Below, piece after piece: positions 1 through 64,000 of a stretch of 64,000 nucleotides of DNA. The notes under the pieces were generated by a model. That model worked only from the letters and a program-made list of their open reading frames with translations, ran no database searches and was not told where the DNA came from. This stretch comes from Candidatus Dojkabacteria bacterium. GTDB taxonomy: Bacteria; Patescibacteriota; Dojkabacteria; SC72. Position numbers and translations under genes: made by a program. The stretch spans positions 4,317-68,316 of the forward strand of contig JBMNPD010000001.1 in assembly GCA_050943415.1 (NCBI GenBank). The letters are read 5' to 3'. How positions within the stretch are numbered: position 1 is the first letter of the stretch; each line of letters starts with the position of its first letter.

Positions 1-3000
1 GTTGCGAAAGGAGAGAATAAAGAATGTACAATAACTAATACTAAATACGGTTCATTAACTATTGTTAAGGATGCAACACCAAGTAGTAATCAAGAATTTA
101 CTTTCACTACAACAGGAGATGGATTGTCAGGATTTACATTGATAGATAATTCAGATACTTCTAATCCAAGTAAAGAATTTAAAAATCTTAAGGCAGGAAC
201 ATACTCAGTCGCAGAAACAGTACCATCAGATTGGAAGTTGACAAGTGCTACATGTTCTGATGGCAGTCCAGTTTCAGCAATTAATCTCTCTGTAGGAGAG
301 AATATTACTTGTACATTTAATAATGTACAGTATGGTTCAATATTTGGTCATAAATGGGTAGATGCTGATGGATTAGCAGATACAACAAACGATAGAACAC
401 CAGTTTCAGGTTGGACTATTTTCATAGATGCAAATGGTAATGGTGTATGGGATGAAGGAGAGGAGAAAACAACAACAGGTACAGATGGTAAATATTCATT
501 TATTAATTTACTACCAGGTACATATAAAGTTGTAGAACAAATGGAAACAGGTTGGATAGTTTTAGTTGGTGATAGTAAGGTTGTAGAGTTAAGTGCGGGT
601 GAGAATGAGGAGGTTAACTTTGTAAATGTAAAGTTAGGTAGTATTACAGTAAAAAAGAATGTTGATAGTAACGGCGATGGGGATTTAGATGATGATGTTG
701 ATGTAATAGGTTCAGATCAATGGAATTGGACACTCAATAATGTAACTGTAGGAAAAACAGGAACAACTAAGAATAAGTTAGAACCAGGTACATATACAAT
801 TAATGAAACAGATGGCCCAGCCCATTATCATTTTGTTTCATTAACTTGTACAGGTGCAGCAGATAATAGAATTACCATTACGGGGGATACAGCTAAAATC
901 AATTTAGAATCAGGTGAAGATGTAGTATGTACATATAGAAATGCAAGGAACTTAGGAAAGTTAATAATTGAAAAAGAAGTGATTAATGATAATGGTGGTA
1001 GTAAGAAAGCTACAGACTTTTCATTCAAGATAGGAAGTGAGAATCCAATTCAATTTACTCAGAATGGAGATGATGTACTTAAAGGAAGAAATGAATATAC
1101 AAGATATGCAGGTCTCTCCTACACTGTTACAGAACCTGAGGCAGACAGTGATGGATATACAACTACATATAATAATTGTACAAATATTGTAGTTCCTCAT
1201 GGTGGTCAAGCTGTATGTAAGATTACAAATAATGACAACAAGCCATCATTAACTCTTGTAAAAGAAGTTAATAATGATAACGGTGGTACACTAAGTAAAA
1301 CAGATTGGACATTAACAGCAACAGGTCCAACAACAATCTCAGGAGATGGAGGTGCAACCAGTGGAGATAACTTCAAAGCAGGTACATATACATTAAGCGA
1401 AATAGGAAAGACAGGTGTTGATGTATCAGGATATGAGGCAGGTAAATGGAGTTGTACAAACAATATTGTAGTGAATGAAAATAATCAGATAACACTAGGA
1501 TTAAATCAATCTACTGTATGTAAAATAGTAAATGATGATAAAGCACCTTCCTTAGAGTTGATTAAAGAAGTAAATAACAAGTTTGGAGGAAATGCAAAAG
1601 CAACAGATTGGACATTAACAGCAACAGGTCCAACAACAATCTCAGGAGATGGTGGTGTAACAAGTGGTAATGATTTCAAAGTAGGTACATATACATTAAG
1701 TGAAAGTGGAAATGTTACTGGATATAGTGCAAGTGATTGGAGTTGTACAAACAATATTGCAGTTAATGAAAACAATCAGATAACATTAGGATTAGGTCAA
1801 AGTACAAAATGTACTATTACTAATAGTGATATTCAGCCAACACTTAAACTTGTTAAGACAGTTGCAAATAATCATGGTGGAGATAAGAAAGTAGCAGACT
1901 TCAATCTTTACATTGGAAATACAAAAGTTGATAGTGGTGTTGCTACAGGCGTAAATGCAAACACAGAATATACTGTAAGCGAAGATCAGCTACCAGGATA
2001 TAGTGCATCAGTTTGGGGTGGAGATTGTAGTGCAGAAGGAAAGATTACTTTACTTCCAGGAGATAACAAGACTTGTACAATTACAAATAGTGATATTGCT
2101 CCTACCCTTAAGTTAGTTAAATCAGTAACTAATGATAATGGTGGTAAATTAGAAGCAAAGGATTGGACATTAACAGCAAAAGCAGGAACAGAAGAATTTA
2201 GTAATCTCGGTGATGCAGGAACAGTACATACTGTCAAAGCAGGAGTTGGTTATGTCTTAAGTGAATCAACAGTTGCAGGTTATGCTTCTGAGGGTTGGAA
2301 ATGTGATAAAGGAACATTGGATGGTAATACAATCACATTAGGTTTGGCTGAGAATGCAACTTGTACAATTACAAATAACGATATTGCACCAAAACTAACA
2401 TTAAACAAGATAGTTTTAAATAAATATGGTGGGAACAAAGTAGAATCAGATTGGACACTCTATGCAAAACAAGGGGAAGTAGTAGCATTGTCAGGAAAAG
2501 GTGCTGAAGGAGATAATGATGTAGTAAGTGGTGAGACATTCCAAGCAGGATCATATACTCTTTCTGAAAAAGGTGTATTAGGATATGATGCAAGTGATTG
2601 GAGTTGTACAGGAACAGGTTCATTAAAAGGTAATGTAATCACATTAGGAATTGGTCAAGAAGCAATTTGTAGTATTACAAATACTGATAGACCAGCAGGA
2701 TTAACAGTAATTAAAGAAGTTATTAATGATAATGGAGGTAAAGCAACAGCAGATGATTTTGATATTAGGTTAAATAAGGAAAAATTAGAATTTAAACCAT
2801 GGACAGGAGGCGTCGGACAATATACCTTTACTTATGCTTCTACTCCAAAAGTACAATCTAATACAAAATATACACTAACAGAGATTGATCATCCTGATTA
2901 CAAAGAAGGAGAATGGAGTTGTAAGGATAATAAGACAGGAAATGAAATTACTCACCCATTTACTTTAGTAGAGGGTCAGAGTGTAACCTGTACAATTACA

Positions 3001-6000
3001 AATGATGACATTGCTCCTACCCTTAAATTAGTTAAATCAGTAACTAATGACAACGGAGGTACATTAGGACCTAAAGATTGGACATTATCAGCTACAGGTC
3101 CTACCCCAATTTCAGGAGATGGAGGTGCTACAAGTGGTAGTAACTTCAAGGCAGGTACATACACATTAGGTGAGGTAGGAAAAACAGGAGTAGATGTATC
3201 AGGGTACGAGGCAGGTAAATGGAGTTGTACAAACAATGTTACAGTTGATGAAAACAATCAAATAACATTAGGATTAAATCAATCTACCGTATGTACAATT
3301 GTAAATAATGATATTGCTCCTAAACTAACAATAGTAAAGCATGTAGATAATGAAGGAAATGATGGTACAAAGAAAGCAGAAGATTTTAAGATAATGGTAG
3401 ATGGAGAAAAAGTATCAGAACCTAGTTTCCAAGGCTCAGAAGAAGGTGTAATAGTAACTTTGAATGCAGGTGAATATAAAGTAACTGAGGAAGAAGATAC
3501 AGAAAACTACACAGCTTCATATAGTAAAGATTGCTCTGGAACAATAAATGTTGGTGAAGAGAAAACATGTACAATTACCAATACAGGTATAGATCATGAA
3601 CCAACAATTGAAGTAACTAAGAATGCTGATAAGACATCAGTAAAAGAAACAGGAGAAGATGTAATCTTTACATTTACAGTAAAGAATACAAGTAAAGTAG
3701 ATACTGTAACAATTCTCTCTTTAGTTGATACAGTTTTTGGCACATTATCAGGTAATGATAATTGTAAAGTTGGAACAGAATTAGCACCTAATGCAACCTG
3801 TTCATTTACATTAACCAAGAAGATTAGTGGAGATTACTCTGGTCCAGACCACTACAACAAATTTACAGTTGAGGCAAAAGATGAGGAAGGAAATAAAACT
3901 GATGATAGTGATGACCAAACAATTACATTTACAGATGAAAAACCATCAGTTGAAGTACTAAAGACAGCAGGTGTTACTGAAATTCCAGAAACAGGTGGAG
4001 AAGTGGAATTCACATACAAAGTTACAAATACAGGATTAGAGAAAGTAACAATAACATCATTGGAAGATGACGTATTTGGAACCTTAACAGGAGATGATGA
4101 TTGTAAAGTTGGAATAGAGTTAGAAGCAGGAAAGAGTTGTGAATTCAAACAAACATTTACAATTGACCCTACTACACCAGGAGATCCAAATGCAGCAACA
4201 TCTCACAAGAATATCTTTACAGCAACTGTAGAAGATAATGAAGAGAATGAAGCAGAAGATAGTGATGAAGAAGAGATTAAACTAACACCAGTACCATCAT
4301 TGAAATTAGTAAAGAAAGTTGTACATAAATACAATTCAGACGAGACAATCACTGCAGCAGATTGGACACTATCAGCAAAAACAGAAGATGACGAAGGTAT
4401 CAGCTATGCAGGTGATACAGATAAGTTTGAATTTGTAAAAGCAGGAGAAGAATATTCACTCTCTGAAACAGGTGAATACATGAGTCAATTTGAACCAAGC
4501 GCTTGGAGTTGTACAGGAGGTGAATTAGTAGGTTCTACACTTAAACTTGCAGCGACAGATGATGTTGTATGTACTATAACAAATACAGCATTACCTGGAA
4601 CAATTAAGATATACAAAGATGTAGTATATGGTGATACAGACATATACTCATCAGACGAATTCGAAGTTAAGGTAGACAGTGATACTGAATCACAGAAGAT
4701 TACTGATACTGAGGAAGATCCTAAAGTAGCTGAATTCACAAATCTTGATGCAGGTGAATACAATCCTGAAGAAATCAATGTACCAAATGGATACAGAGCA
4801 TTGGGTTGTTATCCAAGAGAAGAAGATCAAGATTATACTGTAGGAAATGGAGAAACATTAGAATTTGTATGTCTAAATGAAGTAATTGAACCACTCCTAG
4901 AGATTGAAAAAGAGAATGATGCAGCAACAGCTAAGTACGCAGGTGACCAGGTTACATACACAATAACAGTAACAGCACCAGAAGATGAAGATAATGAGAG
5001 TAAATATCTTCTAAACAATGTTGAAGTATTTGATCTCGCACCAGCAGGATTTGACTACAACAGTGGTACATGGAGTGCAATTTCTTCAGTAAGAGGAGAT
5101 ATTACTGGAATTACGACAGTAGAACCTACATACAATGGTACAGATTATGCAAAATGGACACTAGGTAATATGGAAGAAGGAGAAATAGTAATCTTGAAAT
5201 ACACAACAACTATCTCCTTAACCCAAGATCCAGGTACATATCCAGATATTGCATGGGTAAAAGGAGTATCATTAGCAAACAGCAATGTCCTTGGAAATGT
5301 AAGTACAGGTGCAGATACACCATTCGTAGGAACTAAAGTACAAGTAATTGCTCCTGATGAAATCGAAGAAGGAGAAGTATTAGGTGCATCTACAATAGTT
5401 AGACTACCTAGCACTGGAGCAAGTACATATCTAACATTAGGAGGATTAATAACTATGCTCGTAGGTTTACTAATAGCTATGTTTGGTAGCAAAAAACAAA
5501 GAAAGAGTTCATTAAAACTTAGCTTACTAACAGCAGTTGCATCCCTACTCTTCCTACCATTCTATGTACATGCAGCAGAATATTTAGATGTAAAGATAGA
5601 ACAACCAAAAACACCTACTAACATCTCTAAATTTGAGATAGGCTTTGTAGCTATGTCTACAAGTCCTGAAGCTGTTAAAGTAGAATGTTTTGAGGAAGGT
5701 AAACCTACTCCATTCCAAACAGTAAATGCTTCAACAGGAAATTGCTTAGTAGATGTAAAAGCAAGTGGTACCTACAAATATTATGTTAAAGCTACAGTAG
5801 GTGGAGAAGAAAAAGATTCTGATACTGTGGAAGTAACTGTAAATCTTGAGAAGCCACAAGCTGTCCTAGATTACTCAAAAACAGGAAATACTCTTTCTTT
5901 CAAAACTGCAAATGATGGTATTACAAAACATGTCCAGATATTTAGATCAGAAAAAGTATCATTTACTGCAAACGCTTCAACATTAGTACATAGTATGACT

Positions 6001-6450
6001 GTTCTTCCAAATACCACATATACTTGGACAGATGGCTCAGCAGAATCAGGAAAAACATATTACTACGCTTTAAGAGCAGTAGATGCTTACGGTAATCTCT
6101 CCCCTATCATTTCAGATAACGAAGTTATTACTGTAGTAGAAAAAGCAGGAACAACAACTACTCAAACAGGACAGGTGGCAGGTGCTATCTCTATGACAAC
6201 ATCAGGAACAACGGCAAAGGATACAACAGGATTAGAAGATGCAGAGGTTAAGGGAGATACAGATACTACTGGCGAAGAGACAGAAAATACAGATGTTGAA
6301 AAGAGTGATGCAGAAACACAAGAATCAGAAGATACTGCAGAAGAAGAATCAAAGAAAGTATCAATATTCAAGAAATACTGGTACCTCTGGATAGCTGGAC
6401 TTCTTGTCCTAGTTGGTGGTATATATAAATATGTCAAAAGAGAAAGGTAA
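1..6450 (+). CDS. Giant repetitive cell-wall-anchored surface protein (adhesin-like). It is 5'-truncated by the window edge: the frame is open from nt 1. It carries about 11 Cna-B/SpaA-like ~95-aa Ig-fold repeats and DUF11-like repeats, an LPSTG sorting signal at nt 5404-5418, then a further ~320-aa module.
   Basis: Frame 1 has no stop from nt 1 to 6450. The translated repeat '..APTLKLVK.VNNDNGG..DWTL.A.G...C.ITN.D' recurs about 11 times. DUF11-like 'TKNADKTSV..GEDV.FTFTV.NT' repeats are present. LPSTG is followed by a hydrophobic stretch and a KKQRK tail. Confidence 0.85.
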   Translation, partial: VAKGENKECTITNTKYGSLTIVKDATPSSNQEFTFTTTGDGLSGFTLIDNSDTSNPSKEFKNLKAGTYSVAETVPSDWKLTSATCSDGSPVSAINLSVGENITCTFNNVQYGSIFGHKWVDADGLADTTNDRTPVSGWTIFIDANGNGVWDEGEEKTTTGTDGKYSFINLLPGTYKVVEQMETGWIVLVGDSKVVELSAGENEEVNFVNVKLGSITVKKNVDSNGDGDLDDDVDVIGSDQWNWTLNNVTVGKTGTTKNKLEPGTYTINETDGPAHYHFVSLTCTGAADNRITITGDTAKINLESGEDVVCTYRNARNLGKLIIEKEVINDNGGSKKATDFSFKIGSENPIQFTQNGDDVLKGRNEYTRYAGLSYTVTEPEADSDGYTTTYNNCTNIVVPHGGQAVCKITNNDNKPSLTLVKEVNNDNGGTLSKTDWTLTATGPTTISGDGGATSGDNFKAGTYTLSEIGKTGVDVSGYEAGKWSCTNNIVVNENNQITLGLNQSTVCKIVNDDKAPSLELIKEVNNKFGGNAKATDWTLTATGPTTISGDGGVTSGNDFKVGTYTLSESGNVTGYSASDWSCTNNIAVNENNQITLGLGQSTKCTITNSDIQPTLKLVKTVANNHGGDKKVADFNLYIGNTKVDSGVATGVNANTEYTVSEDQLPGYSASVWGGDCSAEGKITLLPGDNKTCTITNSDIAPTLKLVKSVTNDNGGKLEAKDWTLTAKAGTEEFSNLGDAGTVHTVKAGVGYVLSESTVAGYASEGWKCDKGTLDGNTITLGLAENATCTITNNDIAPKLTLNKIVLNKYGGNKVESDWTLYAKQGEVVALSGKGAEGDNDVVSGETFQAGSYTLSEKGVLGYDASDWSCTGTGSLKGNVITLGIGQEAICSITNTDRPAGLTVIKEVINDNGGKATADDFDIRLNKEKLEFKPWTGGVGQYTFTYASTPKVQSNTKYTLTEIDHPDYKEGEWSCKDNKTGNEITHPFTLVEGQSVTCTITNDDIAPTLKLVKSVTNDNGGTLGPKDWTLSATGPTPISGDGGATSGSNFKAGTYTLGEVGKTGVDVSGYEAGKWSCTNNVTVDENNQITLGLNQSTVCTIVNNDIAPKLTIVKHVDNEGNDGTKKAEDFKIMVDGEKVSEPSFQGSEEGVIVTLNAGEYKVTEEEDTENYTASYSKDCSGTINVGEEKTCTITNTGIDHEPTIEVTKNADKTSVKETGEDVIFTFTVKNTSKVDTVTILSLVDTVFGTLSGNDNCKVGTELAPNATCSFTLTKKISGDYSGPDHYNKFTVEAKDEEGNKTDDSDDQTITFTDEKPSVEVLKTAGVTEIPETGGEVEFTYKVTNTGLEKVTITSLEDDVFGTLTGDDDCKVGIELEAGKSCEFKQTFTIDPTTPGDPNAATSHKNIFTATVEDNEENEAEDSDEEEIKLTPVPSLKLVKKVVHKYNSDETITAADWTLSAKTEDDEGISYAGDTDKFEFVKAGEEYSLSETGEYMSQFEPSAWSCTGGELVGSTLKLAATDDVVCTITNTALPGTIKIYKDVVYGDTDIYSSDEFEVKVDSDTESQKITDTEEDPKVAEFTNLDAGEYNPEEINVPNGYRALGCYPREEDQDYTVGNGETLEFVCLNEVIEPLLEIEKENDAATAKYAGDQVTYTITVTAPEDEDNESKYLLNNVEVFDLAPAGFDYNSGTWSAISSVRGDITGITTVEPTYNGTDYAKWTLGNMEEGEIVILKYTTTISLTQDPGTYPDIAWVKGVSLANSNVLGNVSTGADTPFVGTKVQVIAPDEIEEGEVLGASTIVRLPSTGASTYLTLGGLITMLVGLLIAMFGSKKQRKSSLKLSLLTAVASLLFLPFYVHAAEYLDVKIEQPKTPTNISKFEIGFVAMSTSPEAVKVECFEEGKPTPFQTVNASTGNCLVDVKASGTYKYYVKATVGGEEKDSDTVEVTVNLEKPQAVLDYSKTGNTLSFKTANDGITKHVQIFRSEKVSFTANASTLVHSMTVLPNTTYTWTDGSAESGKTYYYALRAVDAYGNLSPIISDNEVITVVEKAGTTTTQTGQVAGAISMTTSGTTAKDTTGLEDAEVKGDTDTTGEETENTDVEKSDAETQESEDTAEEESKKVSIFKKYWYLWIAGLLVLVGGIYKYVKRER
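1206..1800. repeat. Two tandem ~290-bp intragenic repeats encoding near-identical Ig-like domains. A third copy lies at 2976-3290.
   Basis: Near-identical nucleotide strings (e.g. 'ggtaaatggagttgtacaaacaat' at ~1443 and ~3211). The spurious antisense ORFs 1206-1463, 1506-1775 and 2976-3257 translate to near-identical peptides. Confidence 0.8.
5479..6450 (+). other. In-frame distal module of the giant ORF. It has a cryptic signal-peptide-like segment (MFGSKKQRKSSLKLSLLTAVASLLFLPFYVHA|AE), Fn3-like domains, an acidic T/E/D-rich linker and a C-terminal TM anchor (YWYLWIAGLLVLVGGIYKYVKRER).
   Basis: The internal ATG at 5479 is in frame. A positively charged n-region is followed by an h-region and a VHA-A cleavage-like site. 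A 'GKTYYYALRAVDAYGNLS' Fn3-like signature is present. The ORF ends with a hydrophobic helix and a basic tail. Confidence 0.5.
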
Positions 6451-7105
6451 GATAAATAAAAAGATACTACTAGGAGTACTCCTACTCCTAGTAGGTCTTT
6501 CTGTCCTTGTAGCTACATACTACCCAGTAATTAAAGCATATATTTCCCAATACAGATCCCCTGCTCCATCCACTACGAATGTCACAATTGCTAAAAACGA
6601 TAGCGAAGTAACAAAGAATGTTACTACAGAAACAGAGCAAGTATCTCTCGATTTTAGCTTTGGATTGTATATCCCTAAAATTAAATCTAACAGTAAAGTT
6701 GTAAAAAATATCTCTCCATATGATGAGAATGAATACATTAAAGCCCTAGAAAGAGGTGTAGCCCATGCAAGAGGTACATACACACCTAATGTTAGTGGTA
6801 ACGTATTTCTTTTTGCTCACTCAGCAGTAAACTTCTATGAAAGAAGAAAATACGATGTATATTTCTACCTACTTAATGAACTTAAGAAAGATGATGAAAT
6901 ATATGTAAGCTATGAAGGTAAAATCTACAAATATTTAGTATCAGAAGTAAAAATAGTAGACAAAACAGAAACAAAATATTTAGGCAACTATGACACAAAA
7001 GATACACTAACACTCATGACATGCTATCCTGCAGGTACAGATTGGAAGAGAACAGTAGTCATAGCTCATCGAGATGAAACTCAACCAATCATAGAGAACA
7101 TTTAA
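6431..7105 (+). CDS. srt: Sortase (transpeptidase). The ATG at 6431 is the preferred start over the TTG at 6413, and it overlaps the last ~20 nt of the adhesin gene.
   Basis: N-terminal TM segment. Catalytic His in 'LFAHSA', Cys in 'TLTLMTCYP' (the TLxTC motif) and Arg in 'RTVVIAHR'. Confidence 0.85.
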   Translation: MSKEKGKINKKILLGVLLLLVGLSVLVATYYPVIKAYISQYRSPAPSTTNVTIAKNDSEVTKNVTTETEQVSLDFSFGLYIPKIKSNSKVVKNISPYDENEYIKALERGVAHARGTYTPNVSGNVFLFAHSAVNFYERRKYDVYFYLLNELKKDDEIYVSYEGKIYKYLVSEVKIVDKTETKYLGNYDTKDTLTLMTCYPAGTDWKRTVVIAHRDETQPIIENI

Positions 7106-7797
7106 CAACACTTCTTACTTTTAGTCTCCTTAATATCTACTCCACCAAACAGTGCAGTACCAAATATTTCTAAAACAGGCTTTTCAATATCTCTCTCCTT
7201 TAGTTTAGTATCCCAACCACCAAATACTCCATTACCATTTGTAACTACTCTACAATTTTGAGGAACAATGATATCTGCTCCTCCAAAAACAGCATTAACC
7301 TCTAACTTAGCACCACCCTTTGCAACCTTTACCTCACTTAAATCTAAATCATATGCACCAAAAACAACATCAATCTTACCACCTGTAAAATTATCAGAAA
7401 CCAACCTCTTCTCTACTCCCCAGAAAACAGCAGACTCATTAATCCTATCCTTTGTAGAAACATTAGAAGTAGATACTCTCTCCTCTGATGATTTATCATC
7501 CTTTAATATAATGTAGAGACCAGCAACTACAAAAAGAATTGGCCAGAAATATATCCAAATATTAAAATCAAACAGATTATTTGCCAAAAGTAACAAACCA
7601 ATTAAGGAAACAACAACACCTGTTCTAGCATTCTTGTACAAAATCCTATCAATACCAATAACTATCAAAATCACAGGCCATAATTTCCAGATTAAATCCA
7701 ACAAATCTATGTTAATAAATGCCCATCTATCTAGGAACATAATACCTCCTAAAAAGATGAAAAGTAATCCCCAAAAAATCTTACTACTATTCTTCAT
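7102..7797 (-). CDS. LiaF-like (DUF2154) membrane protein with a cell-envelope stress sensor accessory domain.
   Basis: N-terminal multi-TM region followed by a repetitive beta-rich C-terminal domain ('VFGG..D' repeats) typical of the LiaF/YvqF family. Confidence 0.55.
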   Translation of the reverse strand: MKNSSKIFWGLLFIFLGGIMFLDRWAFINIDLLDLIWKLWPVILIVIGIDRILYKNARTGVVVSLIGLLLLANNLFDFNIWIYFWPILFVVAGLYIILKDDKSSEERVSTSNVSTKDRINESAVFWGVEKRLVSDNFTGGKIDVVFGAYDLDLSEVKVAKGGAKLEVNAVFGGADIIVPQNCRVVTNGNGVFGGWDTKLKERDIEKPVLEIFGTALFGGVDIKETKSKKCC

Positions 7798-7828
7798 AGC
7801 ACAGAAAATATTAATTTAAATTAAAACT

Positions 7829-8140
7829 TTACTTTTTACTCTTTTTCTTAGTATCAGAAACACTCTCTTTCTTTACTGATTGTGCAAATGTATCAAATTT
7901 TTCTTTCATCTCAGCACTGTTTTCCTTTACTATATCATCAGAATCCTTAGCAATACTTGATTTAGAAGGAATGATTGCCCAAAGTATTAAATACATAAAA
8001 ATGCCGAAACCTCCTGTACTCATAGATAGAAACACATAAAGCACTCTCACTATTGTGGGATCAATCTCAAAGTATTCCGCTATTCCTCCACACACTCCTG
8101 CAATCATCTGATTCTCTTCAGATCTATACAATCTTTTCAT
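7829..8140 (-). CDS. pspC: PspC-domain protein (phage-shock protein C family).
   Basis: 'MIAGVCGGIAEYFEIDPTIVRVLYV' PspC signature followed by a TM helix. Confidence 0.8.
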   Translation of the reverse strand: MKRLYRSEENQMIAGVCGGIAEYFEIDPTIVRVLYVFLSMSTGGFGIFMYLILWAIIPSKSSIAKDSDDIVKENSAEMKEKFDTFAQSVKKESVSDTKKKSKK

Positions 8141-8245
8141 AAATTAGTTTCTAAAAATTAACTACTTATTATATTCTATCCCTATCTTCCTAATTTGTAA
8201 ATGAGAATGTATACTAAAGAGAAATAATTTTAATATCATTAACAT

Positions 8246-8629
8246 ATGACAGAAAGACATCAAATATATAAATGTGAAATTTGTGGAAATATTGTAGAAG
8301 TAACACACGAAGGTGCAGGTACATTAGTATGCTGTAGGAAGAATATGGATTTAATGGTAGAGAAAAAAGAGGAAGAAGGAAATGAAAAACATCTACCATC
8401 AGTATCATTTGAAAGAGAAAAGCTCGTAGTTAAAGTCGGGGAAGTAGAACATCCTATGGAGGAAGCTCACTTCATAGAATGGATTGAGGTAATAGATGGT
8501 GATAATTCACAAAAGGTATATCTAAAACCTGCAGATTCACCAAAAGCAGAATTTACAGTATCTAAAAATGAAAGCTTAAGAATTCGATCATACTGTAACC
8601 TACATGGATTATGGGAGAAAAATATATAG
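8246..8629 (+). CDS. dfx: Desulfoferrodoxin / superoxide reductase (2Fe-SOR).
   Basis: N-terminal desulforedoxin motif 'CEICGNIVEV...CC'. Neelaredoxin domain with 'EKHLP', His ligands and 'CNLHGLW'. Confidence 0.85.
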   Translation: MTERHQIYKCEICGNIVEVTHEGAGTLVCCRKNMDLMVEKKEEEGNEKHLPSVSFEREKLVVKVGEVEHPMEEAHFIEWIEVIDGDNSQKVYLKPADSPKAEFTVSKNESLRIRSYCNLHGLWEKNI

Positions 8630-8636
8630 TTGGTGA

Positions 8637-9707
8637 TTAAACAATTACTCCACCACCTACTACAGTATCACCTTGATAAAACACGGCAGATTGACCTGAA
8701 GTAACTGCCCTCTGTTTCTCCTTTAGTCTGACTACAACCCTATCCTCTTCTCCTTTACTAATAACAGCATCAATATCCTTTGCAGCAGATCTAACCTTAA
8801 CAGTAACATCCATAGGACTGCTTAACTCATCTACACTTATCCAATTAACATCTTTTACCTCAAACTCTTTACTGTACAACTCATCTTCATCACCCACAAC
8901 AACAGTATTCCTTTCTGAATCAATATCTACTACAAAAAGAGGCTTGTTTGAAGAAATACCTAAACCCTTTCTCTGCCCAATAGTGTACTTGTACAAACCA
9001 TCATGTTTACCTAAAACATTCCCGTGAGTGTCAACAATATCTCCCTGTTTAAACTCTTTAGAAGAATTTTTCTTTACAAAAGAGTGATAGTCATTATCAC
9101 ATACAAAACAAACCTCCTGACTATCCTCTTTCTTAGAAATGTTCAAATCAACATCTTTAACAATTTCTCTGACTTCATTCTTGGTCAAATTACCTAACGG
9201 AAAAAGAATCCTCTCTAACTGATCTTGAGTGAGTCTATACAGAAAGTATGATTGATCCTTTGATAAATCCTTAGCCCTTTGCAGTAAATATCTACCATCA
9301 CTATTTGAAATATTTGCATAATGTCCAGTAGCTACAAAATCAATACCATTACTATCTGCATACTTAATTAGCTCCTCAAACTTCACCTCCCTATTACACA
9401 TAACACATGGATTAGGAGTCCTCCCATTCTCATACTCAGTTAGAAAGTAATCTATGACATTCTTTTTGAACTGAGTAGTTAAATCAACAACCTCATGTCT
9501 AATACCAAGCCTCTTAGCAAGATTAATAGCATAATCTATGGAATCATTACAATTAGATTCGAACATTCTAAAAGTAACTCCAACAACCTCATATCCATTT
9601 GATTGAAGCAATAATACAACAGCAGAGCTATCCACTCCCCCACTCATTCCTACTAATACACTTTGTTTTCTACTTCTTTTCTTTTCCATTCTTACGATAG
9701 TTATCAA
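8637..9707 (-). CDS. mnmA: tRNA-specific 2-thiouridylase MnmA.
   Basis: PP-loop 'VLVGMSGGVDSS'. Conserved 'CF..D' and C-terminal beta-barrel region. Overlaps nifU by 38 nt, so they form an operon. Confidence 0.9.
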   Translation of the reverse strand: MITIVRMEKKRSRKQSVLVGMSGGVDSSAVVLLLQSNGYEVVGVTFRMFESNCNDSIDYAINLAKRLGIRHEVVDLTTQFKKNVIDYFLTEYENGRTPNPCVMCNREVKFEELIKYADSNGIDFVATGHYANISNSDGRYLLQRAKDLSKDQSYFLYRLTQDQLERILFPLGNLTKNEVREIVKDVDLNISKKEDSQEVCFVCDNDYHSFVKKNSSKEFKQGDIVDTHGNVLGKHDGLYKYTIGQRKGLGISSNKPLFVVDIDSERNTVVVGDEDELYSKEFEVKDVNWISVDELSSPMDVTVKVRSAAKDIDAVISKGEEDRVVVRLKEKQRAVTSGQSAVFYQGDTVVGGGVIV

Positions 9708-10053
9708 TAGCTGCTTTCAAAGCCTGTTGAGCTAAATTAGAACAATGCATCTTCACAGGTGGCAAACCACCCAAAGATTTTGCAACATCTATATTAGTTA
9801 CCTTCTCAGCTTCTTCTAAACTCTTTCCTTTCACCATCTCAGTAACCATACTACTTGTAGCAATAGCTGCACCACAACCAAAAGTAAGAAACTTAATATC
9901 AGTTATAATATTATCCTTGATTTTAAGATATATCCTCATAATATCGCCACAAACAGGATTACCAACCTCACCTACAGCATCAGGATTCTCCATCTCTCCT
10001 ATATTTCTTGGATTCATAAAATGATCCATCACTTTATCATTATACTCTTCCAT
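9670..10053 (-). CDS. iscU: Fe-S cluster scaffold protein NifU/IscU.
   Basis: 'GNPVCGD', 'LTFGCGAAIA' and 'HCSNLA' conserved cysteine motifs. Confidence 0.9.
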   Translation of the reverse strand: MEEYNDKVMDHFMNPRNIGEMENPDAVGEVGNPVCGDIMRIYLKIKDNIITDIKFLTFGCGAAIATSSMVTEMVKGKSLEEAEKVTNIDVAKSLGGLPPVKMHCSNLAQQALKAAIDNYRKNGKEKK

Positions 10054-10054
10054 A

Positions 10055-11221
10055 CTATTTCTTCTTAAATGAATTATATAACGGAGACATTGCTCTCAAC
10101 TTACTAACAATCTTAGGTAGTACGTCTAACAAATACTCAACCTCCTCAACAGTATTATCTTCTGAGAAAGATAACCTCAAAGAACCATGTGCGTCTTCAG
10201 GTTTAACTCCGATAGCAAGAAGTACATGAGAAGGTTCTAAAGAAGCTGAAGTACAAGCAGAACCTGATGAAGCGCAAATACCTGCATGATTTAGATGCAG
10301 CAGAATAGATTCCCCCTCTATATATTTAAAACAAACATTAACATTAGCAGGCAACCTGTTTACCAAATCACCATTAACAAAACAGTCAGAAATCTTAGAC
10401 AAAATTCCCTCTATAGCCATATCTCTTAATTTCTTAACATACTCATTATTCTTTTTCATGTTCTTTACTGAATTCTGAACTGCCAAACCTAAACCAACAA
10501 TACCAGGTGTATTCTCAGTACTTGCTCTTCTACCCATCTCCTGTGCACCACCATGCAAAAGAGAATCTATCTTTACACCTTTCTTAATATACAAAGCACC
10601 TACACCCTTAGGTCCGCCCAGCTTATGCCCAGAAATAGTTAGCAAATCTACACCTAGCTTCTTCACATCTATATCTACATGCCCTACAGCCTGAACAGCA
10701 TCTGTATGGAAATATATACCATTCTTCTTAGCTAAATCAGCAATCTGAGCAATTGGTTGTATAGTACCAATCTCATTATTTGCAAACATAACTGATATGA
10801 GGATAGTATCCTTTTGTAAAAGCTTCTCTACATCCTTAACATTCACAATTCCACTCCTGTCTACAGGTATGTATGAAATATCAAAGCCATTTTTCTGTAG
10901 GTACTTACAAGGCTCTAAAATGGCATGATGTTCTATAGCTGACACTATAATGTGTTTTCCTTTCTTTTTGTTTGCACTAGCAATTCCTTTGATAGCCCAG
11001 TTATCACTCTCAGTGCCAGAAGAGGTAAAGTATATCTCTGATGGGTCGGCATTAATAGCCTTAGCAACCATTTCTCTGGAGGACTCAATAGCTCTTTTAG
11101 CATTTCTACCAAGATCATATATGGCAGAAGCATTACCGTACTCCTCAATAAAATATGGAATTATCTTCTTCAAAATATCATCAGGCACTCTTCTAGTTGC
11201 AGCATTATCAAAGTAAATCAT
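10055..11221 (-). CDS. nifS: Cysteine desulfurase (NifS/IscS family).
   Basis: PLP-lysine region 'ISGHKLGGPKGVGALY' and active-site 'SSGSACTS'. Confidence 0.9.
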   Translation of the reverse strand: MIYFDNAATRRVPDDILKKIIPYFIEEYGNASAIYDLGRNAKRAIESSREMVAKAINADPSEIYFTSSGTESDNWAIKGIASANKKKGKHIIVSAIEHHAILEPCKYLQKNGFDISYIPVDRSGIVNVKDVEKLLQKDTILISVMFANNEIGTIQPIAQIADLAKKNGIYFHTDAVQAVGHVDIDVKKLGVDLLTISGHKLGGPKGVGALYIKKGVKIDSLLHGGAQEMGRRASTENTPGIVGLGLAVQNSVKNMKKNNEYVKKLRDMAIEGILSKISDCFVNGDLVNRLPANVNVCFKYIEGESILLHLNHAGICASSGSACTSASLEPSHVLLAIGVKPEDAHGSLRLSFSEDNTVEEVEYLLDVLPKIVSKLRAMSPLYNSFKKK

Positions 11222-11423
11222 ACTTCATTATACACCAGTACTCCACCTTTAAGGTAGTAGGTAACACCCTGCACAAAAGGCAAACTTCATACTTTTTAAC
11301 AAATATTTAAGATACTAGAGGGTAATTCTCTAAATAAAACATTGTCAATATTATGTTTCTTTAAAAATAGCTTGTAATATATCTTTGTGGATATCTTAGA
11401 AGGAAGCTAAAAGAATGCTTGGA

Positions 11424-12452
11424 TTACAATATGATATTTACTTCAGATATCAATTCTACTCCATACTCTTTCAGTACAGAATCTTTCATCTTCTGAATAT
11501 ATTCATATATTTCTTTGCCAGAAGCCTTTTTATTTGTTACAACACATAGAGCATGTCTATCAAAAGTACCAACATTACCTATCCACTTCCCTTTCCACCC
11601 TAGTTCATCTAACAATCTTCCAGCAGGAATTCTAACTTTTTCTTTTTCCTCTACAGGATATGATTGTAATTCTGATATCCTTTTAGACAACTCGTTGTAT
11701 TTCTCTACAGAAACAATTGGATTTTCAAAGAAACTACCACAAGTTCCATACTCTTTTACAGAAGGTAATCGTTTCTTTCGTTGCATAATTATTGCTTTCA
11801 TAACTTCTTGTATGCTGTACGGTTCTTTTGCAAAGGAATCCAACTCTTCTTTTAATGAACCGTATCTCCCTGCTCTTTCAGTATATGAAAGTTCAAATTT
11901 CTTTGTATTCTTCTTTAGTTTAAAAATTGCTGAAACAACAATATATTTGTTTTTCCACTCATGTTTAAAATTACTACCTCTGTATCTATATCCACATTTT
12001 TTTGGATTGAATTTTGTTAATTTTTCTTTTGATATATCTATAGCTTCTATAGAATATAATGTATCTATTACAGTTTGACCGTATGCACCTATGTTTTGTG
12101 TTACTGCACTTCCTACACTTCCGGGGATCATAGCCATGTTTTCTACTCCGGCGTAATTTCTCTCTACACACCACTTAACAAAATCATCCCATATTTCTCC
12201 AGAATGTACTTTAACATATACGTTCTCTGAATCTTCTTTAACAACTTCTATTCCCTTGTAATTTGGTTTAATGATTAGACCATCGTAATTGTTTACAAAG
12301 AGGGTATTACTTCCTTCTCCTAGTATAAGAATCTTCTCATCTTTGTATTTTTGTAATATGGAAATTGTTTCTTCTACAGTATTAACTATTTCAAAAAGTT
12401 TTGATTTTGTATCGGTATGAAATGTGTTGTACTTTTTTAATGAATATTTCAT
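11424..12452 (-). CDS. murB: UDP-N-acetylenolpyruvoylglucosamine reductase MurB.
   Basis: FAD-binding 'ILGEGSNTLF' and 'MAMIPGSVGSAVTQNIGAYGQ' signature. Confidence 0.85.
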   Translation of the reverse strand: MKYSLKKYNTFHTDTKSKLFEIVNTVEETISILQKYKDEKILILGEGSNTLFVNNYDGLIIKPNYKGIEVVKEDSENVYVKVHSGEIWDDFVKWCVERNYAGVENMAMIPGSVGSAVTQNIGAYGQTVIDTLYSIEAIDISKEKLTKFNPKKCGYRYRGSNFKHEWKNKYIVVSAIFKLKKNTKKFELSYTERAGRYGSLKEELDSFAKEPYSIQEVMKAIIMQRKKRLPSVKEYGTCGSFFENPIVSVEKYNELSKRISELQSYPVEEKEKVRIPAGRLLDELGWKGKWIGNVGTFDRHALCVVTNKKASGKEIYEYIQKMKDSVLKEYGVELISEVNIIL

Positions 12453-12467
12453 TAATAGAATATATCA

Positions 12468-12519
12468 TAAAAAAGAAAAGAGATGGACTGCCTGACTGCT
12501 AAGTATGACAGTCCATCTC
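12468..12519 (-). terminator. Rho-independent terminator-like hairpin on the minus strand, 16 nt upstream of the murB start. It could alternatively be an attenuator.
   Basis: 11-bp perfect stem (gagatggactg / cagtccatctc) with an 18-nt loop, followed on the minus strand by ttttctttttt. Confidence 0.55.
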
Positions 12520-12764
12520 GGACTTGAAAGGTGTCTTTTCTTTTTGCCCGTTTAAATAAACAACATTTGCTATTTATTTAATTGTTGTTTCTGTCTTAGA
12601 TACATAATCTCCTTTCTTTAAAAAAGATACTGGTGGTTATAAACCAGTAGAGAAAAATGGATCACTCTCCTTCCCATTCGGTAAGCGACAGACAAGACAG
12701 AAACTTTTGATACTATCAACGAGCGCTCTTGTTCAGCAAGAGTTCTAAACACTTTTCAAGTGTG
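12468..12764 (-). ncRNA. Candidate non-coding transcript 2 (~300 nt). It runs from a minus-strand -10 box (tataat at 12776-12771) to the terminator at 12468-12519. It contains several hairpins and an 11-codon RBS-preceded micro-ORF (MYLRQKQQLNK).
   Basis: Promoter-like 'catcatataatg', hairpins (ctcttg...caagag; ctggt...accag) and no ORF longer than 60 aa. I could not assign a family: no RNase P, tmRNA or SRP motifs were found. Confidence 0.3.
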
Positions 12765-12907
12765 GATTGCATTATATGATGAAAGTTTGTATTTGTAAAG
12801 CTTTTTGAAAATGTGGATATGGTTTTGTTAATAGTGTTGACTATTTTGAATAGTTTTGATTCTGTTTTATTACGGAAATTGTTGTGATGATTAATAAAAA
12901 TATATCA

Positions 12908-13250
12908 CAAAAAGAAAGAAGGCGTAAGTGGTTATGTTTTGTTGAACTCAACAGAACAACTTACGCCAGTTGTGACTTGAAGAATGATTGTTCGCCCTTA
13001 AAAAAAGGTTTTTTTCTACTTAGGTTTTGACTTCTCTTTGCTGGGTAATATGTATCCCCATAATAAAGCGTCAAATTTTTCGTCCTAATAAAAAAACCTT
13101 TCTGATTAAAAGAGGCATCTTTATAGAGCCTCTGTGAACGAAGATTTTTTCGTCCCAAATTGGGTTCTGCGTTCACTTTCAGTTGTAAAGGGCTATTTCT
13201 CCTATCCTTCCTCTAGGATAGAAACAGTTTGTAACATTCCTCAAAGTTAC
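12908..13250 (-). ncRNA. Candidate non-coding transcript 1 (~340 nt). It runs from a minus-strand promoter (-35 tgtaca at 13285-13280, -10 tataat at 13262-13257) to a terminator (stem 12921-12929/12958-12966 plus a T-tract).
   Basis: Promoter-like hexamers. Multiple internal hairpins (gaggc..gcctc; tgaacg..cgttca). Terminal hairpin ggcgtaagt/acttacgcc followed on the minus strand by ttctttcttttt. Family unassigned. Confidence 0.3.
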
Positions 13251-13289
13251 AATTACATTATATAACAAAAGTTTCTTTTTGTACAGCCC

Positions 13290-13344
13290 TTTGAAAAATA
13301 CTAAAGGGTATATTTGTGTGAATAGAAATCTAAATATACCCTTT
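13290..13344 (-). terminator. Strong rho-independent terminator on the minus strand, downstream of the small ORF 13472-13636.
   Basis: 13-bp perfect stem (aaagggtatattt / aaatatacccttt) with a 16-nt loop, followed on the minus strand by agtattttt. Confidence 0.65.
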
Positions 13345-13471
13345 CTTAGGAATTAAGAACTAATGTCCTCTCTTCCCGTTTGTTTTACTTGTTGGCTTTT
13401 GTTTCTTTTTTTCCTTTATTTTTTTTGTTTGTCTTGTAGTTGCATTGTTGCGACTACTGTTTTTTGAAACA

Positions 13472-13636
13472 TTAGCCATTTGTTATTCTTTGAGGTGTTT
13501 CTGTTTTTTGTTGATTTGCAACAAAAACCTCTGAGTTTTGTTTTTTAGAAGGGTTTCTATGTTGCCACCCTTCATGATTTCTCTTCTTCTCCACTGCTTG
13601 CCCTTTTGGGGTATCTCTGTTAGGAACTTTACCCAT
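13472..13636 (-). CDS. Small basic protein (54 aa; MGKVPNRDTPKGQAVEKKRNHEGWQHRNPSKKQNSEVFVANQQKTETPQRITNG), unknown function. It falls below the ORF-track length cutoff.
   Basis: Perfect SD 'aaaaaaggagga' sits 5 nt upstream of the ATG. Upstream promoter TTGTTC-17-TGaTATAAT. The strong terminator listed above lies downstream. Confidence 0.5.
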   Translation of the reverse strand: MGKVPNRDTPKGQAVEKKRNHEGWQHRNPSKKQNSEVFVANQQKTETPQRITNG

Positions 13637-13832
13637 TTTTCCTCCTTTTTTATTATGGTTTTTGAAGAGGTTGAGATTATATCAGAATATTATTATTAGA
13701 ACAACGAAATACATAATGTTAGCAATACATGTGTAAAATATTGAAAATATTACAATTTTTTTGTTACTGATTCTGTAAGAACAAGAACTTTATTCTCTGA
13801 TTAAGTATGTTATTTAAATTTTGTATTCTTCT

Positions 13833-14534
13833 CTATTCTTCGTTTGTTAAACAATTAACAATGGAATCAATATGTGCTTGTGTTGTATCAAATATAGGAA
13901 TATCTATATCATTCTGTTTAATTAACATCTCTATTTCAGTACAACCCAATATAATTCCTTCGATTTTTGCTTCTTTAATCATTTCATTAATTACTTTAAT
14001 GTAATATTCCTTTGATTCTTCTTTGATTATTCCTTTACATAACTCATTAAAAATTATTCTATCTATTTCATCAATAGTAGTTGATTCTTTAGAAATTGAA
14101 ACATTAAGACCATTATCTGCTAATCTATCTTTTAGAAAATCTTCCACCATTGTATATTTGGTTCCGATTAATCCTACATTTAATATTTCTTTCTCTTTAC
14201 ATTTTTTAGCTACTGAATCAGCTATATGAATGAGTGGTATATTAATTTTACTTTGTATGAAGTCTGCTAATTTATGCATAGTATTGGTAGCAATTACAAT
14301 ATAGTCAGCACCTGCTTGTTCAAGAAGTATAGCTATATTAGCAAGTTCAGTACCTATTTCTTCCCATTTCTCTTCTAACATTAACTTCCTGATGTCTTCA
14401 AAATTGACATTGTAAATAATTAATTTTGCTGAATTTAAACCACCTAAAATTTCATTTACTTGTTTATTTATTCTTTCATAATAATGAACAGATGATTCAT
14501 AACTCATACCACCTATAATACCTATTGTTTTCAT
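13833..14534 (-). CDS. Aspartate racemase (Asp/Glu/hydantoin racemase family).
   Basis: 'IGIIGGMSYESS' and 'ILGCTEI' catalytic cysteine regions. Confidence 0.8.
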   Translation of the reverse strand: MKTIGIIGGMSYESSVHYYERINKQVNEILGGLNSAKLIIYNVNFEDIRKLMLEEKWEEIGTELANIAILLEQAGADYIVIATNTMHKLADFIQSKINIPLIHIADSVAKKCKEKEILNVGLIGTKYTMVEDFLKDRLADNGLNVSISKESTTIDEIDRIIFNELCKGIIKEESKEYYIKVINEMIKEAKIEGIILGCTEIEMLIKQNDIDIPIFDTTQAHIDSIVNCLTNEE

Positions 14535-14617
14535 AGATAAGACCTCCTTTCAGGTATTTAATATTATTTTTAATTGTAACATAAAAAGATTAAATATTAC
14601 TTTAATCTCTTATCTGA

Positions 14618-15124
14618 CTATTTTATTTTTTTGTTAAAAACATTTTTTTCTTTTGTCAAATCCTTGAAATAACCAACATCTTTTTCATAACCAAGACTTT
14701 CGTAAAGTTTTTGTGCAACAACATTAGATCTCTCAGCCTGTAAACAACAACTATCTGCACCCATTTCTCGACCAAAATCTTCTATATATTGAATTAACTT
14801 TTTACCAAGTCCCTGATGACGATATTTCTTTTCTATTCTTACCCACCAAATTGTAATGTAAGGTTTTTGATCAAAGAAAAGATTGGGATGTAAAAAAACT
14901 TCAGCATAACCCATTGTCTCTTTTGCATGACGCATAACAAAAAAATACCAGAACTCATTATCTTTATATCTTTCAAAATTATTATACATTCCTTTAATGT
15001 TTGTTGACTCTTGAGGACTTTCAACATAATACTGTCTACATAATTCTGGTAAAAATTTAAGATCTTGTTCTTTCATTTTCCCAATTTCAAAATCACCAAA
15101 TTTTTGTGTTTTTATCTTTACCAT
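14618..15124 (-). CDS. GNAT family N-acetyltransferase.
   Basis: Motif A 'RHQGLGKKLI' and overall GNAT size. Confidence 0.75.
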   Translation of the reverse strand: MVKIKTQKFGDFEIGKMKEQDLKFLPELCRQYYVESPQESTNIKGMYNNFERYKDNEFWYFFVMRHAKETMGYAEVFLHPNLFFDQKPYITIWWVRIEKKYRHQGLGKKLIQYIEDFGREMGADSCCLQAERSNVVAQKLYESLGYEKDVGYFKDLTKEKNVFNKKIK

Positions 15125-15170
15125 AGGTTTAATTTTATTACAAAAAAATTAAATTTAGTTTTTCTATTTA

Positions 15171-17813
15171 TTACTTATTTTTTATAGTAGCCTGTGCTGC
15201 AGCAAGTCTAGCAATAGGTACTCTGTAAGGAGAACAACTAACTAAATCTAACCCTATCATATGACAGAACTCTATAGACTTAGGATCTCCTCCATGTTCT
15301 CCACAAATCCCCATCTCTATATTCTTCCTAGTAGAATGTGCTCTCTTTGAAGCCTCTTTCATTAATTCTCCTACCCCTATCCTATCAATAGTTTGAAATG
15401 GATCATCTTCAAGAACACCTTGCTCTAAGTGTTTTGTTATGAATTTACCAGCATCATCTCTAGAGTAACCAAAAGTAGTTTGAGTTAAATCATTTGTTCC
15501 AAAAGAGAAGAATTCTGCATACTTTGCTAATTGATCAGCTACTATACATGCTCTTGGAAGTTCTAACATAGCTCCAACTTTGTAATTAATCTTTACATTA
15601 CCTTTCTTCATACATTCCTCTGCCGTATGAACGATAACCTCTCTTAAAAACTCCATCTCATTAGGATGATTTACAAACGGTACCTCTATCTCAGGTAAAA
15701 CCTTCTTACCACTCTTAGTTACCTTAATGGCTGCATTTATGATAGCTCTAACTTGCATCTCTGAAATCTCTGGATATATCATTGCGAGTCTACAACCTCT
15801 AAACCCTATCATAGGATTAAATTCAGCTAATGATTCCCTCTTTTTGTAAAGATCCTCATAACTTACGTCCATCTCTACAGATATTTCTCTTAATTCATGC
15901 TCATCATGAGGTATGAACTCATGTAGAGGAGGATCTAATAATCTAACTGTAACAGGTAGTCCATCCATTTCTTTAAATATTCTTTCAAAATCTCCCTGTT
16001 GCATCTTCTCAATCTTAGCTAAAGCTTTAATCCTCTGTTCTTTGGTATCAGCCAATATCATTTGTCTAACTGCAGAAATTCTATCTTCTTTAAAGAACAT
16101 ATGCTCTGTTCTAACCAACCCTATACCCTCAGCTCCGAATTCTCTAGCAGTTTTAGCATCTTTAGCAGTATCTGCATTTGTTCGTATCTTTAACTTTCTA
16201 AATGAATCTGCCCACTTCATTAATTTAGCAAAGTCTCCAGATATTGATGGCTCTACTGTCTTAATTTCTCCAAGATATACTGAACCAGTACCACCATCTA
16301 ATGTGATCCAATCACCCTCTTTTAGAATCTCTCCATTTGGTAATCTGACTATCTTAACCTTTTCATTAATCTCAACATCACTACAACCTGCAACACAACA
16401 TCTACCCATACCTCTTGCTACAACTGCTGCATGACTAGTCATTCCACCTCTACCTGTTAGTATTCCATTAGCTACATTCATTCCCTCAATATCTTCAGGA
16501 GATGTTTCTAATCTAACTAGTATCACTCTTTTTCCATTCTTACTCCACTCAGTTGCTTCCTCTGCTGTAAATACAATCTGTCCACTACCTGCTCCAGGAG
16601 AAGCTGGTAAACCTTTAGCAACTTCTTCTTTCTCTGCATGAGGATCTATCATTGGGTGAAGTAGTTGATCTAATGAGAGTGGATCTACTCTTAAAACTGC
16701 ATCTTCTTTTGTAATCATCTTTTCATTAACCATATCAACAGCAATCTTTACTGCAGATGCAGCAGTTCTCTTTCCTGTTCTAGATTGAAGAATATATAGT
16801 TTGCTATTCTCAATGGTAAACTCAATATCCATCATATCTTTGTAATGATTTTCTAATGTATCAAAAATGTCTGTTAATTCTTTGTATGTATCTGGTAGAT
16901 TCTTCTTCATTTCTTCCAAATGCAAAGGAGTCCTTATACCAGCAACAACATCTTCACCTTGTGCTTTCATTAAATATTCACCATAGTATTTCTTCTCTCC
17001 AGTAGATGGATTCCTTGTAAATGCTACACCTGTTCCTGAATCATCTCCCAAATTGCCAAATACCATAGATTGTATGTTTACAGCTGTTCCAGTAACTTCT
17101 GGTGCTATCTTATTTATCCTTCTGTAAGATATTGCTCTTGGATTATTCCATGATCTAAATACAGCATCTATTCCTCCTTTTAGTTGTTCTATTGGATCTG
17201 ATGGAAAATCTTTTTTAATTTCCTTTTTGTAAAGTGATTTGTATCCTGTTACTACTTTCTTAAGATCTTCTACAGTTAGATCTACATCATTTTGAATATT
17301 TTTGCTCTTTTTAACTTTCTCTAACTCTTCTTCAAATTTAGAATGTTCTATTCCCATGACAACGTTTCCATACATCTGTATGAATCTTCTGTATGAATCC
17401 CATGCGAATCTTTCATCACCTGTTTTTTCAATTAGTCCATTTAATGTATCTTCATTTAGACCAAGATTTAAAACAGTATCCATCATTCCTGGCATTGATA
17501 CAGCAGCTCCTGATCTTACAGATACTAGTAGTGGATTCTTTCTGTCACCAAATCTTTTTCCTGTTTTATTCTCTAGTTCTTTTAGATTCTTCTTAATTTC
17601 ATCCATTAAACCACTTGGATATTTTTGATTGTTTTCGTAGAAGTGGTTACATGCATCTATTGATATTACAAAACCAGGGGGTACAGGTATTCCAATTTTT
17701 GTCATTTCTGCAAGTGCTGCTCCTTTTCCACCTAGTACAAATTTAATGTTTTTTGTTTTGGGAAGTTCTGTTTTTTCTTTAGAGAAGAAATATATGTGTT
17801 TTTTAGACATCAA
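15171..17813 (-). CDS. ppdK: Pyruvate, phosphate dikinase.
   Basis: 880 aa. Phospho-His motif 'GGMTSHAAVVARGMG'. PEP-utilising C-terminal 'GICGE'. N-terminal ATP-grasp region. Confidence 0.92.
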   Translation of the reverse strand: MMSKKHIYFFSKEKTELPKTKNIKFVLGGKGAALAEMTKIGIPVPPGFVISIDACNHFYENNQKYPSGLMDEIKKNLKELENKTGKRFGDRKNPLLVSVRSGAAVSMPGMMDTVLNLGLNEDTLNGLIEKTGDERFAWDSYRRFIQMYGNVVMGIEHSKFEEELEKVKKSKNIQNDVDLTVEDLKKVVTGYKSLYKKEIKKDFPSDPIEQLKGGIDAVFRSWNNPRAISYRRINKIAPEVTGTAVNIQSMVFGNLGDDSGTGVAFTRNPSTGEKKYYGEYLMKAQGEDVVAGIRTPLHLEEMKKNLPDTYKELTDIFDTLENHYKDMMDIEFTIENSKLYILQSRTGKRTAASAVKIAVDMVNEKMITKEDAVLRVDPLSLDQLLHPMIDPHAEKEEVAKGLPASPGAGSGQIVFTAEEATEWSKNGKRVILVRLETSPEDIEGMNVANGILTGRGGMTSHAAVVARGMGRCCVAGCSDVEINEKVKIVRLPNGEILKEGDWITLDGGTGSVYLGEIKTVEPSISGDFAKLMKWADSFRKLKIRTNADTAKDAKTAREFGAEGIGLVRTEHMFFKEDRISAVRQMILADTKEQRIKALAKIEKMQQGDFERIFKEMDGLPVTVRLLDPPLHEFIPHDEHELREISVEMDVSYEDLYKKRESLAEFNPMIGFRGCRLAMIYPEISEMQVRAIINAAIKVTKSGKKVLPEIEVPFVNHPNEMEFLREVIVHTAEECMKKGNVKINYKVGAMLELPRACIVADQLAKYAEFFSFGTNDLTQTTFGYSRDDAGKFITKHLEQGVLEDDPFQTIDRIGVGELMKEASKRAHSTRKNIEMGICGEHGGDPKSIEFCHMIGLDLVSCSPYRVPIARLAAAQATIKNK

Positions 17814-17949
17814 GTGTGTAAATTAAAAATTAATGACAAGGAAAGTATATCAAAGTAATGGAAATGTTAGCAACAAAAAGATTGTCCCGAGGATTACAAC
17901 TTGAGTGGTATACTCAGATATATTTGTAATCCTCGGAGTGCTCATTATT

Positions 17950-18258
17950 TTAGAATTCCTGTTTCATCTCTTCTATGTAGTATTGTTCAATCTCTGCTTT
18001 TGGTAAAGCAAAAATATGTAACAGGTCTCCTACGAAGAATCTTCCGTATTGTTTACGTATTTGATTGAACAAACTGTAAATTTCTTCATTAAGAATGATT
18101 GCGATTGTAATCTCGCGAAAATAATATGTACCAACAATTATATAATCTTCCGGGTTATGTAATTGTTTCCGAACTTTGTCGAATGAATCTTGTATTGCTA
18201 AAGTCCGGTTATTTGGTATATATATTTTATCGCTATCGAGTATGTATATCTCTGCCAT
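17950..18258 (-). CDS. Hypothetical protein (102 aa).
   Basis: ORF with a downstream hairpin (13-bp stem at 17889-17935) plus a T-tract on the minus strand. Confidence 0.45.
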   Translation of the reverse strand: MAEIYILDSDKIYIPNNRTLAIQDSFDKVRKQLHNPEDYIIVGTYYFREITIAIILNEEIYSLFNQIRKQYGRFFVGDLLHIFALPKAEIEQYYIEEMKQEF

Positions 18259-18372
18259 ACTTCCTCCCTTTAATTTGGTAATGAGCGTTTTGATTATACT
18301 ATATGCTAGCTATATTTAGAACGAAATGATATATATTGAAGAATTATATATTCAAATGATAAATGCATAATG

Positions 18373-19566
18373 CTAATCTGTGTCCATCAAATCATACTGA
18401 ATCTTTAATCTTAAAACTCTTTTAACCTTCTCATCTATATTGATATTGCCTTTCTCTACCTCATCTAAAATATAGTTGTATACCTTTCGTTGGAGACCAT
18501 CTGCAGAGTTAACAAATTTACTGTATATTAACATATCTTCTCCTGCTAACAGTGCTTGTTTAGCTATCTCTTCTACTGATCCAAAACTACTTAAAGCACG
18601 CATCTGCATATCATCAGATATTACTACTCCTTTGTAATTCAAATGATTCCTTAATCTATTTGTTAAAATCTCATACGATATTGAAGATGGAAACTTATCT
18701 ATATTTTGAAAAAGAATATGTCCAATCATTATAGTGTCTACATTTGTTTTTTGAAGTAAAGAAGAGAAAGGTAGTATATATTCATCCCATTTAGCACTAG
18801 AAATATCTACAGATACCAGATTCTTGTGTGGATCTATATCATTTTCTCCATGTCCAGGAAAATGTTTAGGCACGGATATGATACCTGCCTCTTTGTATCC
18901 CTCTACTGTAGATATTGATTTAGAAATTACTTGATCTAGATCTCCTGAAAAAGTTCTAGAATAGATGAATGCATTTGGAGACGATACATACTCTACTACA
19001 GGTGCTAGATTCATATTGATACCTAAATTCTTTAATATTGTTCCTCTTTCCTTTGCTATATTGAAAGCATCTTCTGTTGAAATTTCTTTTTGTGAAATGG
19101 TTAACATCTTGTTCCATTTAATTCTTGGTACTACCCCACCCTCCTGATCTATTGCTACAAACATTTTAATTTTGTTAGTTGTTTGAAGTTCTACTATGAG
19201 GTTTTTAAGCTGATTTCCATCAGTTATATTTCTTTGAAAAAGTATTACTCCTGCAGGTTGAGTATCTAAAAGAAATTGTTTGTTTGATGGCTCTATTGTT
19301 TGATTACCTTCTACTCCAAATATGAATAGTTGACCTACTTTTTCCTTGTTTGTCATTTGTGATATGAGTTTCTCTTCAGGAGGAATTATTGGTTCTGGTT
19401 CTGGAGTTTGTATTGTTGTAGACGGTGTCTCTACTTCTTCCTCTATTTCTATCTCTTCTAATACAACTTCGTCTTTAAAAGAGAGAAAGTACGTTACTGG
19501 AATTGTTAGAATTATGACGGTGGAACAGATACCTATGATTATTTTCAATATTTTTATCATATTCAA
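18373..19566 (-). CDS. nagZ: Glycoside hydrolase family 3 beta-N-acetylhexosaminidase (NagZ-like), membrane-anchored.
   Basis: 'KHFPGHG' catalytic region, GH3 N-terminal domain and an N-terminal TM segment. Confidence 0.8.
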   Translation of the reverse strand: MNMIKILKIIIGICSTVIILTIPVTYFLSFKDEVVLEEIEIEEEVETPSTTIQTPEPEPIIPPEEKLISQMTNKEKVGQLFIFGVEGNQTIEPSNKQFLLDTQPAGVILFQRNITDGNQLKNLIVELQTTNKIKMFVAIDQEGGVVPRIKWNKMLTISQKEISTEDAFNIAKERGTILKNLGINMNLAPVVEYVSSPNAFIYSRTFSGDLDQVISKSISTVEGYKEAGIISVPKHFPGHGENDIDPHKNLVSVDISSAKWDEYILPFSSLLQKTNVDTIMIGHILFQNIDKFPSSISYEILTNRLRNHLNYKGVVISDDMQMRALSSFGSVEEIAKQALLAGEDMLIYSKFVNSADGLQRKVYNYILDEVEKGNINIDEKVKRVLRLKIQYDLMDTD

Positions 19567-19571
19567 TTATA

Positions 19572-20702
19572 TCAATATTTATCATCTAACCATTTCCTTA
19601 CTGCTCTTCTTAGATCTTCTTCACAAGTCCTTTGTATCTGCGCAAATGTTTGTGTAGGAGAAGCTACTTCATATATGCCCTCTATTAAATATTTTTTCTT
19701 TAAGTTTTCATCATTAATTTCATTTCTTCCTGCAAATATAACTAGAGGAATCTTCTTTTTTGTAGTAAATTTAGCAATACCACTGATGGTTTTACCCATC
19801 ATTGATTGTTTGTCGAATTTACCTTCTCCTGTTACAACTACATCGGTATTATGTAGTATTTTGTCGAAATTACACATATCTAGTACTAAATCTATTCCAT
19901 TGACAATGTCTGCATTAAGAAAGAATGTACATGATGCTGCTATTCCACCTGCTGCACCTCCACCTACTATTTTTGAGATATCAACATTGAATTGTTTCTT
20001 TAGAATATTTGAGTAGTGTCTCAATCCCTTGTCTAGTAGAATAATTTCTTTTTCACTTGCTCCTTTCTGTTTGGCATATACATATGCTGCTCCATTTTTA
20101 CCGTACAAGGGATTCAGTACATCTCTCATTATTGTAAATTTTAGACCTTTAATATTCTTTTTCAATGCACTGTCATCTATGGTAGTAATATCTTTTAGTG
20201 TAGAACCTGTTGGAACAAAAGTCTTTTTATTTTTGTCTAGAAACTTGACTCCTAATGCTGATAGGAGACCTGTACCTGCATCGTTTGTAGCACTACCTCC
20301 TAGTGCAATTATTATGTTTTCTGCTCCTTTAGATTTTGCATGTAGAATTTGTTCTCCCATTCCTAAGCTAGTTGTTATCATTGGATTTTTGGGATTAGCA
20401 AAAGTGAGTCCTGCACATTGTGCTGCCTCTATAACCACACTTTTGTCATATCTAACATACTTAAATTCTTGTTTGATAAAGTTAGGAGAGGTAAAGAGTC
20501 CTGTTACATACTCTCCTGCGAAATTTTCAAAGAATACATCTATGGTATTTTCTCCTCCATCAGCTACTGAGAGTCTAATTACTTCAGTGTTGGGCATCTT
20601 CTTTTTGATTTCTTCTTGAATAATGGTGCCTGCTTTAAAGGAAGCTATTGTTCCTTTAAAGGAATCTGGTGCTACCACTATTTTCATTTTTTTCTTTTGC
20701 AT
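19572..20702 (-). CDS. glxK: Glycerate kinase.
   Basis: 'KIVVAPDSFKGT' N-terminus and 'GEGKFDKQS' region typical of the GlxK/GckA family. Confidence 0.85.
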   Translation of the reverse strand: MQKKKMKIVVAPDSFKGTIASFKAGTIIQEEIKKKMPNTEVIRLSVADGGENTIDVFFENFAGEYVTGLFTSPNFIKQEFKYVRYDKSVVIEAAQCAGLTFANPKNPMITTSLGMGEQILHAKSKGAENIIIALGGSATNDAGTGLLSALGVKFLDKNKKTFVPTGSTLKDITTIDDSALKKNIKGLKFTIMRDVLNPLYGKNGAAYVYAKQKGASEKEIILLDKGLRHYSNILKKQFNVDISKIVGGGAAGGIAASCTFFLNADIVNGIDLVLDMCNFDKILHNTDVVVTGEGKFDKQSMMGKTISGIAKFTTKKKIPLVIFAGRNEINDENLKKKYLIEGIYEVASPTQTFAQIQRTCEEDLRRAVRKWLDDKY

Positions 20703-21919
20703 AGTTCTCTTTCAAATACATTTTTACCTAATTGTTTGGATTTGTTAGACCAATATCTAGTAAGTTTACAGTTATCAAAGTTGTTAATTAGTTCAGCATA
20801 TTGGCTTACGAGGTTTTCTTCTTTTTTGCTGCATTCTAGGGAGAATTGTACTAGTTTGGAGTGACTGGTATTTTCTTGTTTTAGTTGTTTGTCTCCTTTT
20901 ATGAATTCTTGTTCTAATTTTCTTGCTTTCTGTGTCAATTCATCTAAGTTTATGATGTTGGAGTATATTAATCTGTTAAGCTTTTCTCTTTTTAGCCAGT
21001 ATTGAAAACTATCTTGTTCATTTTTAAAACATGGTGGTACTACAAAATTTCCTGATGGGTGGAAGTAAAGAGGTTTGAAGATGGATATACATGGTGTAGA
21101 GGATCCTGTTGTCCATATGGTGATGTCTTTGTCATTGACGATTGATATCATGCTACCAGTTGTATGGTCTCCTAGTAGTCCTGCGTGCATGCATACACTT
21201 TTTACAGATCCTTTTCTAATTGCTTTCTCTTGTGTTGTTGTATGTAGTCTTAGGGTGTTGAAATATTGTTCTAGGTCGTACTGTTGAATGTTTTTGAGGT
21301 GTTGGCTACCTAGTTTCATTCTACTTTTTGATCCAGAGAAGTATGTGAATATTGGTTCTGTGTGTTTTTTAGCAAATTCATCGAGTGAGAGTCTGTTAGA
21401 TATGTTGGCACAATCTTTTACTTGTTTAAGGGCGTATTCTTTTCCTGCTGTTTCTAGTATGTATGCTTCGTTAGTGTCTGTTATGAGGTATGAGTTGTCG
21501 TAGTAGAATTCATTGTCAAAGCCACAGTTTCCTCCTTGTCCATATTGTTGTAGTAGTTGTATTATTTCTTCAGTTGCTTGTTTGGCTGTTTGTGATCTTT
21601 CTAATGCGAGTCTAAGGAAGTCCATACCTATGAGGGTTGGTGTTTTCTTTGTTTTTGATTTTGTAAATACTGCTTCATTTCCAATACTTACTCCGTATTG
21701 GTTTGTACCCATTTCTGCTCCCCATATCCATGATGGTTTGACTAGAAGTACTGCGTAGTGTTCTTTTGGATCTGGTATAGATATGTATGTGCATTGTACT
21801 TGTCCTCTTGAAGTTCCTGCTGGGTAGAAGATGGTTAGGTTTGGTTCGTTTACTGCTCGGTCACTATTTTTAAGAAAAATGGAGTATTGGTTTTGTTTTT
21901 TCCATAATGTATCACACAT
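20684..21919 (-). CDS. Ntn-hydrolase peptidase, C69 dipeptidase-like.
   Basis: The N-terminal 'MCDTL' (Cys2 nucleophile) and 'KNSDR' resemble the C69/secernin family. This is an inference. Confidence 0.55.
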   Translation of the reverse strand: MCDTLWKKQNQYSIFLKNSDRAVNEPNLTIFYPAGTSRGQVQCTYISIPDPKEHYAVLLVKPSWIWGAEMGTNQYGVSIGNEAVFTKSKTKKTPTLIGMDFLRLALERSQTAKQATEEIIQLLQQYGQGGNCGFDNEFYYDNSYLITDTNEAYILETAGKEYALKQVKDCANISNRLSLDEFAKKHTEPIFTYFSGSKSRMKLGSQHLKNIQQYDLEQYFNTLRLHTTTQEKAIRKGSVKSVCMHAGLLGDHTTGSMISIVNDKDITIWTTGSSTPCISIFKPLYFHPSGNFVVPPCFKNEQDSFQYWLKREKLNRLIYSNIINLDELTQKARKLEQEFIKGDKQLKQENTSHSKLVQFSLECSKKEENLVSQYAELINNFDNCKLTRYWSNKSKQLGKNVFERELCKRKK

Positions 21920-22000
21920 ATGTTATTTAAAGATATCACAAGGGGTAAGAGGTGTAAATGGAGTAAACTGTATGTTAAATCGTAGACGGTATGATATTTG

Positions 22001-22027
22001 TTGAAAAAGCTTTTATGATGGTATAAT
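22001..22027 (+). promoter_or_regulatory. Promoter for small-protein cassette 1: -35 ttgaaa, extended -10 tggtataat.
   Basis: TGnTATAAT at 22019-22027. The same 'atggtataat(c/t)aagagta(c/t)ttt' string recurs at 23079-23100. Confidence 0.6.
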
Positions 22028-22115
22028 CAAGAGTACTTTACAATCTGATAGATTCTAGATTACTAGATCATATATCAGAAAAATATATAGCACATGGCAA
22101 AAAAGGGAGGAAACA

Positions 22116-22385
22116 ATGTCTGACGCATATACAGATGCAAAACAAAAAAACACTAAATGGGACAATATTGAAGAAGATCTCGAGAAATGTCAGGAATCAA
22201 TAGAGTCTGCCATTGATTCATTGCAGTGGTTGCTTGATGAGATTAAAGAAACCAAAGATTCTCCAACTAATCGGCAAGTTGAGATATTGAAGAATTTTTA
22301 TTCAGGCTCGATGAAGCAAGTTGAGAGGATTGTTGAGATTCTAATTCGGATAAAAATGGAGATTGCGGCTAGGAAAAACAACTAG
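22116..22385 (+). CDS. Small helical protein, paralog family member 1 (89 aa).
   Basis: RBS aaaagggagg. Shares 'W..E.DL' and 'L.NFY.G....ER...I.I..EI' motifs with the 23161-23427 product. Confidence 0.6.
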   Translation: MSDAYTDAKQKNTKWDNIEEDLEKCQESIESAIDSLQWLLDEIKETKDSPTNRQVEILKNFYSGSMKQVERIVEILIRIKMEIAARKNN

Positions 22386-22459
22386 TCTAAATTCGAACCG
22401 TGTTTTTGATAAGATTTTAATCTAATCAGAAAATATATAGTGGTAAAAGGAGGTCTGAA

Positions 22460-22933
22460 ATGTTCTCTAAAAAAGAAAAAATAAGAAGTGGGAAGGAATT
22501 GTTTTTAACTCTTCAAAATATTGTAAATGGTGTTAAAGGACTCGAAAAAGAATGTATCGAAATGTTTAACGGTGTATCGAATACGATGCTGCCTGTTACT
22601 CAGGAAGATGAAGCAGAAATAAAGATACTGATTGAAAAGTTAGAAAAGATGGTTAGGAACATCTTAACTACTTGCCAAACCCTAGCTGTATGTAACTCAG
22701 GAGGAGAAAACAATGAGGAAGCCAATATTGAAAGACTGAATAAAATTCTTGAGCATCTCAAGAGTTCAGAAAAATTGCTTGAGGAAATTCGTTTAGGAAG
22801 ACCTCTTAAGCAGAAGCAAGAAGTCAGTGAAAAGTTTTATGAGGCATATAAAATCATTAATAAGGTTACACTTATGCTTATAGAACTGTTTTCTCGATTC
22901 TACGGAATCGAAAGATCTTCAGATGAAGATTAG
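22460..22933 (+). CDS. Helical protein, paralog family member 2 (157 aa, possibly a duplicated fold).
   Basis: RBS aaaaggagg. Its 5'UTR is a partial copy of the cassette UTR (tcagaaaatatatag). 'ERLNKILEHL' resembles 'ERLNAICIQL' in member 3. Confidence 0.6.
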   Translation: MFSKKEKIRSGKELFLTLQNIVNGVKGLEKECIEMFNGVSNTMLPVTQEDEAEIKILIEKLEKMVRNILTTCQTLAVCNSGGENNEEANIERLNKILEHLKSSEKLLEEIRLGRPLKQKQEVSEKFYEAYKIINKVTLMLIELFSRFYGIERSSDED

Positions 22934-23059
22934 AGAAAGAAATATCTAAATTATAACCCTAACCGTGGTATACAACTTGGTATCTCCAATTTTTACAATT
23001 ATGCCATGTGCTAGAGTTCTTTTATTTTTATCTTTTATAGTGTAATTAGTTATGTCGAA

Positions 23060-23088
23060 TTTGTATAAAAGACCTATAAATGGTATAA
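23060..23088 (+). promoter_or_regulatory. Promoter for cassette 3: -35 ttgtat, 17-nt spacer, extended -10 tggtataat.
   Basis: Near-identical to the cassette-1 promoter and followed by the same UTR elements. Confidence 0.6.
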
Positions 23089-23130
23089 TTAAGAGTATTT
23101 TAACAATCTGATGTTTGTATATCAGAAAAA

Positions 23131-23499
23131 TAGCACATGGCACAGCCTAGGAGGTGAATTATGTCGAACTATGTTCCGAAAGGATCTATCTGGGAAAAGA
23201 AACTTGAGACAGATTTACAGGAACTGCAAAAACAACTTGTTGATGCTGAGAAGAAAGCCTCTACTGTATATATAGACGCTAGTCTTACAGTTGCCGACAA
23301 GGACACTTTAAATTTTTATGCTGGTGGAAGAGACGAATTAGAAAGGCTGAATGCTATATGTATTCAACTTACTAAAGAAATCGGTTCGTTCTTATCCAGA
23401 ACGGATGATTTGATTAAAGAAGAATAATTTTACTTAGAACTCTAGGTGTGGTGTGGTATAGTTACCATCTCCAAATTTTTACAATCATGCCATGTGCTA
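23131..23499. repeat. Second inverted-repeat pair (tagcacatggca at 23131-23142; tgccatgtgcta at 23488-23499) bracketing gene 3. The downstream arm overlaps the Nudix gene stop codon.
   Basis: Exact 12-mers. The flanking 'ccatctccaaatttttacaat' is shared with the 22981-23000 copy. Confidence 0.8.
23161..23427 (+). CDS. Small helical protein, paralog family member 3 (88 aa).
   Basis: RBS 'ctaggaggtg'. Homologous to member 1. Confidence 0.6.
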   Translation: MSNYVPKGSIWEKKLETDLQELQKQLVDAEKKASTVYIDASLTVADKDTLNFYAGGRDELERLNAICIQLTKEIGSFLSRTDDLIKEE

Positions 23500-24051
23500 G
23501 AGTTCGTTCTTGTAAAGTTTATTATTTTCTAAAATTCTTGTTAAGAATCCCCAAGAACTAGTTTTTCTTGTTAAATCTTTATAATCATTCTTAATCATAC
23601 TTAGTAATTTGTTAGGTGGAAAAAATCTTACTTCTTCAACTTCTTCTTTTTGTAGCTTTAATTGTGAAATATCAACATCTTTTTTAATAAGGTAGCATTC
23701 ATCATAATGCTTGTTAATATAACCAGGTAGATTAGTAACAGAGGTTGAGGAAATCAAAAATTTTATATCATCATCAGATACATCTATACCTAGTTCTTCC
23801 TTACATTCTCTAATTAATGCTTCTCTACCAAACTCACCAGCATTTACATGTCCCCCTACTGTTACATCCCATTTCATAGGCCAAAGCTTTTTATTTTTAC
23901 TTCTGAGTTGTAATAGAATTTCGCCTTTGTTGTTTACAATAAAGCCGTATACTGCTCTATGCCAATATCCTTTCTCATGACATTCATCTTTAGTAGCCAG
24001 TTTCCCTGTAAATTCTCCAAATTCATTTAGTACATCTACTTTTTCTTCCAT
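23497..24051 (-). CDS. Nudix hydrolase.
   Basis: Nudix box 'GGHVNAGEFGREALIRECKEELGI'. Confidence 0.8.
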   Translation of the reverse strand: MEEKVDVLNEFGEFTGKLATKDECHEKGYWHRAVYGFIVNNKGEILLQLRSKNKKLWPMKWDVTVGGHVNAGEFGREALIRECKEELGIDVSDDDIKFLISSTSVTNLPGYINKHYDECYLIKKDVDISQLKLQKEEVEEVRFFPPNKLLSMIKNDYKDLTRKTSSWGFLTRILENNKLYKNEL

Positions 24052-24096
24052 TTGGTATCTTAAAAAATATTTATTAGTTTTATATCTAATACTGCT

Positions 24097-24444
24097 TTAC
24101 ATTCCTCCTCTGTATTTATTTTTGTATGCAATAGTTAAGTATGTAAAATATTTGTTAAAGAATTCATCATCTGAGTTATACACATTATCATACATGAAAT
24201 AATCTACCCACAACTCTCTCATTCTACATAATTCTTTAGATTGGCCGTATGTTAGTTTAGATTCTTTAGTTAGATCAAATAGTTCTAGAGATCTAACAAA
24301 AGCATCATACGCATACTTTTCGTCACCTTTTTTTCTCCAATTTAATGCTCTGTATACCTCACTACCAATATTAGCCATTTGTTCAAGAAATGGTTTCTTC
24401 TGCCATACTCCATTAGCTAAATTTTTATGTTGAAACTTTCTCAT
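24097..24444 (-). CDS. Hypothetical protein (115 aa).
   Basis: ORF between two Nudix genes. No recognisable motif. Confidence 0.45.
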   Translation of the reverse strand: MRKFQHKNLANGVWQKKPFLEQMANIGSEVYRALNWRKKGDEKYAYDAFVRSLELFDLTKESKLTYGQSKELCRMRELWVDYFMYDNVYNSDDEFFNKYFTYLTIAYKNKYRGGM

Positions 24445-24462
24445 TACTCTTCTATCTTGGAT

Positions 24463-24987
24463 TTAACAATTTGTAGAATCTTTTTTTCTTAAATATTCTT
24501 TAAATAATAACAATGCAGCTAAATTAACAGTATCTTCTGGTTTAAGATTCTCTAAATATTCCTCGTATGGTTTAAGTACAACCTCTATATCTTCAGTTTG
24601 AGATCCTTCTTTAAATGTACACCCTTCTATCAATACAGCATATTTTGGATTTGATATATAAGCACCATCAAAAATTTTACCAAGCAATGTAGCTTTTGTT
24701 CCTACATAACCTGTCTCTTCTGTTAATTCCCTTATAGCACAATCTACAGGGTTTTCTCCATCATCTAAACATCCACCAGGAATATCTAAAAATTCTTTCA
24801 TAGGACCAGGTCTAAATTCTCTTACTAGAATAATATTGTTGTCTTCTGTTAGAGCAATTATTGAGGCTGAACCGTATATACTTCCACTAACTTCAAATTC
24901 AGATGTTTTACCTTGTTCATCTACAAAGGTTCTTAAAAGTAATCTTCTGTAGTTTTGGTATATAGTTTTTTCTTTAACTAGTTTCAT
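24463..24987 (-). CDS. Nudix hydrolase (ADP-ribose pyrophosphatase-like).
   Basis: Nudix box 'PGGCLDDGENPVDCAIRELTEETG'. Confidence 0.8.
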   Translation of the reverse strand: MKLVKEKTIYQNYRRLLLRTFVDEQGKTSEFEVSGSIYGSASIIALTEDNNIILVREFRPGPMKEFLDIPGGCLDDGENPVDCAIRELTEETGYVGTKATLLGKIFDGAYISNPKYAVLIEGCTFKEGSQTEDIEVVLKPYEEYLENLKPEDTVNLAALLLFKEYLRKKDSTNC

Positions 24988-25056
24988 TCCTATTCAAATA
25001 TATCCTATCAATTTCTCTTTGTTAGGTAAACTATGTTTGAATGATATAATTAAGGT

Positions 25057-25530
25057 ATGAAAATATATATTACAGGAAGTGCTGGAAGTGGTAAGAGTAC
25101 ATATGCTAAAAAACTTTCCGAAAAATTAAAGATACCTGTATATAGGACAGATGATTTCTACGAAGAGAAAGAAAAAAGGATGTTTACAGGCAAAGAGATT
25201 AGTGAGGTTGTAGATATAGATTCTGATTGGATAATAGAAGGAGCTTACTATATTCCTAAATATGTAAGAGCTGCAGACAAGGTTATATATATTCGAATAG
25301 ATATATTAAAAACAGTATTTAGAATATTTAAAAGGTGGTTTAGTGATGTAGAAATTAGAAGAAAATTTTCTCTATTAGATACAATTAAATTGTGTTTTAC
25401 TACAGTAAGAGATAGATATACTTCTGAAGGAATAGATGTAAAGACAAATATACCAAGGCATTACAAAGAAAAAGATAGGTATAATCTTTGTAAAAAGAAT
25501 GCTAAGGAATTTGTAGAACTATATTTTTAG
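25057..25530 (+). CDS. P-loop NTPase / nucleoside(tide) kinase-like protein (adenylate kinase or topology-modulation TopoMod-like).
   Basis: Walker A 'ITGSAGSGKST' at the N-terminus. About 157 aa. Confidence 0.6.
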   Translation: MKIYITGSAGSGKSTYAKKLSEKLKIPVYRTDDFYEEKEKRMFTGKEISEVVDIDSDWIIEGAYYIPKYVRAADKVIYIRIDILKTVFRIFKRWFSDVEIRRKFSLLDTIKLCFTTVRDRYTSEGIDVKTNIPRHYKEKDRYNLCKKNAKEFVELYF

Positions 25531-25748
25531 GTGTTTTAGGTTGGTTAATAATCTGTATCCCAATTAGATAATATCTTATCTGCAAGTACAATTAGAAAAT
25601 CTTTGTCAACAAATTTCTCTTTTGTTCGATCATAATGATGTGCGAATACCTCATCTTTGAAAGTTAGTATTATATCAAAAAAACTCTGAATTACACACTG
25701 TAGAAATAAGTGTATAATGAAACAGTATAAAATATTCAAAGTAAAAAG

Positions 25749-26567
25749 ATGAAGTATGATACAACTGCTTTAGAAGGAATAAATACAGTTCTAGTTACAG
25801 GAGCAGGAAGTGGTATAGGTAAGGCTTTTGCTGTAGAGTTTGCTAAGTTAGGTTTAAATTGCGTATTAGTTGGTAGGGATAAAAAAAGGTTGGCAAGAGT
25901 TGCAAGTATTCTAGAGAAAAGATACAAAGTAAAAACTTGGATAGTACAACAAGATTTAAGTGTATATAATGGAGCACAAAAACTTTTTAGTTATTGTCAA
26001 AAACGAAATATACAGGTAGATATTGTTGTAAATAATGCTGGAAGATTGATTAATCAAGAACTCTTAACCTTAAGTAAAAAAGAAATAACTAGGTATTTGT
26101 ATTTACATGTTCATTGTACAACTTTTCTGACATATCTTTTTGGTAGAGAGATGGTAAAGAGAAGGAAAGGTTTTATCATTAATATCTCATCTATATCTGC
26201 TTGGATGACATTACCAGGTATTCAATTATATGGTGCTACAAAAAGGTATATTCGTGATTTTTCTCGTTCAATGTATTATGAATTTGCAAGAAGTAATGTA
26301 GGAGTAACAGTTATTTGTCCTAGTGGAGTAAATACAGGTTGTTTCAAATTACCTAAAAGGTTAAGGAAGGGAGCTTTAAGATTTGGTTTAATTATTAAAC
26401 CTGAACAGGTAGCAAAAGTTGGTATTGAAAAAACACTTAAATTTAAGAAACAGGTGTTTCCTAATCGCTTTGATAGACTATTTATATTCATGACTGCCAA
26501 TTTAATAGATCCTGTTGTATTCTGGCTTATGAAAAAGGATTCACTATTTAAGGGTAAAAAGAAGTAA
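25749..26567 (+). CDS. Short-chain dehydrogenase/reductase (SDR).
   Basis: 'VLVTGAGSGIGKA' Rossmann motif, 'NNAG' and catalytic 'Y...K' (YGATKRY). Confidence 0.8.
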   Translation: MKYDTTALEGINTVLVTGAGSGIGKAFAVEFAKLGLNCVLVGRDKKRLARVASILEKRYKVKTWIVQQDLSVYNGAQKLFSYCQKRNIQVDIVVNNAGRLINQELLTLSKKEITRYLYLHVHCTTFLTYLFGREMVKRRKGFIINISSISAWMTLPGIQLYGATKRYIRDFSRSMYYEFARSNVGVTVICPSGVNTGCFKLPKRLRKGALRFGLIIKPEQVAKVGIEKTLKFKKQVFPNRFDRLFIFMTANLIDPVVFWLMKKDSLFKGKKK

Positions 26568-26569
26568 GT

Positions 26570-26700
26570 TAACAATATGTAAGGCACAGAGAGAATAGGA
26601 CTCTCCATAGATAGGATGCAAGCCCCTTGCCTTGAGCTATAGCTTGCCTCTCTCACTCGGACAAACACGAGGGGAGAGGTGCACATTTATCAATACTTAA
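26570..26700. ncRNA. GC-rich structured element between convergent genes. It may be a small ncRNA or a bidirectional terminator.
   Basis: Local GC is much higher than the surroundings. It contains nested inverted repeats (gcaag..cttgc; cctctc..gagagg). The overlapping antisense ORF 26276-26686 has no supporting signals. Confidence 0.25.
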
Positions 26701-26799
26701 CCCAAATAGATTTAAAAGACTTAAAGTAGGAAATTTATATTATAGAGTACAAGAGAGAGAATAAGTGTTTATTAATCTCTCTCTTGTGTCTTTGTCTAA

Positions 26800-28293
26800 C
26801 TACTGCAACTTCTCGAATTTGTTATCTGGTAACTGTCTGTAATATCCTTGTCCTTCTGGTCCATATGAACTCCAAGAGTTAACAGGAGTACTGTATATTT
26901 GACCTGTACTTGGTGAAGTTACAGTCTCGTACCCGTTCATTCCTTCTATCCATTTTTCACCAGTTTCTTGAGCTATAGATCTACCATAGGTTCTACTTTT
27001 AGAAGTCATTGAAGATTCTAAGCTCTCTATTGGTCCTTTAAATGGTAGTAATGTGTTCATCTTTGGAGTTTTACTGTCAATAAAGGCAAGACTGTCTCGC
27101 ATAGTGCGGAAAGAATCTACAGTACTTTCCCAATTCTCTGATGTTGTTATATATCCAACCAAGAAAGCAGATGCGTATTTAGTACCAACATCAAAATATG
27201 GGGGCTGATATACTCCTACAGTTGCTTCTCCTTGAATAGGTATGCCTTCCATACTGGCAGTAAAAGTAAACTCCTGCATACTATTTCCTAATATATCAGA
27301 AGGCAATACTGCTCCATCTGTTATTATTAGATTTTTTAATCCTTTCATTTCTGAAAGCATATTCTCTAACCAAGATTTAGGTGTATATTCTGTTTTCAAT
27401 TCAGTAGTGTATGCATAAGTAAACATTCCTCTGTTATCAGTCTTGACTAAATCAATACCATTTTCTTTCTCTTTATCAACTTTAAAATCAGATGATTTAT
27501 CTAACTTAAAGTACTTTCCTTCATATGTCTTAAAACCTTCAGGAAGTTGTTCTTTTTTTGGTTCTTGCTCTTTGCTTTCTACTTTATTTAGTTCATCTAC
27601 TATTTCTTTCTGTTTTGCTAACAAAATATCATCTGTAAGTACTTTTGTTCTTGCGAAACATCCACATATATCCTTTAAGATAGTTTCTCTCTCTTCAAAG
27701 ATCTCAGTTGGAGCCCAATATGCTTTGAATGTAACAAAATCTCCTGATTTAGAAGCAATCATTTTTCCCTTTATATTGTATTCACCAATCTTAGCGACTA
27801 TATCAGCATTAGTTTGATTCTCTAGCAGTTGAATATTCTGCATTTCAAACGTGCTATTTTCTTCTTCTTCAATTGTTTGTGTAAAGATTCTAGAAAATGC
27901 ATTTAAGAAATCTTCTTCTGTTAATTCTTGCTTTAGTTTTGCTGTGTACAAGAATACTGCTGTAGTATTTGTCTCATCTTCCATTATGGATACAGCTCCA
28001 TTATTAACTTCGTACAACCAACCATTTGGAACTCCAATACTAAAGGCATTCTCAGGATACTCTATTTTTGTTAAAGAACAGGTAGGATCATCATTTTCTA
28101 CAGTAGCAGCGTAGTATTCATCTCTTTTTAAATTTATTTCCTCTAGTTTACTACTAATGTTTTCAACAATATTTTTAAAAGAATCGGTTGGAATGAAAAC
28201 AAGTAAAAGTGCAATAGTGAGGATTAATATGGTTGAAATAATTAAAGATTTCTTGTGTTGTTCAAAGAAATCTTTGAGGGCAATTTTTTCCAT
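26800..28293 (-). CDS. Membrane-anchored extracytoplasmic hypothetical protein (497 aa).
   Basis: N-terminal TM helix 'LIISTILILTIALLLVFIP'. Long ORF with no known motifs. Confidence 0.55.
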   Translation of the reverse strand: MEKIALKDFFEQHKKSLIISTILILTIALLLVFIPTDSFKNIVENISSKLEEINLKRDEYYAATVENDDPTCSLTKIEYPENAFSIGVPNGWLYEVNNGAVSIMEDETNTTAVFLYTAKLKQELTEEDFLNAFSRIFTQTIEEEENSTFEMQNIQLLENQTNADIVAKIGEYNIKGKMIASKSGDFVTFKAYWAPTEIFEERETILKDICGCFARTKVLTDDILLAKQKEIVDELNKVESKEQEPKKEQLPEGFKTYEGKYFKLDKSSDFKVDKEKENGIDLVKTDNRGMFTYAYTTELKTEYTPKSWLENMLSEMKGLKNLIITDGAVLPSDILGNSMQEFTFTASMEGIPIQGEATVGVYQPPYFDVGTKYASAFLVGYITTSENWESTVDSFRTMRDSLAFIDSKTPKMNTLLPFKGPIESLESSMTSKSRTYGRSIAQETGEKWIEGMNGYETVTSPSTGQIYSTPVNSWSSYGPEGQGYYRQLPDNKFEKLQ

Positions 28294-28469
28294 ATTTTTA
28301 AATATATAAATTTAATGTTTTTAAAGGATAGCAGATATTCAGAGTGGTGTAAAATATAGAATAGTCTGTAGATATATTAAAGTAAAAAAGCCTGAGATTT
28401 ATGAAGTTATTGTTAGTGAATAGTTCACCAAACTAACCTCTACTCAGGCTTTCTTGCATAATTATTTTA

Positions 28470-28988
28470 TTAATCTACAGGAATTACTTTAACAAGGCGA
28501 CAATAATCAAATTCCCACAAGTCACGACATTGTGAAGTGGTGGTAAATTGACTGTTATCTGGTTTCAACGAACAGACTGGCTCATAATCACGAGTGCAAA
28601 CTAGTTTAACAGTATCGCCAGGTTTTAAGGCCATTACTTTGAAATCAGTTGTCTTGATGATTTCTACCTGGCCAAGAGGTATAAGGTCTATTGATGGCTC
28701 AAGATCAACTAGAATACCTCTGACTAAGCCTTTTCCATCTTGCCAGATGCTTCCAGATACGTTACCATATCCAATATGATTGAATCCTGAATATGTTCCT
28801 GACACAGATCCATGAATCTGAGAATAACTGGCAGGATCTTCTTCAAGTTTTAATGTTAATAGATACAATGTTTCGTCGAACTTTGTATCTATTTTAATGC
28901 CTTGATCAATCTCCTGTTGAGGTGCTTTACAAGCAGTTAATAGAAAAGACATAACAATGACAATGATAAACAGCATTTTTTTAAACAT
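28470..28988 (-). CDS. Putative lipoprotein (172 aa).
   Basis: Lipobox 'FLLTAC' at the end of a signal peptide. Confidence 0.6.
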   Translation of the reverse strand: MFKKMLFIIVIVMSFLLTACKAPQQEIDQGIKIDTKFDETLYLLTLKLEEDPASYSQIHGSVSGTYSGFNHIGYGNVSGSIWQDGKGLVRGILVDLEPSIDLIPLGQVEIIKTTDFKVMALKPGDTVKLVCTRDYEPVCSLKPDNSQFTTTSQCRDLWEFDYCRLVKVIPVD

Positions 28989-29248
28989 TTTATTTTTCCT
29001 TTCTTGTTTTTATGTATTTGAATGGATAGCTTTTAAGATATTAGGAAAATATCATAGAAGCTACCCACTCTTTTGAAAGGAGAGAGTCACATAATTCTCA
29101 TAGATTATTAAAGTGCAAGTTAGTAGTATTATATCAAGAATTCAAGAGTAAGTATACACTATAGGGTAATGGGTCGCCATATGATGGTATCACACACCTG
29201 AATTAATGGTATACTCTCTATATAATACAATCTAAGTGCAAGTAATTC

Positions 29249-29536
29249 GTGCTTATGAAAAAAGCTACAATACTTATCTTACTAATTTGTTTTTACTTAA
29301 TCGGTAGTTTCGTTTTTCTATTTGTTGAATATTCCAAGTATTCTGATACAAATAATAAATATATTACTCTACAAAAAGAAGTAGATAAAATTCATGATAA
29401 ATTAAGAATTATTTCAGATGAGAAAGCAAAATTAAAATTAGAAGAAGAAACTGTTAATAATGAAAAGAAAATCCAAATTGAACAGTATCAAAAATGGGAA
29501 AGACAAAATCAGATCCTAAAAGATTTAATAAAATAG
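29249..29536 (+). CDS. Small membrane protein with one TM helix and a coiled-coil region.
   Basis: TM helix 'ILILLICFYLIGSFVFLFV' followed by K/E-rich heptads. Overlaps the next gene in another frame. Confidence 0.45.
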   Translation: MLMKKATILILLICFYLIGSFVFLFVEYSKYSDTNNKYITLQKEVDKIHDKLRIISDEKAKLKLEEETVNNEKKIQIEQYQKWERQNQILKDLIK

Positions 29537-30426
29537 CATATACTATTTTGTTAATTTTTCTAGTCCTTCTATTAGTTGGCATTGTCATAACAATAATAAA
29601 ATTAAGAATATTGAGAAAAGAAAAACAATCAGAAATTCATACTGTTAACAATGTATTATCCAAACAACAAAAAGCATATGATACAGAGTTAGAAGAGATA
29701 GAACATCTTTCTAATAGTATAGATAATATAAAAAATATTGAGAACTCAATTGAAAATATTAAGAAAGAATTTTTTGAGAATGCACAGAAGTATGAAAAAA
29801 TAGTATCTGAAGGTAAAGGTAGTAAGAAAATAGCATATATTACAATAGATGATGGTCCATATACCTATACATCGGCTTTTTTAGATATACTTGATAAGCA
29901 TGATATTTTAGCTACTTTCTTTTTATTAGGGAAACCTGATAATAAATATACTCCAGTATATAGAAGGATTGCTGATAGTGGTCACACTGTAGCTAATCAT
30001 ACCTACTCACATGCTATATATGAAGGTCTTTATGTAACTGTTGATTCTTTTGTTAATGATGTATTAAAACAAGAAAATTTTTTATTTAATAAGACTGGTG
30101 TAAAAACGAATATTTTAAGATTTCCAGGAGGTAGTACTTCTGCTCTACCGCCTTATAGAGCTAATATATTAAAACGGTTAAGAACACATAATTATGGGTA
30201 TGTAGATTGGAATGTGTCATCTGGTGATGCTGGTGAGAAACCAACAAGAGAAAAAGTCTATAACAATATAATTAATGGATCAAAAAACAGAAATATAATT
30301 GTTATATTAATGCATGATTATAGTTGGGCTTCACTATCAGCATTACCTTCAGTTATTGAAGAGCTTAAAGAGAGGGATTATATATTTCTACCATTGTTCT
30401 ATGAGAGTTGTATGATTATAAAATAG
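29494..30426 (+). CDS. Polysaccharide deacetylase (CE4 / NodB-homology), membrane-anchored with a coiled-coil linker.
   Basis: 'ITIDDGP' motif 1 and 'H..SH' (ANHTYSHA) motif 2 of CE4. N-terminal TM helix. Confidence 0.8.
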   Translation: MGKTKSDPKRFNKIAYTILLIFLVLLLVGIVITIIKLRILRKEKQSEIHTVNNVLSKQQKAYDTELEEIEHLSNSIDNIKNIENSIENIKKEFFENAQKYEKIVSEGKGSKKIAYITIDDGPYTYTSAFLDILDKHDILATFFLLGKPDNKYTPVYRRIADSGHTVANHTYSHAIYEGLYVTVDSFVNDVLKQENFLFNKTGVKTNILRFPGGSTSALPPYRANILKRLRTHNYGYVDWNVSSGDAGEKPTREKVYNNIINGSKNRNIIVILMHDYSWASLSALPSVIEELKERDYIFLPLFYESCMIIK

Positions 30427-30544
30427 TTCCAATTTAGAAAGGGTGTAAAAGAACATTTGTTAAACTAAAATTAGTGTATGTTGTATAAATTTAGCACTCC
30501 TAGATATTAAGGAATATATCTAATATAGTTTTGTGTCAAAAAGA

Positions 30545-30603
30545 AAAAAGTCTGAGGGAGGTTAGTGATGGTAATTAACCAGTCATAATAACCTCTCTCA
30601 AGC
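30545..30603 (-). terminator. Rho-independent terminator on the minus strand, ending the 32944->30623 operon.
   Basis: 12-bp stem (tgagggaggtta / taacctctctca, one G.U pair) followed on the minus strand by ttttttcttttt. Confidence 0.55.
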
Positions 30604-30622
30604 ATATCATACTTTTAATAAT

Positions 30623-31252
30623 CTATCTTAAACTTAGAGAAAGCAAGTGAAATTTTCTGTTGTCACATTGTTCTAAAATTTCCCATGCTTTTTTAACATG
30701 GTTAGAATCAAAATGAGGATTTCTTTTATCTAGTATCATTTTAATTTTTTCATAACCAGATAAACAAAATTCATATCTCTTAATATAGTCCAATGAACTA
30801 AGTAATTCCAACCATTTGAGTTTACTTGTCGGTAAATCATAGTTAAGAACTTGTAAGGTATCCCTCAACTCAATTACAAGATTTGTATTTTTTAAATCGG
30901 AATCTTTATTCAGAATTCCATTTTCAAACATAGTATCAATTTTGTTTAGTTTTCGTTCTAAACCATCTGAATGAGGTCCTTGCGTATTCCAAGTGAAGGT
31001 AAAATCAATATATTCACCTAGAAATACTCGAAGGAAGTAACACATTGTTTGTGACATAATATGTTTTTCAGATTTGTAAGGAAGATCTTGATAATTTTTC
31101 TTGTAAAATATGGCGAACAACTTTAAAAACTTTTGTTGTTCATAACTGAATTCTTTAATCATTTTCTCTCTCCTTTTTCTGGTATAAAATTGTACTCTCT
31201 GTACCAACCAATAGATTATTAAAGTGCGATGAAACATTATATCAATTAGCAC
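30623..31252 (-). CDS. Hypothetical protein. The true start is probably MIKEF at ~31162.
   Basis: ORF with no recognisable motifs. Last gene of a three-gene minus-strand operon. Confidence 0.45.
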   Translation of the reverse strand: MLIDIMFHRTLIIYWLVQRVQFYTRKRREKMIKEFSYEQQKFLKLFAIFYKKNYQDLPYKSEKHIMSQTMCYFLRVFLGEYIDFTFTWNTQGPHSDGLERKLNKIDTMFENGILNKDSDLKNTNLVIELRDTLQVLNYDLPTSKLKWLELLSSLDYIKRYEFCLSGYEKIKMILDKRNPHFDSNHVKKAWEILEQCDNRKFHLLSLSLR

Positions 31253-31277
31253 TAATTACGAAAAGATTATTATAGAT

Positions 31278-32483
31278 TTAATATCTTTTATTGATAGGTA
31301 AAACTTTATTAGTGTTTGCCGACCGAGCAAATCCCTCTATTGTTTCTTTAGTCATATTTAATAAGTTTGGAAGTTGCTCTCCTATTCTATCGACCCACCT
31401 ACCTTCTAAAAGATGTATATTTTTAACCTCACCTTCACTCTCTCCAATACTTATATACATGTTGTCTAAAATATCTCGGCCTTTCTTGGCTGAATTTATA
31501 ATGGTGTCCTGCATAGATTTACTAATCGAATATTTGCCAAAATCACCAATAAATATATTCGAGAAGTATTCTTTTAGATATGATGTTGTAATAGAGGTAG
31601 TAGGTAATAATGTATCATTTTGGGCTGTTTTACTTTTTAATACGACTTTAGGTTTAACTATTCTATCAAACCCTCCAGACAACTTAAGATAGTCTAGAGT
31701 ATTGTTATCAATATTTTTTGTTTCTAAATATTCTAAAACCTCATCTACTTTACTCTCGAATGAGAGTAGCTCTTCTAGATGATTATTACTTGTTCTTACT
31801 TCTGGATATTTAAAAATATTATTAATGTTTTGAAGAATATCACTAGGGATATAATTTTCTCCTACAATATCCTTTATTTCATCTTCTGGTAAAATTCTAT
31901 CTATATCTTTAGTTGTATACTCCTTCATAATCTCATAATCTAGATTGTAATCATATTTAAGAAGATACTTTATTTCATTGTACAAAACTATTCCTAACAT
32001 TGGTTCATCCTTAGAAAACTCTCTAAGCCATGTTCTAAGATTCCTTCCTATTCTATTCTGTTCTTTTGTGTTTTGTGTTCTCATTCTCTCCTTAATGGCA
32101 TTTGCCATTTCTCTAGCTATCTCTGTATGTATTAATTTTTCAGGTTCATACTGACCAGGAAGAGTGATGAATTCGTTAGTAGATAGAATAAAATCATATC
32201 TTAGTGATCTTATATCCTCTTCATGAATTCTCTCTTGTTTTTCTATTTTGTAGAATGAGGAGATAGGAAATTTCTCTTTAACAAGAAGTTGTAAAGCTAA
32301 AATACTGTCAAAAGAGTGTTTTTGGATTGAATGTCCATCATATGATATTCTCTCTGGGTTCTCTAAATATATCTGAAAATAATCTTGCATTTTTGATATT
32401 TCTCCTTTATTTTCAGATAGTCTAAAAGCGTATTCTAATTTGTTGGAACGATATATTGGTATTTCTAGTCCATTTTGTTGCAA
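31278..32483 (-). CDS. Hypothetical protein (401 aa), unknown function.
   Basis: Long ORF overlapping the upstream gene by 19 nt (translationally coupled). No assignable catalytic motif. Confidence 0.5.
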   Translation of the reverse strand: MQQNGLEIPIYRSNKLEYAFRLSENKGEISKMQDYFQIYLENPERISYDGHSIQKHSFDSILALQLLVKEKFPISSFYKIEKQERIHEEDIRSLRYDFILSTNEFITLPGQYEPEKLIHTEIAREMANAIKERMRTQNTKEQNRIGRNLRTWLREFSKDEPMLGIVLYNEIKYLLKYDYNLDYEIMKEYTTKDIDRILPEDEIKDIVGENYIPSDILQNINNIFKYPEVRTSNNHLEELLSFESKVDEVLEYLETKNIDNNTLDYLKLSGGFDRIVKPKVVLKSKTAQNDTLLPTTSITTSYLKEYFSNIFIGDFGKYSISKSMQDTIINSAKKGRDILDNMYISIGESEGEVKNIHLLEGRWVDRIGEQLPNLLNMTKETIEGFARSANTNKVLPINKRY

Positions 32484-32944
32484 GATAGGGGTACCATCTT
32501 CATATTGATATATTTTTTTCTTCCTTCTTTATACTGTAGATATTTGGCTTCCTCTTCAGTACTATTTATATGTGAGAGTTCTGGCTTAAGTATTCCATAT
32601 GACAAATCGCCTCTCCTTACAAATATCATTTTTCCACTAAATTTTATTCCTTTTGTATATCTGAGATATTCTTCTGTTACTACAATAGCATCATCAGTCT
32701 CATATATATGTGAATTTGTAAAAGCATTGCCAACTTCATCACTACTTATACCCTTAATTCTGTTAATATCTATATCCTCAGTTTGGTATGTTTGGGCTCC
32801 TATTACTAAGGGTAAAGGTAAATTATCAGTTATAGTTTTATTGTATGGATCTAATTCAGGAGAATTAGAATCAGGTGTTACTACCAATATGGGAGTAGTG
32901 TCAAGTTGTTCTGTTTTTACTGGTGAATCAAATTGGGTACCCAT
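32465..32944 (-). CDS. Hypothetical protein (159 aa), first gene of the operon.
   Basis: ORF overlapping the downstream gene. Confidence 0.45.
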   Translation of the reverse strand: MGTQFDSPVKTEQLDTTPILVVTPDSNSPELDPYNKTITDNLPLPLVIGAQTYQTEDIDINRIKGISSDEVGNAFTNSHIYETDDAIVVTEEYLRYTKGIKFSGKMIFVRRGDLSYGILKPELSHINSTEEEAKYLQYKEGRKKYINMKMVPLSCNKMD

Positions 32945-33003
32945 AACTTATATTAACAGAATTAAGTGGATAATTGTAGTAGGAAGATGTATAATACTAT
33001 GGG

Positions 33004-33375
33004 GTGAGATCTTTAAAAGTGAGGTTTAGTATGAAAAATCTTGGAATTTGGATAAAGGGAAATCAATATTTTGCTGTTCAGGATCAAAACGAAACAGCAT
33101 TTATTAATTTAACTCCAAACCCAATTATTTTGTTAGGAATGGATATTCCTGGCAAGTTATTTGGAGATATAATAATCCCAACATCTGGGCATATAGCATA
33201 TATCTTAGATAAAGTAATTGTCGGACTTCCCATAAAAAGGGAGGAAACCTTTTTAATTGTAGATTATTCAGTATTTCTTCTCTCACAAAGAGAAGATTTA
33301 TGCATCTCAATACGAGGTGGTTTTGATGAAGACAAGATTGTTATGGTGCCAATTCGACCACCTATTTATTTATAG
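33004..33375 (+). CDS. Hypothetical protein (123 aa).
   Basis: ORF divergent from the 32944 operon. Confidence 0.4.
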   Translation: MRSLKVRFSMKNLGIWIKGNQYFAVQDQNETAFINLTPNPIILLGMDIPGKLFGDIIIPTSGHIAYILDKVIVGLPIKREETFLIVDYSVFLLSQREDLCISIRGGFDEDKIVMVPIRPPIYL

Positions 33376-33479
33376 TCATAACTCAACCACATTGGTAGGT
33401 ATCTTAATTTTTAACAAGAAGATACCTACCTTTCTTTCTCTGGTGGTAGAGGCTAAAAATATATGGTAAGCTTATTTTT

Positions 33480-34193
33480 ATGAGTATATTTGACTTTATA
33501 TTTGGTAATCGTATTAGTACTACCTCTTTTAATCAATTACGAAGTAAAATTGTAAAACTTAGAAAGTCTAATATATATCCATTTGTTGAAAATCTTCCTC
33601 AAGCGATATCATTTCCATATGATTTCTGGAAGGACATTATCAAAATATTTAAAAGTACAGACAGTGATGGTAGAGAGAGGGCATTCTCAATATTTTGGGC
33701 TGATGGAGAGGTACTTTTTACTAAAGTAAAAACAGGTTCAGACAGAATGGTTAAGAGTGGAGGTTCTGTTCAGATTAAATATTCTCAGCATCCTACTAAG
33801 AGAGACTATGCTAGAAAGGAGTTATATATAGATGGAAAGTTAGAGAAAAAGAGAGATGTATATTTTAAAAATGTACCTAAGAGTTTGGAAGTACAATATC
33901 TCTTTAATATACATACACATCCTAAATATATTAGAGAAGATGGTACAAATAACTATCATTTTTTCTCTGCACAGGATATTAAATCATTGATATCTTCTAA
34001 GGCCATTATGACAGGATTAATTACCGATGTCGTTTGGATATTAATTAGAACAAGTAAAACTCCTGACAATGTAGATACTTTAGTAGATTCTCAAGTAACA
34101 CCTGAGTATCTTGAAGAGGTTCTTCATATTGGTTTATACAAGGCTAAGTTTAACGAAAAAGCGTTTAGGTATAGATATGTAAAGGATATATAA
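33480..34193 (+). CDS. Hypothetical protein with a JAB/MPN (JAMM)-like metalloprotease motif.
   Basis: 'NIHTHP' (H145, H147) followed by 'SAQD' (S163, D166) and an upstream Glu (GRERAF). The HxH-to-SxxD spacing is longer than canonical. Confidence 0.45.
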   Translation: MSIFDFIFGNRISTTSFNQLRSKIVKLRKSNIYPFVENLPQAISFPYDFWKDIIKIFKSTDSDGRERAFSIFWADGEVLFTKVKTGSDRMVKSGGSVQIKYSQHPTKRDYARKELYIDGKLEKKRDVYFKNVPKSLEVQYLFNIHTHPKYIREDGTNNYHFFSAQDIKSLISSKAIMTGLITDVVWILIRTSKTPDNVDTLVDSQVTPEYLEEVLHIGLYKAKFNEKAFRYRYVKDI

Positions 34194-34427
34194 CTGTTAA
34201 TTTTTCTTTTTACTAGACAAATCTAGTAAAAATAGAAAGCTACTCTATTATTACATAAAACTATTTAAAATTTAGGATAATCTAGATGGAGTTGGTTAGT
34301 AGATATAATTATGAACTTGGAATTATCTGTTAATATTAAATGAATCCTATTAAAAAGAAAAAGCACCTACGGTTCGACTATCACTCAAGCGAGTAGATAT
34401 TGTCTTACCATCAACGGTGCTTTCTTC

Positions 34428-34733
34428 CTAGTTCTGTTGTTTAATTGCTTTATTAAAAAAAGCTATAGCTTTGTTTCCTTCGTCTCCGAGTTTAAGGTTT
34501 TCAAAAAATTTTGGAATAGACTCGTATATAAGGTCTTTCGTCATAAGTGGATGTTGATCGGAAAAAACATCTTGAAATGCAAGTAAGGTCTCTAATACCA
34601 ATCCTTCTGGTAAGAGTTCTTGATCAGCAATCTTTGCTATCCTTGGGAAAAACTTCTCAAGCATATAATTCGATATGTTTTTCCAAGTTTGCATAATAGC
34701 CGTCTTAATTTGATCTTCTGTTAATTTTATCAT
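34428..34733 (-). CDS. Hypothetical small protein (101 aa).
   Basis: ORF with a downstream hairpin (aaagcacc...ggtgcttt) plus a T-tract on the minus strand at ~34362-34425. Confidence 0.45.
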   Translation of the reverse strand: MIKLTEDQIKTAIMQTWKNISNYMLEKFFPRIAKIADQELLPEGLVLETLLAFQDVFSDQHPLMTKDLIYESIPKFFENLKLGDEGNKAIAFFNKAIKQQN

Positions 34734-34810
34734 CTCTTCTCTCCTTTTTGAAAAGAACTAGGGTTGTTTTATAAACATCTCATTATACCAAAAAACAGGG
34801 GAATTTACTA

Positions 34811-34887
34811 TGGGGTGGATAATGGGAGTCGAACCCACAACCCCTGGTGCCACAAACCAGTGCTCTAACCATTGAGCTATATCCACC
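34811..34887 (-). tRNA. tRNA-His (anticodon GTG) with encoded G-1, C73 discriminator and 3' CCA.
   Basis: Manual cloverleaf fold. Acceptor gtggata/tatccac with G-1:C73, D-arm gctc/gagc, anticodon stem ctggt/accag with loop ttGTGgc, T-loop ttcgact. Confidence 0.85.
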
Positions 34888-34973
34888 ATGTAATCTAATT
34901 ATACAGTATTCTCTCTATATGTTCTATTCTCTGTGATATAATTCTCAAAATTGTTCTTTAAAAGGAGGAAATA

Positions 34974-35354
34974 GTGGAAACAAAATACATTGAAGGTTTA
35001 GGGTATTGCCATGTCGTTATAGAGGATAATTTCTTCTATGTCAAAATATCAGTTGTAAATTTGACTACTAGCGTTCTGTATATGGATTTTCCTGATAAAG
35101 ATCTATGTGGTTTCTATGAACATAGTGGATGGGTAGCCTTCGTTAGAGGTGGTCAATGTTACTGCAAGCATCTGGTAACAGGAGAAATAGTTCCATTTCC
35201 TCAGTCACAAAAAGCAGTTCTGTTTTTTGTAGACAAAGAGGTATATGATTACCTTACGAAAACAGACTGGGGAAAAGAATCTGGTTTTTACAACACTTTA
35301 AGATCGATGGACCAAGGCATCGATGCTGTAGTAGTGACTCGCTACAGACAATAA
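34974..35354 (+). CDS. Hypothetical protein (126 aa).
   Basis: ORF preceded by 'aaaggagga'. Confidence 0.45.
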   Translation: METKYIEGLGYCHVVIEDNFFYVKISVVNLTTSVLYMDFPDKDLCGFYEHSGWVAFVRGGQCYCKHLVTGEIVPFPQSQKAVLFFVDKEVYDYLTKTDWGKESGFYNTLRSMDQGIDAVVVTRYRQ

Positions 35355-35498
35355 AATAAGAACAATTGGAAGAGAGCGAATTTTGAGAAGTATACAGTTT
35401 AAAGGTATACAAAACAATTTTCGTTCTCTAAAATTTTTGTTCTCCTATTATGGCTCTCAAAAGTAGTATCAGTAAAATAAAATATGGTATAATTTAAA

Positions 35499-35735
35499 AT
35501 GGAATCAATAGAAACATATACAGAAGAAGAGAATTCAGAAAACAACTTTGCTAGATTTTTTGATAAAAATGGGAACCCTGTTCCAAAAAGCCATGTATAC
35601 TGTAAAATAGATGGAACACCATATCAACTTGTTGATGATGAAGATGGTCAACTCAAAATGACAAAAGAGAGACTAATCGAAGTTAAAAGATTTCGTTCTA
35701 ATGAGGAAAATCCTATTTCTTCTTCCTCTGATTAA
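35499..35735 (+). CDS. Hypothetical acidic small protein (78 aa).
   Basis: ORF only. Confidence 0.35.
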   Translation: MESIETYTEEENSENNFARFFDKNGNPVPKSHVYCKIDGTPYQLVDDEDGQLKMTKERLIEVKRFRSNEENPISSSSD

Positions 35736-36393
35736 ACATATTTACATAGTAAAGTAGATTCAATATAGAAGACAACAAACCTGCTAAATATGTAAACGCA
35801 GCAGCAGTTAGTACACTCTTAGCACCATCTCTCTTCTCTTTTGTTATCAAATTATATTTCTTAATAAACTCCATACCTCTCCTACTAGCATCTAATTCTA
35901 CAGGTAAAGTAACTAAACAAAATATTACACTAGTAGAAAATAATACTAACCCTATCTCAGAAAGCCTAAATATTGATAAAGCTAAACCAAGAAAGAATAA
36001 TATATACCCTATCTGTGTACTAATATTAGTTACAGGAACCATAAACTGTCTAATTCTGTATACAAAAGTAGAAGAAAACTTCTGTTGTACATGACCAAAC
36101 TCATGAGCAACAATAGCAATATCTGCAACACTCCTAGATTCTCTGTTTCTTTGGGATACTCTAACAACATCATTAACAGGATCAAAATGATCACCCAATG
36201 GATTTTGATCTATAGTAATATCAACAGGAAAATTCTCTCCATCACATATAATATTAGCAGCCTCTTCACCTGTAATATTCTTTCCCGAATCTTCTGAAGA
36301 GTATCTGTAAAACATATATTTAACATAAAGCTGCGAGACAATTGTTAACAAAAGACCCGGAATTGCAAAATACCAATACATTGAATCTATCAT
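35713..36393 (-). CDS. Membrane zinc metallopeptidase (HExxH).
   Basis: 'IVAHEFGHV' zinc-binding motif flanked by TM helices. Confidence 0.7.
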   Translation of the reverse strand: MIDSMYWYFAIPGLLLTIVSQLYVKYMFYRYSSEDSGKNITGEEAANIICDGENFPVDITIDQNPLGDHFDPVNDVVRVSQRNRESRSVADIAIVAHEFGHVQQKFSSTFVYRIRQFMVPVTNISTQIGYILFFLGLALSIFRLSEIGLVLFSTSVIFCLVTLPVELDASRRGMEFIKKYNLITKEKRDGAKSVLTAAAFTYLAGLLSSILNLLYYVNMFNQRKKK

Positions 36394-36452
36394 ATTCTTC
36401 AGTTAAAAACTTAAATCATTTGAATAGTATATCAAATGTAGTATATTAAAAT

Positions 36453-36905
36453 ATGGAACTCAAGAAAACAGATAAATATATGTTAGAAGCTATTAATGAA
36501 GCTTACAAAGGTATTAAGCAAGGTCACGGAGGTCCTTTTGGAGCAGTTCTTGTTCAGAAGGGTAAAATAGTTGCCAAAGCACATAATACTGTACTACGAG
36601 ATAATGATGCTACATGTCATGCAGAAATGCATGTTATTAGGAACGGTTCTAAAAAGCTAAAGAGGTTTGATCTCTCTGACTGTGAACTGTATACAACAGG
36701 TAAGCCTTGTCCTATGTGTAAGAGTGCTATACAGTGGGCTAAGATAAAGAATGTATACTACGGTTGTGATTACAACGATGCTAAAGCAATAGGATTTGTA
36801 GAGAAAGCAGGGAATAGTAAATCATACAAAGAGAAAAAGATTTGTTCTAAAGAGTGTAAAGAGTTGTATTCTGAGTATAAGAAATTGAAGTTACCTAGAT
36901 ACTAG
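36453..36905 (+). CDS. CMP/dCMP-type (CDA fold) nucleoside or tRNA deaminase.
   Basis: 'CHAEMHVI' and 'PCPMC' zinc-binding motifs. Confidence 0.8.
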   Translation: MELKKTDKYMLEAINEAYKGIKQGHGGPFGAVLVQKGKIVAKAHNTVLRDNDATCHAEMHVIRNGSKKLKRFDLSDCELYTTGKPCPMCKSAIQWAKIKNVYYGCDYNDAKAIGFVEKAGNSKSYKEKKICSKECKELYSEYKKLKLPRY

Positions 36906-39014
36906 CTACTTCTTCACATACAGCTTTATATCAACAACTACTGCCCTATCCTCGGTTAACATGACAGGATTAATGTCCATAGAGATTATTTCAGGATAGC
37001 TCACTAACATTTTCTGTACTTTTTCAAGAAGATCTATCAATTTTTCTCTTGCTAATCTAGGCTTACCTCTATATCCATCAATAATCATTGATACTTTTGT
37101 TTCTGAAAGAATTCTATCTATATTTTCTCTACTCTCAGGAACTAAAATATGCTTAATATCTTTATATACCTCTGTAAATATTCCTCCTTTACCTACAGCC
37201 ATGAGGTGACCAAAACCAAGCCCTTCTTCTTCATATATATCTGATGAACCTTCCCTATTAGCACCTAAAAATATCTCTAACTTACCTTCAATCATTTCTT
37301 GAATTAAGATATTTGGAGCCGATTTACCAGTTGTTTTTGCAACTGTTTCTTTCAATTCTTCAAATTTTTCTTCAAATTCAGTTATGGTTCTAATATCTAA
37401 AAACAATCCTTTGTAGTCAGTTTTATGTGCCAAATCTTCAGCTGTTGCCTTAATTGCTACTGGGAATATTAATGAAGCAAAATCTCTTCCTTGCTCTAAG
37501 CTACTAGTTACAAGTTGCTTAGGATAGTCTATCTTAAATTCGTCCATGATATTAATTGCCAAATCATCAGGTAGTATCGCAATCTCATCATCTACACAGT
37601 ACTCTTGTACTTCTTTTCTGTATTTACCTTTCTTAAATAGTTTCTCTGATGATATTGAAATAACTCTTTCTTTTGATGAATCAAATACCATTAGCTTAGA
37701 TAGTAGATGCATACATTCCTGAATATCGTTAAAATTAGGAACCTTTGCATTTTCTAATATTCTAACTCCAGACTTAATATTTTTGCCTCCCAAGAAACAT
37801 GTAAATACAGGTTTAGAGGTTTGTTTACATATATTTGTGATGACTTCTGCAGTTCCTTCAATATCTGTTACTAATTGAGGTGTTAAGATTACTACAACAG
37901 CATCTACATTAATATCTTCTAGTACAGTATTTATGGCGTAAGCATATCTATCACTTTTAGCATCACCTAAAACATCTATTGGATTTGATAAATTGGATTC
38001 TTCTGGTAGTTCTTTCATTAATTTCTGTTTTGTCTTCTCTCCAAAATCAATGATATTGATATTCTCTTTCTCTGCTTGGTCAACTGCTATGATACCTGGT
38101 CCACCTGCATTTGATACAATTGCTACATTGTTTCCTTTAGGTAATGTGTCTGATTCTACTAATTCCATTAGTTTGAATAATTCTTCTGAGTTTTCAGCAT
38201 GAATGAGGTTTCCTTTTTTAATCGCAGCTATTGTAGTATCGTAAGAAGAAGCAAGAGAGCCTGTATGAGAGGTTATTGCCTCTCTAGATTTTTCTGAACT
38301 ACCAGGAGCTATTATGAGGATTGGTTTCTTTGATTTCTGAACAATTGTGAGGAACTCTTTCCCATCAGTAAATTCTTCTAAATATACAGCAATGGCTTTT
38401 ACAGTAGGATCATTTATGAGCGATGGAAGTAGTTCATTTTCATTTATATCTGCTTTGTTACCTAAAGAAATTATATGTGAGAAGCCTAATTCTTTTTCAC
38501 AAGCCATATCAAGTATTGCTGCACAGAATGCTCCAGATTGAGAAATAAAAGCTATGTTGCCATCTCCTGGGTTTTCTCTTGCAAATGATATATTAGTCTT
38601 ACTTCTGTTGTTAATATATCCTAAACAGTTAGGCCCTATCAATCTTATTCCTGCATCTTTTAATTTTTGAGTTATACGTTTTTCTAGTTCTTTTCCCTCT
38701 CCTCCTGTTTCCTTAAATCCAGCTGAAATTATGACAACTGATTGTACTTTTTTCTCTATACATTGATCTATTACTGTTTCAACAAATTGTCTTGGAATTG
38801 CAATACATACTAAGTCAATATCTTCTTCTACTGCTAATATATCAGGATATGCTTTTCTTCCTTGTAGCTCCTCGTATTTAGGATTAATTGGGTATATCTT
38901 ACCATTGTAACCATCAGTTATGAGGTTTTTGAGTAGTACAGCACCGATTTTTTCCAAATCAGCAGATGCACCTACTATGGCGATAGATTTAGGCGAAAGT
39001 ATTGGGAGTGTCAT
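36906..39014 (-). CDS. acd: Acetyl-CoA synthetase (ADP-forming), fused alpha/beta (NDP-forming acyl-CoA synthetase).
   Basis: N-terminal CoA-binding 'SIAIVGAS', succinyl-CoA-synthetase-like flavodoxin domain and C-terminal ATP-grasp. 702 aa. Confidence 0.85.
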   Translation of the reverse strand: MTLPILSPKSIAIVGASADLEKIGAVLLKNLITDGYNGKIYPINPKYEELQGRKAYPDILAVEEDIDLVCIAIPRQFVETVIDQCIEKKVQSVVIISAGFKETGGEGKELEKRITQKLKDAGIRLIGPNCLGYINNRSKTNISFARENPGDGNIAFISQSGAFCAAILDMACEKELGFSHIISLGNKADINENELLPSLINDPTVKAIAVYLEEFTDGKEFLTIVQKSKKPILIIAPGSSEKSREAITSHTGSLASSYDTTIAAIKKGNLIHAENSEELFKLMELVESDTLPKGNNVAIVSNAGGPGIIAVDQAEKENINIIDFGEKTKQKLMKELPEESNLSNPIDVLGDAKSDRYAYAINTVLEDINVDAVVVILTPQLVTDIEGTAEVITNICKQTSKPVFTCFLGGKNIKSGVRILENAKVPNFNDIQECMHLLSKLMVFDSSKERVISISSEKLFKKGKYRKEVQEYCVDDEIAILPDDLAINIMDEFKIDYPKQLVTSSLEQGRDFASLIFPVAIKATAEDLAHKTDYKGLFLDIRTITEFEEKFEELKETVAKTTGKSAPNILIQEMIEGKLEIFLGANREGSSDIYEEEGLGFGHLMAVGKGGIFTEVYKDIKHILVPESRENIDRILSETKVSMIIDGYRGKPRLAREKLIDLLEKVQKMLVSYPEIISMDINPVMLTEDRAVVVDIKLYVKK

Positions 39015-39886
39015 TCGAATGTTTTTAACAAATTTTTTATATTAAATTCTTTAACTTCTTCTACTAGTTCTTTAGTAGAAGACTTACGATTGTGTAAGTT
39101 ATCGTAAAAGGTTTTTGTGTTTTTATCTTGGTATATTATACCAGTATATATCTTTTCTTCTTTGATCATCTTCTGTACAAGGTTATGTGCATCTTCAAAT
39201 GATGTTTCAGAATATTTCTTTAGTGTTGAAATCTTTACAATGTGTTTGCTAAACCACTCAGGAGTACATTCTTTGTTGTAAGACGGACATAGTTGAGCAA
39301 TATCTATGATACTACAGCCTTTATGTTTAATTCCTTTTTTAATGATATCTGTTAATTCCACTAAATCACCTGAGTATCCTTTAGCGTAGAATGTTGGGTG
39401 TAGACTTAGTATCAATTCATCAGTATTGTAATCTTTCTCAGGTTTGCCGTATGGCAATGCATACATAGATTTACCTTTAGGAGTTCCAATAGTAGCTTGT
39501 CCAGTGGTTAATGCAAAATTTCTGTTGTTATGTATGAGTACTGTTATATCATAGTTAGACCTAATCGCATTAATTAGATGGTCTATGCCTTCATGAAAGC
39601 AAGCACCATCTCCAAGTTCTACGATGGTAGTAAACTTTCTGTTTGCTAAATGAACACCTGTTGCCAATGCTATTGATCTTCCGTGTAGCCCCTTGAATCC
39701 ATAGGTACCAAATGTGTCTGCACCATTACCGTTACATCCTATGTCGAATGATATGAATGTTTCTGTTGGTGATATGTTTAGTTCAGAGAGTGCTTTCTTT
39801 AAGGCCATACTGATACCAAAGTTACCACAACCAGGACACCAAGTTGGTTTATGTTTTGAACTGTATTTTTCTATATCTATACTCAT
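39011..39886 (-). CDS. porB: 2-oxoacid (pyruvate):ferredoxin oxidoreductase beta subunit (TPP-binding).
   Basis: 'CPGCG', 'GCN' and 'GDGA' TPP-binding motifs. Overlaps acd by 4 nt. Confidence 0.85.
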   Translation of the reverse strand: MSIDIEKYSSKHKPTWCPGCGNFGISMALKKALSELNISPTETFISFDIGCNGNGADTFGTYGFKGLHGRSIALATGVHLANRKFTTIVELGDGACFHEGIDHLINAIRSNYDITVLIHNNRNFALTTGQATIGTPKGKSMYALPYGKPEKDYNTDELILSLHPTFYAKGYSGDLVELTDIIKKGIKHKGCSIIDIAQLCPSYNKECTPEWFSKHIVKISTLKKYSETSFEDAHNLVQKMIKEEKIYTGIIYQDKNTKTFYDNLHNRKSSTKELVEEVKEFNIKNLLKTFE

Positions 39887-41590
39887 TTAGTTATTGATGA
39901 AATCTAATATATCTTCTACAAAGAATGCTCTACCATCATATTTTAGTAATTTTTCTTCAAAAACATATCCTGTTTTTTCTGTTATGAGGTTTCCTAGTTG
40001 TCCTGTTTGGTTGTTCTCTACAAGTATTAGTCTCTTTTTCTTTGAAATTAGTTTCTCTATTTCTTTTGTTTTTAGTGGGTATATGTAGTCGTAATGGAGA
40101 TAGCCGTACTCAGGATAGCTTGGTATGATGTCTAGTATTGTATTTTTAATACTACCAAAGCCTACAAATACTGTTTTTGTATCTTTTTTACCGTAATATT
40201 TAGGTTCAGGAAGATTCTTTTCTAATGTTTCTAGTTTTCTCATTCTCTTTTTACTCATTTTCATAATAGCTTCAGCATTGTCTGTACTTCCTCCATCTTC
40301 TAAGTGTTCGTCTGATGTTGCAAGGTAAGGTTTGTTTGATTTAGATGGTAACCATCTTGGAGATATTCCATTTTCTGTTAGTAAATATCTTTCTTTTCCT
40401 TTTTCAAAGCCTCTTTCTATTTTAAGTGGTTTAGGTAATTGATCTACAGAGAAAAGACCTTCAGAGATTTGTTTCTCTGTTAGGAGTATTACAGGTATTT
40501 GATATTGATCGGCTATATTAAATGCTTCTTGTATTAATGTGTAGCATGATTCTAAATCACTTACAGATATTACACATTTTGGAAAGTCACCGTGCCCTCC
40601 TTTCACAGCACTATTAAGATCTCCTGCTCCTGTCCATGTAGGTACTCCTGTTCCTGCACCTATTCTTTGTGCTAGTACTACTACGAATGGTGTCTCTGAC
40701 ATTCCTGCACAGGATATTGTCTCTATCATTAGGTCAAAACCTCCTCCTGAGGTTGCTGTAAATGCTCTTGTTCCCATGTACATACTTCCAAGAACCATTT
40801 GTGCTGCAGTTATTTCATTTTCTGCTTGTTTTATTAGGACACCTGTTTGATCAGCTGTTTCTCCTAAGAATTTAAATATTGATGTTGCTGGAGTCATTGG
40901 ATAGCCGTAAAATGCTCTTGCTCCTGAACTTAATGCTCCAAGTGATATAGCATCATTACCTGTCATTACTAATTGTTTAATATTTAAGAAGTTTGGTTTA
41001 GGTAGTTGTATGTTTTTACTGTATGAATCTCGGTATGTAGGGTAATTGTATCCTGCTAGTATACATTTTTTTTCTGCTACTTTATCTATTTTTTTGTTTT
41101 CAAAAAACTTTAATATTTCATCGACTATAATGTCTTTTTCTTTGTTAAGAATTCTCCAAAGGAAGCCTAGCAGTACTGCGTTGGCCATTATTTGTACTCC
41201 TCCTGCTTCTACAGCTATTTTCTGACAATCGAGAGTTATCAGGGTGATATTTCTCTTCTTGAGGAATATTTCTTCATCTGTTGTTAAATCTGCTTCTAAT
41301 CCATCATGAATTATTAGTCCGTTTTCTCTTACAGTATGTATATATTCGTGTAATGAAGAATCAGATATTGTTGAGAGAATATCACAATATTTGGATGAGG
41401 AGTTAATTTTTTTATCAGAACAATCAATTTGGTATGAGGCTACGCCTCCTTTTATTAATGATGGATATTCTCTGTATCCAAATATATGGTAACCAGAATT
41501 GTTTAATGCTTGTGTAAGAATCTGTCCAGTAGTATTAATACCTTGTCCTGACGCTCCTGCAAATTTTATTGAAAGTCTATTGTTAAGCAT
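39887..41590 (-). CDS. porA: 2-oxoacid:ferredoxin oxidoreductase alpha subunit with a fused gamma domain.
   Basis: N-terminal gamma-like 'FAGASGQG' followed by an alpha-subunit transketolase-like domain. 567 aa, immediately upstream of porB. Confidence 0.8.
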   Translation of the reverse strand: MLNNRLSIKFAGASGQGINTTGQILTQALNNSGYHIFGYREYPSLIKGGVASYQIDCSDKKINSSSKYCDILSTISDSSLHEYIHTVRENGLIIHDGLEADLTTDEEIFLKKRNITLITLDCQKIAVEAGGVQIMANAVLLGFLWRILNKEKDIIVDEILKFFENKKIDKVAEKKCILAGYNYPTYRDSYSKNIQLPKPNFLNIKQLVMTGNDAISLGALSSGARAFYGYPMTPATSIFKFLGETADQTGVLIKQAENEITAAQMVLGSMYMGTRAFTATSGGGFDLMIETISCAGMSETPFVVVLAQRIGAGTGVPTWTGAGDLNSAVKGGHGDFPKCVISVSDLESCYTLIQEAFNIADQYQIPVILLTEKQISEGLFSVDQLPKPLKIERGFEKGKERYLLTENGISPRWLPSKSNKPYLATSDEHLEDGGSTDNAEAIMKMSKKRMRKLETLEKNLPEPKYYGKKDTKTVFVGFGSIKNTILDIIPSYPEYGYLHYDYIYPLKTKEIEKLISKKKRLILVENNQTGQLGNLITEKTGYVFEEKLLKYDGRAFFVEDILDFINN

Positions 41591-41593
41591 ATG

Positions 41594-42544
41594 TTACATT
41601 GATCCTTCTCCGTTAAAAAGTACATAGTCGAAAATAGCACTATGCCACTTTCTTTCAGGTATTAACATTTCTTTTCCTCTGAAAACACTATTACAGTAAG
41701 CAGAGGTTCTTAATTCTATCATTCTAAATGAATCCATGCAGCTATTACCGTTTGAAACTGTCATGTTATAGTATACACCAATGTTACCAGCTACTGCTTT
41801 AATTGTTACTGTATCCAATTTATAACCGTCTTTCATCTCTTGTAGATTAATGGTTACTGTGTCTGTAGCTGTATTATATTTTGTCCAGGTATCTAAAAAG
41901 TTTTCTGCATTGTTACATTCTGTGCCGTTATCAGAAAAACAATAGTTGGTAACATCTTCATCACTGTACGGCTTGTACTCTCCTGCTTCTCCATTTGCAT
42001 TGTAGTTTTTTCCGTATACTTTAGTTACAGAAAAACCTGCTCTAGATTCCCCTTTACTTAATTGAATATTCAATGTACAGTCTGTGAATGTAGCTTCATT
42101 CAGTGGTAAGCTCCAAATTTGACCAGGCATAACTTCGTATGGTGAAGTTTGATCTGCCTCTCTTAAAGTTACATTATATTCGTTTCCATCTGCAGGTAAA
42201 CAAAAGTTTATATTTGAAAGTCCAGTACTATCTCCTAGTATTGTTAGTAATGCTGTAATTTCTTTATCTTCTTTATTTTCTTTTAGAATAACTCCTTGTG
42301 GAAAGGTTATCGGTTTACCAATTGTGTTCATTGCAGACATAACTGTTTCTAAGGAATATGTAGAGAGCTTGTCTAAAATTAGATCAGATATCTCTAATGC
42401 TTCTGCTGATGCTCTTTCATCAATTGTTGATTTTTTATCTCTATGACTTCTAGAAAAGATTGATAGTCCTATGATTGATGAGACTACAAGTACTACCATT
42501 GCCATTGCTAATGCTTGAGCTTTGTACATGTTTTTCTTGTTCAT
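41594..42544 (-). CDS. Membrane-anchored secreted hypothetical protein (316 aa).
   Basis: N-terminal hydrophobic anchor 'AQALAMAMVVLVVSSIIGLSIF'. Last gene of a three-gene operon. Confidence 0.5.
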   Translation of the reverse strand: MNKKNMYKAQALAMAMVVLVVSSIIGLSIFSRSHRDKKSTIDERASAEALEISDLILDKLSTYSLETVMSAMNTIGKPITFPQGVILKENKEDKEITALLTILGDSTGLSNINFCLPADGNEYNVTLREADQTSPYEVMPGQIWSLPLNEATFTDCTLNIQLSKGESRAGFSVTKVYGKNYNANGEAGEYKPYSDEDVTNYCFSDNGTECNNAENFLDTWTKYNTATDTVTINLQEMKDGYKLDTVTIKAVAGNIGVYYNMTVSNGNSCMDSFRMIELRTSAYCNSVFRGKEMLIPERKWHSAIFDYVLFNGEGSM

Positions 42545-42565
42545 ATTTAATAATATATCAAAAAT

Positions 42566-45154
42566 TTAAAGTGGTTTAAATCCTACCTCTTTTTTATAGA
42601 GTAAAGCCTCTTTGCCGAAGAATGTTGTTGCAATTTTAGAGAATTTGTAGTCGTAATTTAATACAGTAACTGGATTTGTATTGTTAAAAAGCCGTAAATC
42701 TCTCAACATATTAATCGCTGGTTGTCCGTTTAGATTGTTACCAAAAGCTACTAAACCTCCATTTATTTCTAATCCATCTCTTGTTTGTAGTAATGCATCT
42801 GCAAATTCAATAATTATTTGATTGTTTGCGACTATGAAAGCATCTATGTAGTCATATTTGACAATATTTGGAGAACTATAATATGTTCCTTCTTTAATAT
42901 TTACATTGTTTGCTGCAAAGAATATACATCCTGATGTTTGACTATCTCCTCTTTCTATATTTGGATGTATGTCTATGTCTTTTTCAGACATGACTAATAT
43001 TTTTCCTCTACATTGAGTATCTGATGGGATATTTATATTTTCTGATGAGTAAATATAGCAAAGTTCATCGTTTAAGCATTCATTTATTGTGGTAATCTTT
43101 TTAAAAGCTGTTTTTTCTTGTTGTACTTGGAATTTTCTTTTTAGATATTCAAACCAAAATTCTTTTCTAAGGTTAGAATCAGTTATTGATACTGCTCTTA
43201 CAGCTGTACTGTCAGGTCTTGTTAATTTTGGAATAAATTGATTTGCTGAGGAGAGAATTTCTGTTCCTTTATCAAGTATTTCTTCATTCATGGTTCGTAG
43301 ATATGGGATTGGATCAATTTGTTGTGCTTCAATGCCAGGATAATCGTGTGAGTAGAGTATAGAGCCTTTTGTCGCATACCAAGGATCTAATCTTACTTGA
43401 GAGGTTGTAACAGCGTAATTACATGCTGAATCATAAGCTGTTCCGTAAAGAGATATTGTTCCTAGTTCATTGTTGTTAATATTTACCAATCTTGTTGCTA
43501 AGTATGGATTTTGGTTTAGATTGGTAAATTGCCAAGTGTTGGTGTCTGTAAAGAGACCTATGAGGTTTTCTGCAGGAACATTTTGCGCTGTACTGCTAAG
43601 TGTAATGTTATTTGGCATATTCTCCATTGATATGTAGTCACTTGTTCCATCTCTTCCTAGGTCTGTTCTGTATGCATTTATGATATATGCAAAGATGTTG
43701 GAGGTTGTATCTGATGCTTCCCATGAAAGGTCGAATTCTTTAGAAGTGATAAGGTCTTGGTTTAGTGGTTTTAGTTCTGGTTGTACTAGGTCTACTCCCC
43801 AATCAGAGTATTTTTGAGCATTTCGTTGGTCTATTTGTCCATCTTGAAAGAACATATACTTATCTAATGTTGCTGCGCGCAAACTAAACATTCCATTAAC
43901 TTTATCAGTAAAAGCTATGTCGTATTGAGCAACTAGTTGAGTTCCTTCGTTTACAGTTACGTTGTGTATGGAGATAATTGTTCCTGATCCTGCATCGACT
44001 ATTCCATTGTTAGTAGCAATCCAATTTTTATCTGTGTTCATAGTATAGATGAGAGGGGTGTTTGTCCATGAGTTGTTGTTTTTCTTAATCATAATTCCTA
44101 TTTCATTTACATCTATATTATTATTTGTAGTGACTATTCTACTAAAGTTAGGTGATGTGTTTGTTTTGCTAATCCAAAGTACAAATGCTTCTATATCGGA
44201 ATTACCATCAGGATCAAAAGATTCATATTTTACTTTCAAAGGGTTATTCGCTTCTTGTCCTGTGTGTGTTGTAGTTTTACATCCTTTATTGGTTGTGGAG
44301 TTAGTAAGAGGAAATGTTATTGTTGATGTTGTTGGAGGGGTATTTACTTTGTAATAACCTGTTTTTACAGTGGAGTATAGTTTGTTATCGTCACATCGGT
44401 TAAGTGTATAGTAGAATGCTCCTATATCTCCCATTGCTCCAGGTTTGTAAGTTTCTAGTTTGGTCATAGATGTTGGAGCTATGTCTATTGTATTTGATGT
44501 AGATTCTTTACAGTAATCTTCAGGTCTTGGATTAGTACAATCGCTCCATGCTATCCATTCGTTATTTATTCCGTAGTTGTTTCCTCTTAATATATATCCT
44601 ACTCCTCTACTGATTGCTGGGTTTGGAGATATTTGCGGGAGTATTGTTATACTCATTGGACTTGAGTTGGATACGGGTGATGGTATTCTAGTGGGATTGT
44701 TTTTGTCAGAAGAGAGTTGGTATATAGAATTGTCTATTTTTATGGTAATAGTTGTTGGTATGATTGTAGGTGGTGTATTTGTTTCTACTCTGTAACATCT
44801 TCTTGTAGGTCCACCACATGTGTTTCCACAATCGTTATGATATGAACAGCCTTGATTTTTAGTATCGTTAGTACAGAGATTATTTGGATTAGTTTCTGTA
44901 TATCCAGATGGACATTGTGGAGGTGTACAACTACCATTACAAGAGTCGTCACAAGGGCATGGGACTTCTACATCCTCATACCGTTCACAACAACTATCTC
45001 CTAAACAGAAATTACCCCAAGAGAAATCACAACACCAGTTCCAGTCAACACACTGTCTTTCGTAACATGCTGACTCTGTTATTGTAACGCAACCTAAAAA
45101 TAATATCCCTATAGCTAATAGTTGTTGTATGTATATATTTTTAGATTTCCTCAT
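42566..45154 (-). CDS. Large secreted protein (862 aa) with an extremely Cys-rich N-terminal ~130 aa.
   Basis: Signal peptide followed by more than 30 Cys in CxxC/CC/CD clusters. The rest is Thr/Asn-rich, beta-type sequence. Confidence 0.55.
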   Translation of the reverse strand: MRKSKNIYIQQLLAIGILFLGCVTITESACYERQCVDWNWCCDFSWGNFCLGDSCCERYEDVEVPCPCDDSCNGSCTPPQCPSGYTETNPNNLCTNDTKNQGCSYHNDCGNTCGGPTRRCYRVETNTPPTIIPTTITIKIDNSIYQLSSDKNNPTRIPSPVSNSSPMSITILPQISPNPAISRGVGYILRGNNYGINNEWIAWSDCTNPRPEDYCKESTSNTIDIAPTSMTKLETYKPGAMGDIGAFYYTLNRCDDNKLYSTVKTGYYKVNTPPTTSTITFPLTNSTTNKGCKTTTHTGQEANNPLKVKYESFDPDGNSDIEAFVLWISKTNTSPNFSRIVTTNNNIDVNEIGIMIKKNNNSWTNTPLIYTMNTDKNWIATNNGIVDAGSGTIISIHNVTVNEGTQLVAQYDIAFTDKVNGMFSLRAATLDKYMFFQDGQIDQRNAQKYSDWGVDLVQPELKPLNQDLITSKEFDLSWEASDTTSNIFAYIINAYRTDLGRDGTSDYISMENMPNNITLSSTAQNVPAENLIGLFTDTNTWQFTNLNQNPYLATRLVNINNNELGTISLYGTAYDSACNYAVTTSQVRLDPWYATKGSILYSHDYPGIEAQQIDPIPYLRTMNEEILDKGTEILSSANQFIPKLTRPDSTAVRAVSITDSNLRKEFWFEYLKRKFQVQQEKTAFKKITTINECLNDELCYIYSSENINIPSDTQCRGKILVMSEKDIDIHPNIERGDSQTSGCIFFAANNVNIKEGTYYSSPNIVKYDYIDAFIVANNQIIIEFADALLQTRDGLEINGGLVAFGNNLNGQPAINMLRDLRLFNNTNPVTVLNYDYKFSKIATTFFGKEALLYKKEVGFKPL

Positions 45155-46535
45155 AGTAATTGTTTAGCAACATTAAGAATATACTATTACCCTCAACTAA
45201 ATATCTATCTTTGTTCCATAGACCAGTTAAACCATTTCTGCTTTCAAATTTCTGTTTATATATCTTAAACAAAATAGTTGTAACATACTCTTTATCTTCT
45301 ATATTGTTTAAACAGTATAAAGATGAAAACATATCTGTATCTATAAGTTTTAAACTTTCTTCAGTATCTGTTTTGAAAAGATTAAGTACGCTATTTTTTA
45401 TCTCTTTATTATCTATATATTCAGCAATTTTACACATATTTCTTAATGTGAATGTATTATTATTAATTATTGAAGAAGAAATTCTACCTAAGACATCACC
45501 ATTATCAAAAGATATTTTTTGATTATACAATCTCTCAGCAGAATCTACATCTGAAGAAAAGGAAATATACCAATCAAATGCTAAAGGAAATTTTTCTTCC
45601 TGAGCTGATATAACTCTTTGGTATATAATAGAGTTGATTAAAGAAGTAACATTATAGTTTTCTGGATCAAACTTGGGTGTTGTTCGTTTTTTAATAACCT
45701 CTTCTAGATCATTTATGTTACAATACTTGGCCAATAATTCGCTTCTATTCTCTCCTGTTATATTTAAATTTCTGATTATTCTTTCAACAATAGTACATGA
45801 ATATGGAGTTACGTTTTCAATATTACTATCCTTGCCATTTTTTTCCAAAGCATTCTTTTTATAGTCATAAAAATTCATTAAATATTTAAAAACATCTTCT
45901 TTGTTTACGGTTTTATTGTACGACCATAGAAGAGGACGAAATAGAATATCAGATGTTGTATTTGAAATAATTCCACGTATCTCATTGTTTTCTAAATAAA
46001 AATAACTGGAGTATATATAAAAAGGTTTCTGATCGTTTGTACTGTTTGTTGCTTGCTTTAAATTTGTTTCAATATCTTTATTTATCTGTTCTATTTCATT
46101 GTGAGAAAAAGACACATTTTCTATACTCCATTTAATCTCTGGTTTAGAAAAAAATTTTTTATTTATTACATCCACAGAAATCACTACTGAATATATATCC
46201 TTGTTTAGGTAATGTTGTTGAAGATAGGAGTATGCTTCTGGTGAAGATACGGGGAATGTAACATCTCTGAGATATGTATTTGTATTTGGTTCAAGTATAT
46301 TTGCATCGAAGAGTATACTGTCTTCGCTAATTCTTATTTTATAAATTAAAGCTTCTGCCTTGTATTTTGAATTCGATACTGAAATATCTTCTTTCTCAAA
46401 TGATGTCAAAAATGGATATTCTTTCTTTAAAAAAGAATTCTTCTCATATATATTAAAATACCAAAGAAAAATACCTAATAATGAAAGAATTAACAATATT
46501 ATTAAAATTGCTAGTATTACTTTCTTCCTCTTCAC
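45141..46535 (-). CDS. Membrane-anchored hypothetical protein (464 aa).
   Basis: N-terminal TM helix 'VILAILIILLILSLLGIFLWYF'. Its stop overlaps the start of the next gene. Confidence 0.5.
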   Translation of the reverse strand: MKRKKVILAILIILLILSLLGIFLWYFNIYEKNSFLKKEYPFLTSFEKEDISVSNSKYKAEALIYKIRISEDSILFDANILEPNTNTYLRDVTFPVSSPEAYSYLQQHYLNKDIYSVVISVDVINKKFFSKPEIKWSIENVSFSHNEIEQINKDIETNLKQATNSTNDQKPFYIYSSYFYLENNEIRGIISNTTSDILFRPLLWSYNKTVNKEDVFKYLMNFYDYKKNALEKNGKDSNIENVTPYSCTIVERIIRNLNITGENRSELLAKYCNINDLEEVIKKRTTPKFDPENYNVTSLINSIIYQRVISAQEEKFPLAFDWYISFSSDVDSAERLYNQKISFDNGDVLGRISSSIINNNTFTLRNMCKIAEYIDNKEIKNSVLNLFKTDTEESLKLIDTDMFSSLYCLNNIEDKEYVTTILFKIYKQKFESRNGLTGLWNKDRYLVEGNSIFLMLLNNYYEEI

Positions 46536-46556
46536 ATGAGCAGTTAATTAACTTAG

Positions 46557-47342
46557 CTATATCCAATCTCTACCAAACAATCCTCCGCTAATGTTGTCAA
46601 TACTTAAAACTCTTTCAATATTCCATACTAGATCAGGTTTATCTGACACAGTCTCCTTTAACCATTCTAAATACTCTCTGTCAAGTTTTGCAATATCCTC
46701 TAGTGTCTTACCAGCATACTTTCCAAATGATATGTTTCTAATATATGCTGGTTCTTTACTAATCATTAGCATTTGTTCTACTGTGAATTTGCTATTCTCT
46801 TGAATATATTTAAATAGATCTTTGAGGAAACATACATCACTCATTGCATCATGAGCAATTGTATGTTCTTGATTCTCTTTTTTGTACAAACCTAGATAGT
46901 ATCTCAAGTATTGTAATGAATAACTCTCTATATCTCCTCCTGTAGCTTCATCTTCTATCATATTTCTAGCTAGTTTGTATGTACAGATATATTTAGGTAT
47001 TGTAATACCTTTTTTAGCTAATACTTCTAGATCAAATTCTGCATTGTGTGCTACCCATATGTATTTCTCAGCTAAAAATTTAAGATATTCCTTTAATGAA
47101 TTACCTTTAAATTCTTTGTCCTTGCCCTGTTCTTCTACAACGGCTTTTTCAAACAGTTCTGTGTCACTTAAAAATTCAGGTGTTATATGGTGTACTGCCA
47201 TAGCAGAGAAGGATATTTTTTGTAATGGTTTAAAATATTTGTTAAGTGTAATATCATTACCATTAGTTAGTGCTAATTGTATTAGGTCCTTTGATTGTAC
47301 ATCTGTCGTTTCTGTATCAAAAAACAAAAATTTTTCATCCAT
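46557..47342 (-). CDS. DEDDh 3'-5' exonuclease (DnaQ-like).
   Basis: Exo I 'FFDTETTD', Exo II 'HNAEFD' and Exo III 'HDAMSD'. Confidence 0.8.
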   Translation of the reverse strand: MDEKFLFFDTETTDVQSKDLIQLALTNGNDITLNKYFKPLQKISFSAMAVHHITPEFLSDTELFEKAVVEEQGKDKEFKGNSLKEYLKFLAEKYIWVAHNAEFDLEVLAKKGITIPKYICTYKLARNMIEDEATGGDIESYSLQYLRYYLGLYKKENQEHTIAHDAMSDVCFLKDLFKYIQENSKFTVEQMLMISKEPAYIRNISFGKYAGKTLEDIAKLDREYLEWLKETVSDKPDLVWNIERVLSIDNISGGLFGRDWI

Positions 47343-47518
47343 ATATAATAGATGATACAGTAATTAGATGGTATGTACAATAACAAATACGATGTGTTTT
47401 AAATGTTGATGATTTTGAGAAGAGTCTAGGTAAGTATATGTTGGAAACATATTATTTAGGATATGTATTATACATATCACTAATCTTACCTAGACTTTCT
47501 CTATCTGTTAGTTATATT

Positions 47519-48213
47519 TTACTCGACAAGCTTGAAATCAAGCTTATCGGTACCTTTGAACATCCAGGGGTCTCCCTGCCCGCTGCTGCGGTATTCTACG
47601 GATTTCGGTGAAATCCGAATGTCCAGCAATTCCTGTGGAGTAATCGTTCCCGATTTCTCACAAGATGTGAGAATGGCCTGTTCATTACTGAGTTTCAACC
47701 AGAATTGGTTGTCCTCTTGTAATTTGGCCTGATGTACATTGTACATCATCGGTTTCTCGGCAAGAGCCTCTCCGAAACATTGTTTCGAAACTCCATAGAT
47801 GACTCTGCTGTTTTGGAGATCTGCAGACCATCCACGGATTTTTTGTGAGAAGTATAACGGTACTCGATTACTGTAAGTCGTAAAAATACGATACTTACCT
47901 TCCGGTACATCGATCACTTCTCTATATGGAGGCCCTGAAAAAGGCCCACTCACAATTGTGAGTAAGTCTTCAGGCACTCGAGGCAATTCATATGGCTTCA
48001 CTTCTCCTGTAGGATATATACATTCTATCCTAGGATAAGCGCCATGCATATGACATGATAAATTACCTCCATTTAGAACACATTGGTTTGCCCACTCAGC
48101 AAACTCAGGAATCTTCCATGGCCATGTGGCTGGATCACATGTCTGGTTACCTGCCATAACGGCAGATACTGATGTTAACAACATCAGTACAACAACAATA
48201 AACAACAATTTTC
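47519..48213 (-). CDS. Secreted hypothetical protein with an atypically GC-rich coding sequence. The start is revised to MKNRK.
   Basis: Signal peptide 'LLFIVVVLMLLTSVSAVMA'. Strong SD 'aaagaggagg' sits upstream of the ATG at 48213. GC is clearly higher than in flanking genes. Confidence 0.6.
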
Positions 48214-48421
48214 GGTTTTTCATTATTCCCCTCCTCTTTAGAGAATGATGATTTTGAATGAACAAAAATGCGTCATAGACGCTTATAACTAACAGCACAT
48301 GTATTTTATCAAATTTCTTTTTTTCATGCAACTCTATAGGTTCTTATTACCATATTTTTATATAACCGCTAATTCTAAATATATGATATATTTAAACATT
48401 AATAATTTAAAACAAAACAGT

Positions 48422-49669
48422 ATGAAAATAACCAACATATATGCAGAAGAAATACTAGATTCTAGAGGTAACCCTACAATAAAATGTAATATACAATTAG
48501 AAAACAGAACCATGGTATCAGCTTCTGTACCAAGTGGGGCATCTACAGGAAAATACGAAGCTATAGAATTAAGAGATGGTGATGATAATAGATATTTAGG
48601 TAAAGGAGTACTAAAAGCTGTTCAAAATGTAAACGAAAAAATAGCCCCCCTGTTTGTTAATAAAGACTTAGCAAGTATAGAAGAAGTTGACAAGGCAATG
48701 ATTGAACTAGATGGTTCATCAAACAAAGAAAATCTAGGAGCAAATGCAATACTCTCTGTATCTATGGCATATACTAGAGCTTTAGCAGAAGCAGAAAATC
48801 TACCTCTCTACAAATATATAGCCAAAATCTTTAACAATAAACCTAAACTACCAAAACTAATGGTAAATGTATTAAACGGTGGTAAACATGCTACAAACGC
48901 ATCAGACTTGCAAGAATATATGCTTGTTCCAACAGGAGCAACATCTGTTCAACAAGCAGTACAATGGTCTAGTGAATGTTTCCATAATTTAGGTAAAATT
49001 CTAAAAGAAATGGGATTACCAACAACCGTTGGAGATGAGGGAGGATATGCACCATCGCTAGAAAGCAATGAAAAACCATTAGAGTTAATGATACAGGCAA
49101 TTACTAAATCTAACCTACAACCTGGTAAAGATATGTCACTAGCTATAGATTGTGCAGCAAGTAGCTTCTATGAAGATGGTAAATACAACCTTGTTACAGA
49201 GAACAGAATACTAACAACAGAAGAACTATGTGATATGTACGGTACATGGATAGAAAAATATCCAATCATATCTATAGAAGATGCATTTGGGGAAGATGAC
49301 TGGGACGGATTCCAAATGTTTGAAAAGCGATTTGGAGAAAAAGTTATGAACGTTGGTGATGATCTTTATGTTACAAATGTTGTTAAATTGAAGCAAGGTA
49401 TAGAGTTGAACGCATCTAATTCGATTCTCATCAAGCTAAACCAGATTGGAAGTGTTACTGAAACTAAGAACGCTATTGATTTGGCAAATAGTGCGAATAT
49501 GACTAGCATCATATCTCACAGATCTGGAGAAACAGAAGATACTTTCATAGCTGATTTTGTAGTAGGTGGAGGTACAGGATACATCAAGACAGGTTCTATG
49601 AGTAGAAGTGAAAGAGTTGCTAAATATAACAGACTTATGAGTATTGAAAGAGAAATGCTTTCTAATTAA
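48422..49669 (+). CDS. eno: Enolase (phosphopyruvate hydratase).
   Basis: 'MKITNIYAEEILDSRGNPT' and 'SHRSGETED' signatures. The ATG at 48422 is the likely start. Confidence 0.92.
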   Translation: MKITNIYAEEILDSRGNPTIKCNIQLENRTMVSASVPSGASTGKYEAIELRDGDDNRYLGKGVLKAVQNVNEKIAPLFVNKDLASIEEVDKAMIELDGSSNKENLGANAILSVSMAYTRALAEAENLPLYKYIAKIFNNKPKLPKLMVNVLNGGKHATNASDLQEYMLVPTGATSVQQAVQWSSECFHNLGKILKEMGLPTTVGDEGGYAPSLESNEKPLELMIQAITKSNLQPGKDMSLAIDCAASSFYEDGKYNLVTENRILTTEELCDMYGTWIEKYPIISIEDAFGEDDWDGFQMFEKRFGEKVMNVGDDLYVTNVVKLKQGIELNASNSILIKLNQIGSVTETKNAIDLANSANMTSIISHRSGETEDTFIADFVVGGGTGYIKTGSMSRSERVAKYNRLMSIEREMLSN

Positions 49670-49686
49670 CAAACATTTACATCAAT

Positions 49687-50856
49687 ATGAAGATAGAACT
49701 GTCTAAAAATCAGACATCTGTTCTGGACGATATAATGTCTTGGTACAAAAAGCCAAAGCTTCAATATATTACTCTTGGTGGATATGCAGGAACAGGAAAA
49801 ACTACCCTACTTGGATATCTAAACACATTACTACACAAGGAAGATAAGGGTCTAAAGATAGCCTACTGTACATATACAGGAAAAGCATCTGTAATATTAA
49901 GAAGAAAACTACTAGAAACAAAATCATTAAAACGTTCTGACTATATTGGTACTATACATAGACTAATATATAAATCTGTTTTAGATGATGAAGGAAATAT
50001 AATTGCTTGGATAAAGATTCCTGAAGAAGATTTTCAATATGATGTAATAGTGGTAGATGAGGCATCTATGGTACCAGAGAAGATATGGAATGACCTACTC
50101 TCTTTTGGTAAACCAATAATAGCCGTAGGAGATCATGGGCAGTTACCTCCAGTAGAGGGTAATTTTAACCTAATGGAAAGACCTATGTTAAGGCTAGAAG
50201 AGATATACAGACAAGAGAAAGATAATCCAATTATTATGGTATCCGAGATTGCTAGAAAGTACGGTAATATTCCAGCTATTGAGTTTAGTAAAACTGTAAA
50301 AAAGATTAAAACAGATAACGAGGATTTACATGAATTTCTTACAGATACATTCTCAGCATACGATAAGGATCTGATGGTATTAGTTGGTTACAACAATACT
50401 AGAATTAAGCTAAATAGATGGATTAGAGAACTATTAGAGTTTGATTCTCCTAATCCACAGGCTGGTGACAGAGTGATATGTCTTAAAAATAACCATGTTG
50501 AGGAGATATTTAACGGTATGACTGGAACTTTACTAGCTATTTCTAAGGAGAAAAACAAAAATTTAGAATACTATGATACAGAAATAGAATTTGATGACGA
50601 AGACAATATATATTTTTTGAATATGGATATCAAACAGTTTAATAATCCTACTACTATCTTAAAATCTAATGGTGAGGATATTAATCTTTTTGATTTTGGT
50701 TATGCTTTTACAGTTCACAAAGCTCAGGGTAGTCAAAGTGAAAAGGTTGTACTTTTTGAAGAAAGATTTGCTCAAATGAGTGATGATATTTGGAGAAGAT
50801 GGTTGTATACAGGAGTAACAAGAGCTGTAAGTGAGTTGTATATTATTGGTAAGTAG
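49687..50856 (+). CDS. SF1 RecD/Dda-like ATP-dependent DNA helicase.
   Basis: Walker A 'GYAGTGKTT', DExx 'VVDEASM' and C-terminal 'AFTVHKAQGSQ' UvrD_C_2-like motif. Confidence 0.8.
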   Translation: MKIELSKNQTSVLDDIMSWYKKPKLQYITLGGYAGTGKTTLLGYLNTLLHKEDKGLKIAYCTYTGKASVILRRKLLETKSLKRSDYIGTIHRLIYKSVLDDEGNIIAWIKIPEEDFQYDVIVVDEASMVPEKIWNDLLSFGKPIIAVGDHGQLPPVEGNFNLMERPMLRLEEIYRQEKDNPIIMVSEIARKYGNIPAIEFSKTVKKIKTDNEDLHEFLTDTFSAYDKDLMVLVGYNNTRIKLNRWIRELLEFDSPNPQAGDRVICLKNNHVEEIFNGMTGTLLAISKEKNKNLEYYDTEIEFDDEDNIYFLNMDIKQFNNPTTILKSNGEDINLFDFGYAFTVHKAQGSQSEKVVLFEERFAQMSDDIWRRWLYTGVTRAVSELYIIGK

Positions 50857-50874
50857 TATCTGTTAGGTATATAA

Positions 50875-51645
50875 TTGGTTATGATTGTAAAGAATTTCAA
50901 AGAAGAAGAAATTTTAATAGAGGCTGGTAAAATTTCTACGGAGATACTTTCTAAACTTGGGAAAATGGTTAAGGCAGGAGTAACACCTCTTCAGATTGAT
51001 GAGTATGCAGGAGAGCTTTGTAGAGAATACGGTGTTCATCCTGCATTTAAAAGAGTTGAGGATTATCATTTTAATACCACTATCTCTGCTAATGATGTTC
51101 CTGTACATGGTATTCCAACGAAAGTTCCTTTTAAAAAGGGTGATCTTGTTTCTATTGATTTTGGTATTGTTTACAAAAAGATGTATACAGATCACTGTTG
51201 GACTTGGAGTATTGGTGAACCTAATGATAGAAATAGGAAGCTTTTGAATGCTGGTAGAGCTGCTGTAGAGAATGCTGTATCTAAGGCTGTCGTTGGAAAT
51301 AAAACGGGTGATTTAGGCTACGAGATGGAGATGGAGGCTACAAGAAATGGTTTTAATGTTTTAAGTGTATTTGTAGGACATGGTATAGGTCATTCTTTAC
51401 ATGAAGAACCAAATATTCCTGCTTTTGGTAAGCGAGGAAAAGGTACTCTACTAGAAGATGGTATGGTCATATGTGTTGAGTGTCAGGTTGTAGATGATGA
51501 AGATGATATTATTATAGATGATGATGGATGGACAGCAAGGACAGTAAATGGTGGTAACAGTGTTATGTTTGAATACATGGTTATTGTTAAAAAAAATGCT
51601 CCTCTTGTTCTTACAGATCAATATAATTGGGATACTGTTGTTTAA
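50875..51645 (+). CDS. map: Methionine aminopeptidase type I.
   Basis: Pita-bread fold metal ligands in 'DFGIVY', 'GHGIGHSLHE' and 'FE'. Confidence 0.85.
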   Translation: MVMIVKNFKEEEILIEAGKISTEILSKLGKMVKAGVTPLQIDEYAGELCREYGVHPAFKRVEDYHFNTTISANDVPVHGIPTKVPFKKGDLVSIDFGIVYKKMYTDHCWTWSIGEPNDRNRKLLNAGRAAVENAVSKAVVGNKTGDLGYEMEMEATRNGFNVLSVFVGHGIGHSLHEEPNIPAFGKRGKGTLLEDGMVICVECQVVDDEDDIIIDDDGWTARTVNGGNSVMFEYMVIVKKNAPLVLTDQYNWDTVV

Positions 51646-51728
51646 TTTATCCTAGCTAATATTTTTTAATATATTCCGTACTAGAGTTGTATGTTACAAT
51701 AGACGAGTTAAAATATTTTCATAAACAC

Positions 51729-52658
51729 ATGTCTGATACAAAAATATATGATGTAGCCATAATAGGGAGTGGTCCTGCAGGATATACAGCAGGAATATAT
51801 GCAAGTAGATACAAACTAAGTAACATAATTATTGGTGGAATATCTGGAGGTACTATGACAGAGGCACACAAAATCTGTAATTATCCTGGATACACCGAAA
51901 TATCAGGTATGGAACTATCTATGAAGTTTTTAGAACATGCAAAAGAGAGTGGTTCTGAGATACTAAGTGATACTCTTCTAGATGTAACTAAGGATAAGGA
52001 TGTATTTAAAATTAAAACTAAAACAAAAGAAGAAATACTTTCTAAAACCATCATAGTAGCTACCGGTACAGACAGAAACAAATTAATGATACCAAGAGAA
52101 GATGAATTTTTAGGTAAAGGTCTCTCCTACTGTACCACATGTGATGGAATGTTTTACAAAGGAAAGACGGTTGGAGTCATAGGGGGAAGTAGTGCTGCTA
52201 CTATGGCTGCTGTGATGCTCTCTGGGATAGCTAAAGAGGTTTATATAATCTACAGAGGTACAGAGTTAAGAGGTGAACCTGCTTGGATAGATCAGGTTAA
52301 GCAGAAAGAGAATATAAAGGTTTTGTTAACAACTTTGATTACAGAATTAGATGGTGAAAATAAACTTGAGAGAGTTAAGCTTTCTAAAGAATATGAAGGT
52401 TCTGAGTATTTGAATCTAAATGGTATTTTTGTAGAAATAGGCGCAGCACCAAATAATCTAATGGCAGAGAAATTAGGTCTTGAGACAGATGAGAAGATGT
52501 ATATTAAGGTTGATAATGCGCAGGAGACAAGTTTAGAGGGTGTTTGGGCTGCAGGAGATTGTACTACTAACTCTAATTACTTCCATCAGATTGTATGCGC
52601 TACATCAGAGGGTGCAGTAGCTGCTAACTCTGTATATACATATTTGAAAGAAAAATAG
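51729..52658 (+). CDS. trxB: Thioredoxin-disulfide reductase.
   Basis: FAD 'DVAIIGSGPAG', redox-active 'CTTCDG' and NADPH 'GGSSAA' motifs. Confidence 0.85.
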   Translation: MSDTKIYDVAIIGSGPAGYTAGIYASRYKLSNIIIGGISGGTMTEAHKICNYPGYTEISGMELSMKFLEHAKESGSEILSDTLLDVTKDKDVFKIKTKTKEEILSKTIIVATGTDRNKLMIPREDEFLGKGLSYCTTCDGMFYKGKTVGVIGGSSAATMAAVMLSGIAKEVYIIYRGTELRGEPAWIDQVKQKENIKVLLTTLITELDGENKLERVKLSKEYEGSEYLNLNGIFVEIGAAPNNLMAEKLGLETDEKMYIKVDNAQETSLEGVWAAGDCTTNSNYFHQIVCATSEGAVAANSVYTYLKEK

Positions 52659-52663
52659 TACAA

Positions 52664-53149
52664 TTACTCTTTAGTTTTACTAAACTCTACCCATTCTGCT
52701 AGGTAGTTGGAACTAGACCAGATCTTTGGATCACCTACGTTGTACTCTACTTTACCTCCGTAGCTTTCTACTACTTCAGCTTCTGGTACTTTGTTAGCAC
52801 TGTCTCTATCTCCTCCTTTTGTAAATACATCGGGTCTCACTATTTCTAATGCCTCACAGCTATCATATTTGGTAGGATGATCATAGATTACAACATAATC
52901 AACATCTTTTAGATTATCTATGATATATGCTCTGTCTTTTGCAGGAATGAACGGTTTGCCTTTTTTAGTAATACATTGCTGATCACCATTAAGTATTACA
53001 ACTAAAGTATCACCAAACTTTTTTGATTCTCTTATGCATGATATATGTCCAGGATGTATTGGATCAAAAAAACCACATGTAGCTACTATTTTTTTATCTT
53101 TTAACTCTGTTTCTCTTAATTTAGCAAACTCTTCTGGAGATAAAATCAT
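52664..53149 (-). CDS. Cytidylyl/adenylyltransferase-like nucleotidyltransferase (HxGH family).
   Basis: 'CGFFDPIHPGH' HIGH motif. About 160 aa. Confidence 0.7.
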   Translation of the reverse strand: MILSPEEFAKLRETELKDKKIVATCGFFDPIHPGHISCIRESKKFGDTLVVILNGDQQCITKKGKPFIPAKDRAYIIDNLKDVDYVVIYDHPTKYDSCEALEIVRPDVFTKGGDRDSANKVPEAEVVESYGGKVEYNVGDPKIWSSSNYLAEWVEFSKTKE

Positions 53150-53371
53150 ATGTGAAATATTTATAACTTAATTATGAATCTTACATTGTAAAAGTTATAT
53201 AAGTCAAATATGGAAGATAATTAGATACCTAGTAAATAATTAATTCAAATAACATGACTTGTAGTAATTAATTATTTGTTACTTTTTCTTTTTGTTTCAA
53301 ATATAACTGTTTTTATTCCGACTATAAGCTGTTGACCACCACTATCTGTTGTTGTAGGCTGGACTACTAAC

Positions 53372-53386
53372 TACAATATATTGTGT
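53372..53386 (+). promoter_or_regulatory. NrdR box-like palindrome upstream of nrdR-nrdD.
   Basis: 'tACAATATATTGTgt' matches the NrdR operator consensus (acaCwAtATaTwGtgt). It is a perfect 12-bp palindrome, 7 nt before the nrdR ATG. Confidence 0.6.
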
Positions 53387-53392
53387 AATGAT

Positions 53393-53842
53393 ATGAAATG
53401 TCCGTTTTGTGAATGTGAAAATACAAAAGTAGTAGATAAGAGAGACAATCGAGATGATGGAACTACTAGAAGACGAAGACAGTGCTTGAGATGTAGTAAA
53501 AGATTTACAACATATGAACGGGTAGAAAGTATAGATGTAAGTATTGTTAAGAAAGATGGCTCTTTGGAAAAATTTGACTCACAGAAGGTATCTAAAAGTA
53601 TCAGAAAGGCTGCTAATCTAGATAAGATTAGTGATGATGATATAGAGGAATTTACTGAAAGTATTGAAAGATTAGTATTAAATAGTGAAGAACCTATTAC
53701 ATCTAATCAGATTGGCCTTTTGATATTAGATTGGTTAAAGAAAAGGGATCAGTTAGCGTATATTAGATTTGCTTCTGTGTACAAAAATTTTCAAGGATTA
53801 GATGATATTACAGAAGAAATTAAAAGTTTAGAAAAAATATAA
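53393..53842 (+). CDS. nrdR: Transcriptional repressor NrdR.
   Basis: Zn-ribbon 'MKCPFCE...C..C' plus an ATP-cone. Confidence 0.9.
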   Translation: MKCPFCECENTKVVDKRDNRDDGTTRRRRQCLRCSKRFTTYERVESIDVSIVKKDGSLEKFDSQKVSKSIRKAANLDKISDDDIEEFTESIERLVLNSEEPITSNQIGLLILDWLKKRDQLAYIRFASVYKNFQGLDDITEEIKSLEKI

Positions 53843-53860
53843 TTTATAATTATTCGTAAA

Positions 53861-55930
53861 ATGTCTGCCCAAAAGAAAAAGAAGACTCCACAATTTAAAG
53901 TAAAAAAAAGGGATGGTAGATTAGTTAAATTTGATAGGGAAAGAATAGAGTCAGGGATTTTTAAAGCTGCAGAAGGAGTTGGAGGTACTGAGCGTAAAAG
54001 AGCAAAAGAGGTTACTGATGAAGTGATTGCTCGATTGATAGGAAAATATTCAGGTAAGAAATATATCAAGACTGAACAGATAGCTGATATTGTTAAACAG
54101 ACACTTCTAGATATGGGTCATGGTAAAACTTCTATGGCGTTTAGCCTGTTTGTTGATCTTCGAAATCAGGTTAAGAACATTAAGTCTTTGATTGATGCAG
54201 ATACTCTAGTTAGGGATTATATAGATAAGCTGGATTGGCAGGTTAATGAGAATAGTAATATGGCTTATTCGTGGCAGGGTTTAAATAACTATATTTCCTC
54301 TACCATACAAGCTAATTACTGGTTACATAGTATATATCCAAAAGAGATTTCTGATGCTAATATTAGTAAGGATTTCCATATTCATGATCTAGGTATGTTA
54401 GCATCATATTGTTGTGGTTGGAGTTTAGAAGATTTACTTTTAAAAGGTTTTGCAGGAGTAAAGGGAAAGATTTCTTCTAAACCTCCTAGGCATTTTGGTG
54501 CTGCTTTGGGTCAATGTGTTAACTTCTTCTATACTTTACAACATGAGGCTGCAGGTGCTCAAGCATTCTCTAATTTCGATACATATCTTGCACCGTTCAT
54601 AAGATACGATAAACTTTCTTACAAAGAGGTTAAACAGAAAATGCAAGAGTTTCTCTTCAATATGAATGTGCCTACTAGGGTTGGTTGTCAAACACCATTT
54701 ACAAATATAACTATGGATTTAATACCGTCAGGACAGCTAGCTGAACAGAATGTAATCATAGGAGGGGTTCTTCAGAAAGAAAAATACAAAGATTTTCAGA
54801 AAGAAATGGATATGATTAACAAAGCTTTCTGTGAGGTTATGATGGAGGGTGATGCAAATGGTCGTTTATTTTCCTACCCTATTCCTACATACAATTTAAC
54901 TAAGGACTTTGATTGGGACAAGAAAGAGTATATCCCTGTATGGAAAATGACAGCTAAGTATGGTGTGCCGTATTTTTCTAACTTCATTAACTCAGATATG
55001 AGTCCTGATGATGCTAGAAGTATGTGTTGTAGATTAAGGTTAGATAATCGAGTACTAAGAAAAAGAGGTGGAGGTCTTTTTGGTGCAAATCCGTTGACTG
55101 GAAGTGTTGGTGTTGTAACTATTAACTTACCTAGAATAGGTATAGAGGCCAAGAATAAGAGGGAATTCTACAAAATTTTGAACAAGAAGATGGATTTGGC
55201 AAAGAAAAGTCTAATTATTAAGAGAAAGTTCATAGAGAAATATATGGATGCTGGTTTGTATCCATATTCTAGATTCTATCTTGCTGATATTAAGAAAAGG
55301 TTTGGAGAGTATTACAAAAATCACTTTAATACGATAGGAATATTAGGTATGAATGAGTGTCTAATAAACTTTTTTGGTGACAAGAGTAAAGATATTACAT
55401 CAAAAGAAGGTCGCAAATTTGGTTTGGAAATTTTAGATCATATGAGGGAAAGGTTGTTAAAGTATCAAAATGAAACTAATCAACTTTTTAATTTAGAGGC
55501 AACTCCGGGAGAAGGTGCTACATACAAGTTTGCCAAGGCTGATAAGAAGAAGTCTGGAGAAGACATTATAACTGCAGCTGATGTTGGAAGAACGAAGACA
55601 GATGTCCCCTACTATACTAATAGTAGTCAACTTCCTGTGGGGTTAACAGATGATATTTTTGAAACCCTTGATTTACAGGATGAATTTCAATGTAAGTATA
55701 CTGGCGGAACTGTGCTTCATATATATCTTGGTGAAAGAATTTCTTCTGTAGAGGCTACCAAGAACTTAATTAGAAAAATCGCTACTAACTACAAATTACC
55801 ATACTTTTCAATAACTCCTACATTTAGTGTGTGTCCAAAGCATGGGTATATATCTGGAGAGCATAAGTACTGTCCTGTTTGTGATTCTGAAAGAGGCTAC
55901 AAAGAAGGTATGCCTTTTGATGAAGAGTAA
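53861..55930 (+). CDS. nrdD: Anaerobic ribonucleoside-triphosphate reductase (class III).
   Basis: N-terminal ATP-cone 'VKKRDGRLVKFDRERI'. C-terminal Zn ribbon 'CPKHGY...CPVC'. 689 aa, upstream of nrdG. Confidence 0.85.
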   Translation: MSAQKKKKTPQFKVKKRDGRLVKFDRERIESGIFKAAEGVGGTERKRAKEVTDEVIARLIGKYSGKKYIKTEQIADIVKQTLLDMGHGKTSMAFSLFVDLRNQVKNIKSLIDADTLVRDYIDKLDWQVNENSNMAYSWQGLNNYISSTIQANYWLHSIYPKEISDANISKDFHIHDLGMLASYCCGWSLEDLLLKGFAGVKGKISSKPPRHFGAALGQCVNFFYTLQHEAAGAQAFSNFDTYLAPFIRYDKLSYKEVKQKMQEFLFNMNVPTRVGCQTPFTNITMDLIPSGQLAEQNVIIGGVLQKEKYKDFQKEMDMINKAFCEVMMEGDANGRLFSYPIPTYNLTKDFDWDKKEYIPVWKMTAKYGVPYFSNFINSDMSPDDARSMCCRLRLDNRVLRKRGGGLFGANPLTGSVGVVTINLPRIGIEAKNKREFYKILNKKMDLAKKSLIIKRKFIEKYMDAGLYPYSRFYLADIKKRFGEYYKNHFNTIGILGMNECLINFFGDKSKDITSKEGRKFGLEILDHMRERLLKYQNETNQLFNLEATPGEGATYKFAKADKKKSGEDIITAADVGRTKTDVPYYTNSSQLPVGLTDDIFETLDLQDEFQCKYTGGTVLHIYLGERISSVEATKNLIRKIATNYKLPYFSITPTFSVCPKHGYISGEHKYCPVCDSERGYKEGMPFDEE

Positions 55931-56089
55931 TATTATTTAAATTATTTTAATTACTGCCATGAAAAAAATTAAAAGGCAAAGATGTGAGGTTTACTCTAGA
56001 GTAGTAGGATATATTAGACCTATTGGTCAGTGGAATGTTGGTAAACAGGCTGAATGGGGTGACAGAAAAATGTTTAAAATTAAATAGGA

Positions 56090-56785
56090 ATGTTACCTAT
56101 TTACCATTTTGAAAAAGCATCTTTGTTGGATTATCCTGGTAAAGTATCAACTGTAGTGTTTCTTTACGGTTGTAACTTGAGATGTCCTTACTGTCATAAT
56201 CCTGAGTTAGTGGTAGAAAAGTTTGATAGGAGTAAGGTTATAACACAAAAACAAGTTTTAAATTTTTTAAGGAAAAGACAAGGTAAACTTGACGGTGTTG
56301 TTATTACAGGTGGAGAACCACTAATTCAGAAAGGTCTTCTTAATTTCATAAAGAAAATTAAGAAATTGGGTTTTCTTGTTAAACTTGATAGTAATGGTCT
56401 ACTACCCGACCTTTTAGACGAATATATTAAATCTGGCTATATCGATTATGTAGCTATGGATGTTAAGTATCCTTATGCTCAGTATGTAATAGAAACAGGA
56501 AAAAAGGATGTTGTTAAATTAATAAAAAAATCTATAGATATTGTGATGAATTCAGGTGTAGATTATGAATTTAGAACTACATATGTAAAAGGAATACATG
56601 ATAAAGAAGCTGTTGAGGAGATATGTAAGATGATATCGGATGCAAAGAGGTATTTTATTCAAAATTTTAGAGCAGGAAAGAGCATAGATGAGTCTTTATC
56701 TGGAAAGAACAGCTTTTCAGAAAAAGAATTAAAAGAGTTTAAAAAAATAGCTAAAAAGTATGTAAAAGAGGTTCAGATTAGGTAG
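56090..56785 (+). CDS. nrdG: Anaerobic RNR-activating radical-SAM protein.
   Basis: 'CNLRCPYCHN' radical-SAM cluster motif. Confidence 0.85.
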   Translation: MLPIYHFEKASLLDYPGKVSTVVFLYGCNLRCPYCHNPELVVEKFDRSKVITQKQVLNFLRKRQGKLDGVVITGGEPLIQKGLLNFIKKIKKLGFLVKLDSNGLLPDLLDEYIKSGYIDYVAMDVKYPYAQYVIETGKKDVVKLIKKSIDIVMNSGVDYEFRTTYVKGIHDKEAVEEICKMISDAKRYFIQNFRAGKSIDESLSGKNSFSEKELKEFKKIAKKYVKEVQIR

Positions 56786-57443
56786 TTGGATTCTCTAAAA
56801 CTTTGATAACTTTTCCATTGATGATACTATCAGTATTTCTGTCTATATATATTGGTTGATTTAGAGGGTTAGATGATTCTGGATACAGAATTATCATATC
56901 CTTATTCTGTTTTATTCTTTTTACTGTAGCACCATTTTCTATAATAGCTACAACAATATCACCATCTTCTATTTCACAATCTTTTTGAACAATAATATAC
57001 GAACCGTTGTCCAGTCTGTTGCCATCTATCTCTGCTAAATCCATAGAATCCCCTTTTACTATTAAGGAAAAGAGATTTTCTTTCTTACCAACAATATTTT
57101 GATCAACCTTCAATACACCAATATTCTCCTCTTCTGCACTAACTAGAGGAGTACCTGCATTCGCATATCCTAAAATAGGAATACCAACAAGATAGTCGTA
57201 TACTATTTCTTCGTCTTTTTCAACCATATGTATACCTCTAGGTTTACCTGTTCTGAATATATACCCTTTCTTCTCTAAAGCAAGCAGATGAACAACAACA
57301 CCTCTCTTAGTAGAAATCCCGAGTTCTTGCTGTAATTCAGACAAAGATGGAGCATGTTCATTCTCAAGATAGTATCGTTTAATAACTCGTAATACATTCT
57401 TTTGTTTTTTGGTGAGTATACAATCCATAGCTTTGATATTCAT
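56778..57443 (-). CDS. lexA: LexA repressor.
   Basis: N-terminal wHTH, S24 peptidase 'GDSM' and a Lys dyad region. Confidence 0.85.
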   Translation of the reverse strand: MNIKAMDCILTKKQKNVLRVIKRYYLENEHAPSLSELQQELGISTKRGVVVHLLALEKKGYIFRTGKPRGIHMVEKDEEIVYDYLVGIPILGYANAGTPLVSAEEENIGVLKVDQNIVGKKENLFSLIVKGDSMDLAEIDGNRLDNGSYIIVQKDCEIEDGDIVVAIIENGATVKRIKQNKDMIILYPESSNPLNQPIYIDRNTDSIINGKVIKVLENPTT

Positions 57444-57556
57444 ATGTTAGATATACCTAGTATACCCTTGTCAAAAAAGAATGCAACTACTCATAGTATA
57501 CATATATCTAGAACAAGCCTATTGATGAGTTTTCTTTTTCTCTATATACTCTTCAT

Positions 57557-57877
57557 ATGGTAAAAGAAATAAAGGCAAGAAGAATATATAAAATGGAAGA
57601 TATTAAGTACAATCCTGAGAATTCTAGAAACTCTCTATTAGCTTGTATACCTATTTTGTCTGTATATTTCTTAGTGTTTGAGAAAAAAGATCTTTTTGTT
57701 AAATACCATTCCATAATATTTTCCTTTGTAACTGTTTTTCTTCTTTCTAAAATACAGCCACTAATATTAATTGGAATAGTTATGTTAATGATAGGTGTAA
57801 ACAGGGTCTTAAAAGGTAAAGTATTCAAACTTCCGTTTGTTTCTTCATGGGTTTTAAAAATAATGTCATACATTTAA
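57557..57877 (+). CDS. Possible small 3-TM membrane protein. It overlaps an antisense ORF, so the call is uncertain.
   Basis: Three hydrophobic helices. No clear RBS. Confidence 0.3.
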   Translation: MVKEIKARRIYKMEDIKYNPENSRNSLLACIPILSVYFLVFEKKDLFVKYHSIIFSFVTVFLLSKIQPLILIGIVMLMIGVNRVLKGKVFKLPFVSSWVLKIMSYI

Positions 57878-57923
57878 TTACCTTTGCTTATCTTGTATAG
57901 AATGTGTTAGAATTGTGCCTGTA

Positions 57924-57997
57924 CGGGGAGTAGTTCAGATGGCTAGAACGCTGCGTTTGGGACGCAGAGGCCGCAGGTTCAAGTCCTGTCTCCCCGA
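57924..57997 (+). tRNA. tRNA-Pro (anticodon TGG). CCA is not encoded.
   Basis: Manual cloverleaf fold. Acceptor cggggag/ctccccg, anticodon stem ctgcg/cgcag with loop ttTGGga, T-loop ttcaagt. Confidence 0.85.
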
Positions 57998-58042
57998 TTT
58001 AGCTGAGAAAAAATAGGTGCCAACTTTAGAAGTGACATAATT

Positions 58043-58690
58043 ATGAATATTGTAATAATACCTGGTTTTACAGGCTATCCAGAGGAAAAAACATTTATTG
58101 ACCTTGAAACCGACTTGTTGGGCAAAGGACATAAAGTTATTAAAATTGCATGGCCTAATTTCCCACACAACTTGAAAGACTATAATTTCACATCTACGAT
58201 TACACATATTGAAATGATCTTAAAAGAATTTAATATGAAAGAAACGATTCTTCTTGGGTTTTCGATGGGTGGTGTAATAGCTTGCCATTTAGCAAAGCTA
58301 TTCAAACCTTATAAACTTGGATTAATAGTTACACCTTATCAAGCAGGTAGTAAGGACGATTTGCAGGGGAAGTACAAGAATTGGAAAGAACTAGGTTATA
58401 GAGATGTGATATCTTCTAAATTTGGTAATTTAAGAATCCCTTTTTCATTCATTGAGGATGCAAGAAAATATAATGCACTTGAGACTATTTCTGAGATAAA
58501 TTGTCCAATTTTGTTTATTGTAGGTGAAAAAGATGATAAAGTTCCAAATAATGTAACAAGAAAGTTATTTGATAAAGCTAATGAGCCTAAGCAGTGGGTG
58601 AAAGTAGATGGAATGGAACATAAATACCAATATCAACCAGAAATGCTTAAAAAAGTTAATCAATTCATTATCGATTTTATTTGTTCCTGA
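58043..58690 (+). CDS. Alpha/beta hydrolase.
   Basis: 'GFSMGG' nucleophile elbow. About 215 aa. Confidence 0.75.
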   Translation: MNIVIIPGFTGYPEEKTFIDLETDLLGKGHKVIKIAWPNFPHNLKDYNFTSTITHIEMILKEFNMKETILLGFSMGGVIACHLAKLFKPYKLGLIVTPYQAGSKDDLQGKYKNWKELGYRDVISSKFGNLRIPFSFIEDARKYNALETISEINCPILFIVGEKDDKVPNNVTRKLFDKANEPKQWVKVDGMEHKYQYQPEMLKKVNQFIIDFICS

Positions 58691-58974
58691 TAGATCTTAA
58701 TAGGTTAATAAAGCTATCTAAAATATCTGAAACGGTGATAAAAAGAAACTCATTAAACACCATAATTTAAGCCATGAATTGTAATAAACACTCGCTCCTT
58801 TTCTCTTTTGTAAATCCTTACGGTAGCCTTAGAAATTTAAATCTAAAATTAGAAGCTCAAATAAGAGCTTCTACTACTTATACTCAAATTCTCTAAAATA
58901 TGAGATAATTTTATCAATATAAAGAAGGAGTTGTTCGTACATAGTACGGTTGCTCCTATTCACAATGCCCTACT

Positions 58975-60078
58975 ATGAAAAACCTTTTTTCAAAAATCAT
59001 AATTTCAACATTACTTCTTCTTACATTTACTTCCTTTATTTCTGCGACCGAATATTCTTCTGAAACAAAATACTTAAAAGGAAGAGTTGTTGAAATACTT
59101 GAAGAGAAAGATCTACAGTTTGAAGAACAGACTCAGAAGTACCAAAGACTCAAGATTCAACTCTTAGATACTAAAGATGTTATTGAAGTGGAGAATGGTT
59201 CATTTCCATCAACACAAGTAATACAGTACAGGGTTGGTGATACTTTAGAAATAACAGAAGATATAGATGTTGAAGGTAGCACTATTTACTATATCCTAGG
59301 CTATGTTCGTACTACTCCCTTACTGCTTCTTACAATACTTTTCGTTATCTTGGCAATTATAGTTGGTAGAAAAAAGAGCTTCTTCGCAATTATATCTATG
59401 ATTTTCTCTTTCTTTGTTATTTTGAAATTCATTCTTCCCAAAATTCAAAATGGTGATAATCCTGTATTTGTTGCTATTGTTGGTTGTTTACTTATAATAC
59501 CTACAACTTTCTATCTTTCTCACTCTTTTGAAAGAAAAACTACTATCGCTATTCTAGGGACATTAATATCTCTCGTGCTCACAGGTATTCTTTCATACAT
59601 ATTTGTAAAGTATGCGCATTTAACTGGTGGAGAGACAGAAGATGCCATGATTCTTCAAAGTATGACAGGTTCAAAATACAACTTACAGGGGATTTTACTA
59701 GCAGGAATAATAATTGGAACTCTTGGAGTTATGGATGATATTACTGTATCTCAAACAGCTATTGTTTTCCAACTGAAGGATCTAAAGAAAGAAATTGGAA
59801 TGAAAGAGTTGTTTAATAGATCTTTGGAGATAGGAAGAGATCACATTGCTTCTATGATTAATACTTTAGTTTTAGTCTACGCTGGAGCTTCTCTACCTTT
59901 GTTGCTAATTTTTCTGAATAATCCTAGACCTTTTGGAGATATTGTAAATATAGAGATGATAGCTACAGAAATTGTAAGAACATTAGTTGGAAGTATAGGG
60001 TTGATACTTGCTGTACCAATTACTACATATTTAGCTGTTTTGTTTGTAACAAAAAACTTTCTAAAAATTTCTAAATAG
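58975..60078 (+). CDS. YibE/F-family membrane protein.
   Basis: Signal/TM helix, periplasmic domain and about 6 TM helices in the arrangement typical of YibE/F. Confidence 0.6.
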   Translation: MKNLFSKIIISTLLLLTFTSFISATEYSSETKYLKGRVVEILEEKDLQFEEQTQKYQRLKIQLLDTKDVIEVENGSFPSTQVIQYRVGDTLEITEDIDVEGSTIYYILGYVRTTPLLLLTILFVILAIIVGRKKSFFAIISMIFSFFVILKFILPKIQNGDNPVFVAIVGCLLIIPTTFYLSHSFERKTTIAILGTLISLVLTGILSYIFVKYAHLTGGETEDAMILQSMTGSKYNLQGILLAGIIIGTLGVMDDITVSQTAIVFQLKDLKKEIGMKELFNRSLEIGRDHIASMINTLVLVYAGASLPLLLIFLNNPRPFGDIVNIEMIATEIVRTLVGSIGLILAVPITTYLAVLFVTKNFLKISK

Positions 60079-60151
60079 AAATATTGTCCATCATCAAAAT
60101 TAATGTATAATATGATGTAGTGATATTTAAATTAATCCATATAATATCAAT

Positions 60152-60703
60152 ATGACTTGGTTATATATTTTACTAGGTATTGTCGTTCTTTTACTTGCCA
60201 CATTTATTGGCTTGTACAACAAATTGGCAAGACAGAAAGTTACAGTTGAGGAAGCAGCTTCCGATATTGAAACTTTCTTAAAACAGAGGTATGACATGAT
60301 TCCTAATCTTGTAGAAATTGTTAAAGGTTATGCAAAACATGAGAGAGAAACATTTGCAGAAGTTACAAACCTGAGAACAAAAGCTATGTCATCTACTTCA
60401 CTTGAGGAGAAGATGGAAATAGATCAAAAGTTAGATAAGGGGATTGCTAAAATTTTTGCTATTGCTGAAAATTATCCAGAATTAAAGTCTAATGAGAATT
60501 TTGTTCAATTACAGAAAACATTAGAAACATTAGAAGGTGATATTCAAAAATCAAGACGATACTACAACGGTACTGCAAGAGATTTCAATGCTATGATTGT
60601 AGTTTTCCCAAACAATATCATTGCGGGTATGCTTAACTTTAAAAAAGTAGAATTCTTTGAAGCAACAGAAGAAGAGAAGAAGAATGTAGAGATTAAATTC
60701 TAA
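60152..60703 (+). CDS. lemA: LemA family protein.
   Basis: N-terminal TM helix and conserved 'AENYPELK' region. Confidence 0.8.
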   Translation: MTWLYILLGIVVLLLATFIGLYNKLARQKVTVEEAASDIETFLKQRYDMIPNLVEIVKGYAKHERETFAEVTNLRTKAMSSTSLEEKMEIDQKLDKGIAKIFAIAENYPELKSNENFVQLQKTLETLEGDIQKSRRYYNGTARDFNAMIVVFPNNIIAGMLNFKKVEFFEATEEEKKNVEIKF

Positions 60704-60718
60704 TATACATATGAAAAT

Positions 60719-62425
60719 ATGAAAAAATTATTCTCTTTATTATTAGTATTGCTTTGTCTTTTCGTTTCGTATACACCTGTTTCTGCTCTTGGTCTCGAAA
60801 AAGAAAGAGTTACTCTGTTTGAATCAGACATAGAATTAAAGCAGGATACAAAAATTATTGTTAATGAAAAGATTCATTACTACTTTCCTTTAGAAAGGCA
60901 TGGTATATATAGGGATATTCCTACTTCTTACAAGGTTCTTGGTGGTTTTAGAAGACCTACTATTGTTAAAATAAAAGAAGTTAAGTATTATCCATCTGCA
61001 GATTCAAGTCGAATAAGAACTGATTATCAACAGAAACTAGAGAATGGTTACTCCAAACTTAAGATTGGGCGAGAAGATGAGATGATTTCTGGTAATTATG
61101 TGTTTGAGATATCATATACTATTGATAATCTAACAAACTATTTTGATGATCATGATGAAATATATCAAAATATTACTGGTAACTACTGGACTGTTCCTTT
61201 TGACAAAGCAGTTGCCACTATTACACTGCCAGGTAATGTCACTAAAAGTGTTTGTTATACTGGTGTAAAAGGTTCTACAGAAACTAATTGTATAATAACA
61301 GATTTGTCATCAGGAGATAATCATAAGATTGTTGTTGAGGCAGAGGATTTACAGGTAGGAGAAGGTTTAACTGTTGCTCTAGCTATGCCAAAGGGTACTT
61401 TGTTAGATACTAGACCTCGTCAAAAAAGAGAATTTATTTTAGCAAACATAGGAATATTTCTACCAATACCTGTAATTGTTGGTTTGTATTTTCTAGTAAA
61501 GAAGAATAACAAAAATAAAAAGTTAACAGTAATTCCACATTATGATGCTCCAAAGAAAATATATCCTCTTTTAGCAACAAGTATTTTACGTAAGCAGAAC
61601 ATTTCCAAAGGAATATCTGCTGAAATAATTCAATTGGCTGTGTCTGGATATATTCGAATTGAGCAAGAAGGAAAGAAAAAATATATTTTGCATAGGATAG
61701 CTAAGAGTGATGAAAAATTATCTTCCGTACAAAAGTCATTATTAGATGGAATTTTTAATGACAACGATAATGTTAATATCAAAGATCTTAAATCATCTTT
61801 TTACAAAACTGTTGCTTCAATAACTAGAGCATTAGACAAAGAACAAACAGAAACAGGATATATTGACAAAAAGAAAGTAAATTTAAAAAATGGTCTATTT
61901 ATAGGAGGATTCTGTTTAATGTTTGTGTCAGGAGCATTCTTTGGACCAGCTATACAGTTTGCTACACTTGGTTGGGTTTTAGGTTTCTTCCTTTCAGCTT
62001 TTGCAATCAGTATTTCTGGACTATTTATTGATGTTAGAACAAAGGAAGGTAACAAGATTTACTATGAATTACAGGGTCTTAAGAAATATATAAATACTGC
62101 GGAAAAAAGAAGAATTGAGTTCCATGACGATCCAAAGAAATATTCAGGTGTATTTGAGAAGTTGTTACCGTATGCAATTATTTTTGGATTAGAAAAGAAA
62201 TGGATTAAAGAGTTTGAAGATATATATCAGCAACCAGATTGGTATCAAGGAGATTTCGATACCTTTAACACATATATGTTAACTAATTCTATTTCTAATC
62301 TAAATAGTAATATTGGGAGTAGTGTTAACGCGTATAGTAGTTCTGATGGTGGTTCTTGGGGTAGTGGTTTTAGCGGAGGTAGCAGTGGTGGTGGAGGCGG
62401 TGGCGGAGGTGGTGGTAGTTGGTAG
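60719..62425 (+). CDS. DUF2207-domain membrane protein with a C-terminal poly-Gly tail.
   Basis: Signal peptide, extracellular domain and TM helices. Canonical partner of LemA. Ends 'GGSSGGGGGGGGGGSW'. Confidence 0.65.
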   Translation: MKKLFSLLLVLLCLFVSYTPVSALGLEKERVTLFESDIELKQDTKIIVNEKIHYYFPLERHGIYRDIPTSYKVLGGFRRPTIVKIKEVKYYPSADSSRIRTDYQQKLENGYSKLKIGREDEMISGNYVFEISYTIDNLTNYFDDHDEIYQNITGNYWTVPFDKAVATITLPGNVTKSVCYTGVKGSTETNCIITDLSSGDNHKIVVEAEDLQVGEGLTVALAMPKGTLLDTRPRQKREFILANIGIFLPIPVIVGLYFLVKKNNKNKKLTVIPHYDAPKKIYPLLATSILRKQNISKGISAEIIQLAVSGYIRIEQEGKKKYILHRIAKSDEKLSSVQKSLLDGIFNDNDNVNIKDLKSSFYKTVASITRALDKEQTETGYIDKKKVNLKNGLFIGGFCLMFVSGAFFGPAIQFATLGWVLGFFLSAFAISISGLFIDVRTKEGNKIYYELQGLKKYINTAEKRRIEFHDDPKKYSGVFEKLLPYAIIFGLEKKWIKEFEDIYQQPDWYQGDFDTFNTYMLTNSISNLNSNIGSSVNAYSSSDGGSWGSGFSGGSSGGGGGGGGGGSW

Positions 62426-62431
62426 TAGATA

Positions 62432-63490
62432 CTACCAATTTACTGTATACCCCTTTAATCTAGTTCTGATATATGAATATATATAGTAGGTCCAGTATTT
62501 CAATTTAGAAACAGGTAAATCTCTGCTATGCATATATGTCATTTTCTCACCTCCTAAACTCTTCTTAAAGTCCCCTACTCCTTCCCATGGGTGATTCCTG
62601 CCCTCATATCCTCTAGGAACTACTCCTCCAAACATATCAAAAACTGTACAGCCTAAATTTTTACCTAATTCTATTGTTTTCCAATACAATATAGCTGTCA
62701 TAACCATATTCTTTTCTCTATACTCTGTACTAGAACAAGCTTGGTACAAATGCATATTCTTACCAAAAACAGTACATTGCCATATTGAGATTGGTATACC
62801 TTCAGAGTAAGCTACAACCATATAGCACATATTGTGCTCTACTTGAATATCTAACTCTTTCATAAGCAGATCTACAGGCTTATCTATATATCCCTTCAAC
62901 TTTACAGTTTCTAAATGAAAGTCTTTGAACACATCAAATGCTTCTCTGTTAGTAAAAATTTTAATTTCAATAGAAGTATCTTTTAAAAGCTTGTTAAGAT
63001 TTTTTCTTCGGCTACGTCTCATATCTTTTCTCAACTCATCCATACTTTTTGTTAAATCCATCTTTTGTGAAATTAAAGCATCTACATTGTGAATCGGAGC
63101 TTTTACAAAACCTCTTTTTTGGTAAAAATTTAGTAAAGAAGTATCTTCTTCTGTTAGTGGTGCAAACCTTGTCATGAAGCAGTCATTATCTGTAGCTAAC
63201 TTCTTAACAAAGTCTGTAACCTCATCCATATACTTTTCTGAATACGAACTTAAAAGAGGTGAATGTTTACAATCTAGAAAATGACCAAATAGTTTAGATT
63301 GACCGATACTCCCTATGATAACACCTATGAATTTATCAGAATCAAAAATAGCGTATCTAAACGATTTATCATTTACTGATTCATTAAATCTGTATCTGGC
63401 ACTACTATTTAGAAAAGAGTACTCTTTCAGTTGTAAGACTAGTTCATCCCATTTTTTGTCATCATCTATATCTTTAAAAGATAGCTTCAT
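62432..63490 (-). CDS. FemAB-like / GNAT-fold peptidyl-transferase (peptidoglycan cross-bridge formation family).
   Basis: The size and two-lobed acyltransferase-like sequence suggest this family. This is an inference. Confidence 0.45.
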   Translation of the reverse strand: MKLSFKDIDDDKKWDELVLQLKEYSFLNSSARYRFNESVNDKSFRYAIFDSDKFIGVIIGSIGQSKLFGHFLDCKHSPLLSSYSEKYMDEVTDFVKKLATDNDCFMTRFAPLTEEDTSLLNFYQKRGFVKAPIHNVDALISQKMDLTKSMDELRKDMRRSRRKNLNKLLKDTSIEIKIFTNREAFDVFKDFHLETVKLKGYIDKPVDLLMKELDIQVEHNMCYMVVAYSEGIPISIWQCTVFGKNMHLYQACSSTEYREKNMVMTAILYWKTIELGKNLGCTVFDMFGGVVPRGYEGRNHPWEGVGDFKKSLGGEKMTYMHSRDLPVSKLKYWTYYIYSYIRTRLKGYTVNW

Positions 63491-63507
63491 TCTAGTTAGA
63501 TTAAAAT

Positions 63508-64000
63508 TTAAATAGGTTGTCCATATTTATTTATAGTATTAGCAATAATTACAGCAGTTTTCTCATCAACCTCTATATTTGTTGGTAAATTTAAAATATA
63601 TCTACAACAAAATCTTGTATTAGGATATTTGTCATATACAAAACCTAATTCTTTGTAATACTTCTTCTCTATGGGAAATATGGGAGATGTATACCATCTA
63701 CCAACAATAATTTGCATGTTCGCTAATATTTTCTTCAATTCATTTGGGTTTTTTACAATAATGGGATATCTTAATAAGGCTTTATTACCTTTACTAGAAA
63801 AAAGGAATTCTTTCTTCAAATTCTTGTTATATACCTCGACTATTTTTTCTCTATGTGAATTTAGGGCTTCTAACGAATCAAGTTGAGTAAGTAGTAGTTT
63901 AGCTTGAACATCACTCATCTTCATTATCTTGTTAAACTTCAGATAACTTGAAGATGCTTGCCTTTTTATCAATCCTAAGAATCTGTAAACAACTATCAAT
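63508..64000 (-). CDS. DegT/DnrJ/EryC1/StrS-family aminotransferase, C-terminal part only. The N-terminus lies beyond the window end.
   Basis: 'MSDVQAKLLLTQL' and 'ILNLPTNIEVDEKTAVIIANTI' match the C-terminal half of the DegT family. The ORF runs off the window. Confidence 0.6.
   Translation of the reverse strand, partial: LIVVYRFLGLIKRQASSSYLKFNKIMKMSDVQAKLLLTQLDSLEALNSHREKIVEVYNKNLKKEFLFSSKGNKALLRYPIIVKNPNELKKILANMQIIVGRWYTSPIFPIEKKYYKELGFVYDKYPNTRFCCRYILNLPTNIEVDEKTAVIIANTINKYGQPI

Follow-up and report, generated by a model that had tools for sequence, protein, structure and literature searches.

Beyond its LPSTG sorting signal, a giant adhesin gene of Dojkabacteria continues in frame into a membrane-anchored Ig-Fn3 module

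Introduction

It is a rule of sortase biology that the sorting signal forms the C-terminal end of the substrate. A giant adhesin gene present in a stretch of 64,000 nucleotides from a Candidatus Dojkabacteria bacterium (contig JBMNPD010000001.1; the whole stretch is hereafter called the window, and positions are counted from its first base) does not end in this way, and its frame stays open beyond the sorting signal. The question raised by this locus is whether the open frame is a natural fusion or an error, and what would become of its product. In a preliminary description of the same DNA, three possibilities had been put forward: that a sortase substrate is naturally fused to a partner tethered in the membrane, that translation is initiated internally at ATG 5479, or that a stop codon has been lost. 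No description of this layout was found in the literature on sortases and CPR bacteria.

Results

Reading frame and sorting signal

A single ORF on the plus strand is open at the first base of the window (frame 1 has no stop from base 1 onwards) and ends at a TAA codon at 6448-6450 (Table 1). Its sorting signal is made up of LPSTG, the hydrophobic stretch ASTYLTLGGLITMLVGLLIAMFG and the basic segment SKKQRKSSLK, and the absence of a stop behind this tail, already described in the preliminary account, was confirmed: LPSTG lies 348 residues before the end of the ORF, and the frame runs on after KKQRK for 314 more codons, to 6447. Exactly three hydrophobic segments were detected by a Kyte-Doolittle scan in the junction and the distal part, namely ASTYLTLGGLITMLVGLLIAMFG, LSLLTAVASLLFLPFYVHA and YWYLWIAGLLVLVGGIY. 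The pentapeptide, helix and positive tail were recognized by the Pfam model Gram_pos_anchor (PF00746; 23.3 bits, cut-off 20), while the score against the LPXTG signal model TIGR01167 fell slightly under its cut-off (14.0 vs. 15.9). No other LPXTG-type signal is present in the 64-kb window. The signal does not occupy the extreme C-terminus with a stop directly after the basic tail, and the same holds for 96 of 150 representatives of the family; the earlier statement that the layout is not the standard one for LPXTG proteins holds, though within Patescibacteria it is common.

Upstream of the signal, the adhesin body is a series of repeated SpaA-like domains of the prealbumin fold, along with DUF7507 and a C-terminal domain resembling DUF11. 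In the Pfam search, SpaA_2 was matched in 12 stretches of the body (E 1e-157), in addition to SpaA_4, SpaA and DUF7507. Two complete orthologues, L018 (approximately 2300 aa) and L023 (approximately 1950 aa), both begin with an N-terminal signal peptide.

Table 1. Features of the adhesin-module-sortase locus, in window positions.
Feature	Position	Strand	Evidence
Giant adhesin body	1..5403, continues past window start	+	Translation, Pfam
LPSTG sortase recognition motif; predicted cut between T and G	5404..5418	+	Sequence, PF00746
TM1, sorting-signal helix ASTYLTLGGLITMLVGLLIAMFG, predicted to act as stop-transfer segment	5419..5487	+	Hydropathy, AF2 helix (residues 29-48 of tail model)
Cytoplasmic basic loop SKKQRKSSLK	5488..5517	+	Sequence
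Signal peptide h-/c-regions LSLLTAVASLLFLPFYVHA; predicted signal peptidase I cut after VHA, 5574/5575	5518..5574	+	Homologue alignment, AF2 helix (residues 54-70 of tail model)
Module domain 1, Ig-like beta sandwich with conserved Cys pair	5584..5844	+	AF2 residues 6-92, pLDDT >90
Module domain 2, Fn3-like	5866..6144	+	AF2 residues 100-192, Foldseek
Disordered linker, Thr-rich, then acidic	6145..6378	+	AF2 pLDDT <50 (residues 194-262), composition
TM3 YWYLWIAGLLVLVGGIY, basic tail KYVKRER and TAA; C-terminal membrane anchor without LPXTG	6379..6450	+	Hydropathy, AF2 helix (residues 271-292)
Sortase gene with N-terminal membrane anchor	6431..7105 (ATG 6431)	+	PF04203, E 5e-24

Internal signal peptide

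A Sec-type signal peptide was recognized at 5488-5574, both by its pattern and by homologue alignment, with SKKQRKSSLK as n-region, LSLLTAVASLLFLPFY as h-region and VHA|AE as predicted cleavage site. Judging from the sequence, the basic loop SKKQRKSSLK has two roles, as charged tail to the sorting signal and as n-region to this internal signal peptide, a double use that had been pointed out in the preliminary description and that stood up to comparison with relatives. The loop between the two helices carries a net positive charge in each of 84 fused relatives (median +4, minimum +2), and stand-alone homologues of the module start with signal peptides to which the internal segment can be aligned. 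In each of the 21 fused genome loci, Ala is found at -1 and V, A, L or T at -3, before a conserved mature start (xLSVRIEQPK), and a Pro or Gly usually precedes this AXA site by a few residues. The use of residues at -1 and -3 was similar between fused and separate representatives. The length of the uncharged stretch was also tried as a means of telling signal peptides from transmembrane helices, and was abandoned as too noisy a measure.

Distal Ig-Fn3 module

Beyond AE, the distal part extends for approximately 290 residues and ends with YWYLWIAGLLVLVGGIY followed by KYVKRER. The AF2 model of this module (mean pLDDT 82, and above 90 across residues 1-190) contains two beta-sandwich domains, followed by a Thr-rich and acidic linker, possibly a wall-spanning stalk, and by a C-terminal helix; the Fn3-like domains, acidic linker and terminal transmembrane segment of the preliminary description were thus all recovered. 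The Cys residues of domain 1 are invariant or nearly so. At the start of domain 2 is a near-invariant Y-S-K motif, the Lys codon of which occupies 5878-5880, and GKTYYYALRA.D..GN.S occurs within the domain; Y102 and K104 are shared by 90% or more of 122 sequences, and the Y-x-K lysine was present in all genome loci inspected.

Foldseek searches against the PDB retrieved tandem FnIII/Ig structures, including LAR Fn1-2 (6tpv, E 1e-6), PTP-delta Fn1-2 and the Ig domains of the phage tail-tip protein J; as regards a specific function of the module, these fold matches were generic tandem Fn3/Ig ones only. Sequence searches with the module of the window gave no match above threshold in Pfam (fn3 and Ig models included), NCBIfam or PDB sequences, and neither Pfam nor NCBIfam holds a family for it. 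Among nine relatives, five matched PF24489 (Ig_J_second), with a best E of 4.6e-5. The module belongs to a family without a name, comprising at least 554 clusters at 50% identity. The features of sortase-assembled pilins (an LPXTG, the lysine of a WxxxVxVYPK pilin motif and a CnaA/CnaB-type fold) were not found in it, as it lacks LPXTG and has an Fn3/Ig fold, the conserved Y-S-K lysine being the only likeness, and a suggestive one at most. A C-terminal LPXTG of its own occurs in one or two of 122 stand-alone modules (LPQTG in P0047), and because of this rarity the idea that the C-terminus of the module is a degenerate LPXTG signal was dropped.

Sortase gene and neighbourhood

The sortase gene overlaps the end of the adhesin ORF by 20 nt, in agreement with the overlap described previously. 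Its product contains the catalytic His (in FAHS), Cys (in TLMTC) and a downstream Arg (in WKRTVV). Scores fell below every class cut-off of the NCBIfam sortase models (SrtD-type, 74.6 vs. 140; C, 70.7 vs. 160; D, 57.1 vs. 165; E, 45.5 vs. 160), and the generic sortase model TIGR01076 was the only one passed (61.2 vs. cut-off 39.35). In all related loci that extend far enough, the module is followed by a sortase gene. The locus is adjoined by murB, a gene of peptidoglycan synthesis.

Distribution of the fusion and the two-gene form

The in-frame fusion was found in all seven Dojkabacteria loci examined, in a Shapirobacteria-like clade and in other Patescibacteria; overall, the layout is shared by hundreds of relatives. 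Among 31 species-level genome loci, 21 were in the fused state (L007, L008 and 19 others), and these came from Dojkabacteria, Shapirobacteria and other Patescibacteria. When orthologues were checked for a stop after the basic tail, 96 of the best 150 family cluster representatives were found to read through, as proteins with lengths of 369-3052 aa in which the module forms the very C-terminal end; [L/M/F]PxTG and the hydrophobic stretch behind it were kept in 94 of these 96. In the other relatives the adhesin ends with LPXTG, a transmembrane helix, basic residues and a stop, and the module is a separate gene, overlapping or adjacent, with its own N-terminal signal peptide. This stand-alone gene, of approximately 320 aa, bears out the membrane-tethered partner that had been proposed for the distal part. 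Its start is located within approximately 30 nt of the adhesin stop, in another frame, and the sortase follows downstream; start and stop overlap in L011, and probably also in L012.

Adhesin, module and sortase invariably follow one another in this order. Within clades the fusion is stable, and on a neighbour-joining tree of the module, computed without bootstrap, the state switched at least three to four times. The comparative data bear out the first of the three possibilities, in which sortase substrate and membrane-tethered partner are naturally fused in one ORF. In one NCBI record, the protein P0002 starts inside TM1.

Discussion

Sequence comparison and predicted structure establish the fusion, its conservation, the synteny, the topology signals and the folds. 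The ORF is best understood as a natural and selectively maintained fusion, probably encoding a polyprotein cut by sortase and by signal peptidase I; both cuts, and a role of the module as functional partner of the sortase system, are inferred. The precursor would be exported through the Sec pathway by means of its N-terminal signal peptide, until the sorting-signal helix (TM1) halts transfer and leaves the basic loop in the cytoplasm. TM2, formerly the signal peptide of the second gene, would then restart translocation for the Fn3 module, which TM3 would hold in the membrane. The adjacent sortase would cut between LPST and G and pass the adhesin to an acceptor, presumably a peptidoglycan precursor, while signal peptidase I would cut after VHA. 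The sortase cut has indirect backing from the persistence of the motif in 94 of 96 fused relatives and from the sortase gene that always lies nearby. A second cut of this kind is likely because the AXA site is kept in all of the fused genome loci. The expected products are the same two surface proteins that result from the two-gene layout, here made strictly 1:1 and in one place, along with a discarded two-helix hairpin of approximately 57 residues as by-product.

A sequencing or assembly error, or a stop recently lost from a decaying gene, is an extremely unlikely source of the open frame. An A6 run is present at 5491-5496, where a shift of one base would bring a stop within 6-8 codons, and the junction does break in two assemblies of relatives, L014 and L015. 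These assemblies, however, have a coverage of 1-2x and fragmented genes, and the breaks are single-base indels (several in L015) when compared with L018 and L019, which are closely related, so that the two were rejected as natural unfused variants of Dojkabacteria. Moreover, L001 and L002, two independent assemblies that stem from other sequencing runs, match the junction DNA (5300-5700) without a difference, which argues against an artefact, and the junction is kept even where the distal module of an orthologue has no more than 43-47% identity, which argues against chance. Together with the fused state of 21 of the 31 genome loci and 96 of the 150 representatives, this led us to exclude the lost stop codon. 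Translation might also begin inside the ORF, at ATG 5455 or ATG 5479, and provide the module mainly or additionally, the fusion being a by-product; such an origin is compatible with a polyprotein, yet we consider it unlikely. An AGGAGG occurs at 5439-5444, 10 nt before ATG 5455, but it carries little weight and was not accepted as an internal ribosome-binding site, since the window contains 36 copies of this hexamer, most of them within genes, and Shine-Dalgarno sites are little used in this genome, with a core at only 4 of 35 long ORFs. ATG 5479, the start suggested in the preliminary description, is preceded by no more than a 4-nt AGGT match, and the junctions of the Shapirobacteria type show no Shine-Dalgarno motif before Met. 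As no stop codon intervenes, ribosomes that translate the adhesin all have to run on into the module, and in L036 and L037 the interval separating TM1 from TM2 contains no start codon in frame, which leaves the fusion as the only source of the module there. Initiation at ATG 5479 is thus neither needed nor supported, although some additional internal initiation may occur, given that many fused relatives retain Met at the ancestral start position (e.g. KSMAKK, KKTMLT).

If the fusion is accepted, its processing could still differ from the one proposed. TM2 might be a permanent helix, in which case a protein with three transmembrane segments, displaying the Fn3 module, would stay behind after the sortase cut, as had been envisaged in the preliminary description. 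The three hydrophobic segments and the positive loop would suit such a polytopic topology, signal peptidase action at the internal site is a prediction, and cleavage of an internal signal peptide after a transmembrane hairpin is uncommon in bacteria. A permanent helix would, however, be free to lose the features of a signal peptide, and the retention of AXA across all 21 fused genome loci, in most cases with a nearby upstream Pro or Gly, counts against it, as does the homology of the segment to stand-alone N-terminal signal peptides predicted to be cleavable; a permanent TM2 is therefore improbable, and the three-helix remnant is probably not stable. It is still more doubtful that the module itself serves as acceptor, with the threonine of LPST joined to a lysine of the module (the candidate being that of Y-S-K) or to its new N-terminus. 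The fusion would then place donor and acceptor in cis and the adhesin would be covalently tethered to a membrane-anchored base; under the same rather remote scenario, signal peptidase would free the module and joining in cis would excise the two-helix hairpin in a splicing-like manner. The position of the module between substrate and sortase in every locus, the repeated and stable fusion, which favours physical cooperation, and the conservation of the Y-x-K lysine where domain 2 begins, which we take to recall, loosely, the YPK pilin motif, are consistent with this role. Against it stand the Fn3/Ig fold, distinct from that of CnaA/CnaB pilins, the lack of a canonical pilin motif, and the AF2 model of the tail, in which confidence is low around LPSTG, the sorting signal makes no contact with the module and the LPSTG region is not docked on it. 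In addition, the usual acceptor is probably available, because murB adjoins the locus. If the module were nevertheless the acceptor, the giant adhesin would stand covalently on a membrane-anchored Fn3 stalk rather than on peptidoglycan, a way of anchoring fibres specific to CPR bacteria.

The polyprotein interpretation can be set against several known systems. With the canonical sorting signal of Gram-positive bacteria the locus shares the pentapeptide, a helix of approximately 23 residues, a positive stretch and a sortase close by that has His, Cys and Arg; here, however, the signal is not C-terminal, and its basic tail is the apparent n-region of a second signal peptide, placed before another ectodomain. 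Sortase-dependent pilus and adhesin clusters resemble the locus in joining, in one operon, a large LPXTG protein with SpaA domains, a small partner of two beta-sandwich domains and a dedicated sortase. The sortase scores nearest the class D and class C models, another point in common, albeit below every class cut-off. Unlike the partners found there, the one described here is fused to the adhesin and anchored by a transmembrane helix; it carries no separate LPXTG, save in one or two of 122 stand-alone members, lacks a canonical pilin motif, and has an Fn3/Ig fold rather than a CnaA/B one. Pam pili of CPR bacteria, considered as a match for the locus, were set aside as a different system based on donor-strand exchange, in whose description sortase figures as background only (bioRxiv 10.64898/2026.03.03.709456).

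Two further systems are comparable in concept. In midcut-by-XrtH proteins (NF033207), a signal that is usually C-terminal lies in the middle of the protein and an enzyme splits the precursor in two; the likeness is an analogy only, as the enzyme there is an exosortase and the signal PEP-CTERM-like. The NF033207 model scored below its cut-off with the adhesin (33.8 vs. 45 bits), and the match was located at residues 1216-1269, in a DUF11-like domain of the adhesin body and far from the junction. The cytochrome b/c1 precursor FbcH of Bradyrhizobium is a polyprotein split at an internal signal peptide. Both cases share a single ORF with an internal signal sequence after membrane helices and the release by signal peptidase, predicted for the present locus, of a C-terminally anchored extracytoplasmic protein, but the proteins are unrelated, and here a sortase is predicted to act just upstream, excising a short hairpin. 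The class GN or 'marine' sortases (TIGR03784) are dedicated to a single adjacent target. One sortase adjoining one large substrate is likewise found in the window, whereas TIGR03784 scored only 32.5 bits (cut-off 158) and GN systems have neither an intervening Fn3 module nor a fusion.

The repeated fusion of the module to the substrate, as Rosetta-stone evidence, suggests that the module works with the adhesin or with the sortase, and the Ig-Fn3 membrane protein family would thus be a third component of these sortase loci. A large uncultured group, comprising Dojkabacteria, Shapirobacteria and other Patescibacteria, routinely carries the sorting signal in the middle of a protein, followed by a second export signal and a partner. 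Such ORFs are liable to be annotated with an ordinary 'LPXTG anchor' label, or to be split at internal Met codons. If processed as proposed, they would represent a natural bacterial polyprotein, with a precursor that is processed by two different enzymes, both associated with the membrane. Attachment to host cells is the way of life of CPR bacteria, and giant adhesins and the way in which they are anchored therefore bear on episymbiosis.

Organization of the locus

The reading frame of the adhesin runs through its sorting signal into the distal module and ends inside the adjoining sortase gene (Table). The body of this giant adhesin consists of SpaA-type prealbumin-fold repeats (SpaA_2, E 1e-157, 12 stretches; Pfam), and also matches SpaA_4, SpaA, DUF7507 and a DUF11-like region. 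As claimed in the preliminary description, LPSTG, helix and basic tail together read as a textbook sorting signal (PF00746, 23.3 bits against a threshold of 20), no stop codon follows the basic tail, and the sortase gene overlaps the 3' end of the ORF. After SKKQRK, the frame proceeds through SSLK, LSLLTAVASLLFLPFYVHA, AE and approximately 290 further residues, to end in YWYLWIAGLLVLVGGIY and KYVKRER. Exactly three hydrophobic segments were detected in the ORF tail by a hydropathy scan: the sorting-signal helix (TM1), the hydrophobic segment of the internal signal peptide (TM2) and the C-terminal helix of the module (TM3), the last being the terminal membrane anchor previously proposed.

Features of the adhesin-module ORF, the module and the sortase gene (nucleotide positions in the window unless given as module residues)
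Feature	Position	Strand	Remarks
Adhesin-module ORF	base 1 (frame already open) to TAA 6448-6450	+	frame without stop
LPSTG	5404-5418	+	followed by ASTYLTLGGLITMLVGLLIAMFG, then SKKQRK
Sortase gene	ATG 6431 to 7105	+	PF04203, E 5e-24; 20-nt overlap with end of adhesin-module ORF
Module beta-sandwich domains	residues 6-92 and 100-192		AlphaFold2
Module distal part			disordered Thr-rich and acidic linker, then terminal helix; AlphaFold2

The sortase has the FAHS histidine, the TLMTC cysteine and a downstream arginine, and scored below the cut-off of every curated class (best: a SrtD-type model, 74.6 vs. 140, and class C, 70.7 vs. 160). Genes near the locus (LiaF-like, PspC, desulfoferrodoxin, MnmA, NifU, NifS and MurB) are syntenic with related loci. 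Two envelope-stress genes, encoding a LiaF-like membrane protein and a PspC-domain protein, lie directly past the sortase (7102-8140, minus strand); as PspC occupies the same position in the related loci L007, L008 and L014, a functional link between it and the sortase locus is possible. An IPETG motif inside the adhesin body (residue 1327, window approximately 4102-4116) and three VPETG motifs in locus L033 have no hydrophobic stretch behind them; these LPXTG-like pentapeptides probably belong to the DUF7507-type repeat instead of acting as sorting signals.

Fold and family of the module

The AlphaFold2 model of the module, based on a 122-sequence alignment, had a mean pLDDT of 82 (> 90 over residues 1-190). 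Foldseek searches against PDB retrieved LAR Fn1-2 (6tpv, E 1e-6), PTP-delta Fn1-2 and the Ig domains of the phage lambda/T1 tail-tip protein J; with these tandem FnIII/Ig matches, the earlier Fn3-like label is correct at the fold level. No sequence family for the module was found in Pfam, NCBIfam or PDB, and its homologues are named "hypothetical protein" in every case. In domain 1 a pair of cysteines is conserved, domain 2 opens with a near-invariant Y-S-K, and the motif GKTYYYA.RA.D..GN.S is conserved as well. Of 122 stand-alone members, no more than one or two bear an LPXTG of their own, indicating that the module is normally membrane-anchored and not itself a sortase substrate. LPQTG does occur just before the C-terminal helix in the stand-alone modules P0047 and L031, and LPQKG in P0008; judging from these motifs, the module itself may be a sortase substrate in rare lineages.

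Distribution and evolution of the fusion

A profile of the distal part matched 31 loci in species-representative genomes, the closest from Candidatus Dojkabacteria (44-45% identity) and the remainder from Shapirobacteria, Daviesbacteria, other Microgenomates/Patescibacteria, and MAGs labelled Gammaproteobacteria; the window accordingly derives from a Dojkabacteria-like CPR bacterium. The latter records (L021, L024, L026, L031, L032 and others), titled "uncultured Gammaproteobacteria bacterium", carry a Patescibacteria-type locus, which suggests that a MAG collection was systematically given the wrong taxonomic label. When each match was extended by script to its flanking stops, 21 of the 31 genome loci proved to be fused in the same way as the window. 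In these, [L/M]PxTG and its helix come first, the basic loop and the second hydrophobic segment (ending AXA) next, and the module with its helix and basic tail last. In every genome locus long enough to show it, a sortase (TLMTC[W/Y]P) lay directly downstream. In L007 (NCBI MAG contig DHAX01000036), a single frame leads from the adhesin through ITLPNTGASTYLTLGALIMMILGLVSLLFKPFKKLNYALLASVMMFGMFAAILPTKVSA, followed by GF, into the module, and the database protein P0002 starts at MMILG only because scaffold gaps break the ORF upstream; the junction of L008 is the same.

An exhaustive profile search over 1.84 billion cluster representatives recovered 1589 members of the module family at E <= 1e-3 (554 at E <= 1e-30). 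Among the best 150 representatives, 96 are proteins of 369-3052 residues that end in the module, and 54 are stand-alone proteins of approximately 320 residues. An [L/M/F]PxTG motif and hydrophobic stretch immediately preceded the module in 94 of the 96 fused representatives (LPxTG in 90 of those). The other two, P0255 (…GAATGTNTTW…) and P0263 (…LVITGQ…), keep both helices and the module, and by their sequences are possible cases of abandoned sortase processing.

At separate-gene loci, the upstream adhesin terminates with LPXTG, helix, basic residues and stop, the module starts in a different frame, no farther than approximately 30 nt from that stop, and a sortase lies downstream as well. The stand-alone modules open with an ordinary signal peptide (e.g. 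MYKLITRGLQAILAILVTTFALMGHAHA before AK, or MHKIVTTITAIVFGLMLTGTVFA before AV) and have a C-terminal TM helix and basic tail. The two genes overlap in two loci: in L012 the adhesin ends ...GIMVRRRND and the probable module ATG lies within AATGACTAA, while in L011 it ends ...RRIYV and the module reads ATGTATAA. A 1- or 2-base indel in such an overlap suffices to fuse or split the frames. The fused locus L037 retains, as AGG AGA arginine codons, the Shine-Dalgarno-like AAGGAG of L012, the ATG being lost.

On a neighbor-joining tree of modules (midpoint-rooted, without support values), 7/7 Dojkabacteria loci (window included), 11/11 loci of a Shapirobacteria-like clade, L028 and the pair L036/L037 were fused, and separate genes formed three clades, implying at least three or four state changes; the state was stable within large clades. 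The window module shares 43-47% identity with other Dojkabacteria modules, so the fusion has persisted through long divergence.

Assembly artefact and internal initiation

A sequencing or assembly artefact, previously offered as an option, was ruled out as the source of the fusion: of six contigs from six different samples encoding an identical sortase protein, L001 and L002 span the junction and equal the window at every base from 5300 to 5700, and the orthologues that might have shown a stop past the basic tail are mostly fused, as described. On both contigs, the gene called upstream encodes 919 or 845 residues and leads into the sortase. Stops or frameshifts exactly at the TM1-TM2 junction do occur in two Dojkabacteria contigs of 1-2x coverage (L014, 9960-10010; L015, 1620-1700), yielding the "stand-alone" calls P0005 and P0006; by comparison with L018 and L019 these are probably erroneous single-base indels, a natural unfused variant being the less probable reading. 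In a related Dojkabacteria population (L008, 1960-2000; also L009 and L010), the adhesin frame is broken by a frameshift or stop approximately 150 nt before a 463-aa ORF comprising a DUF11-like end, LPNTG and the module; the break recurs at one position in the three assemblies, all from one project, and may reflect a genuine split, a pseudogene, phase variation or an error that they share.

Internal initiation, proposed at ATG 5479, may supply extra copies of the module in some lineages, but is not required and cannot be the only route, since ribosomes translating the adhesin meet no stop codon and must make the fusion. AGGAGG (5439-5444) stands 10 nt upstream of another candidate, ATG 5455, and a Met is retained at the ancestral start position in many fused relatives. 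However, AGGAGG occurs 36 times in the window (18 in shuffled sequence), mostly intragenically and four times within this ORF, and a Shine-Dalgarno core of at least 4 nt precedes only 4 of 35 long ORFs, one of them with a perfect AGGAGGT (13833..14534, minus strand); such sites are thus hardly used, and the motif before ATG 5455 carries little weight. ATG 5479 itself has only a 4-nt AGGT match upstream, and L036 and L037 lack any in-frame start codon at the ancestral position.

Predicted topology and processing

The ORF is most likely a polyprotein. The second hydrophobic segment closes on Ala at -1, with V/A/L/T at -3, in 21/21 fused genome loci, usually with Pro or Gly a few residues upstream, and the site directly precedes the most conserved stretch of the family, xLSVRIEQPK[S/T]PTN, as in stand-alone signal peptides; residue use at -1/-3 was alike in fused and separate representatives, as judged by a crude site finder. 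The inter-helix loop was net positive in 84/84 fused representatives analysed (median +4, minimum +2), and complete orthologues open with an N-terminal signal peptide (MKFNKKSFLKSLYKVSTVLFLVGYNFAPPFLA). Given these signals and helices, the predicted topology is self-consistent: adhesin outside, TM1 out to in, basic loop inside, TM2 in to out, module outside, TM3 out to in, and KYVKRER cytoplasmic.

Two cleavages of this precursor are inferred, in contrast to the fusion, its conservation, synteny, topology signals and folds, which are all observed. Sortase would cut between LPST and G and hand the adhesin to an acceptor, while signal peptidase I would cut between VHA and AE, freeing the module, which TM3 would keep anchored; a hairpin of approximately 57 residues would be discarded. 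The outcome would be that of the two-gene arrangement, plus obligatory 1:1 synthesis at one translocon. An AlphaFold2 model of the whole tail showed two helices and the module, with low confidence around LPSTG and no LPSTG-module contact, and thus speaks neither for nor against a reaction in cis.

Relation to known systems

The locus shares its elements with the classical sortase/LPXTG system, and its gene content resembles sortase-dependent adhesin/pilus clusters. Like the tip adhesins of sortase-dependent pili, the adhesin region of the Dojkabacteria relative L014 has a VWA domain in its N-terminal part (4682-5791); Pfam reported none in L018, and the window excludes the adhesin N-terminus. 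Unlike in the classical system, the sorting signal is not C-terminal, in agreement with the non-standard layout noted initially, and the sortase scores below all curated class cut-offs. Conceptually, the locus comes closest to the midcut-by-XrtH proteins of exosortase systems, for which there was only a weak sub-threshold match elsewhere in the adhesin, and to bacterial polyproteins that are cut at an internal signal peptide, such as the FbcH cytochrome b/c1 precursor. The layout is real and conserved, and the literature searched (CPR or elsewhere), whose coverage was incomplete, contained no account of a signal peptide behind an internal LPXTG.

The module invariably lies between substrate and sortase and has been fused repeatedly, which argues for its physical cooperation with both; it could serve as scaffold, stalk or sortase acceptor. 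For work on sortases and on the CPR cell surface, the interest of the finding is moderate to high.

Follow-up and report, generated by a model that had tools for sequence, protein, structure and literature searches.

Inspection of a 64,000-nt stretch of a Candidatus Dojkabacteria genome (the window) reveals one long ORF-poor gap, the only one of its kind in the window, at positions 12453–13832 directly upstream of the minus-strand gene murB. At 1380 nt it is the largest gene-free gap when ORFs of at least 90 aa are counted; the next largest, of 540 and 563 nt, are each occupied by genes of 88–89 aa. The longest ORF inside it is 71 aa, as stated in a preliminary description that read the gap as three consecutive promoter-to-terminator units on the minus strand, with candidate structured RNAs. 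The minus-strand promoters, the Shine-Dalgarno (SD) sequence and the hairpin/T-tract terminators proposed there were all found, in place or displaced by a few bases, and the overall reading is partly supported, with promoters, transcription start sites and terminators all being predictions from sequence. All window features given below are on the minus strand.

The relatives informative for this locus were found through a protein collection and their contigs are metagenomic; genome and metagenome scans with MurB gave no relative above 62% identity. Those referred to here are L035, a 98%-identical sister strain, L026, whose MurB is 75% identical, and the pair L028 and L047.

Unit 1, the most upstream, begins at a predicted promoter TTGTTC-17-TGaTATAAT (13676–13704; TTGTTC at 13704–13699 and the −10 hexamer at 13681–13676), and the sequence TGATATAAT occurs also 5′ of the small ORFs in L026 and L035. 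An SD sequence AAGGAGG (13647–13641) precedes the ATG at 13636 of a basic 54-aa ORF (13472–13636). The unit is bicistronic: a second, very basic ORF of 39 aa (13360–13479), overlooked in the preliminary description, has an ATG that overlaps the stop of the 54-aa ORF by 8 nt. The promoter, SD, 54-aa ORF and terminator hairpin described for this unit are thus all present, but the hairpin does not directly follow the 54-aa ORF, as the 39-aa ORF lies between them. The operon-end element (13293–13344) has a 13-bp stem (hairpin 13344–13303) followed by a weak T-tract, AGTATTTTTC; the hairpin is kept in L026 (5618–5660) and was not found in L035. The same 13-bp helix is also visible in a chance mir-513 alignment from a permissive Rfam scan.

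The two small ORFs differ in their conservation. The 39-aa ORF aligns to L026 5488–5598 and L035 2628–2747, and its conserved C-terminus, QKP[TS]xxTNGKxxH, is accompanied by synonymous changes in these two other genomes. Comparison of its last 22 codons with L026 gives 10 identical codons, 7 synonymous changes and 5 non-synonymous ones, whereas the other two frames across the same codons have 1–2 synonymous changes and 4–5 stops; this codon-change signature shows that the predicted ORF is coding. No further homologue was found among 1.84 billion representatives, and the sole match, P0123, is this ORF itself, with its TAG read through by some pipeline. The 54-aa ORF is less well conserved. Its only relative is a 60-aa ORF at the corresponding position in L026, 33% identical; the sister strain L035 has no counterpart, and the 54-aa ORF has no match in Pfam, NCBIfam or PHROG and none credible in PDB; it is probably coding and dispensable. 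Both predicted proteins are hydrophilic and very basic.

Units 2 and 3 each consist of a non-coding stretch bounded by its own predicted promoter and intrinsic terminator, the arrangement expected of a small RNA (sRNA) gene. The promoter of unit 2, TGTACA-17-TATAAT (13257–13285), matches the consensus at 10 of 12 positions and confirms the one placed earlier at 13285/13262. It would give an RNA of about 340 nt (12905–13252), ending at a predicted terminator whose stem (12967–12921), likewise confirmed, is followed by a T-tract. Three helices are predicted: P1 (13252–13235 with 12986–12970), the P2 hairpin (13224–13199) and P3 (13193–13188 with 12999–12994). The unit 3 promoter, TTTACA-17-TATAAT (12771–12799), matches at 11 of 12 positions and is the best promoter-like site in 4.5 kb; the predicted RNA of about 295 nt (12468–12766) has the corresponding P1 (12761–12747 with 12536–12522), P2 (12742–12726) and P3 (12724–12719 with 12551–12546), as well as an internal terminator-like hairpin (12649–12628). 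Its terminator (stem 12519–12480, T-tract 12479–12468) ends 16–17 nt before the murB ATG. An SD-like, purine-rich AAAGGAGA (12615–12608) lies 4 nt before the ATG of an 11-codon ORF (12605–12570). The promoter, SD-like site, micro-ORF and terminator previously noted in unit 3 are therefore all there, but neither L026 nor L035 has the micro-ORF in its unit; it is the purine-rich motif, not the ORF, that recurs among orthologous units.

Promoter-like sites are not enriched as a class (19 found against 21 expected), but the two promoters are clearly related to each other. They are 80% identical over 46 nt and have in common a 28-nt block that occurs nowhere else in the window (0 of 100 shuffles gave two matches) and is also present in L026.

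The origin of this relationship is apparent from a remnant of murB located between the two units. The start of murB itself (12450–12467) is of a leaderless type, with the box TGATATATT at 12467–12459, a 6-nt spacer, the ATG at 12452–12450 and no SD. Blastn, tblastn and frame reading identify a second, decayed version at 12802–12907, with its own TGATATATT at 12907–12899, a former ATG that is now ATC (12891–12889), and codons from about 5 to 35 still recognizable. Positions 12865–12802 match 12410–12348 at 75% over 64 nt (E 5e-5), tblastn with MurB on the remnant gives 48% over 31 aa (E 2e-5), and the remnant also matches L035 2971–3000. These matches, from sequence comparison, show predicted units 2 and 3 to be old, diverged tandem duplicates; the duplication spanned about 450–490 bp and included the murB promoter box and roughly its first 35 codons. 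Self-BLAST of the region against the window found only this local tandem pair, and Tandem Repeats Finder returned nothing relevant. The locus is an instructive case of tandem duplication in which the leaderless promoter and N-terminus of an adjacent gene were copied as well.

Degraded genes had been among the explanations first offered for the gap, and this holds for about 105 nt only (12907–12802). A six-frame search for frame-shifted homology found no other protein remnant. A pseudogene of an ancestral upstream neighbor (alr or prs) or of another neighbor was rejected for want of a tblastn match above noise, and the remaining stop-to-stop frames have no Pfam or NCBIfam match and no similarity to the proteins neighboring the locus in the relatives. 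An alternative code (code 25 or 4 of the candidate phyla radiation, CPR, to which Dojkabacteria belong, with TAG or TAA as sense) was likewise rejected, as no protein-like ORF appeared under it, and code 11 leaves the large genes of the window intact.

Comparison with relatives places all of these elements in a hypervariable island (12480–14568) that holds a racemase gene, the small ORFs, both RNA units and the murB remnant. In the sister strain L035 the island is replaced by a 477-nt segment that is unrelated or rearranged. Its flanks are nearly identical between the two strains (97.6% for 16500–14569 and 95.0% for 12479–9000), and inside the island only 87 nt align, at 72%; among the near-identical strains examined there are two haplotypes only. 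This cassette-like hot spot thus differs between near-identical strains. The sister strain has a compact unit after the 39-aa ORF, half the size and without a promoter of its own, so that the designation of independent gene is not valid for all alleles. L026 has a single unit upstream of murB with the same promoter block, 76% identical to the window over the 174 nt from the C-terminus of the 39-aa ORF through the operon-end hairpin to the promoter, and unit 3 is orthologous to L026 5700–5988 (global alignment z 4.1) as well as to the compact L035 unit. The window's allele is closer to that of this 75%-identity relative than to that of its sister strain. In L028 and L047 the upstream gene is prs, there is no small ORF, and a structured RNA of similar size precedes murB; its homology is not demonstrable and its closing helix has a p of about 0.07. 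The interiors of units 2 and 3, the L026 unit and the compact L035 unit barely align.

The predicted folds are more stable than expected by chance and have a common frame. Minimum free energy (MFE) z-scores relative to shuffles are −7.1 for unit 3, −6.3 for unit 2, −5.9 for the L026 unit and −6.8 for the L035 unit, and units 2 and 3 each still have a z of −6.3 without their terminators; the background from 102 random 290-nt windows is −0.8 ± 1.6, with a single window reaching the level of the units. Closure by P1, in which the fixed 5′ end pairs with the stretch before the terminator, was matched by shuffles in 0 of 2000 cases for unit 3, 1 of 2000 for L026 and 3 of 2000 for unit 2. The order and placement of P1, P2 and P3 are the same in all four units (2 and 3, that of L026 and the compact one of L035), and 109 of the 113 cells (96%) of this frame are canonical pairs. 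Seventeen pair columns have double changes, compared with 2–5 in controls in which the 3′ partner was slid by 1–3 nt, although the apparent covariation is inflated because the pair register was set by hand from each sequence's own MFE fold. Five cells are G·U pairs, which would be A·C mismatches on the other strand, in agreement with the minus-strand T-tracts. Compensatory changes of the kind sought for a structured sRNA are thus present, in a set of four sequences that come from three genomes and include two paralogues.

The interior of the units behaves differently. MAFFT and RNAalifold gave no consensus pairs for the four units because the interiors are too divergent, and global alignment of interiors gives z-scores of 4.1 (unit 3 against L026), 3.2 and below 2.1 for the other pairs. 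Interior similarity is near noise and roughly as expected from neutral divergence since the duplication. The plus-strand folds are very stable too (unit 2, z −7.1), and other terminator-bearing intergenic regions reach z-scores of −5 to −7. A scan for further copies by the architecture of a terminator plus an upstream complement was unspecific.

The units do not correspond to a described RNA family. A covariance-model scan of the gap had been proposed in the preliminary description. Rfam 15, whose families include RNase P, tmRNA, SRP, 6S and T-box RNAs, riboswitches, ribozymes, group I/II introns and OLE, GOLLD, ROOL and raiA, returned only two tRNAs over the whole window at gathering thresholds, both elsewhere, and thus no known RNA identity for the units; a permissive scan of 12300–13950 (E≤10) gave chance matches only, with a maximum of 24 bits against thresholds of 40–76. 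There were no matches in the L026 and L028 loci and none credible in the compact L035 unit, ARAGORN found no tRNA or tmRNA genes in 12000–14000, and a literature search found no RNA motif described for Dojkabacteria. The reported lack of RNase P, tmRNA, SRP and T-box signatures is upheld by Rfam and ARAGORN.

Some of the features nonetheless recall known elements. 6S RNA has paired 5′ and 3′ ends, changes rapidly in sequence under a conserved structure, and occurs as paralogue pairs in some bacteria. The units resemble it (RF00013) in their closing stem of 5′ and 3′ ends, their fast sequence change and their occurrence as a paralogue pair, but they have no Rfam match to it at E≤10, are 245–285 nt long before the terminator rather than about 180 nt, and are predicted to form a branched three-way junction rather than a rod with a central bubble. 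Small structured repeat elements or MITEs, such as Correia, ERIC and RUP, are similar in being AT-rich, hairpin-rich intergenic units of a few hundred base pairs, bounded by inverted repeats (as by P1) and near gene starts. However, neither the 64 kb of the window nor the roughly 400 kb of related loci contain further copies of the units, target-site duplications are lacking, and the two copies arose by an old tandem duplication that included flanking gene sequence and not by transposition. A MITE or dispersed repeat was therefore rejected, with only the local tandem pair in the window and the promoter block confined to this locus across the window and all loci; the block also has no match in viral contigs. 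Two further candidates were discarded: a CsrA-type sponge, as GGA is not enriched (15 against about 14 expected) and AGGAG only mildly so (5 against about 1.9), and a type I toxin-antitoxin system, as the small proteins are hydrophilic, there is no convincing antisense promoter, and the ORFs inside the units are not conserved.

In our preferred reading, the region is neither a decayed protein gene nor a murB riboswitch. We judge the chances to be slightly better than even that it represents a structured sRNA without a described family, linked to a small-protein gene at the core of a lineage-specific island of fast turnover. According to this model, an SD-led operon would yield two tiny basic proteins (54 and 39 aa), and downstream of it would lie a structured non-coding RNA outside Rfam, in two diverged tandem copies. 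Each copy would start at its own near-consensus sigma-70-type promoter and end at a strong intrinsic terminator, expected to be constitutive. P1 would clamp the 5′ end of the RNA to the nucleotides that immediately precede the terminator, P2 would form a short hairpin, and P3 would be a long-range helix bearing a variable multi-hairpin insert with the purine-rich AAAGGAGA-type motif. The second copy arose by the tandem duplication that also took the murB box and N-terminus, and the last terminator would insulate the murB promoter from upstream transcription. We infer that the RNAs are expressed and stable and act as sRNAs of the 3′-UTR type or from their own promoters, perhaps acting on, or jointly with, the small basic protein encoded beside them.

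There are precedents for such arrangements. MicL and DapZ are 3′-UTR sRNAs with internal promoters, CpxQ and SroC are processed from mRNAs, and RNAIII, SgrS and SR1 are sRNAs that also encode small peptides. As in these 3′-UTR and dual-function sRNAs, a structured RNA lies directly 3′ of a small ORF and has an intrinsic terminator in common with it; the L035 allele, with no separate promoter, is closer to the processed type, and the window and L026 alleles, with an internal promoter, to the MicL/DapZ type. There are also differences: no sequence or structure homology to the named examples was found, the units (250–340 nt, with a P1-clamped three-way frame) are larger than typical Hfq- or ProQ-type sRNAs, and their tandem duplication took in the 5′ part of the gene that follows. 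CPR genomes are small and tightly packed, and 0.9 kb of kept non-coding DNA is for that reason conspicuous; their non-coding RNAs are almost uncharted. What the locus contributes is a candidate for a new family of structured RNA, whose defined frame of three helices lends itself to searches and to probing, and a 39-aa orphan protein whose codon changes clearly mark it as coding. So far the family is known from a single narrow clade, and the practical weight of these observations is limited for now.

The alternative that survives best, although we consider it unlikely, is that the region is largely non-functional spacer: debris of duplication and rearrangement in a recombination hot spot, in which selection would act only on the promoters, the terminators (as insulators for a leaderless murB) and the 39-aa gene, and local inverted duplications in AT-rich DNA would have produced the hairpin-rich RNA bodies incidentally. 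The approximately neutral divergence of the interior is as this predicts (the murB stub, in which change is one-sided, is 75% identical, and the interiors, in which it is two-sided, are barely alignable), as are the gain, loss or replacement of the island between strains that are 95–98% identical, the half-sized unit of L035, the nearly equal folding of both strands, and the z-scores of −5 to −7 in terminator-bearing spacers elsewhere. Yet the three helices have survived amid randomized sequence, 17 of their pair columns being compensated, and the closing helix is significant with a fixed 5′ end in three units. Moreover, the window and L026 have kept a dedicated promoter block in common, and a streamlined, dense genome has kept 0.9 kb of non-coding DNA for as long as it took the stub to diverge by 25%.

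A cis-acting murB leader, raised in the preliminary description as a leader or attenuator system, is distinctly improbable. Transcription would enter from the unit 3 promoter (or in L035 from the promoter of the small ORFs), and a signal sensed by the structured RNA, or through translation of the small ORF or micro-ORF, would decide between a stop and read-through, as in a riboswitch, a protein-dependent attenuator or a leader-peptide attenuator. The general layout is that of riboswitch and attenuator leaders, with a promoter, a P1-closed multi-helix domain, an intrinsic terminator and then a biosynthetic gene. An RNA and terminator lie directly before murB in four alleles, those of L028/L047 included, 2–3 nt separate the 3′ strand of P1 from the terminator, a spacing found in many riboswitch expression platforms, short alternative hairpins between the pre-terminator stretch and the 5′ strand of the terminator can be drawn for units 2 and 3, and internal genes without an SD exist in this genome. 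However, it seems doubtful that these units regulate murB in this way. First, folds of the nascent transcript predict no stable antiterminator: P1 persists, the 5′ strand of the terminator is free or in a hairpin of only 5–6 bp, the terminator hairpins have energies of −18 to −23 kcal/mol, and preventing termination would cost 17 kcal/mol. Second, no sequence-conserved sensing core was found. The interior, where a ligand pocket would be placed, is almost unconserved at 75% MurB identity (z at most 4.1) and even between 98%-identical strains, being largely replaced in L035, and the micro-ORF that might serve as a leader peptide is not conserved. Third, unit 2 keeps its fold although only a dead murB stub follows it.

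Finally, murB has a conserved leaderless-type box of its own. The spacing from TGATATATT to the ATG is 6 nt also in L026 and L035 (8 nt in L028), and the box is 92–96% conserved in all alleles, although everything upstream of it changes. The TGATATATT-N6-ATG arrangement fits the pattern of this genome, in which SD-led genes are rare and the distance from a −10-like box to the start codon peaks at 5–7 nt (11 of 60 genes of the window). With no predicted antiterminator and a promoter of its own, attenuation of murB is unlikely, and since the last terminator adjoins its extended −10 box, murB most likely forms a transcription unit of its own, with a leaderless mRNA. That many genes here, murB included, start 5–7 nt past a −10 box bears on the annotation of such upstream regions as leaders.

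The units might instead be micro-protein mRNAs or a type I toxin-antitoxin-like locus, in which heavy structure with 5′–3′ pairing would control translation from the 11-codon ORF or a 15- or 44-codon GTG ORF (unit 3) or from the 71-aa ORF (unit 2), but this proposal is scarcely credible. In its favor, a good SD-like AAAGGAGA lies 4 nt 5′ of the unit 3 ATG with an identical AGGAGATTATG in L028, a site noteworthy in a genome where SD-led genes are rare, and long-range 5′–3′ pairing is a feature of hok-type toxin mRNAs. Against it, none of the candidate ORFs has a counterpart of like position, length or sequence in L026 or L035, none has family matches, the peptides (a 15-aa tail excepted) are not hydrophobic toxins, and neither an antisense promoter nor a partner RNA can be recognized.

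Returning to the structured sRNA linked to a small-protein gene, a more far-reaching version can be considered, which is speculative and very unlikely as it stands. The 39-aa-type basic protein and the P1–P2–P3 RNA might form an undescribed two-component module, either a ribonucleoprotein or an antagonistic pair of protein and RNA, on which diversifying or balancing selection would act in episymbiotic CPR bacteria. Such a module would explain three features of the locus: the exchange of the cassette between strains whose flanks are 95–98% identical, the greater likeness of the window's allele to that of the 75% relative than to that of the sister strain, and the retention of the fold while the RNA sequence turns over. 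Behavior of these kinds is typical of conflict systems, including those of defense, addiction and host interaction.

When ORFs of at least 90 aa are counted, no gene-free gap in the window is larger than the 1380 nt from 12453 to 13832, and the longest ORF within them is one of 71 aa, in agreement with the preliminary description. The next two gaps by size hold 88–89-aa genes; small proteins of 89, 157 and 88 aa (22116-22385, 22460-22933 and 23161-23427, all on the plus strand), glutamate/lysine-rich and probably helical, occupy two apparent gaps of about 550 nt each. The gap lies upstream of murB, whose product places the window in a Candidatus Dojkabacteria (Patescibacteria/CPR) genome: an identical protein is named by NCBI from a MAG of this group, and the closest relatives after it are in Dojkabacteria/Patescibacteria MAGs.

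All of the minus-strand elements described earlier can be located by reading the sequence. Unit 1 has an extended −10 promoter (TTGTTC-17-TGaTATAAT, 13704-13676), an SD (AAGGAGG) with a 54-aa ORF (13636-13472), and a hairpin of 13 bp that runs into a T-rich tail (13344-13293). Unit 2, a predicted structured RNA of about 340 nt, has a TGTACA-17-TATAAT promoter (13285-13257) and a terminator with a T-tract after the stem (12967-12921). Unit 3, of about 295 nt, has a TTTACA-17-TATAAT promoter (12799-12771) that is the best promoter-like site within 4.5 kb, an SD-like AAAGGAGA with an 11-codon ORF (12615-12570), and a terminator, again with a T-tract after the stem (12519-12480), the end of which is 16–17 nt upstream of the murB ATG (12452). 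What had been overlooked is a second ORF in unit 1, of 39 aa (13479-13360); its first 8 nt coincide with the last 8 of the 54-aa ORF, stop codon included, and it precedes the hairpin, which makes unit 1 a bicistronic operon.

Judged by their sequences, units 2 and 3 arose by tandem duplication. Over 46 nt their promoter blocks agree at 80%, and what follows the terminator of unit 2 (12907-12802) copies the sequence downstream of the unit-3 terminator; recognizable in it are a T-tract, a TGATATATT box, an ATC that was once a start codon, and murB codons ~5–35. This murB stub matches the start of murB at 75% over 64 nt (blastn, E 5e-5) and MurB at 48% over 31 aa (tblastn, E 2e-5). A six-frame homology check of the suggestion that the region consists of degraded genes bears it out for the stub, the sole protein-gene remnant; the remaining frames have no family matches and no similarity to the neighbouring proteins of relatives. 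Reassigned stop codons opened nothing plausible in the region.

Against dinucleotide shuffles, the minimum free energies have z-scores of −7.1 (unit 3), −6.3 (unit 2), −5.9 (the one unit in L026, a relative with 75% MurB identity, GCA_964480345.1) and −6.8 (the compact unit of the sister strain L035), and units 2 and 3 without their terminators score −6.3 each. The background in 102 random 290-nt windows is −0.8 ± 1.6, with one of the 102 at the −6.3 level; the plus strands of the units fold nearly equally well, and short terminator-bearing spacers elsewhere have z −5 to −7. The most negative background fold (z −7.85, 47700-47989, minus strand) is inside the coding sequence of a secreted-protein gene (47519-48331, minus strand), which is SD-led, encodes a signal peptide (MKNRKLLFIVVVLMLLTSVSAVMA) and probably has its real start at the ATG at 48222; the spacer after it (47343-47518) holds a strong hairpin (z −6.95).

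The predicted folds of units 2 and 3 and of the L026 and L035 units, four sequences from three genomes, have a frame of three helices in common. P1 (11–16 bp) pairs the first nucleotides past the predicted start with the stretch directly before the terminator, P2 (6–10 bp), a hairpin, follows the P1 5′ strand after a few nucleotides, and P3 (6–7 bp) is a long-range helix around a variable insert of 70–190 nt. With its 5′ end fixed, P1 is beaten by none of 2000 shuffles for unit 3, one for L026 and three for unit 2. In a manual helix register of the four sequences, canonical pairs fill 109 of 113 cells and double (compensatory) changes occur in 17 pair columns, versus 2–5 with the 3′ partners slid by 1–3 nt, counts that are biased towards structure by the drawing of the register from each sequence's own fold. 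From five G·U cells and the T-tracts, the RNA belongs to the minus strand. The interiors are scarcely alignable: MAFFT/RNAalifold gave no usable alignment of them, and global-alignment z-scores are 4.1 for unit 3/L026, 3.2 for unit 3/unit 2 and below 2.1 for the other pairs. One motif alone recurs in them, an SD-like, purine-rich sequence that reads AGAAAGGAGA(U/A) in L026, L035 and unit 3, AUAGGAGAAAU in unit 2, and UUAGGAGAUUAUG in L028, a strain of a 70% relative; it is modestly enriched, and its pairing partner varies by sequence.

The units belong to no curated RNA family. No RNase P, tmRNA, SRP or T-box signature had been reported from the sequence, and the searches agree: Rfam covariance models gave nothing at gathering thresholds and only chance matches at E≤10 in the window region, L026, L028 and the compact L035 unit, and ARAGORN found nothing. 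A dispersed repeat is ruled out, there being no further copies in the window, ~400 kb of related loci or viral contigs.

On balance we lean towards the reading that the units are true genes for non-coding RNAs, with the organisation set out above and a fold under constraint. As a type, a gene for a small structured RNA beside a small-protein gene is familiar: it corresponds to the bacterial sRNA of 3′-UTR type or with its own promoter. Transcription of the units would start at promoters of their own in the window and L026, and in L035 the RNA would form the 3′ portion of the small-ORF mRNA; three-way junctions clamped by P1 would fold and should shield both RNA ends; and the RNAs, released at the intrinsic terminator, may act as 3′-UTR-type sRNAs, either on other targets or together with, or directly on, the small basic protein encoded next to them. 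The last terminator would also insulate a leaderless murB. With the common helical frame on one side and the variable interiors on the other, it seems unlikely that the units are largely non-functional spacer or debris of the duplication.

A leader or attenuator system for murB, also raised previously, fares less well. All alleles of this small clade have an RNA and a terminator ahead of murB, also those of the two strains of the 70% relative (L028 and L047), where the upstream gene is prs, and so some room is left for a cis role. However, strong terminators (−18 to −23 kcal/mol), a P1 that stays in nascent-transcript folds with no stable antiterminator, and an unconserved interior together argue against a riboswitch or attenuator; constitutive termination insulating the murB promoter is the favoured model. 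Moreover, murB has its own conserved start, TGATATATT, 6 nt and ATG, with the same box and spacing in L026 and L035 (8 nt in L028), and this stretch is 92–96% conserved while all sequence upstream varies. Leaderless mRNAs require AUG at the 5′ end, and read-through into murB would therefore be counter-productive. Overall, we regard a cis-acting leader as improbable.

Leaderless transcription may well be widespread in this Dojkabacteria genome, as is suggested by the lack of an SD in most window genes and by a sharp peak at 5–7 nt (11 of 60 genes) in the distance from −10-like hexamers to start codons. Examples of this putative leaderless type are 10055-11221, 11424-12452, 25057-25530, 41594-42544 and 60152-60703; strong SDs are restricted to a small set (the racemase gene, the 54-aa ORF, 17950-18258, 22460-22933, 34428-34733, 34974-35354 and the secreted-protein gene from 48222). 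Between prs and murB, L028 (1058-1325) and L047 (3206-3473) carry a structured RNA of another kind, ~250 nt long (z −4.8), that has a predicted TTGACA-17-TAAACT promoter and terminator of its own; the strains are separated by three SNPs, of which two lie in predicted helices and preserve the pairing. It begins with AGGAGATTATG, as does the unit-3 micro-ORF, and homology to unit 3 is not demonstrable. In more distant Dojkabacteria (MurB ≤66%), the alanine racemase gene (alr) or another gene abuts murB and there is no such RNA unit. A Na/Pi cotransporter gene (538–541 aa) is convergent with murB in L026 (7030-8649) and the 66% relatives and missing in the window and L035; the 202-nt spacer between murB and nifS in the window (11222-11423) has no notable structure (z ~0).

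By its substitution pattern, the 39-aa ORF of unit 1 is a real coding gene. Its C-terminal half is kept in L026 and L035, with the motif QKP[TS]xxTNGKxxH followed by a stop, and its last 22 codons include 10 identical, 7 synonymous and 5 conservatively changed ones relative to L026, versus 1–2 synonymous changes and 4–5 stops in the other two frames. It has no homologue but itself among 1.84 billion representatives, and no match in Pfam, NCBIfam, PHROG or PDB searches. The 54-aa ORF is not present in L035; its single relative, a weak one, is a 60-aa ORF in the corresponding place of L026. The first 39 residues of a public gene call (P0123, 73 aa) match the 39-aa ORF, and the call appears to run on past the TAG stop; it is therefore likely that some pipeline translated this organism with another genetic code. 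A 9-bp hairpin within the ORF (13436-13457), not conserved in L026, looks like a plus-strand terminator by virtue of a T-tract on that strand only, though there is no plus-strand gene nearby. A conflict-type protein/RNA module, which overlaps with the RNA-gene reading, is doubtful at best. That the units are micro-protein or type I toxin-antitoxin mRNAs is very improbable, since neither the 11-codon ORF, although present with its SD as described, nor any other ORF inside the units is conserved in relatives.

The island at 14568-12480, comprising a racemase gene, the small ORFs, both RNA units and the murB stub, is sharply different in the sister haplotype (L035, the same as L036-L039, L040 and L042-L044). 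L035 MurB is 98% identical to that of the window, and its flanking DNA is 97.6% (window 16500-14569) and 95.0% (12479-9000) identical, but the distance from the GNAT terminator to the pre-murB T-tract is 477 nt versus 2089 nt in the window. These 477 nt contain, in order, a TGATATAAT promoter, an SD, the 39-aa ORF with its conserved tail, a compact P1-P2-P3 RNA and a terminator, with no hairpin or internal promoter between the ORF and the RNA; the racemase gene, 54-aa ORF, unit 2 and murB stub are missing, and only 87 nt can be aligned to the window, at 72%. The window island aligns better with the far more distant L026, over 174 nt at 76% (the 39-aa C-terminus, hairpin and promoter) and 84 nt at 71% (the operon promoter). 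This incongruence with the flanks points to replacement of the island by recombination at this spot, and only two island haplotypes are seen among near-identical strains. Such cassette-like replacement, together with a duplication that captured a gene start and the leaderless architecture, makes the locus a worthwhile, if not spectacular, lead. Genes of the island have strong SDs, unlike most of the genome. The racemase gene itself (13833-14534, minus strand; SD-led, for an amino-acid racemase of the asp_race subfamily) looks like a recent insertion beside murB, since it is absent at this place from both L035 and L026; nowhere in the neighbourhood is G+C lower than here (0.23–0.24).

Follow-up and report, generated by a model that had tools for sequence, protein, structure and literature searches.

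Tandem small-gene cassettes in a Candidatus Dojkabacteria bacterium with mRNAs predicted to pair their 5' and 3' ends

The locus at positions 21998-23505 of the window (the whole stretch of DNA analysed, 64 kb long with a G+C content of 32.5%) comprises two tandem transcription units, here called cassettes, on the plus strand of an uncultured Candidatus Dojkabacteria bacterium of the Candidate Phyla Radiation (CPR). Common to both units are an extended -10 promoter, a 5' hairpin, a 3' hairpin and 12-nt boxes, named A and B, at equivalent positions. The features are, in order:

22019..22027, plus strand: cassette 1 extended -10 promoter, TGGTATAAT, a sequence match with an identical block at 23081
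22044..22079, plus strand: cassette 1 5' leader hairpin, predicted at -11.8 kcal/mol, z -2.75
22088-22099, plus strand: box A1, TAGCACATGGCA, exact match, 5 nt upstream of the Shine-Dalgarno (SD) sequence GGGAGG (22105-22110)
22116..22385, plus strand: gene 1, encoding an acidic protein of 89 aa (pI 4.9) that belongs to no known family and is predicted to form a two-helix hairpin
22386..22459, plus strand: internal spacer, a putative degenerate cassette junction with remnants of leader and 3' block
22460..22933, plus strand: gene 2, encoding a protein of 157 aa (pI 5.5) that belongs to no known family and is predicted to form an up-down four-helix bundle
22955..23018, plus strand: cassette 1 3' hairpin, left arm AAC(C)CUA.CCGUGGUAUA, right arm holding box B1
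23002-23013, plus strand: box B1, TGCCATGTGCTA, exact reverse complement of box A
23081..23089, plus strand: cassette 2 extended -10 promoter, TGGTATAAT, a sequence match, with a -35-like TTGTAT 17 nt upstream
23107..23126, plus strand: cassette 2 5' leader hairpin, UCUGAUGU/AUAUCAGA, predicted at -8.1 kcal/mol, z -2.9
23131-23142, plus strand: box A2, TAGCACATGGCA, exact match, 6 nt upstream of the SD AGGAGG (23149-23154)
23161..23427, plus strand: gene 3, weakly paralogous to gene 1 and encoding an acidic protein of 88 aa (pI 4.7) that belongs to no known family
23437..23505, plus strand: cassette 2 3' hairpin, predicted at -23.2 kcal/mol, z -3.8, right arm holding box B2
23488-23499, plus strand: box B2, TGCCATGTGCTA, exact reverse complement of box A

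The array sits in a variable slot of the Dojkabacteria chromosome, where two related Dojkabacteria have restriction genes, and its neighbours within ~8-15 kb are metabolic genes, NUDIX hydrolases and family-less open reading frames. It is a single-organism locus: every other contig recovered is 99.9-100% identical, and contigs from four other samples carry the same arrangement in the same orientation. Anaerobic-digester samples that contain the organism are SRR31066179, SRR13001970, ERZ773285 and JGI 3300009680. A 19-mer had no match in the GTDB species representatives and matched only the same organism in JGI metagenomes, a 16-mer had no match in IMG/VR, nhmmer profiles of both flanks detected no further copy in the window and all loci, and blastn against phages and plasmids gave no match. 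A search of IMG/VR with the 5' pattern returned 17 single-box matches, which we judged to be chance. The boxes and repeated flanks are real features of one organism; with no more copies in any of these collections, and with the array missing from the orthologous slot in the two related species, the contingency gene family considered in the earlier note is not supported. Within the reach of these searches, the result agrees with one of the outcomes that the note itself listed as refuting, a lack of additional copies together with absence from orthologous loci.

All three proteins are predicted soluble helical bundles (GRAVY -0.41 to -0.82, pI 4.7-5.5). The paralogy of genes 1 and 3, called clear in the earlier note, is real but weak; their products share the motif NFY.G and match by BLASTP with E=1e-5 over 26 residues at 29% identity overall. 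Protein similarity does not support gene 2 as a further paralog: similarity of its product to either other protein is not significant (BLASTP E 4-5; hhalign E 0.04, probability 1%), which leaves its degenerate leader as the sole support. The view that no family can be assigned was borne out by homology, family-library and fold searches. A word-index search of 5.8 billion proteins returned only the three proteins themselves, IMG/VR protein-pattern scans found no relatives, searches of Pfam, PADLOC, PHROGs, NCBIfam and PDB sequences gave nothing at or near cut-off, and fold searches retrieved only generic hairpins, designed bundles and four-helix bundles. A HMMER profile of genes 1 and 3, run against 1.84 billion representatives, recovered itself and two eukaryotic tandem-repeat proteins (one leucine-rich-repeat-like, the other another repeat protein) that we rejected as repeat-inflated; matches to TscT, Ntox28 and JetA were rejected at 15-19 bits against cut-offs of 25-29. 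The ~90-aa proteins resemble WXG100/ESAT-6 proteins as tandem-encoded, predicted helix-turn-helix hairpins that would pair into four-helix bundles. Unlike that family, they have no W-x-G motif and no match to PF06013 even at E<=1, and type VII secretion genes (FtsK/SpoIIIE-type ATPase) are absent within ~8-15 kb, all of which argues against the WXG-like identity suggested before. The companion suggestion of secreted effectors fares no better, given the same lack of type VII secretion genes nearby and proteins with neither a signal peptide nor transmembrane-like hydrophobicity.

Conservation between the cassettes is far stronger in the flanks than in the coding sequences. The 5' flanks are 86% and the 3' flanks 81% identical (core 94%), compared with 45% nucleotide identity between the coding sequences of genes 1 and 3, where third positions reach 33% against a random expectation of 28%. 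Because synonymous sites are saturated, the flanks appear to have been maintained for a long time. The near-identical promoters and conserved leader stem first noticed in the earlier note each occur only twice within the window. The promoter block TGGTATAAT.AAGAGTA is found at 22019 and 23081 and nowhere else at 0-2 mismatches. The predicted promoters precede box A by 60-70 nt; that of cassette 1 has a -35-like TTGTTG ~18 nt upstream of the -10 and a predicted start near 22033-22035. Likewise, the pattern ATCTGAT...ATCAGAAAA is confined to 22043-22082 and 23106-23129, and 0 of 100 shuffles had two matches. The cassette 1 leader hairpin combines an outer stem UCUGAUA/UAUCAGA with an inner stem UCUAG/CUAGA within the loop; between cassettes the stem is conserved and the loop differs. 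Rfam reported only tRNAs at gathering thresholds and only noise at E<=5.

The 3' untranslated regions (UTRs) are short (~70-90 nt) and contain a conserved block of 35 nt with 94% identity between cassettes. Its conservation was recognised correctly at the outset, not its exact repetition: cassette 1 reads GGTATCTCCAATTTTTACAATT... and differs from cassette 2 by two substitutions and one indel. A long local hairpin in this region has box B as its descending arm, and its opposite, wobble-rich arm, A', resembles box A. In cassette 1, a 16-bp interrupted stem is followed by UUUUAUUUUUAUCUUUU, the hairpin with box B is followed by TTTTATTTTTATCTTTT, the loop carries AUCUCC at 22982-22987, and a T-rich run extends over 23020-23036; because of this T-run the hairpin looks like a terminator, as judged by prediction. 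The 20-bp stem of cassette 2 consists of a perfect 9-bp outer stem (GAACUCUAG/CUAGAGUUC) and 11 more pairs, five of them G-U. Its 26-nt loop has AUCUCC at 23467-23472, its tail is only moderately U-rich and without a clean U-tract, and the hairpin encloses the stop and last two codons of a convergent NUDIX gene (23497-24051, minus strand). A terminator consensus scan called neither hairpin because the loops (26-28 nt) far exceed the canonical size. In the 3' hairpin 88% of cells pair, a share that falls to 24-52% if the partners are shifted along. One A-U/G-C change is compensatory and two others are wobble-compatible; these covariation counts, with n=3, are not significant, as 184 of 500 shuffles did no worse, and a G-U test of strand preference was ambiguous. 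The sole SNP between samples (L003, 22958 C>T) mends a mismatch in the stem of the cassette 1 3' hairpin.

The perfect 12-bp inverted repeats claimed for both cassette ends are indeed present, as four exact boxes whose sequences are identical between the two cassettes. The 12-mer and its reverse complement match the window four times against 0.20 expected, and 0 of 100 shuffles reached four. Because the two cassettes are duplicates, their complementarity represents a single evolutionary event, and the four copies are one event plus duplication rather than independent occurrences. That the two cassettes have each kept both boxes is about as expected from the ~90% overall flank identity.

Four identical 12-bp sites in alternating orientation might instead function as DNA, either as recombinase inverted repeats that flip a gene block (A1..B1, A2..B2) or the promoter junction (B1..A2) to act as a phase switch, as sites of cassette shuffling, which had been proposed before, or as operators of a regulator. 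The B1-A2 pair brackets promoter 2 within 141 bp in the manner of an invertible promoter, and the locus lies in a variable slot occupied by defence genes. However, no recombinase or transcription-factor gene lies within ~8-15 kb on either side, the contigs from the four other samples all have the same orientation, and no further sites occur in the 64 kb. After any such inversion, moreover, no promoter would face a gene, and the placement of box A exactly between leader hairpin and SD, with box B in an RNA hairpin arm, is as action at the RNA level would predict. We consider a role as DNA sites improbable. An inverton was rejected on similar grounds: inverted repeats are present, but no recombinase was found and contigs show a single orientation in every sample examined. 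Integron gene cassettes were also discarded, as the units carry promoter-like blocks of their own, the vicinity has no integrase and there are no further cassettes.

In the spacer between genes 1 and 2, TCTAAATTCGAACCGTG is a remnant of post-stop/left-arm sequence and TAGTGGTA (22438-22445) one of the box; the spacer also holds a weak leader hairpin (22403-22432) and an SD AGGAGG (22448-22453). Neither a -10 box nor box B is present within 22386..22459. Judged from these remnants, cassette 1 is a putative fusion of two cassettes in which the internal leader has lost box A. It amounts to a natural experiment, as the internal leader keeps its hairpin and SD and has lost box A, and the terminal boxes are still perfect.

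Pairing between the transcript ends was evaluated by structure prediction. The A:B helix has 12 of 12 Watson-Crick pairs and -20.1 kcal/mol in both units, and none of 2,868 mismatched 5'/3' flank pairs taken from the window as controls is as strong (best control -16.1 kcal/mol). These flank controls were scored by contiguous-helix energy in place of whole-flank RNAduplex, which is dominated by long interrupted duplexes and so uninformative. In each of the two transcripts, at predicted full length, A:B pairs with a probability of 0.94-0.98 whatever end points are chosen, and the helix closes both transcripts in minimum-free-energy and centroid structures. The suggestion in the earlier note that each mRNA could pair its 5' UTR with its 3' end over 12 nt therefore corresponds to the thermodynamically dominant predicted state and has precedents in hbs, hok and icaR, although equilibrium folding of RNAs of 400-1000 nt takes no account of ribosomes and co-transcriptional kinetics, factors that favour the local A':B hairpin. 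From these predictions, each mRNA most likely lets its two ends pair, as a few known bacterial mRNAs do; we infer the transcript ends, the pairing in vivo and an effect of the pairing.

The complementarity may, on the other hand, have no function of its own. The 3' hairpin would then be an ordinary terminator, box A would be a historical by-product, for instance a left-arm copy duplicated into the leader, and gene conversion between the adjacent repeats would keep the flanks alike as the coding sequences drift or come under diversifying selection. Box A does resemble A' (UAGGUGUGGUG / UAACCGUGGUA), the left arm that also has box B as its partner, and TGGTATA and TTTACAAT are present in both the 5' and 3' blocks. 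Just one independent event is available, other copies or homologous loci that could show selection are lacking, and 12-nt complements between the 5' and 3' flanks of one gene are not rare by length alone (~0.27 genes expected per 60); the window contains a second gene with such a complement, which is AT-rich. Against a by-product, A' has degenerated to wobble and mismatch pairs, whereas box A is a perfect Watson-Crick partner in both cassettes, with an energy beyond that of every control. Decay of box A is confined to the internal copy, which has ceased to lie at the 5' end of a transcript, and the long maintenance of the flanks indicated by saturated synonymous sites also speaks against a by-product. 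We rate this alternative as unlikely, though it merits serious attention.

To our knowledge, 5'/3'-UTR pairing within one bacterial mRNA has been validated in a handful of cases only (hbs, icaR and hok). The hosts are well-studied models or their plasmids, namely B. subtilis, S. aureus and an E. coli plasmid. Among these closest precedents is Bacillus subtilis hbs mRNA, which has a 14-nt 5'/3'-UTR interaction of -19 kcal/mol (Braun, Durand and Condon 2017, PMC5737220); compensatory mutants proved this interaction, and it was linked to RNase Y and RNase J1 (PMC5737220). As in hbs, a small gene (~90 aa) with a strong SD follows structured leader hairpins and, immediately after them, a fully complementary box, whose partner lies at the terminator end of the 3' UTR; the energies are also near each other, with 12 nt at -20.1 kcal/mol, here predicted only, against 14 nt at -19 kcal/mol. 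The hbs box has its 3' partner just upstream of the terminator, whereas here the partner is the hairpin's own descending arm, so that local and long-range helices are mutually exclusive; the encoded proteins are unrelated to HBsu. Staphylococcus aureus icaR, in which a 3'-UTR UCCCCUG pairs with the 5'-UTR SD (Ruiz de los Mozos et al. 2013, PMC3868564), is matched by the C-rich AUCUCC motif, which is conserved in the 3' loops of both cassettes and oriented so that SD pairing is possible. Unlike in icaR, the main helix adjoins the SD instead of covering it, only one of the two cassettes is predicted to pair its loop CUCC with the SD (P 0.66 in cassette 1, P 0.01 in cassette 2), there is no long 3' UTR, and a 12-bp helix is short for an RNase III substrate.

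The third precedent, the hok mRNA of the type I toxin-antitoxin system hok/sok, folds back through tac/fbi pairing of its 5' end with its extreme 3' end (PMC9841398). It shares with the cassettes a predicted closed full-length form and an alternative local structure once the 3' partner is removed. It differs in encoding a small hydrophobic membrane toxin, unlike the hydrophilic, acidic proteins of 88-157 aa described here, and the locus showed neither a Sok-like antisense gene nor a mok-like overlapping frame, and no ucb/dcb boxes. The check for an antisense gene gave no convincing minus-strand promoter, and a possible plus-strand -10-like box inside the 3' block. The latter raises the question of whether the 3' block is a separate small RNA gene with its own TGGTATA(GT/CA) -10-like box, whose CUCC and box B would repress box A and the SD of both cassettes in trans, like a type I antitoxin RNA. 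In cassette 2, TGGTATAGT is a good extended -10 inside the left arm, the downstream RNA would hold AUCUCC and box B, complementary to the leader in the correct antiparallel order, and identical boxes would permit cross-regulation between cassettes. The cassette 1 version (TGGTATACA), however, is without the invariant final T, and a promoter consensus scan reported no match at these -10-like boxes. Such an RNA would also lose the left arm and therefore have no terminator hairpin and little structure, and the proteins are unlike type I toxins. We find this explanation very improbable.

Our preferred reading, held tentatively and a little short of calling it probable, is that the array is lineage-specific and began as three small-gene cassettes in tandem, of which a deletion has since fused the first two, and that each mRNA is able to pair its ends. 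Expression would start from a strong extended -10 promoter and proceed through the 5' leader hairpin and box A, just upstream of a strong SD, into one or two genes for small acidic helical-bundle proteins, and end in a long 3' hairpin with a probable role in terminating and/or stabilising the transcript. After synthesis, the mRNA could swap the local, wobble-rich A':B hairpin for the long-range A:B helix of about -20 kcal/mol, an exchange made possible by the perfect complementarity of box B, as descending hairpin arm, to box A. The helix would tie the 5' leader to the 3' end, and by analogy with hbs, hok and icaR, the closed form would modulate how nucleases gain access and/or how ribosomes load at the neighbouring ribosome-binding site.

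Because the case rests on one organism and on prediction, its present value is that of a testable lead and not of a discovery. A bolder version, which we regard as highly speculative and most doubtful, sees the conserved ends as constant 'sockets' of a modular system in a CPR defence hotspot, carrying fast-evolving helical-bundle proteins (toxin/antitoxin-like, anti-phage or anti-defence) on end-paired mRNAs that stay silent until 3' processing, with identical ends that permit module exchange or co-regulation; if true, the cassettes would have an architecture that has not been described before and differs from those of integrons and type I toxin-antitoxin loci. Independently of such modularity, the three predicted well-folded, family-less small proteins are candidates for defence- or conflict-related factors, in a slot that relatives fill with restriction systems. 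If the tentative reading of end-paired mRNAs is correct, the locus would give the Candidate Phyla Radiation a clean, sequence-visible example of 5'/3'-UTR pairing, one in which terminator hairpin and long-range helix inherently compete and which includes a natural deletion variant with a decayed internal box.

Every element that the earlier note had described at 21998-23505 is present; the observation is real and its description careful. The elements form two cassettes, the first carrying genes 1 and 2 and the second gene 3.

22019 and 23081: conserved promoter-like block TGGTATAAT.AAGAGTA, found at these two places only in the window
22043 and 23106: conserved 5' hairpin pattern ATCTGAT...ATCAGAAAA, likewise at these two places only in the window
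22088-22099 and 23131-23142 (+): box A (A1, A2), the 12-mer TAGCACATGGCA upstream of the Shine-Dalgarno (SD) site
22116-22385 (+): gene 1, 89 aa, cassette 1
22386-22459: spacer holding, in order, a left-arm start (TCTAAATTCGAACCGTG), directly after it a weak leader hairpin, AGAAAATATATAG, a decayed box (TAG----TGGTA) and a strong SD
22460-22933 (+): gene 2, 157 aa, cassette 1
23002-23013 and 23488-23499: box B (B1, B2), the exact reverse complement of box A
23161-23427 (+): gene 3, 88 aa, cassette 2

The box 12-mer has four matches vs 0.2 expected, and zero shuffles gave four. The cassettes share 86% identity in their 5' flanks (97 aligned columns) and 81% in their 3' flanks (67 columns), while the codon-aligned coding sequences of genes 1 and 3 are 45% identical, with third positions at 33% vs 28% expected from composition. 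Synonymous sites have thus become saturated, and meanwhile selection or gene conversion has kept the non-coding ends almost unchanged. The four boxes go back to one origin followed by duplication, and with flanks 90% identical roughly this much joint retention is to be expected. On one account, which we consider rather unlikely, this history produced the complementarity as a by-product with no function, gene conversion having homogenised the flanks. For 60 window genes, the longest perfect complement between the 120-nt upstream and downstream flanks was usually 6–9 nt, and the rate of 12-nt complements in mismatched flank pairs predicts 0.27 genes per 60; by length alone, the complementarity of boxes A and B is not strongly above chance. 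By predicted helix energy the excess is clear (-20.1 kcal/mol, against at best -16.1 kcal/mol among 2,868 control pairs). Gene 47519-48223 (-) has a second perfect 12-nt flank complement (47505-47516 / 48284-48295, CTGTTAGTTATA), which is AT-rich and whose helix (-12.9 kcal/mol) lies inside chance expectation. Among inverted repeats of the window, the longest is one of 24 nt with 92% complementarity and arms 180 nt apart (32746-32769 / 32950-32973); ORF 32465-32944 (-) contains one arm in its 5' part, and the upstream spacer of that ORF contains the other.

The conserved 3' block noticed earlier spans 35 nt with 94% identity between cassettes and forms in each a long hairpin, the descending arm of which is box B plus GAGTTC. 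The ascending arm, GAACUCUAG.UGUGGUGUGGU in cassette 2 and AAC(C)CUA.CCGUGGUAUA in cassette 1, is a look-alike of box A rich in wobble pairs. Across three sequences (two cassettes and a strain variant), pairing was found in 88% of cells vs 24–52% with partners slid. One base pair changed in compensatory fashion (A-U in cassette 1, G-C in cassette 2), and two further changes are one-sided and wobble-compatible; with these three sequences covariation is not statistically significant (184/500 shuffles as good). Over 1,142 nt, the sole base difference between the window and a contig from another sample (L003) is C>T at 22958 (L003 position 400), a base of the left arm in cassette 1's hairpin; the change turns a C.A mismatch into U-A, and the arm then has the same sequence as in cassette 2. 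Since TTTTATTTTTATCTTTT follows, the cassette 1 hairpin looks like a terminator. The tail in cassette 2 has fewer U, and the outer stem (23497-23505) takes in the TAG stop and the two preceding codons of a convergent NUDIX gene (23497-24051, -), so this hairpin may be a two-way terminator common to both convergent genes. That the 3' block is instead a separate small RNA acting in trans seems highly improbable.

The earlier note had first proposed that the mRNA ends pair, and the predicted full-length transcripts of both cassettes do close via boxes A and B in minimum free energy and centroid structures. In these equilibrium predictions, which leave out ribosomes and folding kinetics, the helix has a probability of 0.94–0.98 whatever the transcript end points, and pairing of the SD rises with the 3' element present from 0.46 to 0.75 in cassette 1 and from 0.71 to 0.87 in cassette 2. 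Only in cassette 1 do the predictions have the conserved loop motif AUCUCC pair directly with the SD. A read-through transcript would pair in nested fashion, A2 with B1 and A1 with B2. A close architectural parallel is the B. subtilis hbs mRNA, in which a 14-nt box just past leader hairpin 2 pairs (-19 kcal/mol) with terminator-adjacent sequence and so restrains RNase Y cleavage, as proven with compensatory mutants (PMC5737220). The architecture also recalls the tac/fbi fold-back of hok (PMC9841398) and the 5'/3'-UTR pairing of icaR (PMC3868564). Unlike in hbs, the 3' partner in the cassettes is an arm of the terminal hairpin itself, and the local and long-range helices are therefore mutually exclusive.

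Judged from its spacer, cassette 1 is a fusion of two cassettes. The spacer has neither a -10 box nor a box B, and the internal box of the fused unit has decayed while the boxes at both unit ends are still perfect.

The proposed paralogy of genes 1 and 3 is real but weak (BLASTP E=1e-5 over 26 residues, 29% identity overall), and gene 2, for which a shared motif had been noted earlier, has a product with no significant similarity to theirs. All three proteins are acidic (pI 4.7–5.5) and hydrophilic. AlphaFold2 models gene 1 as a two-helix hairpin (pLDDT 76) and gene 2 as an up-down four-helix bundle (pLDDT 82, pTM 0.74); structure searches returned only generic hairpins, designed bundles and four-helix bundles. 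No relatives were found in a word-indexed search of 5.8 billion proteins, in Pfam, PADLOC, PHROGs, NCBIfam and PDB sequences, or among viral contigs, and a HMMER profile run against 1.84 billion representatives gave, beyond self, only two eukaryotic repeat proteins, which were rejected. The WXG-like reading offered earlier misses a defining feature of WXG100 proteins; integron and type I toxin readings each miss one as well. Strong, well-spaced SDs, ORF lengths in an AT-rich genome (window G+C 32.5%) and confident single-sequence folds argue that genes 1–3 are real. Their ORFs are identical to hypothetical proteins ACOX6Q_00100, ACOX6Q_00105 and ACOX6Q_00110, encoded on a 102,918-bp contig of a metagenome-assembled Candidatus Dojkabacteria genome (Candidate Phyla Radiation). 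Elsewhere in the window, 541-6450 (+) is a single ORF of 1,969 aa.

The cassettes are flanked by ordinary chromosomal genes.

One side: racemase, GNAT acetyltransferase, pyruvate phosphate dikinase, GH3 glycosidase, glycerate kinase, C69-like peptidase
Other side: two NUDIX hydrolases, small kinase-like protein, short-chain dehydrogenase, family-less ORFs

The neighbourhood, out to roughly 8–15 kb, showed no recombinase, phage module or type VII secretion gene, flank profiles found no extra copy within the window or fetched loci, and the cassette DNA matched nothing in viral, phage and plasmid collections. DNA-level sites for recombination or an operator are an improbable explanation of the boxes. 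The conserved 19-mer had no match in GTDB (one genome per species) and occurs in JGI metagenomes only on this organism's own contig; contigs from four other samples, one of them recovered again in this JGI search, are 99.9–100% identical to the window with the arrangement unchanged. In two related Dojkabacteria the synteny of glycerate kinase and peptidase is preserved (peptidase identity 87% and 74%), and the place of the cassettes is taken by a type I restriction-modification system (HsdM, HsdS; locus L022) or an MrcB_N/NucS_C nuclease followed by the ortholog of window gene 26800-28293 (locus L023). The cassettes are therefore lineage-specific and occupy a variable slot, which both relatives examined fill with restriction genes. 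The variable segment (21920-26799), between the C69-like peptidase and a 497-aa ORF and compared with L022 1-6000 and L023 4956-6000, looks like a defence or accessory-gene hotspot: the 4.9-kb window version holds three family-less genes, two NUDIX hydrolases, the kinase-like protein and the dehydrogenase, and the L023 version only the nuclease. The closest relatives of the peptidase (20684-21919) outside Dojkabacteria are Christensenella, Kosmotogales and Petrotogaceae MAGs (59–62% identity; loci L024-L030), a pattern that may reflect gene exchange among anaerobic-digester bacteria.

Pairing of mRNA ends, as the earlier note had proposed, is plausible and has precedent, the evidence being predictions for one locus in one organism, and it is the best-supported reading. 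We tentatively regard the cassettes as a small family of transcription units, arranged in tandem and each autonomous, with mRNAs in which the 5' leader would be able to pair with the 3' end.
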